Of a stretch of DNA of 64,000 nt, positions 1-64,000 are shown one piece after another (the stretch's first letter is position 1; every line of letters begins with the position of its first letter). The stretch is taken from NCBI GenBank assembly GCA_050253075.1, contig JBFWJS010000002.1, positions 416,001-480,000 of the forward strand, given 5' to 3'. Both the position numbers and the translations under genes were made by a program. Under the pieces are notes generated by a model. That model did not search any database. It saw only the letters and a program-made list of their open reading frames with translations, and was not told the origin of the DNA. Source of the stretch: Deferribacterales bacterium. Its GTDB lineage: Bacteria; Chrysiogenota; Deferribacteres; Deferribacterales; Geovibrionaceae.

Positions 1-206
1 GGCTGTACGGTTATCATTCTTGGTTCGGGAGCTGCGAGTGTCGCAACGCCGTTCAGCGGTGTCGGTGTGCCGTAGTAGTCTACGGTGATACCGTCGAACA
101 TCCCTATGGATGCTCTTCCTGTTCTGATAGTTTTAAGTTCTTCCTTGTAATGCTCAATGGTTTTGTCCATTTTGCCTTTCATATCCTTGATGACTGAAGC
201 AGGCAT
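1..206 (-). CDS. frr: Ribosome recycling factor (5' part, runs off window start)
   Basis: Manual translation MPASVIKDMKGKMDKTIEHYKEELKTIRTGRAS...VDYYGTPTPLNGVA...EPRMITVQP; directly downstream of pyrH. Confidence 0.95.
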   Translation of the reverse strand, partial: MPASVIKDMKGKMDKTIEHYKEELKTIRTGRASIGMFDGITVDYYGTPTPLNGVATLAAPEPRMITVQ

Positions 207-208
207 TT

Positions 209-925
209 CTAATCCTCCACTATTGTTCCGACCTTTTCGCCGAGAACAACTTTTTTCATGTTTCCTTTGCCAAATATATCAAATACGATGATTGGTATAT
301 GGTTGTCCATGCAGAGTGAGATAGCGGCAGAGTCCATTACCTTCAGCCCTCTGTTGAGAACGTCGAGGTATGTGATGTTGTCGAATTTCACCGCATCTTT
401 ATTCTTTTTAGGGTCGGATGTGTAAACACCGTCGACCTTTGTAGCTTTAAGTATTACTTCTGCGTTTATCTCCGTACCTCGGAGTGTAGCAGCAGTGTCA
501 GTTGTAAAGTATGGGTTTCCCGTACCGCCGGCGAAGATAACCACACGGCTTTTCTCAAGGTGACGCATTGCACGTCTTCTGATGAACGGTTCTGCGATCT
601 GGCGCATCTCTATGGCTGTCTGCACACGTGTAGGTATGCCGACTTTCTCCAGTCCGTCCTGCAGAGCGAGAGAGTTCATGATAGTGGCGAGCATCCCCAT
701 GTAGTCCGCCGAGACTCTGTCCATGTTACGGGCTGTGCCGTCCATTCCGCGGAAGATGTTCCCCCCGCCGACAACGATGCCCACTCTGACACCGAGTTCC
801 ACGACCTCTTTTACTTCGCTTACGATAAAACTAAGTGTTTCAAAGTTTATACCGTAATCGGACTGGCCCATCAGAGCCTCACCGCTCAGTTTGAGCAGTA
901 TGGTTTTATATACCGGTTCAGCCAC
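209..925 (-). CDS. pyrH: UMP kinase
   Basis: [36 protein letters not shown] motifs. Confidence 0.97.
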
Positions 926-978
926 CTGTCACCCCTTATATTAAGTTCTTATAATTATTGCACAATCAGCTTATATTT

Positions 979-1647
979 TCAATTTATAAGCTTAAAAATA
1001 CGGTCAAATCTATCATACTTTGGATTTAAAAATCTGAAGAAGCTGAGAGGGAATTTAGACCATGCAGAGTTTCTCTCCGGTGTTTCCATAGACCAGTAGA
1101 TCATAAGGGCTTTCCCTTTTATCTTATCTTCGTCTACAAATCCCCAGAAACGGCTGTCATAGCTGTTGTCTCTGTTGTCCCCCATCATGAAGTACTTACC
1201 CTCGGGAACAGTGAATTCCTCGAAGTTGTCCTTTGTGGATATCGCAGCAGGGAGAGGCTCCTGAGAGTTTACCCTGCGGTATTCCTCATTTTGAAGCTCG
1301 CCGTTGATGTAGAGCTGTTTATCTATCATCTTTATCCTGTCGCCGGGTGTGCCTATCACTCTTTTGATAAAGTCTTTATTAGGTTCCAGCGGATATTCGA
1401 AGACGACAACATCCCCCTTCTCAGGGCCGCTGAAAATGTATTCCAGCCTGTTCAGCACGAGGAAATCGCCCACCTTCAGCGTGGAGTACATAGACTCCGA
1501 AGGTATGGTGTATGTCTGAAGGAGCAGACCCTTTATCACCATAGCGATGACGACCGCCACAACGAGCGAATCGAAAAATCCGTCCTTCTTTTTCCCCTTG
1601 TTCTCTTCCTGCTGAATACCTTTATTTACATCTTCCATCTTATTCAT
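979..1647 (-). CDS. lepB: Signal peptidase I
   Basis: IPSESM (catalytic Ser), FIKRVIG (Lys), [14 protein letters not shown]; follows lepA. Confidence 0.95.
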
Positions 1648-3436
1648 CACCCAGTTTTAACACAGCCATGAAAGCCTCCTGAGGAACTTCCACACTGCCT
1701 ATATTTTTCATTCTCTTTTTACCCGCTTTCTGCTTTTCCAGAAGTTTACGCTTACGGGTTATGTCACCGCCGTAGCACTTGGCAGTAACGTTCTTTCTGT
1801 ATGCCTTCACGGTGGTACGGGCAAGTATCTTATTACCCACCGCCGCCTGAATGGCAATGTCGAACATCTGTCTGTGTATGACGTCTTTCAGCTTTGCTGC
1901 GAGGTCTCGCCCCTTATAGAAAGCCTGATCTTTATGTATGATGATGGACAGGGCGTCCACCTTTTCGCCGTTCAGCAGTACATCCAGCTTCACAAGGTCG
2001 CCGGGCTGATATCCTGCAAATTCATAGTCAAATGACGCATAGCCCTTTGATATAGATTTCAGCTTGTCATAGAAGTCCATAACAACCTCGCTGAGAGGGA
2101 TGGCGTATTCCAGAATAACACGTGTCTCGTTGATGAACTTCATGTTTTTCTGTACGGAGCGTCTCGCAACCATTAGCTGCATTATCCCCCCGACAAATTC
2201 GTTAGGCAGGATGATGGTAGCATCTATCACAGGCTCTTCGATGAGCTCTATGTCGTTTACGTCGGGCATGTCGGCAGGGTTGTCCACCATGATGACTTCG
2301 CCGTTCTTTTTGGTAACTCTGTAGATAACTGTCGGAGCAGTGTTTACAAGGTCGAGGTCGAACTCACGCTCCAGCCTCTCCTGTATGATCTCCATATGCA
2401 GCAGACCGAGGAAACCGCCTCTGAAGCCAAATCCGAGGGCAGCGGATGTCTCAGGCTCGTATGTGATGGAGCTGTCGTTCAGCGAGAGCTTCTCGAGTGC
2501 TTCACGCAGGTCTTCATAGTCCTTTGAATCCACTGGATACATCCCGCAAAAAACAACGGGCTTAACCTTTTTAAACCCCGGGAAAGGTCTCTGTGTGGGT
2601 CTCTTTGCTATGGTGATGGTATCACCGATGTTTATCTCTCTGACATTCTTTATAGATGCAGTGAGGAAGCCCACTTCGCCTGCTACGAGCTTTTCCGTCT
2701 TAGTCGGTTTCGGGTAGAAATAGCCGACGGTATCGACCACACGCTCAGACTTGTTCGACATGAACTGTATCTTGTCCCCGGCTTCCAGAACTCCGTCCAC
2801 CATACGTATCAGTACGATAACACCGAGGTAGGAGTCATACCATGAGTCTACGATCATTGCTTTCAGAGGTTCATCCTCTGAGCCTGCAGGGGCAGGTATT
2901 CTTTTAACTATAGCTTCGAGTATATCCTTCGTACCTATGCCTGATTTAGCACTGGCGAGTATCGCTTCGGATGTATCGATGCCGATGATGTCTTCTATCT
3001 CCACCTTTACCTTTTCGGGGTCGGCGGAAGGCAAGTCTATCTTGTTCAGCACAGGCACCAGCTCAAGCTCCTGATCCACAGCCATATATGCGTTTGCTAT
3101 GGTCTGCGCCTCAACACCCTGTGCGGCATCCACAACAAGCAGTGCGCCTTCGCATGCGGCGAGGCTTCGTGAAACTTCGTATGTGAAGTCAACGTGCCCT
3201 GGTGTATCGATAAGGTTCAGGATGTATTCCTGTCCGTCTTCTGCTTTATATTTAAGGCGGACGGTCTGCGCCTTTACGGTGATGCCACGCTCACGCTCAA
3301 TGTCCATGCTGTCGAGCAGCTGGTCACGCATCTGACGCTTATCCACAGCACTGGTGAACTCTATCAGCCTGTCTGCGATGGTGGATTTACCGTGATCTAT
3401 GTGTGCGATGATACTGAAATTTCTGATCTTGCTCAT
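1640..3436 (-). CDS. lepA: Elongation factor 4 (LepA)
   Basis: [46 protein letters not shown]; start set at MSKIRN. Confidence 0.98.
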
Positions 3437-3640
3437 ATTCCTCTCGAATGCCAAAGCCGGCAATAAGGTGATTTATTTTCTTTTGACTCAAGGCATAGAT
3501 TATGAAAATGAAAGTCTTTCAATAATTTATAACGCCGAAGCAAAAGAAAAGAAACCACGCAGCACAGCTTTGTACGTATCCGCCCAAAATACCTTATATG
3601 GGGTATAAAATTCAAGTAGTTTTATCACAATTCTCATTTA

Positions 3641-3707
3641 GCCATCCTGAACTGAGTGAAGGATATGAAACGTGCAGATTCTTTGTCACGGCATTCCTCA
3701 GAATGAC
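3641..3707. repeat. REP-like palindromic doublet (GTCAT...AATCT family)
   Basis: GCCATCCTGAACTGAGTGAAGGATAT-spacer-AGATTCTTTGTCACGGCATTCCTCAGAATGAC; reverse complement of the right unit resembles the units flanking the GIY-YIG gene at ~30 kb. Confidence 0.7.
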
Positions 3708-3716
3708 AAAAGAGAC

Positions 3717-4910
3717 CTACTTAACGAGGGTGTTGATGGAGAAAAGAGGATCCATTATGGATATAACGATGAAACCGACGACGAGACCGATAAACATGAT
3801 GAAAAGCGGCTCGATAACGGAAACAAATCTGGCGGTGAACTGCTCAGTTTTTCTGGTGTAATAGACATTTACCCTGTCCAGCAGATCCGGCAGGTTGCCG
3901 CTCTTTTCACCCGTGGCAACGGCAGCGACAAAAAGCTCTGTGAAAAGCCCTGTCTCCGTGACACATTCGGAAAATTTACGTCCACCCTTTACGCCCTCTG
4001 CGACCCCTTCCAGAGCCTCTCTTACGTGCAGGTTGCCCATGCCTTCTGCCGTGTTTGTCAGCGCCTCCACCAGCGGAAGCCCCTCACGGAGCTGAAACGC
4101 AAGCACATGCCCCAGTCTGGAAGCTGTGACATCTCTGATAAAAGCTATCTTATACAGCTTCTTATCCACCTTCATGCGGAACTTGCCCTTCTTTGCGTAT
4201 GACCTGCGCACCAGTACGGCGCACACGAGCACCAGCAGAAACACCAGCATCCCGTAATTCTGCAGAAATCCTGCTGTGGCCAGCAGAAGTTTTGTAGACC
4301 CGGGGATATCCGCACCTGCGCTTTTGAATATGCTCTCGAGCTTCGGCACTACGAACGTAAGCATAAAGCCCACAACACCGAGACCGAGCATCATGACAAC
4401 ACTGGGATAGATCATAGCACTGGTGACCTTTTCGCTCGCCTTGCGCTTATCTTCTTCGAATTTTGATATATCGAGCAGGACAGATGCGAGCCTGCCCACC
4501 TTTTCAGATGTGCGTATGAGATGTATGTACAGTTCAGAATAGATATCTTTATAAGGCATCATAGCCTCGGAGAAACGTCGTCCGCTATTCACCTTTTCTT
4601 CCATATCCATCAGAGATTTCTTCATCTTTGTATCTTTGATGGTGTCTGCGGTGACCTTCAGCGCACGGGTGAGAGGTATACCGCTGGAAAGGAGTATCGA
4701 AAGCTGAAAGAAAACGTCTGCCAGCCCTTTTTTACGGAATGATATGCTGAATTTGTCCCTTCTGCGCTTTTCGGATGCCTGCGCAATGCCAGAGACAAGT
4801 ATACCGTCTGAGCTCAGCTTTGCCAGAGCGGCATTCTTACTAGCCGCTTCGAGGTTTCCTTTTACACGCTTTCCCTGTTTATCGAGTCCGTCGTAGGAAA
4901 ATATGGGCAT
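3717..4910 (-). CDS. gspF: Type II secretion inner membrane platform protein F
   Basis: Two T2SSF repeats (SAMIYP, GEKSGNL, VIEP), TM segments; last gene of gspCDEF. Confidence 0.9.
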   Translation of the reverse strand: MPIFSYDGLDKQGKRVKGNLEAASKNAALAKLSSDGILVSGIAQASEKRRRDKFSISFRKKGLADVFFQLSILLSSGIPLTRALKVTADTIKDTKMKKSLMDMEEKVNSGRRFSEAMMPYKDIYSELYIHLIRTSEKVGRLASVLLDISKFEEDKRKASEKVTSAMIYPSVVMMLGLGVVGFMLTFVVPKLESIFKSAGADIPGSTKLLLATAGFLQNYGMLVFLLVLVCAVLVRRSYAKKGKFRMKVDKKLYKIAFIRDVTASRLGHVLAFQLREGLPLVEALTNTAEGMGNLHVREALEGVAEGVKGGRKFSECVTETGLFTELFVAAVATGEKSGNLPDLLDRVNVYYTRKTEQFTARFVSVIEPLFIMFIGLVVGFIVISIMDPLFSINTLVK

Positions 4911-6358
4911 CAGTCATTACCTGAAATTGCGATAATCTCATTCGGTGCGGTGATGCCTGCCATGACAAGCTCGTATCCGTGCACCATCAGAGGTCTGTAT
5001 CCTGTGACCCTCGCCTCTTTCGCTATGGCGGATGAGTCTGCACGCTCGTTTATCAGCCTTCTTATGCCGTCGTTTACGGTGAGTATCTCGAAGACACCTA
5101 TCCTGCCTGAGAATCCTGTATGCATACATTCATCGCAGCCGACGGGCTCGTAATACTTTTCTATCGGCAGCTCTTCCAGCATGAAGAAATCTTTCACATA
5201 TCCTTCCGCCTGAACTTCCTTACGGCATTTCGTGCAGAGCTTTCTGACGAGTCTCTGCCCCACAACAGCCGTTACGGATGATGAAAGGAGGAATGGTTCA
5301 ACCTCCATATCGATAAGCCTTGCTATCGCTGTGGGAGCGTTGTTTGTGTGGAGAGTGGAGAGCACGAGGTGACCCGTAAGGGACGCCTGCACGGCAGCCT
5401 GCGCTGTTTCTGTGTCTCGTATCTCACCTATCAGAATGATGTCGGGGTCCTGTCTGAGGAAAGCCCGCACCGCACTGGCAAACGTAATGTCCACCGCACG
5501 GTTCACCTGAACCTGTGTGATCTTCTCCATATGATATTCCACCGGATCTTCGATGGTCATAATGTTTGTGTCGTCGCTCACCAGCTCCTGAAGAGCGGCG
5601 TAGAGCGTTGTTGTTTTACCCGAGCCTGTCGGGCCGGTAACGAGTATGATGCCGTTAGGTCTGCGGATAGCCTTGCGGAAGGCAGGGACGAGGCTCATGG
5701 GGATACCCGTCTTTTCTATCGTAACCATACTCTTGGATTTCTCCAGAATACGCAAAACAGCCTTTTCACCCGTAACAGACGGAATGGTCGAAACCCTGAT
5801 ATCCACGTCACGGTTACCTATCTTAAGGTTGATACGTCCGTCCTGAGCCTTTCTTGTCTCGGCAACATCGAGGTCGGAGATAACCTTCAGCCTCGCTATT
5901 ACTGATTCCTGCAGGCTCTTCGGATACTGGCGCACTGTCGTCAGCTTTCCGTCTATGCGGAAACGTACGGCGAATTTGCCTGTAAGACCTTCGAAATGGA
6001 TATCACTCGCGCCGTTCTTCGCAGCCTGAATGATGGTCTGGTTCACCAGTTTTATGATAGGCGCATCGTCGTATGATGCAGAGAGAATGTCGGAAACATC
6101 TTCGAAGTCATCGTCTTCGCTGTCATATTCTTCGGAGCGGGCTGCTTCGAGAACCTCCAGCACAGAGAGTATCTCCTGTCTTTCGACACTGCGGAAGGAC
6201 GCCTTTGACCCTGTGGTGAAAACAAGATGGCGAGCCTTGCCGAAGCCTGTTTCGGAGCTGTAGAGTATCACAACGTCTTCGCCGTCCTTAATAGGGGCGA
6301 AGTCACTGCGGTCCGGATATTTCAGATATATATCTATAAGTTGTTCAAAGTCTGTCAT
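4910..6358 (-). CDS. gspE: Type II secretion ATPase E
   Basis: ASDIHFE, GPTGSGKTTT, TIEDPVE, LRQDPDIILIGEIRD, tetracysteine motif. Confidence 0.93.
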   Translation of the reverse strand: MTDFEQLIDIYLKYPDRSDFAPIKDGEDVVILYSSETGFGKARHLVFTTGSKASFRSVERQEILSVLEVLEAARSEEYDSEDDDFEDVSDILSASYDDAPIIKLVNQTIIQAAKNGASDIHFEGLTGKFAVRFRIDGKLTTVRQYPKSLQESVIARLKVISDLDVAETRKAQDGRINLKIGNRDVDIRVSTIPSVTGEKAVLRILEKSKSMVTIEKTGIPMSLVPAFRKAIRRPNGIILVTGPTGSGKTTTLYAALQELVSDDTNIMTIEDPVEYHMEKITQVQVNRAVDITFASAVRAFLRQDPDIILIGEIRDTETAQAAVQASLTGHLVLSTLHTNNAPTAIARLIDMEVEPFLLSSSVTAVVGQRLVRKLCTKCRKEVQAEGYVKDFFMLEELPIEKYYEPVGCDECMHTGFSGRIGVFEILTVNDGIRRLINERADSSAIAKEARVTGYRPLMVHGYELVMAGITAPNEIIAISGND

Positions 6359-8196
6359 TTAAATTCTTTCTTGATCTTTTCGTCTATTGCTTGCTTAAAT
6401 TCTTTTGCTTCGTTCTCTTTCTTTTTAGTTAATTCCATAGCTTCTTCATGAGTTCTTATGATGTTTGCAGAGATGAAAACCATCATATTGGTTTTCTCCG
6501 AACTGCCAGACTTGTTCTTAAACAGCCATCCGAGTACCGGTATGCGTGAAAGCCCGGGCACTGCCGAATTATACATATCAGAGTCGTCTTTTAAGAGACC
6601 CGATATGACCATCATAGCGCCGTTCTTCAGCTTTACCTTTGTCTTTGTAGAACGTGTGAGTGTAACAGGTGCGGTAACATCCACAGTGGACGCAGACACC
6701 TTTTTAACTTCCTGATCGATCTCAAGAGTGATCGTATCGTTTGATGAAATCTGAGGTACTATCTTCAGCTTAACACCCACGTCACGATAGTCATAGGACT
6801 GAACAGGATAACCGTTAGAGTCTGTTCTTGATTCTGTAATGAACGGTCTGTTCTCACCTACAAACACCTCTGCCTCCTGATTATCGAGGGAGAGTATCTG
6901 TGGATTAGACAGAATATTAATATTGTTGGATGACTTCACAAAATTCGCCAATAAGCCCAGCGTAGGAAAGTTAACCCCTTCGTAGGATATAATATTTCCG
7001 AGGACACCGAGGCTGAATCCGCCCGGCAGAGCACCGATAGCTTCACCGTCGACGGCATTGCCTATCATACTGCTGAGGTTTCCGTTAGAGTTGATATAGC
7101 CGATAGAGGCCGCTTCAGAGCTTCCTCCTGCACCGACCTGCCATTCAACACCGAAGTCTTTTGCATTGTCGAAGGATGTCTCAAGGATGAGCGCTTCCAC
7201 ATAAACCTGCTCACGTGCTTTATCCAGCTTATCGATGAGCTGCTCTACCTTTGCGTAGAGGTCAGGGTCGCCGAAAACGATGATGGAGTTTGTCGCTTTA
7301 TCAAATGCCACAGATGATTTAACTGTGGATTTCTTGCCTTTTTCCTGATTCTCTATACCTGTCAGCTTATCCAGCACCTGCTGAACATCTTCCGCACTGG
7401 CGTTGTTCAGGTAAAATACTTTAGGGCTGTTGTGGCTGTTCTGGCTTGGTGAATCTATCTGCTGGATTATGTATGATATCTTCTCAAAGTCCTGATCCGT
7501 ACTGGCGATGAGAAGCATGTTTGAATAGTCGTCTGCTACTATTACAGGCTCGTTTGCCACGAGCATTTTCTTCTGCATGTCTGCATACATCTTTTTCAGC
7601 ATTGTTTCCATGCTGCTGGCTGACGCGTGCTCCACGCTGACTAAGTGTATCTTAATCCCTGTGGCTTTTATCTCGAGCTTTTCCATCAGCTTTTTCAGCT
7701 TTGCTATCCTGTCCACCCTGTCTCTTACTACGATAGCGTTGAGACCTTTCAGCACTTCCAGATAGCCTGCTTTGGATTTCAGCCTGACGAGTGCCGTGGT
7801 GAGGATGTTTGAGTCGAAGTTCCTCGCTGAGAGGATGGTCGTCACGAGAGCATCGCCGCCGCCCGCACCGTCGGAGTCGGAGATGTCGCCGATGTCGCTC
7901 TGGCGCACGATCTCTATATATGTACCCCTGTCAACGATCTCCAGACCGTTGGCTCGGAGTGTGGATGAGAATATCTCCATGATGTCGTCTGTGCCCATCT
8001 CTGAGGACGACTCTATACTGACCTGACCTTTGAGGTCTTTCTTATCATATACAAAGTTTTTACCCGTAAATTCGGACACGAAGCTGACAAATTCCTGCAT
8101 CTCCATATCTCTGAAGTTTACGTTTACATCCGCCGCAAAGGCGAAGGAAGAAAGTGCTATCAAACAAACAATAAAATAAAACTTAATGAATCTCAT
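6355..8196 (-). CDS. gspD: Type II secretion secretin D
   Basis: Signal peptide, N0 domain (VNFRDMEMQEFV), N repeats, secretin C-terminus (VPGLSRIPVLGWLFK). Confidence 0.92.
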   Translation of the reverse strand: MRFIKFYFIVCLIALSSFAFAADVNVNFRDMEMQEFVSFVSEFTGKNFVYDKKDLKGQVSIESSSEMGTDDIMEIFSSTLRANGLEIVDRGTYIEIVRQSDIGDISDSDGAGGGDALVTTILSARNFDSNILTTALVRLKSKAGYLEVLKGLNAIVVRDRVDRIAKLKKLMEKLEIKATGIKIHLVSVEHASASSMETMLKKMYADMQKKMLVANEPVIVADDYSNMLLIASTDQDFEKISYIIQQIDSPSQNSHNSPKVFYLNNASAEDVQQVLDKLTGIENQEKGKKSTVKSSVAFDKATNSIIVFGDPDLYAKVEQLIDKLDKAREQVYVEALILETSFDNAKDFGVEWQVGAGGSSEAASIGYINSNGNLSSMIGNAVDGEAIGALPGGFSLGVLGNIISYEGVNFPTLGLLANFVKSSNNINILSNPQILSLDNQEAEVFVGENRPFITESRTDSNGYPVQSYDYRDVGVKLKIVPQISSNDTITLEIDQEVKKVSASTVDVTAPVTLTRSTKTKVKLKNGAMMVISGLLKDDSDMYNSAVPGLSRIPVLGWLFKNKSGSSEKTNMMVFISANIIRTHEEAMELTKKKENEAKEFKQAIDEKIKKEFK

Positions 8197-9095
8197 CCCT
8201 CTATCTCCACGTAATTCGTTATTTTCTCAGTGCCTCTCATGATGTCTATAGTTATGGCACTGAGGTTTTCTGCATTTTTCAGCGCATCAAAAAAGACCGA
8301 AGGCGACTCAAGTGATTTGCCGTTAAGTCTCATTATAACATCATTCCTATTAATACCCAGTTTAAGAAGTATAGAATCTTTTGTCATCCTGCGCACACGA
8401 TAGCCCTGAAACTCGCCGTTCACTTCGAAAGGAACGATAAGCACCGATTTGATGACCTCGTTAACATCCGAAAGATTTTTAACGACTTCATCTCTCTTTA
8501 TCTTTATGGCTGAGCCTGCGCCGGATTTAGCAGCGGTAGGGGTTTTAGAATAGTTCCCCTTTACTGCGGGGTTGATCTTGTTATTGTTAAGGTCGGCGGC
8601 ATCGGGCATCTCGAGCACCAGTTTGTGCTCTTTGCCGTTCTGCTTAACCACCACATGGTAGAATCCTGTCTCTATAAGCGTGAGTCCGTCCTGCTCCACA
8701 CCGATGGAAAGAATATACTTTTTCCCGTCCAGATCGATAACAGCCATACCGTCATTTTCTCCGGTGAGGACACCGAGCAGTGTGCCTTTAAATGTAGTGG
8801 AGACAGGTACAGCAGGAGATCCGGGTGCAGAGGCTGACGACGCAGCAGAAGGAGAATCGGAGGAGTTACCGCTGAAAACGATAGCTTCGCCGAGTCTGGC
8901 TTTAAAGATGTTCTTGGAGGTTATCAGGTCGGTATCCGGCAAAACAGGCTTTTTAGCCTTTTGTTTTGACGCGGAGCCTGTCTGAATATTAAGCTCTCCT
9001 ATAGTCGACATCCCTAACCATCCGCTAACAGCCCATGCAAGACAAAACGCTGCAGCAGAGCAATAAATCAGGTAACGATAATTATATATCCTCAT
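8193..9095 (-). CDS. gspC: Type II secretion protein C with C-terminal PDZ domain
   Basis: N-terminal TM, HR domain (LLGVLTG...AVI), PDZ-like LGINRNDVIMRLNG; upstream of gspD. Confidence 0.8.
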   Translation of the reverse strand: MRIYNYRYLIYCSAAAFCLAWAVSGWLGMSTIGELNIQTGSASKQKAKKPVLPDTDLITSKNIFKARLGEAIVFSGNSSDSPSAASSASAPGSPAVPVSTTFKGTLLGVLTGENDGMAVIDLDGKKYILSIGVEQDGLTLIETGFYHVVVKQNGKEHKLVLEMPDAADLNNNKINPAVKGNYSKTPTAAKSGAGSAIKIKRDEVVKNLSDVNEVIKSVLIVPFEVNGEFQGYRVRRMTKDSILLKLGINRNDVIMRLNGKSLESPSVFFDALKNAENLSAITIDIMRGTEKITNYVEIEG

Positions 9096-9125
9096 GCTAC
9101 ATGCTTACCACGAATGAAGAGAATT

Positions 9126-9536
9126 TCAAACTATAAAAATGTTGAAGTTATAAAAAACATGTAAAATCATCGAATAATGTATTTTCCCAGTCCTATCATA
9201 TAGAAAACCGAATATAAGAGAAGGTATATAAACGAATATGGAGTGAGACACACCCCACACAAACACATGTGTGAATGCAAAGAGGAGAGACGCCATAATA
9301 TTCGCATATGATACGAAATATAGCCCGCCTGTGAGCTTCTGTTTTATCCACGCCTGCACCACGCCTCTGAAAAACATCTCCTCCGCCGCAGGGGCGAGTA
9401 TCAGCATCATAAAGACAGAGGCAAGGGGGAGCATGCGCAGTTCCCCGCCGTTTAAAATGCGGAAAGCAAACCATGCAAAACCGAAAGCCATAAAAATAAT
9501 TAACATAAAAATGTCAGATTGTTGATTTCTCTTCAT
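9126..9536 (-). CDS. CPBP (Abi/CAAX) family intramembrane glutamic endopeptidase
   Basis: AEEMFFRG, SLLFAFTH, ILHVFYN motifs; hydrophobic; start set at MKRNQQ because the longer ORF call overlaps gspG. Confidence 0.85.
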   Translation of the reverse strand: MKRNQQSDIFMLIIFMAFGFAWFAFRILNGGELRMLPLASVFMMLILAPAAEEMFFRGVVQAWIKQKLTGGLYFVSYANIMASLLFAFTHVFVWGVSHSIFVYIPSLIFGFLYDRTGKIHYSMILHVFYNFNIFIV

Positions 9537-9612
9537 AACTAAACTATCTATTGTATAAAATGTTTTTGTCAAATATAATCTACAGCATACACTATTTATT
9601 CGGAGTTTGGTT

Positions 9613-10038
9613 ATGAGAAATAATAAAGGATTCACCATCATAGAAGTGCTTGTCGTTATTGTTATCCTCGGTATTCTGGGCAGTCTGCTCGTACCGAAGT
9701 TCCTCGATAAGCCTGACGAGGCGAGAGTCGCCAAAGCAAACCTTGACATCAAAGCCATCGAATCTGCCCTTAAGATATACAAGCTGGAAAACAGCGTATA
9801 CCCCACAACAGAGCAGGGACTCGAGGCACTCATCAGAAAGCCCGAGGTAGAGCCTATCCCTAAAAACTACAAACGCGGCGGATACATCGAAGAAAACAGC
9901 ATCAAAGACCCATGGGACAACGACTATGTCTATCGCAGCCCCGGCGAAGATGACAGAGACTACGAGATCATCTCTTACGGTGCCGACGGCAAAGAGGGCG
10001 GCGAAGACTTCAACACCGACATCAAAAGTTACGAGTAA
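9613..10038 (+). CDS. gspG: Major pseudopilin G
   Basis: [10 protein letters not shown] prepilin site; [29 protein letters not shown]. Confidence 0.96.
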
Positions 10039-10041
10039 ATC

Positions 10042-10464
10042 ATGAAAAAACAGGGGTTTACCCTTGTAGAGATACTGATAGTTATAATTATCTCGGGACT
10101 CGCTCTTATGACCGTAGTCCCGAAGATAGCTCAAAACACCATCCTTTCCGATTCCACGGAAACATTTTTCAACGACATCATAGAAAAGCACCTTGCAATG
10201 GCTGACGAGCTGGGAATGTCTGTTTATATCAGAGGCACCACAGGCTCGCCCGACATACGCCTTTACAACGAAAAAGAGGATACGATAGTAACCATCCCCA
10301 AAGGCGACGTGAAATCTGCGTACATAAACGACGAGCTGGAAGACGGCTTGGAATACCGCATATATTTCTATCCCGACGGCGTGTTCGACCACTTCCGACT
10401 CGTATTCGGCGATAAGGAAGAGATAGAGGGCATCCCTATACTGCATAAGGCGGTGACACGATGA
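10042..10464 (+). CDS. gspH: Minor pseudopilin H
   Basis: GFTLVEILIV N-methylation motif; IYFYPDG near C-terminus; position after gspG. Confidence 0.75.
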   Translation: MKKQGFTLVEILIVIIISGLALMTVVPKIAQNTILSDSTETFFNDIIEKHLAMADELGMSVYIRGTTGSPDIRLYNEKEDTIVTIPKGDVKSAYINDELEDGLEYRIYFYPDGVFDHFRLVFGDKEEIEGIPILHKAVTR

Positions 10465-10796
10465 AGAAGGGATTCACACTGCTGGAGGTTCTCATAGCTA
10501 TGGCGGTGCTGTCTATCAGCATGCTCGGCATATACAGACTGTCTGCCATGTCGGTGGAGATGTCCGACTACGCAAAGGAGAAGACTCTGGTGACGGAAGC
10601 CGGCTATCAGCGTGTGCTGGAAGTATTGAACTATCCGGGCAAGGTATTTAAGGATAAGGGGCGCAATGTAATGGGCATCAGCGTCAACTACACCAGCGAC
10701 ACGGAATCGACCATATTCCCGGGTGTAAACGAGATAACCCTTACCACAGAACACGAAGGAGTAAGCACTGTCTATGTCTATTACGAACAGCAGTAA
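10461..10796 (+). CDS. gspI: Minor pseudopilin I
   Basis: GFTLLEVLIAMAVLSI; size and position. Confidence 0.8.
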   Translation: MKKGFTLLEVLIAMAVLSISMLGIYRLSAMSVEMSDYAKEKTLVTEAGYQRVLEVLNYPGKVFKDKGRNVMGISVNYTSDTESTIFPGVNEITLTTEHEGVSTVYVYYEQQ

Positions 10797-11340
10797 GAAA
10801 GGCTTTACCCTCATAGAGGTCCTCATCGCTCTGGTGCTCTCTTCGATGGTTCTGGCGGGGGTATATACCACATTCAGCTCTCTGCTGAACACCAAAGAAG
10901 CAACAGAAGACAGCTATTATAAGAATAACCTGCTCATATCCGCCAGAAAGCTGGTGAAGCCCGATATGATGCAGATGCATAAAGAAAGCCTGAGCATAAC
11001 CACCAGAGACGGAAATGACGCCCTTTCATTCATCACAAACAACAGCATAAAGCTCGAAAAGGCCGTCCCCGTGACCGTCACATACTACGTAGAAGATGAC
11101 TACCTGATAAGGGAAGAAAAGAATACATCCATGAACTATGAATGGAAGATGCCGCTGATAGGCAATGTGACAGAATTCAAAATTCAGTCCCACAACGGCA
11201 ACACCTTTACCGACGAATACGACAGAATGGACACCATAGTCAAAGTCACCTTTAAAGTGAAAGAATACGAAGTAGCTTTCATAGCAGGATGCGGACACCT
11301 CAGCCTTTCATCGGACTATCTGGGGGGCACATGGAACTAA
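10774..11340 (+). CDS. gspJ: Minor pseudopilin J
   Basis: GFTLIEVLIALVL; position. Confidence 0.78.
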   Translation: MSITNSSKKGFTLIEVLIALVLSSMVLAGVYTTFSSLLNTKEATEDSYYKNNLLISARKLVKPDMMQMHKESLSITTRDGNDALSFITNNSIKLEKAVPVTVTYYVEDDYLIREEKNTSMNYEWKMPLIGNVTEFKIQSHNGNTFTDEYDRMDTIVKVTFKVKEYEVAFIAGCGHLSLSSDYLGGTWN

Positions 11341-12254
11341 ACAAAAAAGGCTCCGTGCTTGTATTCGTCCTTGTGTTCATAGCATTCGCAGCATCCACTG
11401 TGCTGTTGATACACGAGCGCAGTACAAAGAGCGTCTCGGATGTATCCGAAGACTTTTATGAAAATCAGGCAAACATATACGCCATGACAGCCATGACTGC
11501 CATCAGTCAGGTTCTGGAAGATGACGACTCGTCCTTTGACTCCCGCTACGACGACTGGAACCTTATCCCGCTGGTGGAGATACCATTCGGAGTGATATCC
11601 GTATCGGTAAAACCCGTGAATGCTAAAATATCCCTGAACGGCATGCTGGACACAGACACGGCAGTGGCCGCCAGATATTTCGAAGCATGTACGAACCTTT
11701 CGGATAATCTGGAGGTAGACAGCCTTGAGTGCGGGGTAATAAAAGACTATATAGATTCAGACAGCGAACTCAGCGACGGCGGTGCGGAAAATGCCCAGTA
11801 TGAGCTGAACGGCATAACCATACGTACAAAGAACGCCCCGCTGGAAAGCCTTTATGAGCTGCGCCTGCTGATGAACAACAACGAAGAATTCTCTAAGATC
11901 AGAGACAACCTGACGGTTTTTAACCCTGAAAAGGCTATAAACATAAACTTTGCAAATGCAGAAACTATCTCTGCTCTGCTCCCCGAGCTGGAGCCGTATG
12001 CAGAGGAGATAGTCAAATATGCGGACTCGCACGAAATGAAGGACGCATCAAACATACAGGAAGCAACAGACATCCCTCAGGATATCTATGTGGCGGTGCT
12101 TCCGTACATTACAGTAAAAAGCACTTTATTTTACGTTAAGACTGAAGTAACCTTAAACGATGTTCCGCACTATTATCATGCATTGATAAAGCGCAGCGGA
12201 TCAACGGCACAGATAGTCAAATTTCTGGCAGGAATTAATGGACAATACTACTAA
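11331..12254 (+). CDS. gspK: Minor pseudopilin K
   Basis: KKGSVLVFVL (no Glu5, as typical of GspK), IKDYIDSD, ININFA; start set at MELNKK. Confidence 0.85.
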   Translation: MELNKKGSVLVFVLVFIAFAASTVLLIHERSTKSVSDVSEDFYENQANIYAMTAMTAISQVLEDDDSSFDSRYDDWNLIPLVEIPFGVISVSVKPVNAKISLNGMLDTDTAVAARYFEACTNLSDNLEVDSLECGVIKDYIDSDSELSDGGAENAQYELNGITIRTKNAPLESLYELRLLMNNNEEFSKIRDNLTVFNPEKAININFANAETISALLPELEPYAEEIVKYADSHEMKDASNIQEATDIPQDIYVAVLPYITVKSTLFYVKTEVTLNDVPHYYHALIKRSGSTAQIVKFLAGINGQYY

Positions 12255-13227
12255 ACAGTTTATTTATTTTGAGAATCAAAAGTTTTACGCTCTTACACCC
12301 GCAGGGAAACATCAGCTGGGCTCGGACGAGCTGACGAATATGAAGTCGGGCTATGTCCTCATCATATCAGACAGCGAGCTGTTCTACACCACTATGGAGT
12401 TCCCCGACGCACCAAAGCGTAAACTTGACGTATTCATATCTAACTACCTGCAGGGCACTTTCCCGGGGCAGCTTTGCAGCAGGTTCTGCTATCAGCAGAA
12501 AAACGACAAAATACTCATCGGTATATTCAGCGCATCCTTTGACGAATTCTTTCAGGAAAATTCGGCGGTCTTCTCAAAGGCGGCATACATCACATCCCCT
12601 CTGTCGGGCGTGTATGCAGAGAACGACACATTCGGATATATCGCAGGCGGTCTCCCTCTCACGGTTCAGGAGGGCATAATAGTAAACACCGCAGAAACAG
12701 AGCAAGTGCTCAGTCCGGACATGGCTCCGGCCATCACGGCTAAGCTCGTCGTCCCGTTTGTGAAGAACATGAGCTCCTCTCTGAATGTATACCGTGTGCC
12801 TGCGGCAGTACTCCTAGCGTGCTTCCTCGTCTTTTGCGTGGGTGACTATTTCAGGCTGAAAGCCTATAAGGACAAACTGGCTCAGGCGGAACTCGCCCTT
12901 GAGAACATTTATAAAAAAGCAGGAGTCGCAGGAAAACGTGACCCATACGGCATGCTCCTCGGTATGGCGGGCGGAGACGAAACAGGCGACACATACCGCA
13001 CGCTCTTCCTGCTGGAAGTGATAAGTAAATCATCCAATGAAAATATCACAGCGGAAAACCTTGATATCAAACTGAATAATGTAACAATTCAAGGGACAAG
13101 CACAGACTATACCTTCCTCGAGGAATTCCAGAAGAGTCTGGCTGACAACACTAAAAAGAATGTCAGCATTGTAGACACAGTTAAAAAGGACGAAGGGATA
13201 TCCTTCACCCTGAGGCTGGATATATGA
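12238..13227 (+). CDS. Probable GspL-like assembly platform protein
   Basis: Cytoplasmic domain, single TM, periplasmic PilN-like end; position between gspK and gspM. Confidence 0.6.
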   Translation: MDNTTKQFIYFENQKFYALTPAGKHQLGSDELTNMKSGYVLIISDSELFYTTMEFPDAPKRKLDVFISNYLQGTFPGQLCSRFCYQQKNDKILIGIFSASFDEFFQENSAVFSKAAYITSPLSGVYAENDTFGYIAGGLPLTVQEGIIVNTAETEQVLSPDMAPAITAKLVVPFVKNMSSSLNVYRVPAAVLLACFLVFCVGDYFRLKAYKDKLAQAELALENIYKKAGVAGKRDPYGMLLGMAGGDETGDTYRTLFLLEVISKSSNENITAENLDIKLNNVTIQGTSTDYTFLEEFQKSLADNTKKNVSIVDTVKKDEGISFTLRLDI

Positions 13228-13709
13228 AAAACATGAACATTAAAATAGATTTCAACAGACAGCTCGTTTTAACATACGCTGCTGTGATAGGCGGTATATT
13301 CCTGCTGTTCTACTGGACACACCTCGGGTTCGCATCCGCTATCAAAAGCACGAAGAGCAGCATCTCCACAATGGAGGAGAGGATAGAAAAGGCATCTGTA
13401 CTCGCAGCAGCCGCAAAACGCTCGGGAAACAAACAGTCAGGTATAAACACGGGTCTGCTCTCTTTCCTCCAGACCAGCGCTGAAAAGACAGGGCTCGAAG
13501 GGCGCATCGCCAGCATAAGACCAAAAACTGTCCCCGGTGCATCCGAAGCAGCCACCGTCAGGGTGGAAAATCTTAATTATAACGAGATGATAGCCTTCCT
13601 CCGCTCAGTAGAGCGATACGGAAACCTCACATCCAGCAATGTAAAGATCAATAAAAGATTCGACGATGCAGCAATGCTGAACCTGACTATGGATGTTGTG
13701 AAACGATGA
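13224..13709 (+). CDS. gspM: Type II secretion protein M
   Basis: N-terminal TM, coiled coil, ferredoxin-like C-terminus; position. Confidence 0.7.
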   Translation: MKNMNIKIDFNRQLVLTYAAVIGGIFLLFYWTHLGFASAIKSTKSSISTMEERIEKASVLAAAAKRSGNKQSGINTGLLSFLQTSAEKTGLEGRIASIRPKTVPGASEAATVRVENLNYNEMIAFLRSVERYGNLTSSNVKINKRFDDAAMLNLTMDVVKR

Positions 13710-14416
13710 AAAAACAGATAATCGCAGCATCGGTACTCTCAGTAGTAATATTCATCTTCACCCTCTGGCTCACACTGCCGTATGAGAACTTTGTATTAAA
13801 GGCTCTCACACAGACAGAGAAACAGGGTGGTATATCCATATCATTCTCCGACATATCGTCAGGTCCGCTCTCCACAACACTCGAAGAGCTGGAGCTGAAC
13901 GGAAACCCGATAGGTACTGTCAAACTTTCCTATTCACCGATTAAGCTGATAATGGGCAAGGTGGGGTATAGAACATCAGGCGCAGTGAACGCAGCAGGGA
14001 TACTCTCCTCCGACGACATCACTTTCAAAGGGAGAGTCAGCTCAGGGCTGATAAACGGGCTCACCGATGAACTCAGCATCACGGGAGACCTGCAGGCAGA
14101 CATAAAGGCAAACCCTGAAACAAACAGAGCGGGATTTGCCGTATTTGCTGAAAAACTGAAGCTGAACACACCTATGGGACCGATGGATTTTGAAAAAGTA
14201 ACCGCAGAAGCAGTTCTGGGCGACAACCGTCTCACCATAAACAAGCTGACATCAGAAGACAGCATGGAGCTTAATCTTAAAGGAACCGTAAGGTTTAACC
14301 CGAAAGATATGACACGCTCCCTTGTGGATATGAGCGGTACGGTTAATTTTCTGGGAGAGCAGAAACAGCTTACCCTGAAAGGGCTCGCCGACAACATTCA
14401 GCCGTCAATCAGATAA
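13706..14416 (+). CDS. gspN: Probable type II secretion protein N
   Basis: N-terminal TM followed by LTLPY and beta-rich domain; last gene of the cluster. Confidence 0.65.
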   Translation: MKKQIIAASVLSVVIFIFTLWLTLPYENFVLKALTQTEKQGGISISFSDISSGPLSTTLEELELNGNPIGTVKLSYSPIKLIMGKVGYRTSGAVNAAGILSSDDITFKGRVSSGLINGLTDELSITGDLQADIKANPETNRAGFAVFAEKLKLNTPMGPMDFEKVTAEAVLGDNRLTINKLTSEDSMELNLKGTVRFNPKDMTRSLVDMSGTVNFLGEQKQLTLKGLADNIQPSIR

Positions 14417-15760
14417 ACGTTCGAAATAGTAATAGATGTTTCCGTCCAGTTCACGGCGGAGCATGTATGCTTTATCCGAGCTGTTCACAACCTTGGCAAA
14501 TCTGTATATTTCTCTGCCGTCAGGCGTCTGCAGAGCACCCTTTTTAAAGTCGAATCTGTGGTCGCATTCGGCGGGCATTTCGTCCACCTTATGGGTATCG
14601 CCTTTTGCAGATATGTATTTCACGCTGTTGTCAAAGTCTCTGAAATATGCCCTGCCGTCATTCAGGCAGAGCTTTTTATCATTGGAGGCAAGTGCAAGGG
14701 ACTTTTTATATGTCAATGTGGTGTCTATGAAGTTTACCACACCCTCTTTCTTCAGAAATATCATCCCGTCACGTATAAGCCCGCTGTCGGCATCCGCAGG
14801 GGATTCATAGGCTATGTCCAGCCCGAAAATATAACCATCGCAAAAGAGCATCCCGCCACGTTTAAGGAAGAAGCAGCCGTCTTTCGCCTGAACGCTTTCG
14901 GCCTGTTTTATCTCGCCGGATTCATAATCTGCGGTCAGCTTCATCAGCTTATTATCCTCGTCATAGACGTATATGTCGTCCCCTTCGTAATAAAGCTGTT
15001 TAAATTTGACCGTGTCGTGGTATATGGCTCTGTATTTACCTGACCGTGCGCTCATAATGGCTATCTTGCCGTTTTCATTTGCGAACATTATGTTGTTTCC
15101 AGAAAGGCTGCCCGCTACGACAGCACCGAGAAAACTTCCCGAAGAAACCTTTGCAACATGCTTATTATCATAAAGCTCGAAAGCGTTATTCGTGAATTCC
15201 AGCATAAAGTTATTTGAAAGGCTGAATCCCGTGTGCAGGGATGATGTCTCGTATATCACTCCGCACTGGGAAATGTCCGCCAGCACGGTCTTATTTACCC
15301 CTGTCACGAGGACGATATCCCCCTCCATCTTCATGGAGAGATACTTATCCTCAGGGAGAAACATTTTCGGACATTCGGTTCTGTTTGTTTCCAGCTCTGA
15401 GCCTTTTAAAAGTGTGAAACGCCCGTTCTCATAGTCGAGGTCGATCACATCGTCTGCGATGTGCTTCACTGTCGGTTCGAGAGTATATTTCACTATGGAG
15501 GAAAGAGTTATATCTGAATCTGGCATGGTCTTCATGAATTCGTCAGGGTCGGCACCCGCCACCAGACCTTTCTTTATGTTATAGCTGACGCTGTGCGTAT
15601 CAAGTCTTTCCACAGGTGCAGTTGCAGCACAAGCATTAAGCAGCAGCAGCATAAGCACCGCATTGCCCATACGGAAAAATCTGAGGATCTTAGTACGCTT
15701 CTTCAGCCTGGGATACACCTTCGACATAAGCTCCCTCTTCTCAGCATCTGTAATTTCCAT
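14405..15760 (-). CDS. Hypothetical lipoprotein, beta-rich (possible propeller)
   Basis: Lipobox-like LLLLNAC after a long basic N-region; start uncertain (15760 or 15670). Confidence 0.55.
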   Translation of the reverse strand: MEITDAEKRELMSKVYPRLKKRTKILRFFRMGNAVLMLLLLNACAATAPVERLDTHSVSYNIKKGLVAGADPDEFMKTMPDSDITLSSIVKYTLEPTVKHIADDVIDLDYENGRFTLLKGSELETNRTECPKMFLPEDKYLSMKMEGDIVLVTGVNKTVLADISQCGVIYETSSLHTGFSLSNNFMLEFTNNAFELYDNKHVAKVSSGSFLGAVVAGSLSGNNIMFANENGKIAIMSARSGKYRAIYHDTVKFKQLYYEGDDIYVYDEDNKLMKLTADYESGEIKQAESVQAKDGCFFLKRGGMLFCDGYIFGLDIAYESPADADSGLIRDGMIFLKKEGVVNFIDTTLTYKKSLALASNDKKLCLNDGRAYFRDFDNSVKYISAKGDTHKVDEMPAECDHRFDFKKGALQTPDGREIYRFAKVVNSSDKAYMLRRELDGNIYYYFERLSD

Positions 15761-15770
15761 CGTTTTCCGA

Positions 15771-16625
15771 TCAGAAACCAATGAACCTCACCTCTTTTTC
15801 AAGCTGTACGCCTGTTTCCTTCAGCACAGTTTCCTGCACATGGTTTATAAGGTCATAAATGTCTTTCGACTTTGCCTTTCCGACATTTACTATAAAGTTA
15901 GCATGTTTTTCGGAGATTTGCGCTCCGCCTATTTTAAAACCTTTCAGCCCGCACTGCTCTATCAGCGCACCTGCATAGTTCCCCTCGGGGCGTTTGAAAA
16001 CAGACCCGCATGAAGGATACTCCAGAGGCTGTTTCTCAGCACGTTTCGCCAGTATCTCGGCACGCTTCGCCTTAAGCTCTGCCTTGTCAGCATGCTCCAG
16101 TTTCAGCCCGAGCCCTGTCACGATACCGCTCAGGTTCTCCGCCTTTCTGTATCCGAAGCCCGCTTCCTCAGCGGGGACGCTCTTTATCACGCCGTCGTAT
16201 CCGCACATCTCCACAGTGATGGCGATGTCCTTTATCTCAGTGCCGAATGCGCCCGCATTCATCATGACTGCTCCGCCCACAGAGCCGGGGATGCCGGACA
16301 TATTCTCTATCCCTGCGAGCCCCGCTTCCACGCACTGCTCTATCAGAGCATCCAGACGGACACCTGCGCCTGCGTATACGAGGTCGTTTTCTATCTGTAC
16401 TTCGTCATTCATACATCTGGTGCTGATGACGAGCCCTTTCACGCCCTTGTCGCTTATCAGCACGTTGTTCCCCGTGCCTATCAGAGTGACGGCTATGCCG
16501 TTGTCCGATGCAAATTTCAGTAGTACTTTAAGGTCGAATGTATCTGTCGGGCAGGAGAAAAACTCCGCCTTTCCGCCAGTTTTATAACTGCAGTAATCTT
16601 TCAGTGAAACTTTTTTATCAATCAT
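15771..16625 (-). CDS. murB: UDP-N-acetylenolpyruvoylglucosamine reductase
   Basis: GIPGSVGGAVMMNAGAFG, QPLEYPSCGSVFKRP, SEKHANFIVN, LEKEV. Confidence 0.96.
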   Translation of the reverse strand: MIDKKVSLKDYCSYKTGGKAEFFSCPTDTFDLKVLLKFASDNGIAVTLIGTGNNVLISDKGVKGLVISTRCMNDEVQIENDLVYAGAGVRLDALIEQCVEAGLAGIENMSGIPGSVGGAVMMNAGAFGTEIKDIAITVEMCGYDGVIKSVPAEEAGFGYRKAENLSGIVTGLGLKLEHADKAELKAKRAEILAKRAEKQPLEYPSCGSVFKRPEGNYAGALIEQCGLKGFKIGGAQISEKHANFIVNVGKAKSKDIYDLINHVQETVLKETGVQLEKEVRFIGF

Positions 16626-17415
16626 TTTTACTTATCTTTGTCCCTGCGAGAGCCGTCGGGCATCCGCATGTCCTGTCTTCGTTAAAATATACGGGTATCA
16701 TGGAAACTATGCTTTTCAGCTTTTCCATGGCTTTACCCATCTCTTCCACAACCTCGTCGGCTGTCAGCTTCGTTTTGGAAGTGCCCGCCGCATAGTTTGT
16801 TATCACGCTGATGTTTGCATAGCATAGCTCTATCTCACGGGCGAGAGCACACTCGGGGAAGAGGGTCATGCCCACAAGGTCTGCACCCCATCTGTCGAAT
16901 GCTTTGATCTCTGCCGCAGTTTCCAGCCTCGGGCCGTTGGTGCATATGTACGTACCTTTGGTCGCAACATCCACGTCTGCGGATTCCGCCGCATTTTCAA
17001 GCACGCCTCTCAGCCTCGGGCAGAATGGCTCTGTGAAGTCTATGTGGTTGATGAGCCCGCCGTCATAGTATGTATGCTGACGGCCGTTTGTCATGTCTAT
17101 GCCGTCGTCGGGTATTATTATATCGCCCGGCTTATATGAGCTGTTTATACCGCCTGTGGCAGTGATGGAAACTATATGGCTGATACCGAGGCGTTTGAAT
17201 CCGTCGATGTTCGCCCTGTAGTTTACCTTATGGGGCGGTATGGAGTGCTTTCTGCCATGCCTGTTGAGGAAGTAGAAACGCACATCGTTGTAGGTGAAAA
17301 CACGGTAAGTGTCCGAGGGCTCACCATACTCTGTCTGCATGATGATCTCTTCCTGATATTCGAATCCTTCGATATCGTAAAGTCCGCTTCCGCCGATGAT
17401 TCCGAGCTTTCTCAT
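16618..17415 (-). CDS. mtnP: Methylthioadenosine/methylthioinosine phosphorylase
   Basis: GIIGGSGLY, RHGRKHSIPPHKVNYRANI, GPRLETAAE, VGMT. Confidence 0.88.
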   Translation of the reverse strand: MRKLGIIGGSGLYDIEGFEYQEEIIMQTEYGEPSDTYRVFTYNDVRFYFLNRHGRKHSIPPHKVNYRANIDGFKRLGISHIVSITATGGINSSYKPGDIIIPDDGIDMTNGRQHTYYDGGLINHIDFTEPFCPRLRGVLENAAESADVDVATKGTYICTNGPRLETAAEIKAFDRWGADLVGMTLFPECALAREIELCYANISVITNYAAGTSKTKLTADEVVEEMGKAMEKLKSIVSMIPVYFNEDRTCGCPTALAGTKISKND

Positions 17416-18080
17416 GATTTCTCCATCTCGATCTTACGATCACAGGCACCTGCTATGCCCTCGTCGTGGGTTACTATCAGAACGGTGATGCCGTCCTGCT
17501 TCATAATGTCGAACATGCTGAGAACCTCTTCGCTGTTCTTCTTATCCAGACTGCCCGTAGGCTCGTCTGCGAGTATCATCCTCGGCTTGTTCATCAGGGC
17601 ACGGGCTATGGACGTACGCTGCTGTTCGCCCCCCGAAAGCTCGGTTGGGAAGTGCGTAGACCTGTCTGCCAGTCCCACACGGGTCAGCAGCTCCATAGCT
17701 CTGTCATGAGCCTCTGCTCTGCCCGTACCTGCTATCAGTGCGGGTATCATGACATTTTCCAAAGCGGTAAAGTCTTCCAGCAGATAATGAAACTGAAACA
17801 CGAAACCGACAGCATCATTGCGGTATCTGTCGAGATGCTTCCCCTTTTTCTCAAGGATGTTTTCACCCTCGAACATTATGACACCGCTGTCGGGCTTGTC
17901 CAGCCCTCCGATGATCTGGAGCAGGGTCGATTTCCCCGCACCCGAAGGTCCGACGATGGCAACACGCTCGCCCGCCTCTACCTTCATGCAGAAATCTTTT
18001 AATACATCAAGAGCATAGTGCCCTTTTACAAAGCTTTTATTGAGATTGATTATTTCAAGCAATTTAAAATCCTTTGCCAA
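17412..18080 (-). CDS. lolD: ABC transporter ATP-binding protein, LolD-like
   Basis: GPSGAGKST, GFVFQFHYLL, LSGGEQQR, LADEPTG; no permease adjacent. Confidence 0.75.
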   Translation of the reverse strand: MAKDFKLLEIINLNKSFVKGHYALDVLKDFCMKVEAGERVAIVGPSGAGKSTLLQIIGGLDKPDSGVIMFEGENILEKKGKHLDRYRNDAVGFVFQFHYLLEDFTALENVMIPALIAGTGRAEAHDRAMELLTRVGLADRSTHFPTELSGGEQQRTSIARALMNKPRMILADEPTGSLDKKNSEEVLSMFDIMKQDGITVLIVTHDEGIAGACDRKIEMEKS

Positions 18081-18152
18081 GATTGCAGGCGCACGCCTAC
18101 AGTAGAAATACTAATACAATTAGAAGGAAAAATCACCCGTTTTAGGGGAAAA

Positions 18153-18731
18153 TCAGGAACTTAATTCTTTGAGTGAGTTTTTGAAAAGTTCTTCGAAAGA
18201 GGCGTCAGGCTTATACACCTTATTCACGGCTTTTTGACAGTCAGCTCTGGTGTAGCCGAGGTTAAGGAGTGCGCTGACGACATCCTCCGCACCTGAGGCC
18301 GCAGGTGAATTATCATCCGCAACGCTCATGCTGCCGAATTTATCCCTGAGCTCTACAACGATGCGCTCGGCGGTCTTTTTACCTATGCCGGGTATGGTGG
18401 AGATAAGACCTATCTCGCTGTTCATAACGGCATTCATGAATTTATTAACGTCCATGCCCGAGAGTATCGCCAGAGCGAGCTTCGGACCGACCTTTGATAT
18501 AGTGATAAGCAGGAGGAATAATCTCTTCTCCTCCATCTTTGAAAATCCGTAGAGATACACGCCGTCCTCACGCATTACAAAATGGGTATAGACGTGTGCC
18601 TTATGACCTGTCTCGGGGAGATGCTGATATGTAGACGCTGAGATGCTCATTTCAAACGCTACGGCACCTGTGTCTATCACGGCGCTTGCGGGGCTTTTCT
18701 CTATGAGTGTTCCTCTGACGCTGTATATCAT
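18153..18731 (-). CDS. ruvA: Holliday junction branch migration protein RuvA
   Basis: VMREDGVYLYGF, HhH motifs KVGPKLA and GIGKKTAERI, ALLNLGY. Confidence 0.95.
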   Translation of the reverse strand: MIYSVRGTLIEKSPASAVIDTGAVAFEMSISASTYQHLPETGHKAHVYTHFVMREDGVYLYGFSKMEEKRLFLLLITISKVGPKLALAILSGMDVNKFMNAVMNSEIGLISTIPGIGKKTAERIVVELRDKFGSMSVADDNSPAASGAEDVVSALLNLGYTRADCQKAVNKVYKPDASFEELFKNSLKELSS

Positions 18732-18741
18732 ATCATCACCT

Positions 18742-19233
18742 TTAAAATACTGCTCTGCCGGATATGTTAAACCCGAGGCATATTCCGCATGCGAGGGCAT
18801 CTGTGGCGTCCAGAGGTACATTGCCGATCTGCTTACCCAGAAGCACCTCGACCATCTTCTTCACCTGCTGCTTATCCGCCTTTCCGTATCCTACCACGGC
18901 TTTCTTTATCTGCAGAGCGGTATATTCACGCACATCCACCTCGCCAGCCAGCAGTGTCGCTATGATAGCGCCTCTGGTCTGTCCGAGGAGCATTGCGCTC
19001 TTCACGTTTACAGAATAGAAAACATCCTCGACGGCAGCATATTTAGGCTGATACTCCTTGAGTGCCAGCCTTATCCCGTCGCATATCATCCCCAGCCTCT
19101 TCGGCAGGGGATCCTTAGAGTCTGTGCGCACCACACCGTGGGCAACGTGTTCCACCTTGCCCGGCCAAACCTGTATAATACCTATACCGGTACAGTTCAG
19201 CCCGGGGTCTACGCCCATGACTATCTCAGGCAA
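18742..19233 (-). CDS. ruvC: Crossover junction endodeoxyribonuclease RuvC
   Basis: MGVDPGL, LGQTRG, IKKAVVGYGKADK, DATDALA. Confidence 0.96.
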   Translation of the reverse strand: MPEIVMGVDPGLNCTGIGIIQVWPGKVEHVAHGVVRTDSKDPLPKRLGMICDGIRLALKEYQPKYAAVEDVFYSVNVKSAMLLGQTRGAIIATLLAGEVDVREYTALQIKKAVVGYGKADKQQVKKMVEVLLGKQIGNVPLDATDALACGICLGFNISGRAVF

Positions 19234-19983
19234 TTAATCCTCGAGCTCGGCCATAGCGGCTTCGTCAGCCTCGAAGTTAGAGAAAACTTCCTGAACATCG
19301 TCGAGGTCTTCGAGAGCATCTGTGATGTTGAAGAGCTTTCTGAGGTCTTCGCCGGAAAGAGGCGTCTTGTTCTTCGGCTTCATAGAAACTTCTGAGAAGC
19401 TCATCTCTATCCCCTTTTCTTCGATAACGCCCTTCACTGTGAAGTATTCGGACGGCTCGGTAACGACCTGGAAAACATCGCCTTCGTCGAGAACATCTTC
19501 TGCGCCCGCCTCAAGTGCAAGGTCCATAAGTGTCTCTTCGTCCACGCTCTCTTTGCTGATCTCGATGAGACCTTTATTTTCGAACATCCAAGCGACACAG
19601 CCCGGCTCGCCCATGTTTCCGCCTTTTTTGCTCATGGTGCTGCGCACTTCTGCCACTGTTCTGTTTTTATTATCTGTCAGAGCTTTAACGAGTATAGCAA
19701 CTCCGCCCGGACCGTAGCCTTCGTATACCATATCTTCGAATATAGCGTCGTTTCCTTCGCCTGTACCCTTTTTAATAGCTCTTTCTACATTGTCTTTCGG
19801 CATGTTGCATGATCTGGCTTTATCAAGTGCCACTCTGAGTCTTGGGTTCATCTCAGGGTCTGCTCCGCCTATCTTTGCTGCAACGGTAAGTTCTTTTGCG
19901 ACCTTTGTGAAAGCCTTGCCTTTTTTTGCATCCTGCGCCGCTTTACGGTGCTTAATGTTGGCCCATTTACTATGTCCAGCCAT
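19234..19983 (-). CDS. yebC: YebC/PmpR family protein
   Basis: MAGHSKWANIKHRKAAQD, YEGYGPGG, DDVQEVFSN. Confidence 0.96.
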   Translation of the reverse strand: MAGHSKWANIKHRKAAQDAKKGKAFTKVAKELTVAAKIGGADPEMNPRLRVALDKARSCNMPKDNVERAIKKGTGEGNDAIFEDMVYEGYGPGGVAILVKALTDNKNRTVAEVRSTMSKKGGNMGEPGCVAWMFENKGLIEISKESVDEETLMDLALEAGAEDVLDEGDVFQVVTEPSEYFTVKGVIEEKGIEMSFSEVSMKPKNKTPLSGEDLRKLFNITDALEDLDDVQEVFSNFEADEAAMAELED

Positions 19984-20073
19984 CATTTCCTCCAGCTCTA
20001 TATACTTAGTATGATTATTTTCGGGGTGAATCGGATGATGATTATACGAAAAAAAGGTAGAATAATCAAATAT

Positions 20074-20103
20074 AAAAAAAGGCGGGGTGGTGTTCCCCGC
20101 CTT
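20074..20103 (-). terminator. Intrinsic terminator after MCP gene
   Basis: Minus strand AAGGCGGGG-loop-CCCCGCCTT followed by T run. Confidence 0.8.
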
Positions 20104-20111
20104 ATCAGCTT

Positions 20112-21830
20112 TTAGTTTTTCAGTTTGAAACGTGTAACCAGTTCCTCAAGCTCGGAGGCAAGATGGCTGAGCTGTTCCACAGCCTGCGCCGTCTCGTTTG
20201 AAGCGAGAGAGTTGTCCGCAGTTACCTGTGAGATGGTCTCTATGCTCTGAGCCATCATCTCTGTAGCCGTGGCCTGTTCTTCTGTCGCTCTGGCGATCAT
20301 GCCGACCTCGTTTGAAACGTTGTCCACATTCTGCTTGATGATGTCGAGAGCTTCTTTCGCCTCTTCTGCTTTTGCCTGTCCCTGCTCTACCTGCTGAACA
20401 CCCTCATGCATTCCCATAACGGCGCCGCCTGTATCAGCCTGAATGGCCTGTATCATCTCTGTGATCTCTTTCGTAGCGTTCACAGTTTTCTCAGCGAGCT
20501 TTCTAACCTCATCGGCAACAACGGCGAAACCGCGTCCGTGCTCACCCGCTCTGGCGGCCTCGATGGCAGCGTTAAGGGCGAGGAGGTTTGTCTGGTCGGC
20601 GATGTCGTCGATAACCTGTATGATCTGTCCGATCTGCTCGGATGATTCGCCGAGCTTACGCACGGTTACCGCAGATTCAGAGACAGTATCGGCTATCTTC
20701 TCCATCATGTTTCTTGTCTCTTCCACAAGGTGGTGTCCTCTGTCCACTGAGTCGCTCGCCTCTTCGGCACTGTTGGAAACGTTCGCCGCATTCTGTGCGA
20801 CCTCTACGACGGTAGAGTTAACTTCCTCAACAGCGGAAGCAGTGCTGGCAACCTGCTCTGATTGATCATGAGCACCTCTTGCTATCGTCTCTGCATTGCT
20901 CGAAAGCTCTGCAGATGTAGAAGCGAGTGATGCGATGGAGTCGACAACAACGCTCATTGCGTCGTTAACGTCGTTCACCATCTTATTCAGTGATCTGGCG
21001 AGGTCGCTCACCTCGTCGGCATTAGTAGCCTCCACCTGCACGCTGAAGTCACCGTTGGCAACTTTCTGCAGGGCAGCCCCCATAGCCGTAAGCCTTTTGA
21101 ATATCAGCTTTTTGTTTATCACCACCAACACCACAAGAATCATTATGGTGATAGGTATGAATATCATTGCCGATACAAAAAGGTTTTTATAAATAGCCGC
21201 ATAGATAGGTCCTGTCGGCAGGAATATCTCGAAAGCTCCGTGAAGCTCTCCCGCACGCCAGTTCTCCATCTTTACGCCGGTAGGGTCGAGTCCTTCATCG
21301 TTCCCCCACAGCTCTTTGGAGTTCGCAGGGTCACCGTGGCAGGTTTCGCACATTTCAGCAAGGCGCACAGATTTATAATATCTGAGCTGTTTACCTTTTT
21401 TGTCATGCAGTACATATTCGGGAGTGGTCTTCCCGCCTTTATCGAGCTTTTTAAGCTCTGCAAGTGCGACAAGGTCAACTTCGTCCGGTACGTTTTTCGG
21501 GTTACGCGGAGAGATCTTCGGCACTTTAAATTTAAGTCCGGCCTCTTCCGATTTCAGCTCCATAACTTTCATAGTGCCCACGATAGGCACGGTCAGCAGG
21601 AGCTTTCCCAGGTCGTCTTTAGTGTTTTCCACATCATAGATACCCTGCTCCATCGCTATTGCCATATACTCGCGTACGCCTTCAGCAGCCAAAACAAAAC
21701 TTCTGGCTCTGGCAATTTCTTCGTCTATGTAGTTAGTCTTCATCTGGAAGAAATTTACAGTAAAGAGTACACCCATACCAAACAACACAGTCACAGCCAC
21801 AAATAGCGTGATCTTGACATTAAGTTTCAT
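20112..21830 (-). CDS. Methyl-accepting chemotaxis protein with periplasmic c-type heme (DUF3365-like) sensor
   Basis: TM1, PRNPKN..CETCH..GELHGA sensor, TM2, [42 protein letters not shown]. Confidence 0.92.
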
Positions 21831-21899
21831 CTCTTCTCCCTAATTTAAGCAAAACCTTAATAACACATACTATATAAAATCGTCAAAAGGGCAATATTA

Positions 21900-23459
21900 T
21901 TAAATTCCTTCTTCAGATTTCATTATATTTCGTGATTCTTTTCTCAGGACATATTTGTTCAGAGCATCGAGATATGCCTTTGCGCTGGCAACGACTATAT
22001 CCGTGTCTGAGCCTTTACCTCTGACGTCGTATCCGCATTCGTCAAATTCGGCAGCGAGGGTAACATCGCCCTGAGCATCTTTACCTGCTGTGAGAGCTTT
22101 GATGTTGTAGCTTTTCAGTCTGCCGCCTATGCCTGCTATACGCTCGATAGCTTTCATAACGGCATCGACAGGGCCGTCGCCTGTAGAAGCATCGACAGAC
22201 TCAACACCGTCCTTATCAGCCAGTTTTATAGTGGCTGTAGGGATGGCTGTGTCGCCGCTGAGTATATTCACTGTTTTCAGAGTATATGCTGCCTCTGTGT
22301 CTTTCGACTGGTTCAGAATGATGGCTTCGATATCTTCGTCAAATACCTCTTTCTTCTTATCAGCGAGCACTTTAAACTCTTCGAATGCAGCCTGCATAGC
22401 ATCATTGTCGATCTCGAATCCGAGGTCTTTTATACGCTGTACGAAAGCATGACGGCCGGAGTGTTTTCCCAGCACAAGGCTTGTGGAAGGATAACCAACG
22501 CTTTCAGGTGTCATGATCTCGTAGGTTGTTCTGTTTTTCAGCATACCGTCCTGATGGATGCCCGCCTCGTGAGCGAATGCATTCTTTCCGACGATAGCTT
22601 TGTTAGGCTGTACGCCCACGCCTGTTATGCTTGTGAGCATCTTGCTTGCTCTGTATATTTCATTTGTTTTAACGCCTATCTCTACGTCGTTGAAAAGGTC
22701 TTTACGGACATTCAGCCCCATCACTACCTCTTCGAGTGAACAGTTACCCGCACGCTCGCCGATACCGTTGATTGTACACTCGACCTGTCCCGCACCGGCA
22801 TTAACAGCCATCAGCGAGTTCGCAACAGCCAGACCGAGGTCGTTGTGGCAGTGTACGCTTATGCGTGCTTTGTCCACGTTCGGAACTCTGTTCAGGATGG
22901 CAGAGATGACCTTATCAATCTCGAAAGGCATAGTGTAGCCCACTGTGTCGGGCAGGTTAACGGTGCTTGCGCCCGCTGCGATAACAGCCTCGACAACCTG
23001 ACACAGGTAGTCCACGTCGCTTCTCAGTGCGTCTTCTGCGCTGAATTCAACATCCTCGCAAAGGTTACGTGCAAATTTAACAGCGCTCACTGCTATTTCC
23101 AGAGCTTCTTCTCTGGATTTTTTCAGTTTGTGCTGCAGGTGGATGTCGCTTGTAGCGATAAATGTGTGGATTCTGGGGCGAACTGCATGTTTCAGGGCAT
23201 CCCAGCCCACTGATATATCTTTTTCATTAGCACGGCAGAGTCCCGCCACGCCTGCATTCTTTATAGTTTTGGCAACTTTTGTAACAGCATCGAAGTCCCC
23301 CGGTGAAGAGATAGGGAAGCCAGCCTCCATAACATCTACACCAAGTCTCTCAAGCTGCAGAGCCAATTGGATTTTTTCATCTGTGTTCATTGAAAAGCCG
23401 GGAGCCTGCTCACCGTCTCTTAAGGTTGTGTCGAAAATGATTACTTTTCTCTTGGACAT
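21900..23459 (-). CDS. leuA: 2-isopropylmalate synthase
   Basis: FDTTLRDGEQAPG, HCHNDLGLAVANS, GIGERAGN, LGKHSGRH, C-terminal regulatory domain (GDGPVDA). Confidence 0.96.
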   Translation of the reverse strand: MSKRKVIIFDTTLRDGEQAPGFSMNTDEKIQLALQLERLGVDVMEAGFPISSPGDFDAVTKVAKTIKNAGVAGLCRANEKDISVGWDALKHAVRPRIHTFIATSDIHLQHKLKKSREEALEIAVSAVKFARNLCEDVEFSAEDALRSDVDYLCQVVEAVIAAGASTVNLPDTVGYTMPFEIDKVISAILNRVPNVDKARISVHCHNDLGLAVANSLMAVNAGAGQVECTINGIGERAGNCSLEEVVMGLNVRKDLFNDVEIGVKTNEIYRASKMLTSITGVGVQPNKAIVGKNAFAHEAGIHQDGMLKNRTTYEIMTPESVGYPSTSLVLGKHSGRHAFVQRIKDLGFEIDNDAMQAAFEEFKVLADKKKEVFDEDIEAIILNQSKDTEAAYTLKTVNILSGDTAIPTATIKLADKDGVESVDASTGDGPVDAVMKAIERIAGIGGRLKSYNIKALTAGKDAQGDVTLAAEFDECGYDVRGKGSDTDIVVASAKAYLDALNKYVLRKESRNIMKSEEGI

Positions 23460-23526
23460 TTGATTCCTCCGTCAATTTGCATTTTAGCAATTCTTTTAAT
23501 TTTTTTCCTTAACTTTTTTAGCCTTT

Positions 23527-23556
23527 CTATAACTTTTTTAGCTCACCTAGCATCAT
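23527..23556 (-). other. Putative Leu-rich upstream ORF (MMLGELKKL) before leuA
   Basis: GGAGG 5 nt before ATG; three Leu codons CTA, CTA, TTA; TAG stop. Confidence 0.35.
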
Positions 23557-23668
23557 CGTAACCTCCTGTGTATCTTTATGTTTTTATTCTGCACCTATGT
23601 AAAGATTGTAAAGACGAGTGTACAACTGCTTAAATTCAGTTTTCTTAATCTTTACGCCTTTTACCCAC

Positions 23669-23706
23669 AAAAAAAGGCCCCAACCCTAATAAAGGGCTGA
23701 GGCCTT
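23669..23706 (-). terminator. Intrinsic terminator between pssA and leuA
   Basis: AAGGCCTCAGCCCT-TTATT-AGGGTTGGGGCCTT followed by T run. Confidence 0.8.
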
Positions 23707-23746
23707 GCTGTGCTTAATTATAGCTGTTTCTGCAACAGTTTATAAC

Positions 23747-24496
23747 TTATTCACCTGTATCGGCAACCTCAACATCCCTCTTAGGGTGCTTTAAACGGAC
23801 GTAAGCTAGGTATAGCAGACCGCTTAGCGCATAACCTGTGGATAGGAGAAATAGGAATAGTTCCGGGTACAGACCGAGTACAAATATAACAAGTACGAAA
23901 ATTACAAGTACATTGTAAGACTTTTGCTGAATACATGTCTTACAGCTGTAATATCTTATATTGCTCACCATCAAGAAGGCGAGAATGTAGATTGTAAAAG
24001 TAAACCAGATAGGTACTGTCATGTCGTTGGGGTCGCCTATGAACTCCTTAGCAAAGAGCACACTTGTAGCGACAACACCGGCAGCAGCAGGTATAGGCAG
24101 ACCGACGAAGAATCTTGGGTCGATCTTCTTGGTCTGTACATTAAAACGGGCAAGCCTCAGTGCACCGCAAGCCACAAACAGGAAAGCAGCCATCCAGCCT
24201 AAACGGCCGTAAGGAGCAAGAGCCCATTTGTAAACAAGCACCGCAGGGGCGACTCCGAAAGAAACCAAGTCGGACAGCGAGTCCAGCTGTATACCAAAAT
24301 CACTGGTAGCATTTAACATTCTGGCGAGTTTACCGTCCAGACCGTCAAAAACGAAGGCAACAAGAGTAGCACTGGCAGCCATAACGTAATTACCGTTTAT
24401 GGTGGCAATGATAGAGTAGAACCCGCAGAACAATCCTAAGATCGTTACAAGGTTCGGCACAACGTAATTTTTGTTGTTAGATACTTCCGTTTTCAA
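23747..24496 (-). CDS. pssA: CDP-diacylglycerol--serine O-phosphatidyltransferase
   Basis: DGLDGKLAR...FGIQLDSLSDLVSFGVAPA, LRLARFN, GLPIP. Confidence 0.95.
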   Translation of the reverse strand: MKTEVSNNKNYVVPNLVTILGLFCGFYSIIATINGNYVMAASATLVAFVFDGLDGKLARMLNATSDFGIQLDSLSDLVSFGVAPAVLVYKWALAPYGRLGWMAAFLFVACGALRLARFNVQTKKIDPRFFVGLPIPAAAGVVATSVLFAKEFIGDPNDMTVPIWFTFTIYILAFLMVSNIRYYSCKTCIQQKSYNVLVIFVLVIFVLGLYPELFLFLLSTGYALSGLLYLAYVRLKHPKRDVEVADTGE

Positions 24497-25118
24497 TCTT
24501 TTCGCCTACGTATTTTCCTAATACTGTTTCACCAGCTTTGACAATATCCCCATTTTTAACAGATATGTCAAATCCTTTCGGCACGAATACCTCAAGTCTT
24601 GAGGAGAATTTTATCATGCCGAAACGCTCGCCTATGGGCAGTTCGTCTCCGACCTCGGCGTTACACACAGTACGTCTGGCTATTAGCCCTGCGACCTGCT
24701 TAACCGTAACTTCGCCGTATGAAGACTCTATATCAATGATATTCTGTTCATTTTCATATGATGCTTCCGGTTTATCCGCAGCGAGGAACTTTCCCGCTTT
24801 ATGGGTGACAGATTTTATCTTTCCCGCTATCGGCATCCTGTTCACATGCACGTTAAAGACATTCATGAAGATGCTAATCTTTGTAACGGTGCGGCCTTCG
24901 TGCTCAGTTTCAAAAACCTCGACAACCCTGCCGTCGGCAGGTGAAACCATTATGTCGCTGAATGGAGGGATGCTCCTTTCAGGGTCTCTGAAAAACCACA
25001 GACAGAAGACTCCGAAAACGAGAGAAAGAAATATGAGAAACTTAACAGGGAATATTATCAGTATGACAAATACCGCTAACGCCCCGAAGACAAAGGGAAA
25101 ACCTTCTTTTGCTATCAA
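24477..25118 (-). CDS. psd: Phosphatidylserine decarboxylase proenzyme
   Basis: FFRDPER, SPADG, FNVHVNRMP, GLIARR, KFSSR; TTG start after GAGGTG; adjacent to pssA. Confidence 0.92.
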   Translation of the reverse strand: MIAKEGFPFVFGALAVFVILIIFPVKFLIFLSLVFGVFCLWFFRDPERSIPPFSDIMVSPADGRVVEVFETEHEGRTVTKISIFMNVFNVHVNRMPIAGKIKSVTHKAGKFLAADKPEASYENEQNIIDIESSYGEVTVKQVAGLIARRTVCNAEVGDELPIGERFGMIKFSSRLEVFVPKGFDISVKNGDIVKAGETVLGKYVGEKIENGSI

Positions 25119-25259
25119 ATCAGTCACCTCTGGATATATTCTTCGTACAATACATGTAATAGTTAACCTTTTCAAGAGATATTACACTTTGAACAATTGC
25201 TATTTAAGATAAAAAATGTTATGATAGCAGTTCATCATCAAATTATTAAGGAGTAACCC

Positions 25260-25883
25260 ATGATAGAGACGATAAAATGGGAAGGGACCAAAAGAAAACC
25301 CATGACACAAGGCGAAATGAAAGCTATGCGTAAAAGCGGGCTCGTACCTGCTATCATCAGCCGCAGAGGCGAAGAAAGCGTAGAAGTTTTTCTTAATGCC
25401 ATGGATATAGAGAAGAGACCTTTCGGTAACTTCAGAATAGAGCTCAAAGTTAAAGGTATCGGCGAGCCATTCGACTGTTTCCTTAAAACACTCCAGTACA
25501 GCTATAATAGAACAAGCGTTGTACACGCTGATCTTCAGGGTCTCGTTGTCGGTCAGGAACTCGACATCGACATCGCTATCGAGCTCATCGGCGATGCACC
25601 AGGCGTTAAAGAAGGCGGTATCCTTAACACAGGCGTAACAAGCCTTAAGATCCGTACTCTTCCTAAAAACATGCCAAGCAGCATTCAGGTAGATATATCT
25701 AAGCTCAAAATAGGCGAGTCCATCAACGTTACAGACATCAAACTTGCTGATGTACACACACTGATTGACCCTACTGAGGGCAACATTGTAAGCATTGCAG
25801 AGCCTAGAGGCACTTCTGATGATGCTGATACAGACACAGAGATGACAGAACCGGAGATCATCTCTGAAAAATCTGACGATTAA
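25260..25883 (+). CDS. rplY: 50S ribosomal protein L25 (Ctc-type, long form)
   Basis: RKSGLVPAII, HADL, GVKEGGIL, PSSIQVDISKLKIGESI, acidic tail. Confidence 0.88.
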   Translation: MIETIKWEGTKRKPMTQGEMKAMRKSGLVPAIISRRGEESVEVFLNAMDIEKRPFGNFRIELKVKGIGEPFDCFLKTLQYSYNRTSVVHADLQGLVVGQELDIDIAIELIGDAPGVKEGGILNTGVTSLKIRTLPKNMPSSIQVDISKLKIGESINVTDIKLADVHTLIDPTEGNIVSIAEPRGTSDDADTDTEMTEPEIISEKSDD

Positions 25884-25974
25884 CAGGCTGGCAGCCTGAG
25901 GCGAAACACTAAGCTGTGAACGCATAACACGTTCCACTTTTATGCGCCTCATTACATTAGGCTAATATAACTAC

Positions 25975-26006
25975 AAAGCGGAAGCAGAGATGTTTCCGCT
26001 TTTTTT
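25975..26006 (+). terminator. Intrinsic terminator after rplY
   Basis: AAAGCGGAAGCA-GAGA-TGTTTCCGCTTT followed by T run. Confidence 0.8.
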
Positions 26007-26196
26007 ATGCGAATTCAGCTGGCTTGTGGGCAAAATACAAAACGATATAATTTGAGAATGAGTCATAAAAGTGCATATGTGGTATTTAGAAACAAGTGAT
26101 ATGAGGCGGCTTTTGATAAAATTTACTGAGCACATATAGAGTATTTGATGCAAATCTTATTAAAAATAACGAAGTAGCGCGAAGTTTATAAATGGC

Positions 26197-26228
26197 AAAA
26201 AAAAGGGGGAGCAAATGCTCCCCTTTTT
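26197..26228 (-). terminator. Intrinsic terminator after multiheme cytochrome gene
   Basis: AAAAGGGGAGC-ATTT-GCTCCCCCTTTTTTTT on minus strand. Confidence 0.8.
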
Positions 26229-26251
26229 ATATTACTAAAGCTAAACTAAGC

Positions 26252-27763
26252 TTACTTGTGACAAGTGTTACAAGATGTCTTAGCTTTTTGCTCTTTATGA
26301 CATTTGATGCAGAATTCCTTGTGGAAGACGTTGTTTGTACCGCTTACTTCCGCAGGAACTTCGATCTTAAGTGTGCTGTCGCCTGCTTCTGTGTGGCAGC
26401 TAACGCACTCAAGTCTTTCTGCGTGAACTTTGTGCTCGAAATGAACAGCTGATTTTTTACCGTTAGGAGCGTAACGCTCACCAAGGTTGATAACTTCAGC
26501 GCCTTCAAGCATAGACATAAGCTCTTCAGAGTTTACAGGACCTGCAGGCTCTGCAGCAGCTTCTTCGTGTGAAGCTTCTTCAGCGTGAGCAGCAGGAGCA
26601 GCGTGGTGCTCTTCCTCAACTTCAACAGGCTCTATGTAGTTGTCGAAAGCATCTTTAAGCTCTGCAATCTTCTCAAACATAGCGTCGAAGTATTCAGGGT
26701 TGTGGATTCCTGCGGAACCGTCTTTCTCAATAACTCTTACTATGTAGATGATCTGATTAGCTATCTCGAGCTTGCCGTGGGAAGCGCCGTGACGTGCCTC
26801 CATCATAGCATCGCGAAGTTCCTGAGCTGCAGGAAGCTTCTCGTTGAATGCTTTCTGTGTGTCAGCCATGATATCTGCGTATGACGCATCGTGGCATGTA
26901 GCACATTTATCTGAATTAGGTCTTATAAAAGCAGACTCGTGACAGTCGGAACAGCTGAGATCAGCCATATACCAAGCATCGCCTTCTACGCCTTTAACAT
27001 AAGTACCTTGCTGGATTCCTTTTTGACTAACGTGGCATGCTGCACAGTCGTCGTTCGCAGGAACTGCAACTGTCTCACGAACTTCATCGTGGCATGCAAA
27101 GCATGTTTCCATTTCAGGCTGATGGAATCTCTCGCCGCCGTGGCCAATGCCAAGGTGACAGTTCATGCAGGAAAGACCTGCATCAATGTGTGCCTGGTGG
27201 TTAGGTTCAACACCTGCACTGACGCCTTCTGTGAAAACATCGTTACGGCCGAACTCTTTTCTATAGGCAGGCATTACAACCTCGTCCATATGTCTGAATT
27301 CGCCGGCAACTTTGATTATTCTGTTTCTGCGCATCTCTGCGTTTGCTGCATCAGAGTGGCAGAATGCGCAGGCTTCCATAGATGAAGCGTGCTCTGCACC
27401 CTCTACCGTAGTAGCAAAGTGTGTAAGATGCTCTATAACTTCGTCTTCCGGAGTGAGGATCTCATGATACATGCTTCTCATACCGGCCACAACGTGAGCA
27501 TTAAGGTAACCTTTTATACCAGGTGCGCCGTGACAATCAAGACAGCTTACACCAGCTTCGCTGTGTACTCCAATTCTGTAAGTGTAGTATTCGCCTCTGA
27601 CGGCAACTTCTTCTTTTGGGTGACATGTTTTACAGAACTTTGCAGTAGATGTCATGTGCATAGACTGAACTGCTGTAAAACCGCCGCCGACTATTATTAT
27701 AGCGATGATGATAGTAAAGATGAGTGGGTCTTTAGCGCTGAATTCTTTAATTTTTTGCCACAT
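26252..27763 (-). CDS. Membrane-anchored multiheme cytochrome c (11 CxxCH; NapC/NirT-like N-terminus, c3/c7-like C-terminus)
   Basis: N-terminal TM, TSTAKFCKTCH; CKTCH, CLDCH, CAFCH, CMNCH, CFACH, CAACH, CSDCH, CATCH, CVSCH, CIKCH, CNTCH. Confidence 0.9.
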   Translation of the reverse strand: MWQKIKEFSAKDPLIFTIIIAIIIVGGGFTAVQSMHMTSTAKFCKTCHPKEEVAVRGEYYTYRIGVHSEAGVSCLDCHGAPGIKGYLNAHVVAGMRSMYHEILTPEDEVIEHLTHFATTVEGAEHASSMEACAFCHSDAANAEMRRNRIIKVAGEFRHMDEVVMPAYRKEFGRNDVFTEGVSAGVEPNHQAHIDAGLSCMNCHLGIGHGGERFHQPEMETCFACHDEVRETVAVPANDDCAACHVSQKGIQQGTYVKGVEGDAWYMADLSCSDCHESAFIRPNSDKCATCHDASYADIMADTQKAFNEKLPAAQELRDAMMEARHGASHGKLEIANQIIYIVRVIEKDGSAGIHNPEYFDAMFEKIAELKDAFDNYIEPVEVEEEHHAAPAAHAEEASHEEAAAEPAGPVNSEELMSMLEGAEVINLGERYAPNGKKSAVHFEHKVHAERLECVSCHTEAGDSTLKIEVPAEVSGTNNVFHKEFCIKCHKEQKAKTSCNTCHK

Positions 27764-27789
27764 ACCAGCCCCCTAAGTAACTTGGATGG

Positions 27790-27819
27790 AAAAAAGGCGG
27801 ATTTTGCAACCCGCCTTTG
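27790..27819 (-). terminator. Intrinsic terminator after atpE
   Basis: AAAGGCGGG-TTGCAAAA-TCCGCCTTTTTT on minus strand. Confidence 0.75.
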
Positions 27820-27840
27820 TTTGTTTTTTTGTCGTTATAA

Positions 27841-28158
27841 TTAAACAACGAAAAGAAGGATAAGAGCTACAACAAGTGCGTAAATAGCAAGTGACTCGAT
27901 CAGAGCAAGACCGATGATCATTGTTGTAGAGATTTTACCGGAAGCGGAAGGGTTTCTAGAGATACCTTCAACAGCACCTTTAATAGCAGAACCCTGACCG
28001 ATACCTGTACCGAGAGCAGCAACTCCCATAGCAAGACCAGCACCGATGTACTTAGCCCATACGCCAGCATCAGCTGCGCCTTCAGAAGCGAAAGCAGAGC
28101 TTGTCACAACAGCCATAACAGCTGCAACAGAAAGAAGAATTTTTACAACTTTAGACAT
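27841..28158 (-). CDS. atpE: ATP synthase Fo subunit c with N-terminal extension
   Basis: [22 protein letters not shown] loop, [10 protein letters not shown]. Confidence 0.96.
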
Positions 28159-28188
28159 TTTAATGTCCTCCTTTAATATATGAAACTT

Positions 28189-28860
28189 TTAGTGTGCTTC
28201 TTCAAGTGCACCACTTATATAAATCATGGACAGCATCATAAACACATACGCCTGAAGAGCGCCTGTGAAAAGACCGAGGAAAAACATCGGCAGCGGTACA
28301 AGGAATGGTACCAGCATGAAAAGGATGATGATAACAAGATCCTCTCCGAAGATGTTTCCGAAAAGTCGCATAGACAGTGAAAGCGGTCTAGCGAAGTGAC
28401 CGATGAGCTCGATGATGAGCATCAGCGGAGCGAGCCAGCTAACAGGCCCGAGGAAATGTTTGATGTAGTGTGCACCGTGCTTTTTAAAGCCGATGTACTG
28501 ATAAACAAAGAAAACAACCAGAGCGGGAGCCGCTGTGGAGTTCAGGTTTGATGTAGGTGCGAGAAATCCCGGGATAAGTCCTAAGAAGTTTGAAAAAGCT
28601 ACATAAAGACCGATACCGAAGATAAGCGGGATGTAAGGTCTCCCTTCAACGCCCATTACATCGTCACACATGTTATAGATACCTTTAACGAAAAGCTCTA
28701 AAGTATTCTGTGTGCGACCGGGAACCTCAGCATTGCCTTTGCCGGCAAGTACGCCAAGGAAAATCACGATTAAGACCACGAGAAATGTCATGGTTACGTG
28801 CCAGTAAGTGTGAGAAAAAGCCATACCGAACAGCATGGACACATTAAGTGGGTGTTCCAT
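28189..28860 (-). CDS. atpB: ATP synthase Fo subunit a
   Basis: NFLGLIPG, PTSNLN, RPLSLSMRLFGNIFGED, LQAYVFMMLS. Confidence 0.97.
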   Translation of the reverse strand: MEHPLNVSMLFGMAFSHTYWHVTMTFLVVLIVIFLGVLAGKGNAEVPGRTQNTLELFVKGIYNMCDDVMGVEGRPYIPLIFGIGLYVAFSNFLGLIPGFLAPTSNLNSTAAPALVVFFVYQYIGFKKHGAHYIKHFLGPVSWLAPLMLIIELIGHFARPLSLSMRLFGNIFGEDLVIIILFMLVPFLVPLPMFFLGLFTGALQAYVFMMLSMIYISGALEEAH

Positions 28861-28975
28861 CGTCCTTCCTCTTAAAGTTATTTAAAAATATTCAAAGAAA
28901 TGCCATCCTGACATTTCTTTGCCGAAGCTCACAAAGGCAAAGCCTTCGCGGGGCACATCAAGTGCCCTTGAAAGT

Positions 28976-29338
28976 CTAATCAGGTTCCTTTCTTAGACTT
29001 TCGTATATAACAAAAAACGGTATACACACGGGTATAATTGAGAGCCCCACCAGCATACCTATTATGTTCAATTGTAATTTCGTCATGCTGAGCCAGATGA
29101 CAAAGCCAGTGCCGAGCAGACGAATCTGTCCGTTGAAGATAAGCGCCATCGACGCCCTGCCTTCAACAAGTCCCAAAACCTTTCGTGCTAAAGAGTAAAA
29201 ATTCACAACACCTAAAAGGTAACCAACGAACGCACCATTAGCAAACGCAGGTTCAAATCGGAACCTGCATACTGTATACAATAAAGCGAAAAAAATCAAT
29301 GAGAGAATTAAAATTTTATTTGGTATCTTCATCGTCAT
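28976..29338 (-). CDS. atpI: ATP synthase protein I
   Basis: Four hydrophobic helices, GYLLGVVNF; position upstream of atpB. Confidence 0.75.
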   Translation of the reverse strand: MTMKIPNKILILSLIFFALLYTVCRFRFEPAFANGAFVGYLLGVVNFYSLARKVLGLVEGRASMALIFNGQIRLLGTGFVIWLSMTKLQLNIIGMLVGLSIIPVCIPFFVIYESLRKEPD

Positions 29339-29558
29339 ACAGGTTGGTTTTTTTGACAAAATATATCATGTTTTTGAATCCTGCGATTATCCCGCAGACC
29401 ATAAAAAGGAGGAAAAGCCACGGCTTTGTTCCGAAGGTTTTATCCAGCCACCAGCCCATCCCTGCGCCTATCAGAACGCTGAAAGCGAGCGATGTGCCAA
29501 CAGAGCTGGCATTGGCCATCTTTTTTACGAATTTATCTGCATCGGATTTCTTACTCAT
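29316..29558 (-). CDS. atpZ: AtpZ/ATPase gene 1 family protein
   Basis: GMGWWLDKTFGTKPW...GIIAGFKN signature. Confidence 0.85.
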   Translation of the reverse strand: MSKKSDADKFVKKMANASSVGTSLAFSVLIGAGMGWWLDKTFGTKPWLFLLFMVCGIIAGFKNMIYFVKKTNLYDDEDTK

Positions 29559-29878
29559 TTAACACCATATGTTTTGTATATATCTACGGCAAAGGCTACG
29601 CCCGTGCCCGGTTCGTCGAAGTGGACTATCCTATCCAGTCCCTCCATGAATTCGTCGAATATCTCATCAGGTATAGTGGTCATCATCGTGCGGTTGTTTG
29701 CACGTGCGCCCACCATCAGGTCTCTGAAGCCCGCAAAGATAGGTATGTCGTATGCAAGGATGCGTCCCATGCCGACAGAATCGAGCACGGTGCCCCCTCG
29801 GACACCCTGCTCTACCATATATTCAATAATTTCTTCAAGTAATTCCACCGTATTTAATACGATAAAAACAAGCTTCAA
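29555..29878 (-). CDS. P-II-like superfamily protein
   Basis: 107 aa, MKLVFIVLN, GVRGGTVLDSVGMGR, GTGVAFAVDI resemble the P-II fold; ATGA overlap with atpZ. Confidence 0.6.
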   Translation of the reverse strand: MKLVFIVLNTVELLEEIIEYMVEQGVRGGTVLDSVGMGRILAYDIPIFAGFRDLMVGARANNRTMMTTIPDEIFDEFMEGLDRIVHFDEPGTGVAFAVDIYKTYGVK

Positions 29879-29910
29879 AGTATTGCGTACCTCACTGTAT
29901 CCATTGCCTA

Positions 29911-30047
29911 GGGCTAAGATGAAGGCAAAACAAGTTTGCTATTCTCTGCTTAGCTGCGAAAGCTCCGTCGTCGTACTCCTCGCAATGACAAAAGGATGTC
30001 ATTACGAGGAACAAAGTGACGAAGTAATCTTCCAACGTATTTCGTTA
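29911..30047. repeat. Left REP-like doublet / direct-repeat arm of GIY-YIG cassette
   Basis: GGGCTAAGAT..[41 nt]..GCTCCGTCGTCGTACTCCTCGCAATGAC-spacer-GTCATTACGAGG...GAAGTAATCTTCCAACGTATTTCGTTA. Confidence 0.85.
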
Positions 30048-30338
30048 ATTCAGAATATCTTTATACAAATCCCGCCAGTCAGGATTCATGCTATTAATGA
30101 TGTCTTCCTTCTTCTTTCTGCTGCCGCCTTTGATTTGTTTCTCTCTGGCAATAGCATACTCGATATCGTCGAAAACTTCATAGTAAACAAGCTGGTCTAC
30201 GGAATATTTCTTAGTAAAACCGTCAACCAGCTTATTCTTATGTTCATATACTCTTTTAACTAAATCAGAGGTAACGCCAGCATACAAGACAGTTTTATCA
30301 AAATTTGTCAGCAGGTAAACGTAACCTCTTTTGCTCAT
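30045..30338 (-). CDS. Stand-alone GIY-YIG nuclease family protein
   Basis: GYVYLL, LYAGVTSDLVKRVYEHK, FTKKY, LVYYE, AIAREKQIK, NPDWRDL. Confidence 0.93.
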   Translation of the reverse strand: MSKRGYVYLLTNFDKTVLYAGVTSDLVKRVYEHKNKLVDGFTKKYSVDQLVYYEVFDDIEYAIAREKQIKGGSRKKKEDIINSMNPDWRDLYKDILN

Positions 30339-30352
30339 TCTATTTTACCAAA

Positions 30353-30449
30353 GGGCTAAGATTGCTTCGTCGTCGTACTCCTCGCAATGACAGTAAAAGA
30401 GTCATTGCGAACCTGTCAAGGTGAAGCAATCTTCCAACGTATTTCGTTA
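30353..30449. repeat. Right REP-like doublet / direct-repeat arm of GIY-YIG cassette
   Basis: GGGCTAAGATTGCTTCGTCGTCGTACTCCTCGCAATGAC-spacer-GTCATTGCGA...GAAGCAATCTTCCAACGTATTTCGTTA. Confidence 0.85.
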
Positions 30450-30534
30450 CATTACTTCTTTAAGGCTTTCGTAATGAGCCTTGATAGTAGCTTCAATATC
30501 TTCGTCAGTATGCGCACTGCTCACAAACATTCCC
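30446..30534 (-). repeat. 89-bp duplicate of hemL 3' end (non-coding copy)
   Basis: Identical to 30665-30753 by direct comparison. Confidence 0.95.
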
Positions 30535-30664
30535 GACATATTAAACAAGCAGTTTTTTTAGTCCTAAAAAAACCTGCCTCTCGCTCGGCAAAACAAAGTA
30601 ATGCCTCGCTCTCACTTCGCTTCCGCTCCGTGGGCGCTGTCCTGCGCCTGTTCTCGGGATGTTT
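30535..30664. mobile_element. Putative ~130-bp MITE-like structured element between the duplicated hemL ends
   Basis: Ends CAAACAT(T)CCCGA...TCGGGATGTTTG form an inverted repeat; internal hairpins GCAGTTTTTTTAG/CTAAAAAAACCTGC and GGCGC/GCGCC. Confidence 0.45.
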
Positions 30665-30665
30665 G

Positions 30666-31934
30666 TTACATTACTTCTTTAAGGCTTTCGTAATGAGCCT
30701 TGATAGTAGCTTCAATATCTTCGTCAGTATGCGCACTGCTCACAAACATTCCCTCGAACTGTGCGGGTGCGAGTGTGATGCCTCTGTCTAGCATAGCGTG
30801 GAAGAATTTAGCATATTTATCTGTGTCGGATTTCATAGCATCTGCGAAACAGCGAACCTCGCCCTCTTTGAAAAAGAGACATGCGAGGGACTCTATCCTG
30901 TTGAATGCGTATTTGAGTCCGAGTTTTTTACAGTTTTCTTCGAATCCGTCGTAAAGAGCATCTGCCTTTACTTTCAGATTCTTATAGAAATCAGGCTGAG
31001 AGAGCTTGTTCAGCATGGCGAGTCCTGCCGCTGTTGCGAGAGGGTTTCCGCTGAGTGTGCCCGCCTGATAAACAGGTCCGATAGGAGACATCATCTCCAT
31101 TATCTCACGCTTTCCGCCGAATGCGCCCACAGGAAGTCCGCCGCCGATGATCTTACCCATTGTGGTGATGTCAGGCATAACGTTGAAGTACTGCTGTGCG
31201 CCCCCTGCTGAAAGTCTGAATCCTGTGATAACCTCATCAAAAAGGAGAACGATGCCTTCGTCGTCACATACCTTTCTGAGGTCTTCGAGGAAGCCGTCCT
31301 TTGGAAGGACAACGCCCATGTTGCCCGCAACAGGCTCTACGAGGATACATGCGACTTCGCCTTTATTCTCTGAAAGGAGAGCCTTTATGGAGTCTATATC
31401 GTTGTACTGAGCAACGAGTGTATGCTTTGCAAAATCCGCAGGAACGCCGGGGCTGGAAGGCTGGTTGAATGTAAGCGCACCGCTGCCCGCCTTAACGAGA
31501 AGGCTGTCGGAGTGACCGTGGTAGCATCCTTCGAATTTAATGATCTTATCTCTTTTAGTATATGCACGGGCGAGTCTGATAGCAGACATGAGAGCCTCTG
31601 TACCGGAGCTGACAAGGCGGACCATGTCAACGGAAGGAACCATCTCACATATCTTTTTGGCTATGTCGAGCTCTGCCTTTGTCGGTGCGCCGAAGCTGGT
31701 TCCGAGCTCGGCAGTCTTTTTCACGACATCAATGATCTCAGGATCTGCGTGGCCTGTTATCATAGGCCCCCATGAACATACATAATCTATATAGCTTTTG
31801 CCGTCTTCGTCGAAGACCTTTGAACCCTTCGCACTTTTTATAACTACAGGGTCGCCTCCCACAGAGCCGAAAGCTCTAACAGGGCTGTTTACCCCTCCGG
31901 GAATGTATTTTTTTGACTCTTCAAAGATTGTCAT
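30666..31934 (-). CDS. hemL: Glutamate-1-semialdehyde 2,1-aminomutase
   Basis: IPGGVNSPVRAF, FEGCYHGHSD, FDEVITGFR, MGKIIGGGLPVGA, YQAGTLSGNP. Confidence 0.97.
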   Translation of the reverse strand: MTIFEESKKYIPGGVNSPVRAFGSVGGDPVVIKSAKGSKVFDEDGKSYIDYVCSWGPMITGHADPEIIDVVKKTAELGTSFGAPTKAELDIAKKICEMVPSVDMVRLVSSGTEALMSAIRLARAYTKRDKIIKFEGCYHGHSDSLLVKAGSGALTFNQPSSPGVPADFAKHTLVAQYNDIDSIKALLSENKGEVACILVEPVAGNMGVVLPKDGFLEDLRKVCDDEGIVLLFDEVITGFRLSAGGAQQYFNVMPDITTMGKIIGGGLPVGAFGGKREIMEMMSPIGPVYQAGTLSGNPLATAAGLAMLNKLSQPDFYKNLKVKADALYDGFEENCKKLGLKYAFNRIESLACLFFKEGEVRCFADAMKSDTDKYAKFFHAMLDRGITLAPAQFEGMFVSSAHTDEDIEATIKAHYESLKEVM

Positions 31935-32156
31935 AATAAACCTCGCAAAACATTTTTACGAATGATACTAAAGTTATCTTCTCAGAACAACAGATTTGTT
32001 AAATTTATCCCTCCGTACAGACATATTCGAATATTCATATAAATGTTAAAGAAATAAATTTTTATGTAAACTTTATGTCGTCAATATGTAAACGTGATGC
32101 TAACATATGTTTAAATTATTCATTATTTCTTATTATTCATTTGGAGGAAACCGCAT

Positions 32157-33590
32157 ATGGCAAAAACGATCGCCATTGAGCCGATCACCCGCATTGAAGG
32201 TCACATGAAAGTGGAGACCCATGTGGAGGGTGACAGGATCACTGACGCCAAAATCAGTGGTCAGATGTATCGTGGATTTGAAAAGTTTCTTGAGGGGAGA
32301 CACCCCGTAGACGCCGCAAGGATAGCACAGAGGGTCTGCGGTGTGTGCCACGAGGTGCACGGTGTCGCATCGATACTGGCACTTGAAGAGCTCTATAAAA
32401 ATCCATCAACTAAAAACGGACATATCCTGAGAGACCTGATCCTCGGGATGCATTTGGTCACAGACCATTTTCTGCATTTCTACACCCTTTCCGTTCCCGA
32501 CTATGTGGATTTCACAAAAATACTGGAATACAAGGGCACAGACACAAACATAAACACACTCAAAAATTGGGTCATTAAGACCAAACCTGAATTCGTTTTA
32601 AAAAGAAATACCGGAAACTACATCTCAGACACAAACACGTGCCTGACGATGATCAATAATTACTTTCAGGCATTGAAAGTCCGCTCCAAAGGCGCATCGG
32701 GCATGGCTCTCATAGGTGCGAAAGCTCCCTTCAGCCACGCAGTGCTCCCCGGCGGAGTGACGACAGACATCACACCGGACAGGCTGATGCAGTATTTCAA
32801 TGTACTGGAAGAGGTCAAGAACTTTGCCATCAATCATTACATACCCGATGTTATCGAGCTGGCATCCAGATATCCTGAATATTTCAACATAGGCGTCAGC
32901 TACGACAGCTTCTACGCCAATGAGACATTCAAGGCTCTGGGCGAGCCCGTTTTCAAGGGGGGCGTGGTGATGAACGGCAGTGACAGGTCGTTCTCTTTCG
33001 AAAATGTGAAAGAGTATTACGACTCCTCGTTTTACAACCCTTCGGGCGATCCTCAGCCCGGCAAATCAGGCGCATACAGCTGGACAAAGTCTCCACGCTA
33101 CAGCGGCGAGCCCGTAGAGGTGGGACCTCTCGCACGGATGATAGTGAACAAAGACCCGTACTTCCACCAGACTATGAAGAAGCTGGGCGGAAAGGTGCAG
33201 TCATCCACAATGGCACGTCACGTGGCCAGATCCGTAGAGTCGAGAAACATCATCGACCACCTGTATAAGCTGCTCGACGCATATGTCATAGGCGAGTCAA
33301 ACATCAATCAGGTCGACTTCGCACAGAAGGTGACAGGCACGGGCACAGGCTTCTCCATAGCTGCGAGGGGCGCACTGATACACCAGATAGAGGCGAGAGA
33401 AGGGAAGATCACAAGATACAATATGATCGTTCCGAGCACATGGAACTTCGGTCCTATGGCTCAGGGTAAGATAGGCGTGGCGGAAAAGGCGCTCGTAGGT
33501 ACACCGGTGAAATACAGCGGTGAAAACTCCATAGAGGCCGGACGTGTAATCCGAAGCTATGACCCGTGCACAGCCTGCTCTATTCATTAA
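32157..33590 (+). CDS. [NiFe] hydrogenase large subunit (no C-terminal maturation extension)
   Basis: EPITRIEGH, RGFE, L1 QRVCGVCHEVH, HFLHFY, YSWTKSPRY, EVGPLAR, RGALIH, VPSTWN, L2 RSYDPCTACSIH-stop. Confidence 0.96.
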   Translation: MAKTIAIEPITRIEGHMKVETHVEGDRITDAKISGQMYRGFEKFLEGRHPVDAARIAQRVCGVCHEVHGVASILALEELYKNPSTKNGHILRDLILGMHLVTDHFLHFYTLSVPDYVDFTKILEYKGTDTNINTLKNWVIKTKPEFVLKRNTGNYISDTNTCLTMINNYFQALKVRSKGASGMALIGAKAPFSHAVLPGGVTTDITPDRLMQYFNVLEEVKNFAINHYIPDVIELASRYPEYFNIGVSYDSFYANETFKALGEPVFKGGVVMNGSDRSFSFENVKEYYDSSFYNPSGDPQPGKSGAYSWTKSPRYSGEPVEVGPLARMIVNKDPYFHQTMKKLGGKVQSSTMARHVARSVESRNIIDHLYKLLDAYVIGESNINQVDFAQKVTGTGTGFSIAARGALIHQIEAREGKITRYNMIVPSTWNFGPMAQGKIGVAEKALVGTPVKYSGENSIEAGRVIRSYDPCTACSIH

Positions 33591-33602
33591 AACGAGGGAA
33601 AA

Positions 33603-34559
33603 ATGTCTATAAACTTAAATAGAAGGGAGTTTCTCAAGCGGTGCAGGGATGTCTCCGTGCTGCTTTTCGGAAGCTCTGTTTTCACACCGGAGATAGCCGA
33701 AGGATTCACCAAGCTCTCCGAAGCGGAAAGACCGCAGGTAATTTTCATACAGTCCCAATGCTGTACAGGATGCAGTATATCTGCAACATACGGCAATGAA
33801 TCAGACTTCATAGACTTTATAACTAACCTGATAAGACTGCAGGTTCACCCGAACATATCTTTTGCTCAGGGCATCGACTACATGAGGCAGATAGAGGAAG
33901 TTTCAAACAGCGGTCCTTTCTATCTGGTCTGCGAAGGGTCTATCCCCGCAGGGATGAAGGAAGCGTGCGTATTCGGCGACGAACCGATGTATGACTATAT
34001 GCACAAGCTGATGAACAAGGCAGCGGCAATAATCTCATCCGGCACATGCGCCTGCTACGGCGGGATACCCGCATCGAACCAGAATGTCACCGGCGCTATC
34101 CCAATAGACGAATATATGAAACGCACAGGCGTGAACAAGCCTATGATAAAGATCCCCGGGTGCCCCATAAACCCCGACAGGCTGATGGGAACAGTGGCAT
34201 ACATCGTAGCAACGGGCAAGCTCCCCGAGCTGGTGGACGGCAAGCCGAAGAAATACTTCGGAGACCTGATACACAACCAGTGCGGACGCTATCAGGCCTT
34301 CAATCAGGGGATATACACCCAGGACTATGACAAGCAGAAGACAAACTGTCTGCTGAAAAACGGATGCCGAGGCCCCGTAACATACTCCGACTGCCCCACA
34401 AGGCGCTGGAACGGAAAGGTGAATGTGTGCATAGAGAGCAATACACCGTGCATCGGGTGCATACACGACGACTTCCCTTTCAACAGTCCGCTTTATCTTT
34501 CCGAAAGCTCGTTTGAGGACCTCTCATGGTCTGAGCTGAAAGAAAAGATGGAAAAATAA
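33603..34559 (+). CDS. [NiFe] hydrogenase small subunit with Tat signal
   Basis: NRREFLK twin-arginine leader; CTGC, CEGS, GTCACYGGIP, PGCP, HNQC..CLLKNGCRGP, CPTRRWN..C..PCIGC; no C-terminal TM. Confidence 0.95.
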   Translation: MSINLNRREFLKRCRDVSVLLFGSSVFTPEIAEGFTKLSEAERPQVIFIQSQCCTGCSISATYGNESDFIDFITNLIRLQVHPNISFAQGIDYMRQIEEVSNSGPFYLVCEGSIPAGMKEACVFGDEPMYDYMHKLMNKAAAIISSGTCACYGGIPASNQNVTGAIPIDEYMKRTGVNKPMIKIPGCPINPDRLMGTVAYIVATGKLPELVDGKPKKYFGDLIHNQCGRYQAFNQGIYTQDYDKQKTNCLLKNGCRGPVTYSDCPTRRWNGKVNVCIESNTPCIGCIHDDFPFNSPLYLSESSFEDLSWSELKEKMEK

Positions 34560-34574
34560 CATCGGGAGATACTA

Positions 34575-36143
34575 ATGAGACAATCTATCAAATTCAAGAT
34601 GGCTCTTTACACTATCATTCCGATGGTGGTCATAGCAGTCGTCTTCATCACTCTGGACACCAGAAAGAACAACCTTGTCCAGAGCTCTATGAATCAATAT
34701 ATGGGATATCTGAAAGATATGATATTCATGTCCACCTTCGACTCGCTGAAGAAGGGGAACATGACAGTATTCTCAGAACACCTGAAAGAAATAGGAAAGT
34801 ACGATCAGGTAAAGGAATTCTCTCTGATAGACCCGCAGGGACTCGTGCATTATTCATCCGACCCGTCTCTTGTGAAAAAGACAGAAGACCTGTCGCACAT
34901 AAACAAGAAAGGCCCGACGGTGATAAACGATCACGGCGAGCAGACATACTTTTACCCTGTGCAGACAACAGAATACTGCCTCCGCTGTCACAGAGAGTGG
35001 CAGGAGGGGACAATAAACTCATTCTATAAGGTGAAGCTGGACAGCTCTGCCATCGGCGCAGTGCGCAACATGTCGCTCTTCAACAACATACTGCTCGGAG
35101 TGGCAGTCATCATGGCTGTGGGCATAGTGATATTCACCCTGCAGAGGCTGGTATTTTCCAGGCTGGAACGTGCAAATGAGATACTCGACGACCTCTGCTC
35201 CGGCGAGGGCGACCTCACCATAAACCTGCCAGTGCGCAGAGCGGACGAGATAGGCACGCTGAGGATGCGCATCAACCAGTTCATCAACCACCTGCGTGAC
35301 ATGATAGGTCAGCTGAAAGAGCGTATCGCAGAGGTAGACGGAGAGATAGGACACATTCAGGGCTCTATGAGCACCATTAACGACGCAGTTCAGGAAAACG
35401 TGAACCACGTAATGTCCATATCGTCATCATCCGAGCAGGTATCCACGACGCTTAATGAAAACATCCAGAACCTGTCATATCTGAACGAAAGCGTGACAAA
35501 CAAGCGTGATTCCATCAGCGAATCCATGAAGAACGTCACCAGCATCACAAAGATGATAGGCGAGATGACGTCTACGGTAGACGTGCTTGCAAACACTGTG
35601 GGCGAGCTGGAAGCCAGATCGAACGACATCACAAACATCACGAGCCTCATCACCGAGATCGCAGACCAGACAAACCTGCTCGCTCTGAACGCAGCGATAG
35701 AAGCAGCCAGAGCAGGAGAAGCAGGACGTGGATTTGCAGTGGTGGCAGACGAGATACGTAAGCTGGCGGAGCGCACAGGCAAAGCCACAAACGACATCAA
35801 GTCCATCGTGAATGAGAATACGAAGACCATCCACAACTTTGTCTTAGAAATTGATAAGAACAAAGAACACGCCGAAGACATGAATCAGGGGATGGCAGAC
35901 CTTGAGAACTTCACCATCGAGGTAGACACCACTATGGAAGACATCTCGAACAACATCGGCACACTAAGCACTATGCTCACAGAGAGCATCAGCGCGCTGG
36001 AGCTGACACTGAACAACATCGAGATGGTGAACTCGAATATGACGCATACCGGACAGATATCGGGCGAGATATCCGACGTGTCTAAGACTCTTCAGGAAAA
36101 GAGCCGCATCATGAAAGAGATAGCGGACAAATTCAAAACCTGA
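34575..36143 (+). CDS. Methyl-accepting chemotaxis protein with periplasmic c-type heme sensor domain
   Basis: TM1, CLRCH (34977-34991), TM2, HAMP (GEGDLT..DEIG), [38 protein letters not shown]. Confidence 0.93.
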
Positions 36144-36162
36144 TATTTGCTTCTTAAATATT

Positions 36163-36194
36163 TCTCCCCGGGCTGTTTGTTCCGCTCGGGGAGA
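36163..36194 (+). terminator. Hairpin closing the hydrogenase-MCP operon
   Basis: TCTCCCCGGGC-loop-GCTCGGGGAGA; weak U tail. Confidence 0.55.
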
Positions 36195-36282
36195 TTCCCC
36201 AAAAATACCCTACACTTCCCTTGCAATCTGCACATATATAATATATCTTTCCCCAATCACGATTATTAAAAGGTGAAATAAT

Positions 36283-37287
36283 ATGAAAGTTTCCGTTATC
36301 GGTGCTACGGGATACACCGGCTATGAGCTGGTTAAGATACTGGCAAACCATCCCGTCTTTGAGATAGCCGCCCTAGTTAGTGAGACCTATGAAGGTAAGA
36401 TGTTCAGTGACGTATACCCACGCCTGCGAAACATCTGTGACGTCACTATCATAGGACGAGACTATGACAAGGTCGCCGATATGTCTGATGCTGTTTTCCT
36501 CTGTCTGCCCCACGCCGCAGCACAGGATGCCGCTGCGTTCTTCCACGGGAAAGGGCTGAAGGTCGTTGACTTCAGTGCAGATTTCAGACTGAAAGACAAG
36601 GAACTTTACGAATCTATATATAAGGTAGACCACAACTATCCAGATCTCATGGCGAGCGCCGTTTACGGACTGCCCGAGATATTCGAGGATGAGATAAAGA
36701 ATGCCACACTCGTTGCAAACCCGGGCTGCTACCCGACATCAGTGATAATGCCTCTCTACCCCCTGCTGAAAGACGGGCTGATAGAGCCGAAGGACATCAT
36801 CTCTGATTCTAAATCCGGCGTTTCAGGCGCAGGTAAAAAGGCGGACATAGCATTCTCCTTCTGCGAGCTGGACGAGAGCTTTAAGCCGTATGCGCTTTTC
36901 AAGCACAGGCACGCACCTGAGATAACACACATACTCGGCAGAAAAGGATGCAAGGCAGACGTGCTCTTCACACCGCACCTTATCCCTGCCATAAAAGGCA
37001 TCGAGTCCACAATATACTGTAAAACAAAGGCAGACATCAAAACTCTGTCTAACAGCCTTAAGACATTCTATAAGGACCGAAAGTTAGTTCGTATCTACGA
37101 CAACGGGCATATCCCGTCCACCGCCGATGTGAATGATACAAATTTCATAGACATCGCACTCTTTGTTCAGGGGGAGAGACTCATCATAGTCTCATGCATT
37201 GACAACCTGATCAAAGGCTCAAGCGGCATGGCTGTTCAGAACATGAACCTCATGTGCGGCTTGTCAGATACAACGGGTATTATATAA
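36283..37287 (+). CDS. argC: N-acetyl-gamma-glutamyl-phosphate reductase
   Basis: GATGYTGYEL, DFSADFRL, VANPGCYPT, SGVSGAGK, IDNLIKG. Confidence 0.97.
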   Translation: MKVSVIGATGYTGYELVKILANHPVFEIAALVSETYEGKMFSDVYPRLRNICDVTIIGRDYDKVADMSDAVFLCLPHAAAQDAAAFFHGKGLKVVDFSADFRLKDKELYESIYKVDHNYPDLMASAVYGLPEIFEDEIKNATLVANPGCYPTSVIMPLYPLLKDGLIEPKDIISDSKSGVSGAGKKADIAFSFCELDESFKPYALFKHRHAPEITHILGRKGCKADVLFTPHLIPAIKGIESTIYCKTKADIKTLSNSLKTFYKDRKLVRIYDNGHIPSTADVNDTNFIDIALFVQGERLIIVSCIDNLIKGSSGMAVQNMNLMCGLSDTTGII

Positions 37288-37304
37288 TAATTAAGGATAA
37301 TAAA

Positions 37305-38504
37305 ATGGAAAAAATAAAAGGCGCAGGGGTTTGTACCCCTCTCGGATATACAGCAAGCTCTGTTGCTGCGGATGTGAAAGGTAAAGGAAAAGGCAATAAA
37401 GACCTCACACTCCTCTACTCTGAAGTTCCCTTCAAGCTGGCAGGTGTCTTCACTAAAAACACCATAAAGGCAGCACCTCTGAAACACGCTATGAAAGCAC
37501 TGGAGACCAACAAGGAATTCAGCGCAATCCTCGTAAACAGCGGAAACGCAAACGCAAGCACAGGCAAGAAAGGCGTCGAGGATGTCGAAGCCATAGTCAA
37601 GGCATACGAAGACGAGCTCGGCACTGGCGAAGGCTCCGTACTCATGAGCTCTACAGGTACTATAGGCGTTCCCCTCCCCGTTGATAAGATCATCGGCAAA
37701 GCTGGCGAGCTGATCGACGAACTGGACGATGCAAACGGACACGACTTTGCCAAAGCTATCATGACGACGGACACAGTGCCGAAGGAAGTCGGCGTGCTGA
37801 TCGAGACTCCGAACGGAGCATACATAGTGGCAGGAGCCGTAAAAGGCGCAGGCATGATAGCCCCGCACATGGCGACAATGCTCTGCTACATCACCACAGA
37901 CGCACTCGTTTCCGCAGAAAACCTGCAGACAGTGCTGAACAATGCCGTGGGCGAATCGTTCAACAGCATCACAGTGGATAATGACATGAGCACTAACGAC
38001 ACAGTTTTCCTCATGGCGAACGGTATGAGCGGCATCATCCCGGATATGGCAGTCTTTCAGGAAGCCGTAGATTACATCGCACTTGAGCTGGCTAAGATGA
38101 TCGTCAAAGACGGTGAAGGCGCAACAAAATTTGTCACTATAAAGGTCGAAGGTGCAGACACTCAGGCAGAAGCCGATAAATGCGCATTTGCCATAGCAAA
38201 CTCGCCTCTGGTGAAGACCATGTTTTACGGCGAAGACCCGAACTGGGGCAGACTGATAGCCACAGTGGGCGCTACTCAGGTGAAATGCATCGAGGAAAAG
38301 ATCGACATGAAGTTCGACGACCTGAACTATGTTAAAGACGGCATGATAATAGACTACGCTCTCGAGGCGCAGGCTGCGAAGATAATGCAGCAGGACGAGC
38401 TGATGATAACCATCAACCTGAACATGGGCGTGTTTGAAAAAACCGTATATACCTGTGACTTCAGCAAGGAATACGTCAGCATCAACGCCGACTACAGAAC
38501 CTAA
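37305..38504 (+). CDS. argJ: Ornithine acetyltransferase ArgJ
   Basis: NSGNANA, IMTTDT, KGAGMIAPHMATML, STNDT, DGEGATK, DPNWGR, INADYRT. Confidence 0.97.
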   Translation: MEKIKGAGVCTPLGYTASSVAADVKGKGKGNKDLTLLYSEVPFKLAGVFTKNTIKAAPLKHAMKALETNKEFSAILVNSGNANASTGKKGVEDVEAIVKAYEDELGTGEGSVLMSSTGTIGVPLPVDKIIGKAGELIDELDDANGHDFAKAIMTTDTVPKEVGVLIETPNGAYIVAGAVKGAGMIAPHMATMLCYITTDALVSAENLQTVLNNAVGESFNSITVDNDMSTNDTVFLMANGMSGIIPDMAVFQEAVDYIALELAKMIVKDGEGATKFVTIKVEGADTQAEADKCAFAIANSPLVKTMFYGEDPNWGRLIATVGATQVKCIEEKIDMKFDDLNYVKDGMIIDYALEAQAAKIMQQDELMITINLNMGVFEKTVYTCDFSKEYVSINADYRT

Positions 38505-38509
38505 CATCA

Positions 38510-38540
38510 AAAAGGCCGGGTAAAACACCCGGCCTTATTT
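38510..38540. terminator. Bidirectional terminator at argJ / island junction
   Basis: AAGGCCGGGT-loop-ACCCGGCCTT with A and T flanks between convergent genes. Confidence 0.8.
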
Positions 38541-39310
38541 TATACATCATCAATTTTTGTCAGAAAATTTGGATACTCCTCAATAGTTTCCGCTATCAGT
38601 TTCTCAACATCCGAAGCAGTCATGACTCCTATGAATCCTCTGCCGACACTTTTACGTTTATAATAGCCGGTCTTCGTTGCAAGCTCATCAAACTTTTCAA
38701 ATGCTGCGACGCTCCCCTCTATTTCGAATTTACGCACCCATATAGTACTCTTTCTGCGACTTTCTTTTCCGTCTTTTACGAGTACGCCTTCAAATGTTTT
38801 ATCAAAGCGGTAATAGACATTATTAAGCCGTTCTATATAGTGGATAAAAGTGGAACCGGCGTCAAAATTCAGATTACACACTTTTCCGCCGGCTTTGTAA
38901 AAACGGTCAAAGAACGAATCTTCTCCATAGGCGTTTTCAGGAACCTCTGCCGTCAGCTCATAAGCCATACGACCGATAGCTGCTACGGAAACATTTCCGT
39001 CTTCGGAGCGAAAAGATTCTGCCCTTTTTCTAATATATTCTGTAAAAATACCGCAGTCGGAGGGTGTATTATCGGGATCAAAAACTTTACCCCCTGAAAA
39101 TGAGTAAGTGAATGTCGGTACGACCAGTGTGCCTTCTTCTCCGATAACGTCTAAAATAGCTTCATACACCATACGGCATATATCATCCGATCCTTGAGCT
39201 CCTTCAGGTATGCCGAAAAAGCCTATATTGCTATGCGAAAAAAGGATATCGCCTTCGGCCACCCCGAGGTCTCTCAGCGCATTTGCAATATCTTCTTTCT
39301 TATAATGCAT
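38540..39310 (-). CDS. AAC(3)-family N-acyltransferase
   Basis: LGVAEGDILFSHS, EGTLVVPTFTYSF, FDPDNTPSDCG, YGEDSFF, STFIHYIE. Confidence 0.85.
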   Translation of the reverse strand: MHYKKEDIANALRDLGVAEGDILFSHSNIGFFGIPEGAQGSDDICRMVYEAILDVIGEEGTLVVPTFTYSFSGGKVFDPDNTPSDCGIFTEYIRKRAESFRSEDGNVSVAAIGRMAYELTAEVPENAYGEDSFFDRFYKAGGKVCNLNFDAGSTFIHYIERLNNVYYRFDKTFEGVLVKDGKESRRKSTIWVRKFEIEGSVAAFEKFDELATKTGYYKRKSVGRGFIGVMTASDVEKLIAETIEEYPNFLTKIDDV

Positions 39311-39999
39311 TATTTGACTCCGGTGACGATGAACCAGTCAAGAACTTCACCGAAAAGATCGTCATAAATCCTTCCTATCTGGAGCTCTCTGAAATATTCC
39401 TCGAAATAGAACCTGATATATTCCTTTGTGTCAAAAAAGAAATGTACCTGTCCTTTTCTGATATCCTTATCTCTGCCTATCTGAAACAAATGATTTCCCA
39501 GTAGTTTGCAATCACTCTTTATCTTATGGTCGGGACCTGTGGTGCTGAGCAGAAGGCGTCCGCCCGGTTTCAGTACCCGCATATATTCCTGTATGCCTTT
39601 TATAACTCCCGCTTCATTCCCTTCATAGTGAAGGACATTCCATGAAAGCAGATAATCGAATGTATTATCATCGTATGGCAATTCCGTATTTTTCCCGACT
39701 CTTATATCTGTTCCCAGCCCCAGCCCTTCCAGCTTCTCACGAACACTGGCACATATATCTTCAGATATTTCGGTTCCGCTGACCTTCATGCCGAGAGTAT
39801 TCAGAAATACGGTATTATTCCCTATTCCACAGCCCACATCCAGAATACTCTTACCCTCTATCTGGGGTATCGTTCCATCTATGTAGTCACCTTTCAGCAT
39901 TCTGATTATGGTCTCAGACGGATGGCTGAGATTTGTGTTTGCTTCCTGGCCTCTCTTATAAAACGTATTCCAGTCGTTCACCATTCTATCTTTAGACAT
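39310..39999 (-). CDS. Class I SAM-dependent methyltransferase
   Basis: ILDVGCGIG, LPYDDNTFD, RVLKPGGRL. Confidence 0.9.
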   Translation of the reverse strand: MSKDRMVNDWNTFYKRGQEANTNLSHPSETIIRMLKGDYIDGTIPQIEGKSILDVGCGIGNNTVFLNTLGMKVSGTEISEDICASVREKLEGLGLGTDIRVGKNTELPYDDNTFDYLLSWNVLHYEGNEAGVIKGIQEYMRVLKPGGRLLLSTTGPDHKIKSDCKLLGNHLFQIGRDKDIRKGQVHFFFDTKEYIRFYFEEYFRELQIGRIYDDLFGEVLDWFIVTGVK

Positions 40000-40002
40000 C
40001 CC

Positions 40003-40251
40003 TCACCCCTCTAAGTGTTTAGTTATTATCTCGGAAAGACCTGATACCGTAGCAAATTTTCTATCCTGAAAATCATCCTGAGTGAAAGTGATATCAAATT
40101 CCTTCTCTATCGCCTCTATCATAAAGATGACCTCCAGAGAATCGATGATATCTAGCTCGAAATAGTTAGCATTAAACATGTTTTCATCATCAGGGTTAAA
40201 TTTATCTTTTTTGCTGAACCAGTCTGTCAGCCATTGTTTTGTATCAGGCAT
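40003..40251 (-). CDS. Acyl/aminoacyl carrier protein
   Basis: 82 aa acidic protein, IIDSL phosphopantetheine site, IEKEFDITF. Confidence 0.88.
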   Translation of the reverse strand: MPDTKQWLTDWFSKKDKFNPDDENMFNANYFELDIIDSLEVIFMIEAIEKEFDITFTQDDFQDRKFATVSGLSEIITKHLEG

Positions 40252-40264
40252 AATATCTCCAAAC

Positions 40265-40921
40265 TTATTTCTCTATTATAAAGCATCTGGCGGGAGCACC
40301 GTCCCCTTCTTTCAGCTTTAGAGGTGCGGCTATAAGTGTACATTCGCCCTCTTTCGCTTCGGAAAGGTTTGCAAGGTATTCCAAAAGCAGACACTCATTT
40401 CCCAATAGTATTTTATGTATCTTCCCGTCATCCGGCGTACCTCTGCCGTCTTTGGGATTATCTGGCTGGGGAGTGTCCATCCCAAGCAGTTTTACGCCTC
40501 TGTCGAGCAGCAATTCAGCCGCTGCAGGGGTCAGGAAAGCGTGGTCTGTATAATATTTATTTGTCCCGATGTGCTTGTCCCATCCAAAGCGGATTATAAG
40601 TCTTTCGACTTTTTGGGGAATTCTATCCTTTATTTCATCAGCCGTTACGGGGTGGAATTCGGGCACATCAGACATATTCAGCAGAAAAGCATCGCCGACA
40701 AACCTCTCCGGTTCTATCTGCTCTATTGTTTTGCCCCCTTTGATGAAATGCCTGGGGGCATCCATATGCGTACCTGTATGGGTTCCAAATGTAACTTTTC
40801 TGGTTTCTCTATTCTCTATTCCGTGTCTTCCCATCTGGCTTATTTCTACGAAAACGTGCCATGGGGCGCTAAAAGTCTGCATTCCTTCTTCGATTAATAA
40901 TGTAACATCTATTACTTTCAT
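40265..40921 (-). CDS. Cyclase / kynurenine formamidase family metal hydrolase
   Basis: HTGTHMDAPRHF, GMDTP, HKILL, EYLANL, DGAPAR. Confidence 0.9.
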   Translation of the reverse strand: MKVIDVTLLIEEGMQTFSAPWHVFVEISQMGRHGIENRETRKVTFGTHTGTHMDAPRHFIKGGKTIEQIEPERFVGDAFLLNMSDVPEFHPVTADEIKDRIPQKVERLIIRFGWDKHIGTNKYYTDHAFLTPAAAELLLDRGVKLLGMDTPQPDNPKDGRGTPDDGKIHKILLGNECLLLEYLANLSEAKEGECTLIAAPLKLKEGDGAPARCFIIEK

Positions 40922-40923
40922 AA

Positions 40924-41541
40924 TTACCTCTTAGGCATTATAAGCTCTATAGGTATCCCACCGGGAGACCTGAGCATCAGTATAGACAGCTCTTTGCCAT
41001 TTACTGTCAATACGAACGGTTCTGTAAAATCTACCGCTCCTCTCTCTCTAAGCTCCTCTGCATCCTGATTTATATCTGTGCTGATAAATGCTATGCAGGT
41101 AAAGCCAATATCGTCCAAATACATTTTATCTGAATTACCATTTATAAACTTCAGCCTGAATCCGACTCCGGAGAATCTGTTCTTATAAACTAGAGAATCA
41201 CCGGCATCTTCGCTAAACCCGTTTATATTTTTGAAAAAACTCAGCTCACCAGCCGCATCCTGAGTTTCTATTATGATGTAATCCTCTTTTATCTTTAGCT
41301 TTTCCGCTTCTGTCCTATGTTCAGCAGAGCGATGGTGTGTCACTTCCACGGGTATCCCAGCAACACCGTCTTTATAATAAGTAATGCTGTGGATATCACT
41401 ATATTCTCTGAGAAGATGTTTCTTCGCAGGCGAATTGAGCAATTCGTGGCATCTGAATATTGGTTCTTTCCCATTTAGAAAAGACGGAAGAGCCCCTTCA
41501 TCGTTTACCTCATATGCTATATGATCTACCGCAGCTATCAT
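40924..41541 (-). CDS. VOC/glyoxalase-like protein
   Basis: VDHIAYEV N-terminus; CIAFISTDI..LRERG..RSPGGIPIELI C-terminus. Confidence 0.55.
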   Translation of the reverse strand: MIAAVDHIAYEVNDEGALPSFLNGKEPIFRCHELLNSPAKKHLLREYSDIHSITYYKDGVAGIPVEVTHHRSAEHRTEAEKLKIKEDYIIIETQDAAGELSFFKNINGFSEDAGDSLVYKNRFSGVGFRLKFINGNSDKMYLDDIGFTCIAFISTDINQDAEELRERGAVDFTEPFVLTVNGKELSILMLRSPGGIPIELIMPKR

Positions 41542-42899
41542 AACATCTCTTTCAGCTTATTTTTCAATATCTTACCGTTCTCATTCCGAGGCATGTTTTC
41601 TATCTGTATAACAGACTGAGGCACAGCGTCTGCGGGCAGATGTTTCCTTACAAACTTTATTACGTCTGCACAGTCCAGCTCTCTGTCTGATTTTACAAAC
41701 CCTATGACATCTTCTCCCCAGAACTCACTTTCAACACCGACAACACATGACTCCTCTACGCCGGAGTATTTCTCCAGAGCCTGCTCCACAGCAGAAGGAC
41801 TTATGTTATACCCGCCATGTATTATTATATCCTTTTTCCTGCCGGTGATATAGAGCGAGCCATCTTCCAAATGTCCTATGTCGCCTGTTTTAAAAGGCAT
41901 ACTGATTTTATCATCCAGCTTAAAGTAACTTTCGCATACATATTCCGTATTTATCAGCAGCTCGTCTTCATCCGGCTCTATACTAACCCCGCCCAGCAGT
42001 TCGCCGACAGAGCCTTTTCTATTATTTTCAGGGGTATTGACCGAAACCAAGAGTATCTCAGACATACCGTAACTTTCTAGACAATCTATGCCAAACTTAT
42101 CTTCAAAAGGCTTTCTGACCACATCTTTCAGACTGGCTGTCCCCACGAAAACGTACTTCATATCTGTGGAGACCTTCTTTATTACCTCTTCTGACCTTGT
42201 TACCCTTGTCACGAGGGCAACCATGCTGGGGCTCATCCATATGGTGTTGCAACTATGCCTCAAACCTTTTTCCCAAAAAAACATGGCAGAAGCGGCACTG
42301 AACTTATCAGAAATAACAACCTTTCCCTCTGCACAAAGGGGAGACAACACCGTATTCAGAAATCCAGCCATGTAGCTCATAGGCATCACATGGAGCATGA
42401 CAGTTTTTTCATCGAGCCCTGTCAGATCGTTAAATGCTTCGACGTTGCCAATCATCCTATCCGCTGTAAAGCAAAGTCCCTTAGGCTTTGAGGTAGTGCC
42501 GGATGTGTGAAATACAGCAAATATATCATCGTCAGAAATATCAGGTGTGCTGTGAGCTGTTTTCAGCTCATATTCGTATCTGTCATCTATAACAAAAGCC
42601 GGTTCGACATCCACCAAAAGTCCTTCGGTAAATGATTCAGGCATATCAGGATTCATAGGGAATGCAGTAAATCCTCCGAACATACATGCAAAATAACTGA
42701 ATATATATTCAGCCGAATTACCGAGGATTATGCCTATCCTGTCCCCTTTTCTTAACCCACGGTCATACATGTCATGCATAATGGAGAAAGAATGATGGAG
42801 GAGGTCTTCGTAGGTATAGCTCACATCGGCAAATATTAAAGCCTCACGTGAGCCGCATTTCACAAATTTATTATAAAGCTCAGATACCTTGCTCTGCAT
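41538..42899 (-). CDS. Adenylate-forming (AMP-binding) acyl/aminoacyl ligase
   Basis: HTSGTTSKPKG, YGMSE, FKTGDIG, GRKKDIIIHGG, PRNENGKILK; start set at MQSKVS. Confidence 0.9.
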   Translation of the reverse strand: MQSKVSELYNKFVKCGSREALIFADVSYTYEDLLHHSFSIMHDMYDRGLRKGDRIGIILGNSAEYIFSYFACMFGGFTAFPMNPDMPESFTEGLLVDVEPAFVIDDRYEYELKTAHSTPDISDDDIFAVFHTSGTTSKPKGLCFTADRMIGNVEAFNDLTGLDEKTVMLHVMPMSYMAGFLNTVLSPLCAEGKVVISDKFSAASAMFFWEKGLRHSCNTIWMSPSMVALVTRVTRSEEVIKKVSTDMKYVFVGTASLKDVVRKPFEDKFGIDCLESYGMSEILLVSVNTPENNRKGSVGELLGGVSIEPDEDELLINTEYVCESYFKLDDKISMPFKTGDIGHLEDGSLYITGRKKDIIIHGGYNISPSAVEQALEKYSGVEESCVVGVESEFWGEDVIGFVKSDRELDCADVIKFVRKHLPADAVPQSVIQIENMPRNENGKILKNKLKEML

Positions 42900-42900
42900 T

Positions 42901-43950
42901 TCACTGCTCACTTCCGTAATAGTGTTTATAAATAGCTTTCCATTTGCCGCCAGGCTCTGTTTCAGAGAGTTTTTTAGCCTCTTCCTCGACCAAGTCTCTC
43001 GGGGCATTCACGATGTCCCGTTTTGTCACGGCTACCATCAGTTTTCTGGGATCCACCCTGTATTTTACGGCAAATTCCTGTATCACTCCCATATAGCTGG
43101 AGTGGAAGAGTGTCAGCCCTGTTATTATATCAAGAGATGTCGTCACCTTGTTCATCATAAGCGGAGCGATGTATTTGTCCCCCAGTTCGCTTAGGGCTAT
43201 AGGGTCAATGTTCATGTCGATCCCTCTGCGCATGAGTATGCATACCAGATGCTCCGTAACGGTATTGCCTGCGCTTCGTCCTATCCCCTGTAAAGAAGAG
43301 TCTATGACAACGGCACCAGCCTCCATAGCATGGAGAGCATTTCCTATGCCTAGCCCCAGATTATTGTGCCCGTGGAATCCAAGCTGTAAATCAGGAGACA
43401 GCTCCTTTGCCGCTTTAAAATATCCGCTTACCTCTTCGGGGAGCATACCTCCGGCAGAATCTACGACATAAACAAGGTCACTGCCGTATTCGGCTACTTC
43501 CTTTGCGTATTTTGCAAAGTCCTCAACACTTGAGGCATATGACTTCATAAAGTTGTTACAAACAAACATTCCTTTCTTTTTAGCCAGCTCTACAAATTCT
43601 TTAGACTGTTCATAATCTGTTATATTTGTTCCGATTCGGATGAATTTCATTCCATAGTCGGCAGCCATTCTCACATCATCCAGACTTGCGATGCCCGGAA
43701 TACAAAACATACCCCAATCCGCCTTTTTAAGTGCTTCTGAGGTGACTTTCATATATGTCTCATCGGTTTCGGCAGAGACTCCGTAGCCCTTTTCAGAAGC
43801 CCCCAACCCTACGCCGTGCCCGACTTCTATCATGTCGATACCGACATCTTCCAGCCCTTTAACTATCTTTACTGTATCTTCTGCGTCGAATTGAAAGTTA
43901 ATCGCATAACTGCCGTCTCTAAGTGTACAATCCAAAATTCTGGGTTTCAT
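42901..43950 (-). CDS. 4-hydroxy-2-oxovalerate aldolase-like DRE-TIM enzyme
   Basis: ILDCTLRDGSY, IEVGHGVGLG, VDSAGGM, GFHGHNNLGL, GIGRSAGN, DmpG-like C-terminal communication domain. Confidence 0.85.
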   Translation of the reverse strand: MKPRILDCTLRDGSYAINFQFDAEDTVKIVKGLEDVGIDMIEVGHGVGLGASEKGYGVSAETDETYMKVTSEALKKADWGMFCIPGIASLDDVRMAADYGMKFIRIGTNITDYEQSKEFVELAKKKGMFVCNNFMKSYASSVEDFAKYAKEVAEYGSDLVYVVDSAGGMLPEEVSGYFKAAKELSPDLQLGFHGHNNLGLGIGNALHAMEAGAVVIDSSLQGIGRSAGNTVTEHLVCILMRRGIDMNIDPIALSELGDKYIAPLMMNKVTTSLDIITGLTLFHSSYMGVIQEFAVKYRVDPRKLMVAVTKRDIVNAPRDLVEEEAKKLSETEPGGKWKAIYKHYYGSEQ

Positions 43951-43985
43951 CTCAACACCTCACTGGTTAAAAGGTTGTTATCTTA

Positions 43986-45185
43986 TCAGATATTATAACC
44001 TTCTGTTCTAATCTGCCCGTGCAGATCCTCTCTGTCAAATTCCGCTTTAGTGCATTCTGCAAGCACTCTGAGAGCGTCGATTATCACATTTGCAGGATAT
44101 GGACCGAGACTGACTCTGACAAACCTGCTAACGCTGTCGCCGTATGCCTCGCCAGGTATGACGGCGATATTATGTTTTAAGAGCAGCAGGTAGGCGAATT
44201 CTATGCTTGTCCCTTTAAAATCGCCGATATTGACCATAAAATAATAAGTTGCTTCGCCAGACATCCTCTTAAGCCCTGCCTCATCCATGAAACGGCTGAC
44301 AGCTTCCCGTTTGTCCAGCGTTGCAGATATCTGTTTTGCGACATCTGCCTGTATCACATCAAAATTCCTGCATAGATACAGCTGTAAGGATGTTGGTGCA
44401 CAGGTTATTATATGCTGATTCAGTTTCAGCACGTTTTCTATCATTGCTTCGCTGGCGATTACGAATCCGAGCCTCCAGCCTGATAGTCCGAAATTCTTCG
44501 AAAGTGAATTGACTATGACTATATTGTCTTTACTGTCCGACAATGAACCGACAGAGCAGAAGCCTTCTCTGAGAAAGTCACTGTAGGCCTCGTCTGCCAT
44601 AAGTATAATGCCATTTTTACGGCATATAGCCAGCAGAGTATTAAGCTCATCTTTTGTATATATGCGTCCTGCCGGATTATTAGGATTGTTTATTAAAAGA
44701 ATCTTTGTCTTATCAGATATATATTCAGTAAAATCCTTTATCTCCGTGTCAAAAGGTATCTGGCGCACTTTGCCGCCGCACAGCTTCGCCTGTTCTGTAT
44801 AGCTGACCCACAAAGGCTCGTGTATGGCAACCTCATCACCGTCATTCAGCACAGACATAAAGACAAAAAATATTGCAGCTTTGGAACCTGCCGTAATGAG
44901 AATCTCTTTTTCAGGGTTTGTCTTAACTCCATATTTTTCATAATATGACGAGAGCTTTTCTCTCAGCTCAGGAAGACCCCTGCTGTCGGAATACTGACAG
45001 CCACGATCAAAATCTTCTTTGCTGACGTTTATCTGTGGGATTTTAAAGAAAGTATCTCCAACGCACAAAGATGTTATTGTTCGTCCTTTGCTGCGCTCAT
45101 TGGTCACGACCTGATTCATATATATAGACATGGATTCGCTGATATTTGAAAGTTTTTGTGAAAATGCGGAATTCTTATCTCTCAT
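43986..45185 (-). CDS. PLP-dependent class I/II aminotransferase
   Basis: GLPELRE, NNPNNPAG, ADEAYSD, NSLSKNFGLSGWRLG. Confidence 0.92.
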   Translation of the reverse strand: MRDKNSAFSQKLSNISESMSIYMNQVVTNERSKGRTITSLCVGDTFFKIPQINVSKEDFDRGCQYSDSRGLPELREKLSSYYEKYGVKTNPEKEILITAGSKAAIFFVFMSVLNDGDEVAIHEPLWVSYTEQAKLCGGKVRQIPFDTEIKDFTEYISDKTKILLINNPNNPAGRIYTKDELNTLLAICRKNGIILMADEAYSDFLREGFCSVGSLSDSKDNIVIVNSLSKNFGLSGWRLGFVIASEAMIENVLKLNQHIITCAPTSLQLYLCRNFDVIQADVAKQISATLDKREAVSRFMDEAGLKRMSGEATYYFMVNIGDFKGTSIEFAYLLLLKHNIAVIPGEAYGDSVSRFVRVSLGPYPANVIIDALRVLAECTKAEFDREDLHGQIRTEGYNI

Positions 45186-45260
45186 ATCAACCCACCTATA
45201 AAAGCGATTATATAGTAATATCGTCCTATTTAGGATTATCTAGAGAGACTTTGCGTTATT

Positions 45261-46541
45261 TTAACGGGAAAGTGTCATGAGACCTTCATCTTTCAGCCTG
45301 CGCAAATGGTCATACAGCTCCCACACGGGAACACCTATCTTTTCTGCTATTTCGATAAGGCTGTTTCTGCCATCGGCATAGGCTATCAGATTCATCATAT
45401 CTCTAAGCTGCATCCCGCTGTCTTTGGTACTTACAGTGGGGTAAAGCCCTCTCTTGCCTAGCTGCGGTTCACAGTATACATTTGTTACGGGTATGCAGTC
45501 ATTTTCTATAGCTTCGATGAATCGAAAGGCTGCGGTATACCCTCCCTGAAGCCCGCTAGGGGATATCATATCCATATTATCAAGGGATGTATGGTATTCA
45601 GGGTATGTAGCATATTTCGACCTCATAATTGAAACAATCGGCAGGTCGACATTTGGACTGCAATACTGCCTTTCGTCACTCCCCCTGTGAAGGAAGCTGT
45701 ACGTCTTATAATTCGGGTCTATGTGCTTCATAATGTGTCTGGCTACCATGTCGGAATAACTGTCTGCATATCTGCTTTCCAGATATGAATAACCCCTATC
45801 ATCACCTATACATGTCAGCACAGCACCGGCTTTTATATTTTTCTTCATTTCATCAATATGCTGAGAAATATATAATATAGAGCCTATTGTCTCAGGTATA
45901 AAAACGAAGCGATAAGAATAACTTCTGTCTTTCATTGCCTGCACGGCCATAGCCAGATATGTGGATACCACAGGTCCTGAAACTTCATTATTACCCATTG
46001 ATGGGTGGCATATGTATGTAGAGATGAATATCTCTTCGGAGGTTTCACCTGGGATATATAATTCGCCGTAATTCAATACACCGTCGAACAGTTCCGAATC
46101 AATATAAACATGGTAATCGCCCTGCTTAAGTTTTTGTCTGTCGCTATCGGCAATACAAAAACCCCAGTTATCACTATAATAGGACGTAATATAGGGTATG
46201 GCATCCGGCATTTCTGGTATAGAGAAAAGGTGTTTCTGTAGCTCTTCCAGAGAGATGGTCATATCCACAGGTACAGAATACCCCATGACATGCAGATTCT
46301 GCTTACTAAAATCACATATAACACTGCCGTCCGGGCATGTTATTCTCGCAGATCGTATGCACCATTCTCTCGGCACTGTCCAGTCAAAGCACCGGGTTCC
46401 GCTGGGTACACTCTGTACCAGCATATCAGGCAGATTCTCTTTCAGGATTGCCAGAGTATCCCTCACCCCCTGCCCTGTGATACTTCTCGCTATGGGGTAA
46501 AGCCTTTCAGCTAATGCATAGAGTTCCTGTCCCTTGCTCAT
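45261..46541 (-). CDS. DUF4910 family aminopeptidase-like protein
   Basis: RSITGQGVRDTL, DWTVPREW, STYICHPSMGNNEVSGP, PETIGS, GSDERQY, YHTSLD, CEPQLGKRGLY. Confidence 0.88.
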   Translation of the reverse strand: MSKGQELYALAERLYPIARSITGQGVRDTLAILKENLPDMLVQSVPSGTRCFDWTVPREWCIRSARITCPDGSVICDFSKQNLHVMGYSVPVDMTISLEELQKHLFSIPEMPDAIPYITSYYSDNWGFCIADSDRQKLKQGDYHVYIDSELFDGVLNYGELYIPGETSEEIFISTYICHPSMGNNEVSGPVVSTYLAMAVQAMKDRSYSYRFVFIPETIGSILYISQHIDEMKKNIKAGAVLTCIGDDRGYSYLESRYADSYSDMVARHIMKHIDPNYKTYSFLHRGSDERQYCSPNVDLPIVSIMRSKYATYPEYHTSLDNMDMISPSGLQGGYTAAFRFIEAIENDCIPVTNVYCEPQLGKRGLYPTVSTKDSGMQLRDMMNLIAYADGRNSLIEIAEKIGVPVWELYDHLRRLKDEGLMTLSR

Positions 46542-48445
46542 GACTTTTCTTCTTTAAGCTCGGATTTAGATTTAAGATACTTTTCAAGATTATAAAACAT
46601 AGGCAGCATCTTCTGCAGCAGCCCGTGCAGTGTATAAGACAGTTTACCAGCCAAAACGATTACATCATGCTGTTCCTGCTGGGGAGATTTTGAATTGGCC
46701 CGAACACCGTATATGTCCATGACAGATTTTATATAATAAGACTGCACATAATGCATAAGTATCAGATAAAATTTTTCAGAAGAACATAATGCTATGGTTG
46801 CACTCGAATCATTCAGAATCTTCTGACTCTCTTCAAAGTCATATTCGCCGTCCTCTGTATATTTCTTCCAGACAGTGTTTAAATACTTGTCTGCGAGTTT
46901 ACCCGATTCCAGAAATTTATCCGACAGCTCTTCTATATATTCTTTAGCTTCTTCCACTTTCATTTCGACTTTATTAAGGTTTTCTGCGATCTCATCTTCC
47001 GTAGGATATCTCAGGCTGCTTTCTATAACATCAACAGTATTTACATCATCTGTGATATATTTATCTATTGCTTCCTGAAACGTCATCACCTCTGTGCCTT
47101 CGATCTTTGCCCCGCCCTCTGTGGCATTAATAACCTTTGCATCGGTTCTGGACACTGAGAGGTTGTAAGCTCTCCTGAAACTCTCCCACAGCTCAACAGT
47201 CTGTACTTCTTTCTGATAGTTACCCGGCACAGGGAAAGTCTTCTTCATAAAGTCCCTTTCGTCCTTTTCACCAAACTTATTACCTTTGGCGTGAGTGGTG
47301 CCGTCTTCTGCAAAGGCAAGATCCTGCCCTATAAGTATTATAGGATCACACCCGAGGTATGCGAGAATCTCAAATGCCATATTACCGGCAGAAGGGCCGA
47401 TATCAATAATACCTCTTTCGATATCAAGCCACTGGAAAGTCGCAAAATTACGATAAACACATATGCGCTTTCCGGGCCATTTCTGATATGTCAGCGGATG
47501 CAATACGGGCGTACCAGCGAAGTATATGCCCTTTGTATCGTCTTCGGTCAGCCCATCAAACAGCTTTGCAGTATTTTCTACTCTCTCCAGAGATGTGACC
47601 ATATGGGGTTTAAGATTACGATTTTTCAGAACAAGTACGGAAGCATCAGGGCAGCATATTACAGCTTTATTTTCTAACCCTTCCAAAAGATGTATGTTTT
47701 TATTAAGCGAAGGTCCTGTGGAAACAACGATACCCGGCTTACCTTTGAAAACACCCTCTAGGTCTTTTATACCTGGGTGATATATAATCTCGTCAATATT
47801 TACGAATGTATGGTCAATGCCGATCAGGGAATCCAGCGGACTATTGCCGTAATGCCTCAGTACATCTTTCGAAGCCTCTTTATAAACTCTTATAACATCG
47901 AGATAATATTCCTTATTCGCTGCAAACAGCGCAGATTCTTCTATGAAATTTGTGGCTTTTATAAACGATTTAAGATTAGACGAACGGAACAGGAAAGACA
48001 GCTTCATATGCACTTCGGTGGATGAAAGCCCAACCAGCAGATGACACCTTGGGTGATCCACGATAGCAGTAAAATCTGCAACTTTTAATATAGTCCTAAA
48101 AAGGTCTATATCTTTTTCAACCAGGACAAGCCCGAAGTCATCGATCTTTTTATTAATATATGTATCTATGTAAGCCTTAACATTATAAAGGAATCCAAGT
48201 CCCAGAAATATTGCAAAATTAGGTACTTTGATATTACGTCCTTTAATCTCTCTGAGCACCTGTCCGTAAGGGTCTTGTTTTTGATATATTAAAACATTCC
48301 TCTGACTGTCTATTAAATTAAGTTTACCGTTTTTATACAGGTCAATTATCTGATATCTGCCGCTGGACGGTCTGTTCGTTATTGCATCGTATAATTCAGG
48401 GTATTTGGCTTTAATAGATTTCAGATTTTTCTGCTCAATACTCAT
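46538..48445 (-). CDS. Motility-associated factor (Maf, DUF115) flagellin glycosyltransferase
   Basis: VSTGPSLNKNI, LGCDPIILIGQDLAF, THAKG, INATEGGAKIEG; divergent from flaG-flagellin. Confidence 0.88.
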   Translation of the reverse strand: MSIEQKNLKSIKAKYPELYDAITNRPSSGRYQIIDLYKNGKLNLIDSQRNVLIYQKQDPYGQVLREIKGRNIKVPNFAIFLGLGFLYNVKAYIDTYINKKIDDFGLVLVEKDIDLFRTILKVADFTAIVDHPRCHLLVGLSSTEVHMKLSFLFRSSNLKSFIKATNFIEESALFAANKEYYLDVIRVYKEASKDVLRHYGNSPLDSLIGIDHTFVNIDEIIYHPGIKDLEGVFKGKPGIVVSTGPSLNKNIHLLEGLENKAVICCPDASVLVLKNRNLKPHMVTSLERVENTAKLFDGLTEDDTKGIYFAGTPVLHPLTYQKWPGKRICVYRNFATFQWLDIERGIIDIGPSAGNMAFEILAYLGCDPIILIGQDLAFAEDGTTHAKGNKFGEKDERDFMKKTFPVPGNYQKEVQTVELWESFRRAYNLSVSRTDAKVINATEGGAKIEGTEVMTFQEAIDKYITDDVNTVDVIESSLRYPTEDEIAENLNKVEMKVEEAKEYIEELSDKFLESGKLADKYLNTVWKKYTEDGEYDFEESQKILNDSSATIALCSSEKFYLILMHYVQSYYIKSVMDIYGVRANSKSPQQEQHDVIVLAGKLSYTLHGLLQKMLPMFYNLEKYLKSKSELKEEKS

Positions 48446-48528
48446 AGATAAACTCCAATAAACTGTTCTAATAATACTATTAGCTATTCGATAGTTAGTC
48501 AATTCATATATATTTTGTCAAATTTATC

Positions 48529-48555
48529 TAAAGTTTCAACTTTAAGAGACGATAA
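48529..48555 (+). promoter_or_regulatory. Sigma28 (FliA) promoter of flaG
   Basis: TAAA-N15-GACGATAA (consensus TAAA-N15-GCCGATAA). Confidence 0.75.
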
Positions 48556-48647
48556 CATGATTACCAAGAGTTTCTCTAGGAATTAGAGAAACTGGCAGAT
48601 GGCTTGTGTAGAAACACATTATGCTTTTAAACAAGGAGCGGTGTATC

Positions 48648-49010
48648 ATGTACGAATCAACCAGCGCAACTTCCATCATAGACGGCAGAAGCCAGAGCGT
48701 GGCTCAAACATTTGAGCCTAAGCCTGTTAAAGCCGCTGATGAAGGCAGCAAGGATGCGGAAAGAAAGCCCGAAAAACAAGACGTTAGCGGGGAAGAGCTG
48801 GAAGCTTCAGTAGGCGAGCTGAATACGGCTCTCAAATCGCTCAATGTTAGGCGTGAATTCACTATCGAGAAAGAAATTAACGAAGTGGTTGTCAAGATCA
48901 TAGACAGCGATAACAAATCGGTGATCAGACAAATACCTAACGAAGAGGCTGTAAAGCTTTCCCAGAACATCAAAGAGATGGTCGGGCTTTTGTTTGACTC
49001 AACGTCATAA
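48648..49010 (+). CDS. flaG: Flagellar protein FlaG
   Basis: REFTIEKEINEVVVKIID..VIRQIPNEE..GLLFD; AAGGAG before MYEST. Confidence 0.92.
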   Translation: MYESTSATSIIDGRSQSVAQTFEPKPVKAADEGSKDAERKPEKQDVSGEELEASVGELNTALKSLNVRREFTIEKEINEVVVKIIDSDNKSVIRQIPNEEAVKLSQNIKEMVGLLFDSTS

Positions 49011-49041
49011 CAATTTTTTTAAAGATATGTCGGATTTTTTA

Positions 49042-49068
49042 TAAAGTATTTTTTTAAAGAACCGATTT
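49042..49068 (+). promoter_or_regulatory. Putative sigma28 promoter upstream of flagellin
   Basis: TAAA-N15-ACCGATTT. Confidence 0.6.
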
Positions 49069-49108
49069 TATCTCTAACAACAGAATAAGAAAGGTACTGA
49101 AATAATCG

Positions 49109-49152
49109 GGCCGATGTTTTCCCATTTTTGGGATGAACATCGGCCTTTTTTT
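49109..49152 (+). terminator. Strong intrinsic terminator between flaG and flagellin
   Basis: GGCCGATGTTTTCCCA-TTTT-TGGGATGAACATCGGCC followed by T7. Confidence 0.8.
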
Positions 49153-49177
49153 ATTTCCGGTTTAGGGGGTGTTGTAA

Positions 49178-49327
49178 GACACGGAAGTCACAGGATATCA
49201 AAAAGACGGATATTTAAAAAACAGTCAGAGCAGGATGCTCTGTAATAACACTACAAGCCATTATATTTTAAAAAATAAGAAAGAATACTCTAAGGCAAGG
49301 ACGCCAAAATAGAGATTTACACGGAGG
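49178..49327 (+). promoter_or_regulatory. Cluster of six GGA motifs (putative CsrA sites) in flagellin leader
   Basis: GAC-ACGGAA-GTC, CAGGA, ACGGA, CAGAG-CAGGATG-CTCTG, GGC-AAGGAC-GCC and the SD ACGGAGG. Confidence 0.7.
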
Positions 49328-49333
49328 TACAAA

Positions 49334-51700
49334 ATGGCAATGACAATTTATAACAACGTTCCTGCGCTCACATCGCAGAGATACCTTAGCCAAACAAACA
49401 ACGCTATATCCAGCAACCTTGAAAAACTTTCAAGCGGTCTCAGAATCAACAGCGCAGCTGACGACGCATCAGGTCTCGCTATATCTGAGAAACTCCGCGG
49501 ACAGATTTCTGGTCTTCAGAGAGCTTCCATGAACGCCCAGGACGGTATTTCACTCCTTCAGACAGCTGAAGGCGGTCTCTCTACTATACAGGATATGACA
49601 CAGAGAATGAGAGAGCTTGCAGTACAGGCCGGTAACGGTGTTTATACTACAAGTGACCGTGCTGAGATCCAGAAGGAAGTTGAGCAGCTTAAAGAAGAGA
49701 TCGACCGTGTTGCTTCTTCTACAGAATTCAACACGAAGAAACTTCTTAACGGTGATGCCACAGCTCTCTGGTCCACAGACAAAGCTGACAAGATCGACGC
49801 TGTTATCACAGGCCCAGTTGCAGAAGGTAACTACAACCTGAATATCGAAGTTGATCCTGGCTCTAACTATGTATACAAATCAGACGTTATGGCTCTGAAC
49901 GAAGACGCTATCGGAGCTGAAATCACAACTGTATACACAACTAACACATCTAACCTTGCATCTGTTTCAGACCCAACAAGCATCGAAGCTACAACAGGTT
50001 CTGCTGTTTACTCACTTGCAATAGGAAACTCAGCAGCAGCTTCAGTAGCAGCTGGTGACGCTCTTGCGACATTCCAGCAGACAGGCAGCAGCTTTACTGT
50101 TGACAGTGTTAACGTAATATCTGCATCTGCTTCAGGTTATATCGAACTGACATTCAGCGAAGATATGAATGCTGGATCTGCAAATGCAACAGTAGATGCT
50201 AAATATCGCTTCATCAATGCTAAAACCGGTGATGTAGGTGACTGGACAGATGTTACACTTGACTTTAGTGATGCTACAGATGCAACAGTGAGCATAGGCT
50301 CACTTGGTTTCAGTGCTACTATCACAGTCGGAACATCAGGCAGCACTCAGACTGGAGATAAAATCCTCTTCAGCGTATCTCAAAGTGCTGCTGATACAGA
50401 CTTAGCTTCCGGTGGTGGTACAATTAAAATATCCGGCGGACCATCCGATCAAGCTGGACCGACTATCATCTACTCTGGTAGCGCAACAGATGCTCTTACA
50501 CTCGCTGACAACGGCGACAACGTAGTAGACTACAATGACAAGACTGTTTACATGGCTTCAATGGATGAAGCTACAGGTAACATCAACATAGGTAGCCTGA
50601 CACTCAGCTTCAAAGAGAACGGAACAGCTGGTGCGACTATTACTGCAGCTGACGACAGAATCGATATCGCTGTTCGCGGTGCCGGTGAAGCAGCTACAAC
50701 ATCAACAAAACTGAGCGACATCGCTAGATTTACAACTGATGACGGACGTAACATCTTCGATGAAACTCAGGAACTGACAATCTACGGTAACGGTAAATCA
50801 ACTACTATTTACCTTGAAGGCGACGATACAATCGCTGACTTCGAAGAGAAACTCACTAACGCTCTCGTAGATGACCTCGGAATGGGTGCAACACCTGATA
50901 TATCCGACACTATGTCTGATGTGAACAACAACCTTGTAAACTACGTTTCCAGTGACACAGACGATACAAACGAAGCAGTTCAGGGTACATTCGTTATCCA
51001 GACAGCTAAACTTGGTTCTGACAGCCAGCTCTCCTTCATCGGCGATCAGGCTCTCATAGACGGTCTTTCACTGGCTACTATACAGGAAGGTACTAACAGT
51101 GCTATTACTGTAACAGCTACAGATGCTCACACTGGCGAGACAATCGGTTCTGACGAAGTTAACGATAACGTAGTCAGAAACCTTATCAAAGGTGTTGAGA
51201 TCACTGTAGACGGAAGCGTAGGCCTTGATATTTCTTGGGACGATACTAAGAAAGAGATGTCTTTCGCAGCAGGCGAAGCCGAAGATGTTAAAATCCACGT
51301 TGTTGACAACGCTATGGAAATGCAGATCGGTGCCAACGAAGGACAGACAATACTTACATCTATCCCACAGGTAGATACTCAGGCTCTCGGTCTCGACGAC
51401 ATCGTCCTCGTAGATCAGGAACTCGCTCAGAAAGCTATCACAAAGATCGATAAAGCTCTTGAGTCTATCTCAAGCACAAGAGCTACAATCGGTGCTCAGA
51501 TCAACAGACTTGACTACACAATCGTAGGTCTCGATACTGCTGCTGAGAACCTGACAGCTTCTGAATCTAGAATCCGTGACCTTGACTTTGCATCAGAGAT
51601 GACAGAGTTCACAAGAAACCAGATTCTGAACCAGGCAGGAACAGCTATGCTTTCACAAGCTAACAGCCTTCCTAACCTTGTTCTTCAGCTTCTTGGTTAA
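49334..51700 (+). CDS. fliC: Flagellin (788 aa, large variable region)
   Basis: LEKLSSGLRINSAADDASGLAISEKLR, NAQDGISLLQTAEG, QIGANEGQ, RATIGAQINRL, SRIRDLDFASEM, QANSLP..LQLLG. Confidence 0.96.
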   Translation: MAMTIYNNVPALTSQRYLSQTNNAISSNLEKLSSGLRINSAADDASGLAISEKLRGQISGLQRASMNAQDGISLLQTAEGGLSTIQDMTQRMRELAVQAGNGVYTTSDRAEIQKEVEQLKEEIDRVASSTEFNTKKLLNGDATALWSTDKADKIDAVITGPVAEGNYNLNIEVDPGSNYVYKSDVMALNEDAIGAEITTVYTTNTSNLASVSDPTSIEATTGSAVYSLAIGNSAAASVAAGDALATFQQTGSSFTVDSVNVISASASGYIELTFSEDMNAGSANATVDAKYRFINAKTGDVGDWTDVTLDFSDATDATVSIGSLGFSATITVGTSGSTQTGDKILFSVSQSAADTDLASGGGTIKISGGPSDQAGPTIIYSGSATDALTLADNGDNVVDYNDKTVYMASMDEATGNINIGSLTLSFKENGTAGATITAADDRIDIAVRGAGEAATTSTKLSDIARFTTDDGRNIFDETQELTIYGNGKSTTIYLEGDDTIADFEEKLTNALVDDLGMGATPDISDTMSDVNNNLVNYVSSDTDDTNEAVQGTFVIQTAKLGSDSQLSFIGDQALIDGLSLATIQEGTNSAITVTATDAHTGETIGSDEVNDNVVRNLIKGVEITVDGSVGLDISWDDTKKEMSFAAGEAEDVKIHVVDNAMEMQIGANEGQTILTSIPQVDTQALGLDDIVLVDQELAQKAITKIDKALESISSTRATIGAQINRLDYTIVGLDTAAENLTASESRIRDLDFASEMTEFTRNQILNQAGTAMLSQANSLPNLVLQLLG

Positions 51701-51731
51701 TAAAACCTAACAAGCGGTAACGCTTAAATAT

Positions 51732-51761
51732 AAAAAGGCCTTCTTCGGAAGGCCTTTTTTA
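51732..51761. terminator. Bidirectional terminator after flagellin
   Basis: AAAAAGGCCTTC-TTCG-GAAGGCCTTTTTT. Confidence 0.9.
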
Positions 51762-51808
51762 TTATTTGAAATCAATGATTAAACATATAGATTTTTTTAG
51801 GCAGATAT

Positions 51809-52993
51809 TCAGATACTGATGATTTCTGTATTCTCTCCGGTGAGGCTCAAGCCGCCGTCTTTGGTGACGACATAGGTATTCTCCAGCCCCACAAGGCCTG
51901 TGCCCGTGATGCCCCTCTTAGGCTCCACGGCCATCACCATGTTCTCCTCCAGAGGCAGGTCGAACCCTTTGGCAAAGACAGGATATTCGTCTATAACAAG
52001 ACCTACGCCGTGCCCGAGGAATTTTACACGTTCCTCGCCGACACCCATGAAATATTCAAGGAAATCTTCGTCATATTCAGAAAGCACGTCTTCGTATATC
52101 TTCGAAGGTATTTCACCGGGCTTCATCCTCGCAACGGTCGCCTCGAGTATAGCGACGCATTTGTCGTGATACTCATACGCCTCGTCGGGGAGAGAGCCGA
52201 AAGCATATACCTGTGTCTTGTCAGTGTGATACCCTTCCATACCGCATCCGATATCTGCGAAAACAAGCTCGTCTTTGCGGAGTGTCCTGTTTTCGTTACC
52301 CAGCAGAGGCACGGCAGGGGACATCCCCTTTATACCGCCGGGGCCGTCGAATGTGTTGTAATACATGGAGTTCTCGCCAAAGCATATCTGCCCCAGAAAA
52401 AGCTCCGTGTTGAACATGCCGATACGGGCGACACCGTGATGCCCTCTGTCCAGCATATGCTTTAATATCAGGGCTCCGAGCTCTTTTTCGCTCATCCCTT
52501 CTTTCAGCACGGCGGGGACAAAGTCCTCAAGGGTCTCTCTGTGCAGTTTCCCCGCTTTAAACATGATGTCCAGCTCGTAACGGCTCTTAACCGCACGGGT
52601 GGCAGCAAGGGCAAAGTCGCACGAATGTACATTTTCAAAAGCAAAGTATTTATTTATGCGCTCGAAGTGAGCAAGGGGGACAAATTCTTTTTCGATGTGG
52701 ACAGTCTTTCCGAGGTCTCCCGTAACAGGCGGGACATCCTTAAAAGACTTTATCTGTATGAGTCTGTCGAACTGAGACTCTATCTCTGCTCTGTAGAAGC
52801 TGCGGCGGACGAAAAAAACCGCATCGCCGTCTCTGGGAACGACAAGCACGCCGTTCTGCTGTGTACCTGTAAAGTAGAAGATGTTCACCTTGTTCATAAT
52901 GAACGCAGCGTTCCACCCCGCACAGTGTTTATCCATGTTTGTGCGGAATGATTCCATTCGGTTCTTCAGCTCTTCGGCAGGTATCAGTTTCAA
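51809..52993 (-). CDS. Xaa-Pro peptidase (M24) family protein
   Basis: Creatinase-like N-domain, RAVKS..E, ADIG..GYHTDKT, GHGVGL..DEYP, MAVEPK, GLENT. Confidence 0.85.
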
Positions 52994-53964
52994 AGAAGCT
53001 CCTCCAGAGATATTTTTTTGGTTGATAAGAGATTACGCATCTTACTGAGCACACGTTTCTCTATCTGGCGCACACGCTCACGTGTTATGCCGAGGTCGTT
53101 TCCTATGGACTCGAGTGTTTCAGGGTCGTTCCCTGTGAGCCCGTAACGTCTTATTATTATAGTCTTTTCATTATCAGACAGGAAGGTGAGCCACTTAAAG
53201 ATGATCTCCTTCTTGCTGTTATTTTCTATCTTCAGATACGGATCGAGGTATTTCTCGTCGTCCGCTATGAATTCATGCAGGGTGCTGCTCTCGTCCCCGC
53301 CGACAGGCATGTCGAGAGACGTGTCCTGCTTTATAGCGTCGAACACTTTCTTCAGTGTGGAAAGCGGCATCTTGCATGCGGTGGAAAGCTCGTGGATTGT
53401 GGGTTCACGTCCGAACTTCTGCTGAAGCTCGTTCTGAGTTTTCATCACTTTGCTGATGTTCTCAGACATGTGAACAGGGATACGCACCATACGGCACTGG
53501 TTGATGATGGCTCTTTCTATCGCCTGTCTTATCCACCATGTTGCATATGTGCTGAATTTAAAGCCTTTGGTGTAGTCAAACTTCTCAACGGCTTTCAGCA
53601 GACCGATGTTCCCCTCTTCCACAAGGTCGACAAGGTTCATCCCTCTGTTGATATACTTTTTAGCGATGGAGACGACCAGCCTGAGGTTGCACTTGATCAT
53701 TGTCTCTTTCGATTCGTTGCACCCCTTTTCTATCCCCTGTGAAAGAGTCGCCTCTTCCTCTCGGGTCAGCACCGGGTACTTGGATATCTCATTGAGGTAG
53801 ATTTTGAATACTTCGAGATCCTCGGAAGAATATTCGTACTTCGGCTCATGCTCTATGTCGCACGTGTCGAATTTCGGCTCGATCTCTTCCTCTTCTGAAA
53901 GATCAGTAGGACCCTCCTCATCTTCCAGAAACGTATCCTTCTCTTCGATTTCAGGCTCGCTCAT
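52990..53964 (-). CDS. rpoS: RNA polymerase sigma factor, RpoS-like
   Basis: [64 protein letters not shown]; no region 1.1; downstream of pcm. Confidence 0.8.
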
Positions 53965-54010
53965 AATCTCTCCAGCAGTTCTCTGAACTTTTTGATTAAA
54001 GGTATCATAA

Positions 54011-54146
54011 CCTGAAAGAATGGCGGTATCACGGTATGGATATTCGGCATGGATCGAAATAGAGGGGTTAGCCCTTTTGTCAGCCCATCCGCATCTTCCA
54101 CTCACTAAGAGTGCACTCCATAACTCCGGCAAGACCTCCTTTCAGG
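54011..54146 (-). ncRNA. Putative structured RNA leader upstream of rpoS-like gene
   Basis: Nested pairings CCUGAAAGGA/UUCUUUCAGG, CGG/CCG, UAUGGA/UCCAUA enclosing CACUC/GAGUG and further hairpins. Confidence 0.4.
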
Positions 54147-54393
54147 ACGTAAAAACCAGATAAAGCAGCCGAAAGACCTGAATGATAGGCGACTTCTTCT
54201 AACACACCACTGTAAAACGAAGCTAAGGCAGCTTTGTGGTTTTCACAGCATTTAATATAACCCGATTTTATTTAAAATGGAAGGATGAAATTGTAGCAAT
54301 ATGAGTGAGTTCAGAAACCATATATAAGAGAATCTATATATTTAGAATTAGCACGCTCAGCTTTTTTATAACATATAATTAGGCACCGCAGTA

Positions 54394-55002
54394 TCAGCCC
54401 GCACCGACAAAGTCTACAAAACTGCATTCAGCAAGCGGTTCTATCTTTACCTCACCCTCACATTTTGTAACTCTCATCAGCTTCCCATCTGCGGGTACGA
54501 GCATCAGTCCGCCCTCCGCCAGCTGGTCTATCAGCTCCTGCGGAACGATCTTCCCCTCTGCTGTGGCTATGATGCGGTCGAAAGGCCCCATGTCCGGCCA
54601 GCCGAGTATCGTCGGCTGCAGCCTCATCTTCACATTTCTCAGAGGGATACGCTTTATGATGTTATAAGAGCGTTTATGCAGCTCGGGCACACGCTCCACG
54701 CTATATACAGTCTTGCACAGCTTCGACAGTATCGCCGCCTGAAAGCCTGACCCTGTGCCTATCTCCAGCACTGTATGGTCAGAGCCCACCTCAAGCATCT
54801 TTGTCATGAATGCCACGGTGGAAGGCTTTGATATGGTCTGTCCGTATCCTATGGGGAGAGCGTCGTCTTTGTACGCCATTTTCAGCATAGCTTCATCGAG
54901 AAACTTATGCCTCGGTGTTTTCAGGAATGCTTCTATAATATCCTTATCCCACTTACAAGCGGGACCGACAGCTTCTTTTATATATGATTCAGGGATATTC
55001 AT
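54394..55002 (-). CDS. pcm: Protein-L-isoaspartate O-methyltransferase
   Basis: PRHKFL, ALPIGYGQTISKP, VLEIGTGSGFQAA, PFDRII, FVDFV. Confidence 0.92.
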   Translation of the reverse strand: MNIPESYIKEAVGPACKWDKDIIEAFLKTPRHKFLDEAMLKMAYKDDALPIGYGQTISKPSTVAFMTKMLEVGSDHTVLEIGTGSGFQAAILSKLCKTVYSVERVPELHKRSYNIIKRIPLRNVKMRLQPTILGWPDMGPFDRIIATAEGKIVPQELIDQLAEGGLMLVPADGKLMRVTKCEGEVKIEPLAECSFVDFVGAG

Positions 55003-55881
55003 TTACAGCCTGATCTGTGTGCCGATGCCTGAGTCGGTGAACATCTCAAGCAGCACAGAGTGAGACACGCGTCCGTCGACGATGTGCGCCTTTGCCACAC
55101 CGTTGGACACTGCGTCCAGAGCACAGTCTATCTTAGGGATCATCCCCCCTGTCAGGGTTCCGTCCTTTTTCAGCATGCGTATCTTCTCAGGTGTCAGTGT
55201 GGATATAAGGTTCCCCTCTTTATCCAGAACACCCTTCACGTCTGTCAGCAGAATCAGCTTTCTCGCTTTCAGCGCAGATGCAATGCTGCCTGCTACGAGG
55301 TCTGCGTTTATGTTATAAGGCTGATAATCCTCGCCCACGCCCACAGGAGCGATAACAGGGATAAAATCCCTTGCGATGGTGTTCAGCACGCCGGTATCAA
55401 CTTTCTTCACTGTTCCCACGTGTCCGAGGTCGATGATCTCGGGGGTCATGACAAATTCGTCCCCCTCTTTCAGATACAGCTTTTCAGCCGTGATGAGGTT
55501 TCCGTCTTTGCCCGAAAGACCGATGGCCTTACCGCCGTTTATGTTTATCAGGCTGACGATGTCTTTGTTCACCTTACCGGCGAGCACCATCTCAACGATG
55601 TTCATCGTCTGCTTGTCCGTAACCCTCATACCTGACACGAAATGGCTTTCGATATTCAGCTTTTTCAGCATTTCGCCTATCTGGGGACCGCCGCCGTGCA
55701 CTATGATTGGGTTCAGACCTATATACTTCATCATCACGACATCACGGGCAAAGCTGAACTTAAGCTCGTCGTCCACCATAGCGTGTCCGCCGTACTTGAT
55801 AACGATTGTCTGGCCGTAGAACTCTTTGATGTAAGGGAGTGATTCTATAAGAATATCCGCTTTTCTGATCAGCTCTTCCAT
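55003..55881 (-). CDS. argB: Acetylglutamate kinase
   Basis: [45 protein letters not shown]. Confidence 0.97.
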
Positions 55882-55969
55882 GATTCCTCCGGATGTATAT
55901 GGTCAAAAGTATTAGAATCTTACGAAAGTATCGGCTAATTTGCAAGAATATTAACGGGGCAAAGTATCT

Positions 55970-57592
55970 TTAGTTTCCCGCTTTGAACGGTATATGCGGC
56001 ATTTCCACGGTGAATCTGGCTCCGTGCTTGCCGTTGTCGCAGGTGATAGAGCCGTTCAGGCTGTTTTCGGCTATGGCTTTTGCCATGTGAAGTCCGATGC
56101 CCGTCCCTTTGCTCTTCGGCTTTGTGGTGAATTCCGAATCGAAAATCTTACACATTATATCCGCAGGTATGCCCGTGCCGTTGTCCTCTATGCTGATGAA
56201 CGCCGTGCCCTCTTTCACCCCTGTGGTGATGTATATGTGCCCTGCTTCGGTCACGCCTTTGCTGCCGTCTTCACGGGATTCCATGATGGCATCCACGCTG
56301 TTGTTCAGCAGGTTTATGATGACCTGCTTATACAGGTTAGGATATCCGAAGACGACGATGCCCGCATCGGTTTTGAAATCTTCTGAATGAAATCTGACCC
56401 CGTGCCCGTATTCCAGAGTGAGCACATGCCCCTGCTGTCCGTCGATGTCGCACATGATGGTCACATTCACCGCACCCACTTCAAACCTGCCGTACTGCAT
56501 TTTTACCACATCTACGGTCTTTTCTATCAGGTTAAAGTATTCCTTGTCAGGCTCCGGTCTGAAAAAGTTGCGGAAGTCGTCCATTGTCTCTGACATGAAG
56601 CGGATGTAAGACATACACTCGTCTATGGCATCGTCCAGATACTGTATATCCAGCTCTCCGAAATGATATGCGTCACGGATGTCTTCTATGATGAAGCTGA
56701 GTGCGCTGAGCGGCTGTCTCCACTGGTGGGCAATGCTGGAGACCATCTCGCCCATCTCTGCCAGACGTGCATGATAAAGTATGTCTTCCTGCTGTTTACG
56801 CCCTTTGGAAACCTCTGTCTGCACCTGAAACTTCATGTTCATTTTCAGTGCGTCCAGCTCTGCCTGCTTTATATCCAGAAGTCTCCTGCTGTGAGAGAGT
56901 TCATCTTCCTTATTCTTATAATGTGTGATGTCCTGAACATACCCGCCGCCGCCTGCATAGTTTCCGTTTTCGTCATAGAAAGCCGTCAGATCGATCTTCA
57001 GCCAGATTATTCTGCCGTCTTTGTGCCTGAGTGCTATCTCAGCGTCTTCAAGGTGTCCGTCCCGCATGATCTTTTGTTTCAGAAGGTCATAGCTGCGCTC
57101 ATTTGCAGCGAACTGACTGCGGAGACTCCCGCCCAAAAGCTCCTCAGGGGTATATCCAAGCAGTTTTGCGCTGTTATCCGTGAAAAATATGAAATTACCG
57201 AATCTGTCCGAGCGGTAGAAAGTACCGAGCAGCCTTTCTGCTATTTCGCCTATGGCAGAGTTATTCTTTCTAGTCTCATCAGGCCCCAGTCCCACAGGCT
57301 CATAAAGCCTGACATTATAGCCCTGCTCTGTCGCCTCGGCGGTGTAAAGCGCATATATATAATGCTCTCCGAACCTGCCGAAGATGGCGGAATTGTTTAA
57401 TTTCTCTTCATTTTTCAGTGATTTGATATCGTTCACGATGGAAACATAGTCGGGATGCAAAACACCGGTGAGCGGACAGCCCGTCACATCAGGCTTCTGG
57501 TCTGCACAGCACAGTTCCACATCGGATATGATCAGCTCAGGAGTGAGCCTCAGCACATATAAACATTGACCGGACAAAACTTCCCCCAACAA
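55970..57592 (-). CDS. Cytoplasmic PAS-domain sensor histidine kinase
   Basis: PAS/PAC (LLGYTPEEL, HKDGRIIW), H-box IAHQWRQPL, NLLNNS, DNGTGI, FTTK..GTGIGL. Confidence 0.88.
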   Translation of the reverse strand: MLGEVLSGQCLYVLRLTPELIISDVELCCADQKPDVTGCPLTGVLHPDYVSIVNDIKSLKNEEKLNNSAIFGRFGEHYIYALYTAEATEQGYNVRLYEPVGLGPDETRKNNSAIGEIAERLLGTFYRSDRFGNFIFFTDNSAKLLGYTPEELLGGSLRSQFAANERSYDLLKQKIMRDGHLEDAEIALRHKDGRIIWLKIDLTAFYDENGNYAGGGGYVQDITHYKNKEDELSHSRRLLDIKQAELDALKMNMKFQVQTEVSKGRKQQEDILYHARLAEMGEMVSSIAHQWRQPLSALSFIIEDIRDAYHFGELDIQYLDDAIDECMSYIRFMSETMDDFRNFFRPEPDKEYFNLIEKTVDVVKMQYGRFEVGAVNVTIMCDIDGQQGHVLTLEYGHGVRFHSEDFKTDAGIVVFGYPNLYKQVIINLLNNSVDAIMESREDGSKGVTEAGHIYITTGVKEGTAFISIEDNGTGIPADIMCKIFDSEFTTKPKSKGTGIGLHMAKAIAENSLNGSITCDNGKHGARFTVEMPHIPFKAGN

Positions 57593-57635
57593 ATAATCTA
57601 TACAATATTAGCACAATTTTAGAAGGTAGAAAGTA

Positions 57636-58601
57636 TTATCTGGTTTTTATCTCTATATGCTTTGCGAGGATAGTTACGGCCATTGCATACTTTATGCTTG
57701 GGTTATATCTGGTCACAGCGTAGAAGTTGTTGAAAATTATCCAGTATTCTGTCCCTTCATCACCTTCGAGCGTGACTAGTGCGCCTTTCAGCTTCGGATT
57801 CACCCACATGGACGGGAGCAGTCCGTCGTTTTTCATCTGTGCCACGGTAAACTTTGGCCTGATACCCTGATCAAGGTACTTCTTCCACCTTGTGCCTGTG
57901 GTACGCACCTTTACAGCTAGGGGTTCATCCTTTTCCCACCCGTGGGATTTCAGATAGTTCGCTATGCTGCCGATGGAATCTGCACCGGATTTGAAGATGT
58001 TCACCCTGCCGTCCCCCGACCATTCCCTGCCGAATTTCAGTATGTTCGAAGGCATGAACTGAGGCATGCCGACAGCTCCAGCGTATGAACTTTTCAGGTT
58101 GAAAGGGTCGAGCTTCTGCCTGTAGGCATACACCATAAGGGATTCCAGCTCGTTCTTAAAATATTCCGCACGTCTGGGGTAATAGAATGCAAGGGTAAAG
58201 AGAGCATCCATCGCTCTGTGGGTCAGAGCATATGTGCCGTAGTCCGTCTCTACACCGAGTATAGCAACAATGACATAAGGATCCACGCCGTATGAGCGTC
58301 TCGCCTTTGCCAGTGATTTCGGATAGTCTTTATAGAAGTCTATGCCCTTCTTTATCTTCCGCTCGGTGATAAAGTTCGGCTTATAGTCTTTCCAAGGTTT
58401 AGCCTCTGCCTGTCTGTCCATCAGCTCGATACACACGTCTGTGCGCTCTGCTCTTTTCAGCCATTTCAGCACTGCTTTCTCGCTTATTTTACCGTTCACC
58501 GCCACACGGTGTGCGAATGAACGCATCTCGTCCGTCAGCTCACCTGCATAAACGTTGAACGACAGCAAAAACAGCAGAATGTATATAGTATATTTAATCA
58601 T
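57636..58601 (-). CDS. mltB: Lytic murein transglycosylase B family
   Basis: IVAILGVETDYG, SSYAGAVGMPQFMPS, SIANYLKSHGW, NFYAVTRYNPS..YA. Confidence 0.9.
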   Translation of the reverse strand: MIKYTIYILLFLLSFNVYAGELTDEMRSFAHRVAVNGKISEKAVLKWLKRAERTDVCIELMDRQAEAKPWKDYKPNFITERKIKKGIDFYKDYPKSLAKARRSYGVDPYVIVAILGVETDYGTYALTHRAMDALFTLAFYYPRRAEYFKNELESLMVYAYRQKLDPFNLKSSYAGAVGMPQFMPSNILKFGREWSGDGRVNIFKSGADSIGSIANYLKSHGWEKDEPLAVKVRTTGTRWKKYLDQGIRPKFTVAQMKNDGLLPSMWVNPKLKGALVTLEGDEGTEYWIIFNNFYAVTRYNPSIKYAMAVTILAKHIEIKTR

Positions 58602-58708
58602 ATAGATGTATCTGGTCTTTATTAATCATTTGAACTATACTTACATATCGGACAATTATTTGTAACATAAAGATGTTAAATTAAATAAAGAAATTTTGAG
58701 GAATTATT

Positions 58709-59350
58709 ATGATCATAGCACCATCAGTATTATCGGCGGATTTTTCCATTCTGGCCGAAGAGATAAAAGCCATAGACGAGGCGGGCGCAGACTGGATACA
58801 CCTCGACGTTATGGACGGCATGTTCGTCCCGAATATAACATTCGGCGCACCCGTTATAAAAATGCTGCGTAAATGCACCGAAAAGACATTCGACGCTCAC
58901 CTTATGATAAATGACCCCGACAGATACATCGAAGACTTTGCAAATGCTGGGTGCGACTTCATCACCGTGCATCAGGAGGCGTGTACGCACCTTCACCGCA
59001 CTATATCACTGATAAAAGAATGCGGTAAAAAGGCCGGCGTATCCCTTAACCCTGCCACATCTCTGGAGACGATACGTGAGATCCTCCCATATGTGGATAT
59101 GGTACTTATCATGTCTGTGAACCCCGGTTTTGGTGGACAAAAGTTCATTCCGACGAGCTTCGCGAAAATTACAAATCTTTACAATATGGCGAAGGATATT
59201 AATCCTGAGCTCATAATACAGGTCGATGGCGGAGTAAATAACAAGAACATCAAAGACTTGAAGGACGCGGGCTGTAACTGTGTCGTGGCGGGCAGCTACG
59301 TCTTCGGAAATGATGATTATAAAAAAGCCATAAATTCTCTTAAAATTTGA
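58709..59350 (+). CDS. rpe: Ribulose-phosphate 3-epimerase
   Basis: [49 protein letters not shown]. Confidence 0.97.
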
Positions 59351-59414
59351 CCTGATTCCCTTACAAGAATTGTCCCGTGTGGTATATTAGAAATATCAGA
59401 CGGAGGTAAACGAA

Positions 59415-59774
59415 ATGGGAGTTAACATTTTAGTTGTCGATGACGAGCCTGATATCAGACTCCTTTACCGTTCCGAACTGGAGGATCAGGGGTTCAGCAT
59501 ACACGAAGCCTCAAATTCCAAAGAGTGCTTCGAACAGCTGGAAAAAAATAAGATAGACCTTGTGCTGCTGGATATAAAGCTGAAAGGCGAAAGCGGCATA
59601 GACATCCTGCAGAACATATCAGGAAAGGATAAAAAGGCGAAGGTTGTCCTAGCCACTGCATACAGTGCATATCAGGACGACTTCTCCACATGGCTCGCAG
59701 ACGGATACTGGGTAAAGACCCAGGAGATAGAGACCCTCACAGAGGAAATCAATAAGGTCCTGTCTAAAAACTGA
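59415..59774 (+). CDS. Single-domain response regulator (receiver only)
   Basis: ILVVDDE, DLVLLDIKL, ATAY, conserved Lys; 119 aa. Confidence 0.9.
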   Translation: MGVNILVVDDEPDIRLLYRSELEDQGFSIHEASNSKECFEQLEKNKIDLVLLDIKLKGESGIDILQNISGKDKKAKVVLATAYSAYQDDFSTWLADGYWVKTQEIETLTEEINKVLSKN

Positions 59775-59816
59775 TCGGAAGGGCTAAACCCCTTTCGACA
59801 ATTAGAAATATATCAG

Positions 59817-59859
59817 CAAAAATACATCTGACGGGGCGACCTGTGCAGATGTATTTTTG
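59817..59859 (+). terminator. Long inverted repeat, possible terminator or processing hairpin
   Basis: CAAAAATACATCTG-ACGGGGCGACCTGTG-CAGATGTATTTTTG. Confidence 0.5.
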
Positions 59860-59913
59860 TCTGTAGACATACTTGAACTTTTTGACATTTATTTTGAAAC
59901 GGAGTGACACCAT

Positions 59914-62406
59914 ATGAAAGCAGTTGTAATGGCAGGGGGATTCGGCACAAGGATACAGCCGCTCACCTCCAGCATGCCGAAACCGATGATACCCGTTATG
60001 AACAAACCTATGATGGAGTACATAATAGACTCTCTGAAAGATGCAGGGATAGTCGAAATTGTCGTATTGCTCTACTTCAAACCTGAGGTGATAAAGAGCT
60101 ATTTCGGCGACGGAAGCAGCAAAGGGATAAAGATACACTATGTCCTCCCCGACGACGACTACGGCACGGCAGGCGCAGTGAAAAAAGCCCAGAAGTACCT
60201 CGACGAGAGGTTCATCATCGTCTCGGGCGACCTCATCACAGATTTCTCCATACAGGAGATCATCGGCTTTCACGATGTTAAAGACTCAAAAGCTACGATA
60301 ACACTTACATCAGTGCCCGACCCGCTGCAGTTCGGCGTGGTGATAACAGACAAAGAGAGCAAGATCGTCAGATTCCTCGAAAAACCGGGCTGGGGCGAGG
60401 TTTTCAGCGATACTATCAATACAGGCATATACGTCTTCGAGCCGGAGATACTAGACTTCATCCCCGAAGACAGCAATTTCGACTTTTCCAAAGACCTCTT
60501 CCCTAAGCTGATGTCCAGCGGGATAGACCTCTTCGGCTATAATGCAAAGGGCTACTGGAGAGACGTGGGCAACCCCGACTCCTACCGTGCCGCACTGCTC
60601 GACATACTGAACGAGGCTGTCACACTCCCCCTTGCGGGCAAAGAGGAAAAGATGCCCGAGGCGACAGTTTACATGGGCGAAGATGTAGTGATAGATAAAT
60701 CCGCAAAGCTCGAAGGGCTCGTCGTCCTAGGCGACGGATGCGAGATAGGAAAAGAAGCCGTAGTGAAAAACTCTGTGCTGGCAGCAGGATGTAAAGTCGG
60801 CGATCACGCAGTAGTGGAAAACTCTATCCTCTGGAAAGAAGTCCAGATAGGCAAAAACTCCGATCTGGCAAACACCGTACTGTGCAACAACGTCAAAATC
60901 GGCGCAGGCGTAAAAGCCGAGCACGGCGTCATCATCGCCGAGCAGACAGAGGTCGGTCAGCACGTAATATTTGAAAAAGACATAATGGTATGGCCCGAAA
61001 AGCAGATAGAGGAAGGCTCTATAGTAAGCTCAAACCTCATCTGGGGCGATAAATGGAAGAAATCGATCTTTGAAGGGGGCAAGGTATCCGCCAGAACAAA
61101 CGTGGAGCTATCCCCTGACCTGGCGGCGAAGCTGGGTGCGGCCCTCGGAAGCCAGCTCCCCACAGGCAGCCGTGTGCTGATGTCCAGAGACTATGACAAG
61201 GCTTCCCGAATGCTGAAAAGATGCTTCCTCGGCGGTCTCCTCTCCACAGGGGTGAACGTGACGGAGCTCCATATGACTCCGCTCCCCGTCATGAGACACA
61301 AGCTAAGCATGTTCGGCGAGATAGCGGGCGTATACTTCCGCCAGTGCCAGACAGACCCGACAAACACAGAGATACTATTCTATGACGAAACAGCAATGGC
61401 TATAGACAGCGGACTGGAAAAGAATGTCGAGCGCATCTTCTTCCGTGAGAACTTCCGCCGTTCCACCCACGAGGACATAGGCGAGATATACGACCAGCTC
61501 ATGGTGGGCGAGTTCTATAAAGAAGGCGTGCTGAAAAACATCGACATACCTCTCATAAAAACACGCAGACAGAAGATAGTCGTTGACCTGCTGAACGGCA
61601 CCACAGACGGCATCTATCCCGAACTGCTTAATAAAATAGGCGTGGACGCTGTCGTCCTCAACGCATACAGAGACGAGACAAAGCTCTCGAGAACCATGCA
61701 CCAGATAGAGCGTTCCTTCAGGGAAGTTAGCGAGATCGTCAAGGTGACAGAGTCCAAGATAGGATTCGTGATATACCCTCACGGCGAGAGGCTCGGCATC
61801 GTCACCGAAAACGGCGAGATACTGAAAGAGGATCTGGCACTCATGTTCCTCCTCAAGCTGATAGATGTATCTCTGAAATCAAAGAAAAAGGTATATCTCC
61901 CTGCATATGCGCCGACCATCCTCGACGATCAGCTGATGAACATCGAGATAGTCAGAGGCAAGCTGACAGGGGTAAAGGCGGACTATCTGCGCAGCTTCCA
62001 CTTCACAGGGGACATGAACCGCAACTATACATTCCTCGAAAACAGCACAAACGCAGACGCCATGTACAGCTCCATAAAGATACTGGAGATGCTCTCAAGG
62101 CAGAATGTGGAGATAGGCGACGTGCTGAAGACCATCCCTGTCTATCAGTACAGCCACACGGTAATCAACTGTCCTCTGGAGGCAAAGGGATTCCTCATGA
62201 GGAAGATGAGCGAAGACGCTATGGACAAAGAAGCGTCTTTCCTCGACGGTATAAAGATAATATTTAAAAACAAGGGCTGGGTGCACATGGTGCCCGACCA
62301 ATACACCGCAAATGTCCACCTCTATGTAGAAGCAGCGACAGAGAAGGACTATAAAGCTATCCATTCAGAATATAAGGATAAGATCAACAACTGGCTGCAG
62401 GAGTAG
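59914..62406 (+). CDS. Sugar-phosphate nucleotidyltransferase + hexapeptide repeats + phosphohexomutase-like domains
   Basis: MKAVVMAGGFGTRIQPLT..PKPM, GTAGAV, FLEKP, YWRDVG; LbH repeats; PGM/PMM-like C-terminal half. Confidence 0.88.
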   Translation: MKAVVMAGGFGTRIQPLTSSMPKPMIPVMNKPMMEYIIDSLKDAGIVEIVVLLYFKPEVIKSYFGDGSSKGIKIHYVLPDDDYGTAGAVKKAQKYLDERFIIVSGDLITDFSIQEIIGFHDVKDSKATITLTSVPDPLQFGVVITDKESKIVRFLEKPGWGEVFSDTINTGIYVFEPEILDFIPEDSNFDFSKDLFPKLMSSGIDLFGYNAKGYWRDVGNPDSYRAALLDILNEAVTLPLAGKEEKMPEATVYMGEDVVIDKSAKLEGLVVLGDGCEIGKEAVVKNSVLAAGCKVGDHAVVENSILWKEVQIGKNSDLANTVLCNNVKIGAGVKAEHGVIIAEQTEVGQHVIFEKDIMVWPEKQIEEGSIVSSNLIWGDKWKKSIFEGGKVSARTNVELSPDLAAKLGAALGSQLPTGSRVLMSRDYDKASRMLKRCFLGGLLSTGVNVTELHMTPLPVMRHKLSMFGEIAGVYFRQCQTDPTNTEILFYDETAMAIDSGLEKNVERIFFRENFRRSTHEDIGEIYDQLMVGEFYKEGVLKNIDIPLIKTRRQKIVVDLLNGTTDGIYPELLNKIGVDAVVLNAYRDETKLSRTMHQIERSFREVSEIVKVTESKIGFVIYPHGERLGIVTENGEILKEDLALMFLLKLIDVSLKSKKKVYLPAYAPTILDDQLMNIEIVRGKLTGVKADYLRSFHFTGDMNRNYTFLENSTNADAMYSSIKILEMLSRQNVEIGDVLKTIPVYQYSHTVINCPLEAKGFLMRKMSEDAMDKEASFLDGIKIIFKNKGWVHMVPDQYTANVHLYVEAATEKDYKAIHSEYKDKINNWLQE

Positions 62407-62411
62407 CAAGT

Positions 62412-64000
62412 ATGAAAAAGCTGAGGCTCTGCTTTCTATGGCATATGCACCAGCCATATTACAAAGATGATCTCGACGGTTCATACCACATGCCCTGGGT
62501 CTATCTGCACGGGCTGAAGGATTATTATGAGCTGCCTTATTACCATAAGCTATACAGCAGGCTAAAGGGGACGTATAACCTCGTCCCCTCTCTTTTGATA
62601 CAGCTGAAAGACTATGAAAAGACAGATGCGGCAGACATCTACATCCAGATGATGCTGAAGGATGCCTCCATCCTCACCACCGAGGAAAAGGAGATACTCA
62701 TCCCGCAGCTCTTCATGGCGAATTATAAAAACATGGTAACGCCCCTGCGCAGATACAAAGAGCTGTACGACCGCAAGGGGGACACGGACATCTTTAACAC
62801 CGCAAGGCTGAACTATTCCGACGAAGAGATAACAGACATGACAGTGCTGTATCTCATAAGCTGGTGCGGAGTCTATACCCGTGAGAATCTCGAGATAATA
62901 AGCAGACTTATCAGCAAGGGACGCCATTTCTCATATGAAGAAAAGATTGAGCTGATAGAGGCTCTGGCGGAGTTCACCGCCGACATACTGCCCCTTTATA
63001 AAGAGCTTCAGGCTGAGGGGAAGATAGAGGTTTCGGCTACGCCGTTTTACCACCCTATCCTGCCCATACTGCTGGAGCCGAAGAGCGCAAAGGAAGCTCT
63101 CCCTCAGATAACTATGGCGAGCATCGGCACGGACTTTTCCGAAGATGCGAAATATCACGTCAGGAGCGCAGTGGAATATTACGAGGCTGAATTCGGACAG
63201 AAGCCCCGAGGTATGTGGCCCGCCGAAGGGAGCATAAGCGAAAAGGCTGCGGCACTCTTCGCCGAAAACGGGGTCAGATGGATAGCCTCAGATGAGGATG
63301 TCCTGGCAGGCTCAATAGGCATGGATCTGCGTGACGAAGACAACCGTAAAATACTTTATAAAAAACACATATTCCCATCCACAGGCGGGGATATAAATAT
63401 ATTTTTCCGAGACAAGGAGCTCTCCGACCTTATCGGCTTCACATACTCAGGATGGGACGCTGAAAAGGCCGTGGACGACTTTATGGATAAGCTGTCGGAC
63501 ATATTCGACAGATGCGACTTCTCCCCTATCGTGCCTGTGATACTGGACGGTGAGAACGCATGGGAGTTTTACCCCGAAAATGCGAACAAGTTCTTCACCC
63601 TGCTCTACAGCAGGCTGGAGGCATGCAACTGGATAGAGACTCTCACCATGTCTGAGGCGTGCGAAAGCGATACGCCGGAACACCGCCCCGCAAAGATACG
63701 GGCGGGCTCGTGGATATACGCCAACTTCACCACATGGATGGGACACGCTGAAAAGAATGAGGGATGGAGACTGTTAGCCGATGCGCATAAACGCTTTCAG
63801 GCGAAGAAGTCTACCCTCGAAAATACTGCACAGATACAGAAAGAGCTGTATATCGCAGAGGGCTCGGACTGGTTCTGGTGGTATGGCGACGACCATTTCA
63901 GCCTTCAGTCGGACACATTCGACAAGCTCTTCCGAGGGCATCTGGCAAATATATACGAGCTGATGGGTGAAAAGGTCCCCGCTGATATCACAAAGCCTAT
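62412..64000 (+). CDS. Glycoside hydrolase family 57 protein (runs off window end)
   Basis: Manual translation MKKLRLCFLWHMHQPYYKD..MPWVYLHGLKDY, TPFYHPILP, GMWPAEG, ILDGENAWE, AEGSDWFWWYG. Confidence 0.92.
   Translation, partial: MKKLRLCFLWHMHQPYYKDDLDGSYHMPWVYLHGLKDYYELPYYHKLYSRLKGTYNLVPSLLIQLKDYEKTDAADIYIQMMLKDASILTTEEKEILIPQLFMANYKNMVTPLRRYKELYDRKGDTDIFNTARLNYSDEEITDMTVLYLISWCGVYTRENLEIISRLISKGRHFSYEEKIELIEALAEFTADILPLYKELQAEGKIEVSATPFYHPILPILLEPKSAKEALPQITMASIGTDFSEDAKYHVRSAVEYYEAEFGQKPRGMWPAEGSISEKAAALFAENGVRWIASDEDVLAGSIGMDLRDEDNRKILYKKHIFPSTGGDINIFFRDKELSDLIGFTYSGWDAEKAVDDFMDKLSDIFDRCDFSPIVPVILDGENAWEFYPENANKFFTLLYSRLEACNWIETLTMSEACESDTPEHRPAKIRAGSWIYANFTTWMGHAEKNEGWRLLADAHKRFQAKKSTLENTAQIQKELYIAEGSDWFWWYGDDHFSLQSDTFDKLFRGHLANIYELMGEKVPADITKP

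Follow-up and report, generated by a model that had tools for sequence, protein, structure and literature searches.

The window, a 64,000-nucleotide stretch of a contig from a Deferribacterales bacterium, includes a compact three-gene cluster encoding the large and small subunits of a [NiFe]-hydrogenase and a chemoreceptor (MCP), all on the + strand and separated by gaps of 12 and 15 bp (Table 1), in agreement with the tight co-directional arrangement given in the preliminary description. Each of the three open reading frames is preceded by a purine-rich run resembling a ribosome-binding site. The cluster is flanked by a divergent hemL-like gene and an argC-like gene, both named from reading of their translations, and, as had been stated, it contains neither a cytochrome b gene nor a protease or hyp gene. 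A gene for an 11-heme cytochrome is located 4.4 kb from the cluster. The hairpin noticed earlier after the third gene is indeed stable (-22.2 kcal/mol, z -3.9), although it has no U-run and the terminator scan made no call there; its action as a terminator is thus uncertain. The promoter scan returned 6 sites against 6.0 expected, with none upstream of the cluster on the + strand, and an alignment of 8 upstream regions revealed the ribosome-binding site and no other conserved motif.

Table 1. Features of the hydrogenase–chemoreceptor cluster, in window coordinates
Feature	Position	Strand	Remarks
[NiFe]-hydrogenase large subunit	32157..33590	+	477 aa; Pfam/NCBIfam NiFe large subunit
Small subunit	33603..34559	+	318 aa; Pfam/NCBIfam NiFe small subunit; no TM anchor
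Tat-type leader of the small subunit (RREFLK)	33603..33704	+	probable cleavage near aa 34
C-terminal tail of the small subunit (E-D-L-x-W, W309)	34509..34556	+	placed on helix 1 of the sensor in the complex model
MCP	34575..36143	+	522 aa; heme-c Cache sensor between TM1 and TM2, then HAMP and the signalling domain
Periplasmic single-Cache-fold sensor domain of the MCP	34656..35075	+	
Sensor Met63	34761-34763	+	invariant
Sensor C135-x-x-C138-H139	34977-34991	+	invariant
GC-rich stable hairpin past the MCP stop	36163..36194	+	no U-tract
AT-rich stretch between the large-subunit gene and the divergent hemL-like gene	31935..32156	.	presumed promoter

The large subunit includes the L1 motif RVCGVCHEVH (Cys61, Cys64) and the L2 motif DPCTACSIH. 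The latter is the last metal-ligand motif and is directly followed by the stop codon, i.e., the protein has no cleavable C-terminal extension, a feature that the preliminary description had missed. The chain ends with the His of L2 in 107 of the 110 core homologues, two others being shortened sequences. As the extension is absent, no maturation protease would be needed; only two HycI genes are found in the whole genome, which also has two complete ordinary respiratory hydrogenase operons, each with its own protease. Residues Glu14, Glu42, Arg404, and Asp469 are invariant, and the CxxC motifs of L1 and L2, Glu14, the canopy Arg and Asp, as well as the C-terminal His are conserved without exception in 47 homologues. 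The canopy Pro is substituted (IAARG), with Ala found in the core clade. Judged by its motifs, the large subunit appears to have the residues of a catalytically competent [NiFe]-hydrogenase. Val63 and Leu111 occupy the presumed gate positions of the gas channel in RH-type enzymes, and the RH-type gate is missing.

The small subunit starts with MSINLNRREFLK, a leader that aligns with that of the D. vulgaris NiFeSe enzyme. An RR leader fits the strict pattern in 59 of 64 small subunits, and the motif is visible also in the other five, which are mis-anchored. The best 19-residue hydropathy at the C terminus is 1.18, compared with 1.73 and 1.67 for the two respiratory small subunits of the same genome, which bears out the earlier view of a subunit with a Tat leader (RREFLK) and no membrane anchor. 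The ligands of three [4Fe-4S] clusters are contributed by Cys54/Cys57/Cys149/Cys187, Cys264/Cys276/Cys283/Cys286, and His224/Cys227/Cys249/Cys255. A special proximal cluster with the additional Cys53 and Cys151 was considered and rejected, since these cysteines are not conserved, occurring in 29% and 51% of core-clade members. The C-terminal tail is conserved within the core clade only and is missing from the distant subclade.

The MCP matches the HAMP and MCPsignal families of Pfam/NCBIfam, with a signalling domain of about 40 heptads, and its CLRCH motif (residues 135–139) lies between two transmembrane segments, as expected from the periplasmic location assigned to it before. The model of the sensor domain (pLDDT 89.6) adopts a Cache fold, comparable to WalK (Z 12.1, rmsd 2.8, 126 aligned) and Tll0287 (Z 8.8, rmsd 3.3, 114 aligned). 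A sequence search of the PDB gave nothing significant, the best relevant entry being 3b47 (E 0.41). Against PF21563 (GSU0582/GSU0935) and PF11845 (sCache_heme), 11 and 12 of 47 members gave matches at E≤0.1 (best 0.0017 and 0.011), and the cut-offs of these families are not reached; the window sensor scores 14.2 bits with PF11845 (cut-off 24.1) and is not among the four PF11845 matches of its genome. These four are generic Tll0287-type heme domains encoded elsewhere, and both hydrogenase-linked sensors of the genome form a separate family. Met63 and CxxCH, invariant in 47/47 sensors, correspond to the ligands Met60/His143-144 of the Geobacter sensors GSU0582/GSU0935, as described in PMC8396549. 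The domain is thus a candidate periplasmic Cache fold carrying heme c with a His/Met redox switch. By calculation, a heme near -250 mV, a potential borrowed from elsewhere, would reach half-reduction at about 2 nM H2, and potentials of -200 to -300 mV would place the switch at 0.05-110 nM H2.

The association of the two components is conserved. A heme-c sensor gene is located downstream in 58 of the 59 extension-less relatives with enough flank and in none of 102 extension-bearing ones, among loci that were retrieved by similarity and that, where related, are not independent. The synteny given in the preliminary description is therefore retained, and homologues are neither mostly unlinked to an MCP nor tied to respiratory cytochromes; none of the 59 informative loci has a respiratory partner gene downstream. 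All 64 orderable extension-less loci keep the order large–small, and 14/14 widened loci from a second phylum consist of the large subunit, small subunit, and heme MCP. In 68 genomes of the phylum, 23 large subunits of the clade are spread over 17 genomes; the 22 top sensor matches (E≤1.7e-49) each adjoin one of them, and the 23rd lies at a contig end. A second complete copy of the module, overlooked earlier, is present in the same genome (G000:C2:647881-643562). The output modules of the paired sensors vary (MCP in 45, GGDEF in 5, histidine kinase in 2) and the hydrogenase and sensor stay constant, a pattern that a partnership between sensor and hydrogenase would predict; the module thus serves as an input unit of general use, wired also to GGDEF/EAL proteins and kinases and not only to CheA. 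Clade member L132 lacks a sensor and precedes hypA/hypB, so that the enzyme can exist alone, and related sensors with no adjoining hydrogenase are found at L240 (E 3.5e-46), L241 (2e-30), and L242 (7e-20). The distances of small subunits and sensors are correlated (r=0.92), which is not counted as evidence of binding because neighbours are co-inherited.

Classification of the large subunit with HydDB and a tree, as suggested earlier, yields two placements. HydDB labels two clade members as group 1a respiratory ('anaerobic uptake, cytochrome'), while a quick tree without HoxC, in which NF045518-matching loci stood in for named 1a references, has a branch with SH-aLRT 96 that separates 36 rows of extension-less enzymes from NiFeSe 1a and the remaining group 1 enzymes. 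When HoxC is included, its single row has a long branch and attaches among the extension-less rows, and the AU test did not reject a grouping of the latter (p 0.7). The extension-less enzymes have group 1-like motifs; their motifs, Tat leader, and gene order speak against membership in group 2b or 2c.

Comparison with known systems reveals partial similarity to several of them. Group 1a [NiFe]/[NiFeSe] enzymes (D. vulgaris HysAB, Dm. baculatum) are the best sequence matches among solved structures and share the three [4Fe-4S] ligand sets, the Tat leader, and the lack of an anchor, but they have a cleaved extension, the small–large order, and a cytochrome partner, and the window large subunit scores 340 with NCBIfam HysA (cut-off 780). 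The group 2b RH (Cupriavidus necator HoxBC-HoxJ; HupUV-HupT) is also a two-subunit enzyme adjoining a signal protein, and its small-subunit tail is used in partner binding; a comparable role is plausible for the tail in the window. However, RH resides in the cytoplasm, lacks a Tat leader, follows the small–large order, and signals to a soluble kinase, whereas the window enzyme combines a Tat leader, the large–small order, and group 1-type motifs with a membrane receptor carrying periplasmic heme c. The RH large subunit likewise has no C-terminal extension, according to an excerpt of PMC7294309. GSU0582/GSU0935 (PF21563), D. vulgaris DcrA, and sCache_heme (PF11845) resemble the MCP in the periplasmic Cache domain, CxxCH, distal Met, and fusion to HAMP and MCP domains, although their sequence matches are weak and the excerpts available describe no upstream enzyme partner for them. 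For two HydDB groups, the DGC-linked [NiFe] group 2c and the MCP-linked [FeFe] group C2, H2 sensing directed to c-di-GMP or chemotaxis was proposed from gene neighbourhood; the N terminus in group 2c reads N-R-[VA]-E-G-D in all 15 rows compared, out of 20 in HydDB, and not T-R-I-E-G-H, group C2 is an [FeFe] enzyme, and a periplasmic heme receptor is described for neither in the excerpts at hand.

In the model of the hydrogenase–sensor complex, the distal Fe-S loop of the small subunit sits on the CxxCH motif of the sensor and its C-terminal tail lies on sensor helix 1. The score is 0.64, in a job that differed from the calibration by its own alignments and by the heme riding along; in that calibration, 116 of 157 solved pairs and 2 of 215 mismatched ones attain the mark; the best of 3 controls, which were unrelated proteins and not close decoys, scored 0.00. 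At least 82% of the contacts agree between runs, with partner pLDDT at least 79. This model, of a kind suggested in the preliminary description, thus supports the proposed docking. The modelled interface shows no significant excess of clade-specific residues (6/26 vs 30/248, p=0.11), and the same holds for the C-terminal domain (p=0.17).

A periplasmic H2-sensing input module feeding chemotaxis is, in our view, the probable and best explanation of these data. The NiFe site of the large subunit would be supplied by the Hyp proteins of the genome with no protease, and the paired subunits would exit by Tat; the genome encodes tatC, hypD, and cytochrome c assembly, as well as CheW and flagellin genes. 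The soluble dimer would dock on the Cache dimer of the receptor with its distal [4Fe-4S] loop at the CxxCH heme and its tail at helix 1. By analogy with GSU0582/GSU0935, oxidation of H2 would reduce the heme, to which the invariant Met would bind, passing the signal through TM2 and HAMP. The output would be CheA/CheW and a swimming bias in this genome, and c-di-GMP or a kinase in relatives. The heme could be re-oxidized by the reversible hydrogenase itself or by periplasmic cytochromes. The path from H2 through heme to CheA proposed before is consistent with the synteny (58/59) and the model (0.64); its restriction to CheA does not hold, given the GGDEF/EAL and kinase outputs. We can further speculate, at even chances, that a separate, unrecognised [NiFe] lineage filed as respiratory 1a provides a modular transmembrane receptor with its H2-recognition subunit. 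The enzyme would equilibrate the receptor heme with H+/H2, so that nanomolar H2 would be read directly and would steer the cell.

Part of this evidence would also suit an ordinary soluble periplasmic uptake hydrogenase (1a-like) that feeds a cytochrome pool read indirectly by a co-transcribed redox-taxis receptor: the nearest relatives of solved structure belong to NiFeSe group 1a, two members are 1a in HydDB, the catalytic residues are intact with the RH-type gate (presumed positions Val63, Leu111) missing, L132 has no sensor, and the 11-heme cytochrome is encoded nearby. We consider such an arrangement unlikely, as a respiratory partner is absent from all informative loci, the genome already has two full respiratory hydrogenases, with only weak, partial cytochrome c3 (PF02085) matches, none of them in any cluster, alongside other multiheme proteins, both linked sensors differ from its four generic heme domains, and the model shows direct docking.

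The heme itself might sense NO or CO, the hydrogenase merely holding it ferrous (poising or reset) so that H2 gates the signal. An sCache_heme protein fused to a signalling domain binds NO with slow release, reported as NO-sensor behaviour (PMC12889525), and NO and CO displace Met60 in GSU0582/GSU0935 (PMC8396549); the same Geobacter review, however, concludes in favour of redox-linked signalling via Met binding, PF11845 is matched by these sensors only below its cut-off, and a dedicated two-subunit enzyme in 58 of 59 loci would be a costly way to keep a heme ferrous that general reductants can hold, which makes this role quite unlikely. It is very improbable that the coupled pair reports the periplasmic redox poise via H2 evolution, or transmits a conformational signal without net electron transfer to the heme. 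[NiFe]-hydrogenases are reversible, signalling from RH to HoxJ is not known to be a simple electron hand-over, and the model provides contacts, not cluster-to-heme distances; yet the modelled contact centres on the loop of the distal cluster and on the cysteine that binds the heme, where electrons would be expected to leave, and the heme ligands are invariant.

On the strength of their conserved pairing and of the fit predicted by the model, the probably exported hydrogenase and the heme chemoreceptor of the proposed H2-sensing module are a strong candidate for a bacterial H2-gas receptor. The H2 sensor that has been characterised resides in the cytoplasm and regulates transcription. H2 taxis was shown for a methanogen, with its receptor only hypothesised in the excerpt of PMC3817446, and no description of the module was found in the literature searched. 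If the speculative reading above is true, the module is an extracytoplasmic receptor wired to an enzyme and, within that literature, the first molecular receptor for hydrogen taxis. With only three genes, and occurring in cultured anaerobes, the module is a reconstitutable candidate for H2 sensing outside the cytoplasm, so that the question is directly testable. It bears on how anaerobes locate H2 sources and syntrophic partners, and in some genomes the enzyme counted as a respiratory group 1a hydrogenase may in fact be part of a sensor.

The three genes of the cassette lie as given in the preliminary description, with a [NiFe] large subunit, a small subunit, and an MCP separated by gaps of 12 and 15 bp. 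The ligands are intact, the small subunit carries the RREFLK motif and lacks a C-terminal anchor, and the CLRCH motif of the MCP is located between two transmembrane segments. The hairpin reported after the MCP is stable, but it has no U-run. The large subunit terminates with DPCTACSIH followed directly by the stop codon and has no cleavable C-terminal extension, which accounts for the missing maturation protease in the cluster. According to the available text of PMC7294309, the extension is naturally absent in the sensory groups 2b and 2d, as well as in 4c, 4e, and 4g, and when a membrane-bound enzyme was engineered to lack it, maturation and delivery to the membrane still took place, with a lower yield.

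The genome, whose closest named relatives are Denitrovibrio MAGs (82–87% identity), encodes four group 1-like large subunits and has separate respiratory enzymes. Two of the four bear the extension, follow the small–large order, and are accompanied by an anchored small subunit and an adjoining protease, these being the only HycI genes of the genome; matched by eye, this pair resembles enzymes of relatives filed in HydDB as 1c and 1f. A second cassette (Table) shares 52% identity in the large subunit and 56% in the small subunit with the first, and its MCP, of 639 aa, has a CZB-like domain at the C-terminal end. Several relatives also retain two cassettes, which might serve different ranges of H2. 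Genes for tatC, hypD, cytochrome c assembly, CheW, and flagellin are present. Four Tll0287-type heme domains are found elsewhere in the genome, a set that includes neither of the hydrogenase-linked sensors. The 11-CxxCH protein, which might accept electrons in the periplasm, keeps its position in four other retrieved loci (L004–L007), and the cluster preceding the flagellin gene looks like a flagellin modification island.

Coordinates of features in the window, in its genome (G000), and in retrieved loci (L numbers)
Feature	Location	Strand	Remarks
Second complete large–small–heme MCP cassette (L001)	G000:C2:643562-647881	-	Fourth group 1-like large subunit
Stand-alone MCP	window 20112-21830	-	Tll0287-like (PF11845) heme-c sensor, one of the four in the genome
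Protein with 11 CxxCH motifs	window 26252-27763	-	503 aa; N-terminal transmembrane segment; directly after atpB/atpE-like pair
Small GIY-YIG-like ORF	window 30045-30338	-	hemL to atp interval; named by eye; missing at the aligned position in L004-L005
Methyltransferase-, acyl carrier-, cyclase-, AMP-ligase-, and aminotransferase-like ORFs	window 38540-48500	-	Named by eye; precede flagellin gene
Flagellin gene	window 49334-51700		
IS4-type transposase	L116:5533-6954		In 3' end of small-subunit gene; separates the MCP and removes the conserved tail
Core-clade hydrogenase with no sensor gene	L132:1420-5783		Followed by hypA, hypB, and a hypF-like gene
Sensor-family protein (GGDEF or MCP)	L240:7628-10306		No adjoining hydrogenase
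Sensor-family protein (GGDEF or MCP)	L241:7378-9303		No adjoining hydrogenase
Sensor-family protein (GGDEF or MCP)	L242:7193-9052		No adjoining hydrogenase

The association of the three genes is strict. In the phylum, 17 of 68 genomes (15 of 16 in the organism's own family) hold large subunits of the clade, 23 in total, and a reverse search with the sensor alignment returned 22 matches (E ≤ 1.7e-49), every one adjoining such a large subunit; the 23rd locus breaks off where its contig stops. Three further matches have no adjoining hydrogenase (L240–L242); the genome of L240 holds a cassette elsewhere, which might act in trans with the lone sensor. Matches in a second phylum came from 36 of 401 genomes, 30 of them with retrieved loci; 14 of these were extension-less, and after widening all 14 showed the large–small–heme MCP arrangement. 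Of 241 relatives in a metagenome scan, 80 were kept. The final count took in 198 distinct large subunits, including two added C. necator references, grouped by the extension alone. Gene order was large–small in all 64 orderable extension-less loci (HoxC, the regulatory large subunit of C. necator, excepted) and small–large in all 103 orderable extension-bearing ones. Where at least 1450 bases were available downstream, the script found a sensor at 57 of 60 extension-less rows; its three misses were HoxC, dropped as a reference, L150, where inspection revealed a CxxCH MCP, and L132, a true exception and possibly a reversion to a stand-alone enzyme. A sensor gene is therefore present at 58 of 59 extension-less loci, as opposed to none of 102 extension-bearing rows; a looser search of the latter for any CxxCH protein gave 15 neighbours, none a sensor homologue. 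As the loci are mutually related and their retrieval relied on similarity, no statistical test is claimed. Outputs are swappable, with 45 MCPs, five GGDEF proteins, two kinases, and five cut genes by the script. Distant extension-less large–small cassettes (L111–L113, from genomes G001–G003) have an MCP with two CxxCH motifs and a small-subunit leader with a non-canonical twin-arginine context.

The large subunit was classified with HydDB and a tree, as suggested earlier. The core-clade L1 signature is C-H-E-V-H, and the L2 histidine is the last residue in 107 of the 110 homologues that carry it. In the accessible HydDB table, two CHEVH entries (WP_013011808.1 and WP_013885747.1) are listed as group 1a, "anaerobic uptake, cytochrome". 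The former is identical to the large subunit of L116, where the transposase insertion may have hidden the hydrogenase–MCP link. Identity thinning reduced 160 rows to 95; in a quick tree of 94 rows, with HoxC left out, 36 extension-less enzymes lie on one side of a branch (SH-aLRT 96) parting them from enzymes of the NiFeSe type and of group 1 otherwise. When HoxC is added, its long branch splits the extension-less rows, and their forced grouping is not rejected (AU p 0.7). Depending on where the root lies, the extension-less enzymes may have been derived from within 1a or may form a lineage of deeper origin. The N-terminal motif of group 2c (15 of 20 HydDB rows) is unlike theirs. In the accessible HydDB supplement, rows 1256, 1259, 1262, and 1283 (Desulfobacter postgatei, Desulfotalea psychrophila, Desulfurivibrio alkaliphilus, and Deferrisoma camini), filed as 1a, have L1 motifs and lengths (491–503 aa) like those of the distant subclade, of which, judged by sequence, they are possible cultured members.

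The AlphaFold model of the sensor (pLDDT 89.6) has a single Cache fold, matching WalK (Z 12.1) and Tll0287 (Z 8.8). Atlas features and structure point to PF21563, which we take to be the GSU0582-type family. All 47 rows share Met63, C135, C138, and H139, and since these rows were pre-selected for CxxCH, Met63 is the sole independent result. The modelled complex, made up of the mature small subunit, a pair of sensor domains, and two hemes, received a score of 0.64, versus 0.00 for the best of three controls, all unrelated proteins. Of solved complexes, 116 of 157 attain the mark used, as do 2 of 215 mismatched pairs, and both figures hold only approximately for this complex. Contact agreement between runs was at least 82%, with partner pLDDT of at least 79. 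In the model, the small subunit docks directly on the sensor at the electron exit: the lowest-error contacts are predicted between sensor R137/C138 and small-subunit residues 251–259, a loop with the distal-cluster ligand C255, and between W309 of the small-subunit tail and sensor helix 1. We know of no solved hydrogenase–Cache complex that the model could recall, and PDB searches found none. Among 27 core-clade small subunits, all have R256 and 92% have W309; overall, interface enrichment was not significant. The tail is absent from the small subunit of sensor-less L132, a single case, and also in the distant subclade, though sensors are present there.

We consider it likely that the module is a direct H2 sensor. 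The hydrogenase would be exported, H2 would reduce the receptor heme, a methionine switch would follow, and taxis would be the outcome. In GSU0582 and GSU0935, as described in the available text of PMC8396549, Met60 binds upon reduction and the spin state switches, with potentials of −156 and −251 mV. Using textbook constants and a potential borrowed from the Geobacter sensor, a heme at −251 mV, if in equilibrium, would be half-reduced at about 2.4 nM H2. Much less probably, the heme would sense NO or CO, the hydrogenase merely keeping it ferrous; this reading draws on a 2026 preprint, which in its accessible part reports NO-sensor properties of a signalling-fused heme-Cache protein (PMC12889525).

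A full-text literature search, extending to journals outside subscription, found no published description of a hydrogenase–heme MCP system, in line with the novelty first suggested. The HydDB material available gives only putative [NiFe] 2c and [FeFe] C2 as DGC- or MCP-linked. In a 2025 study of gene neighbourhoods, the 87 MCP genes listed in the vicinity of [NiFe] large subunits receive no comment in the text available (PMC12727194); the accessible portions of a 2026 Deferribacterales paper discuss respiratory hydrogenases only (PMC13186404), and those of PMC6501319 deal with ordinary group 2b. H2 taxis was demonstrated in Methanococcus, where, in the text available, the receptor was not identified (PMC3817446). 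Sensory hydrogenases as such are already known; the module described here differs from them in location and partner, and probably also in origin.
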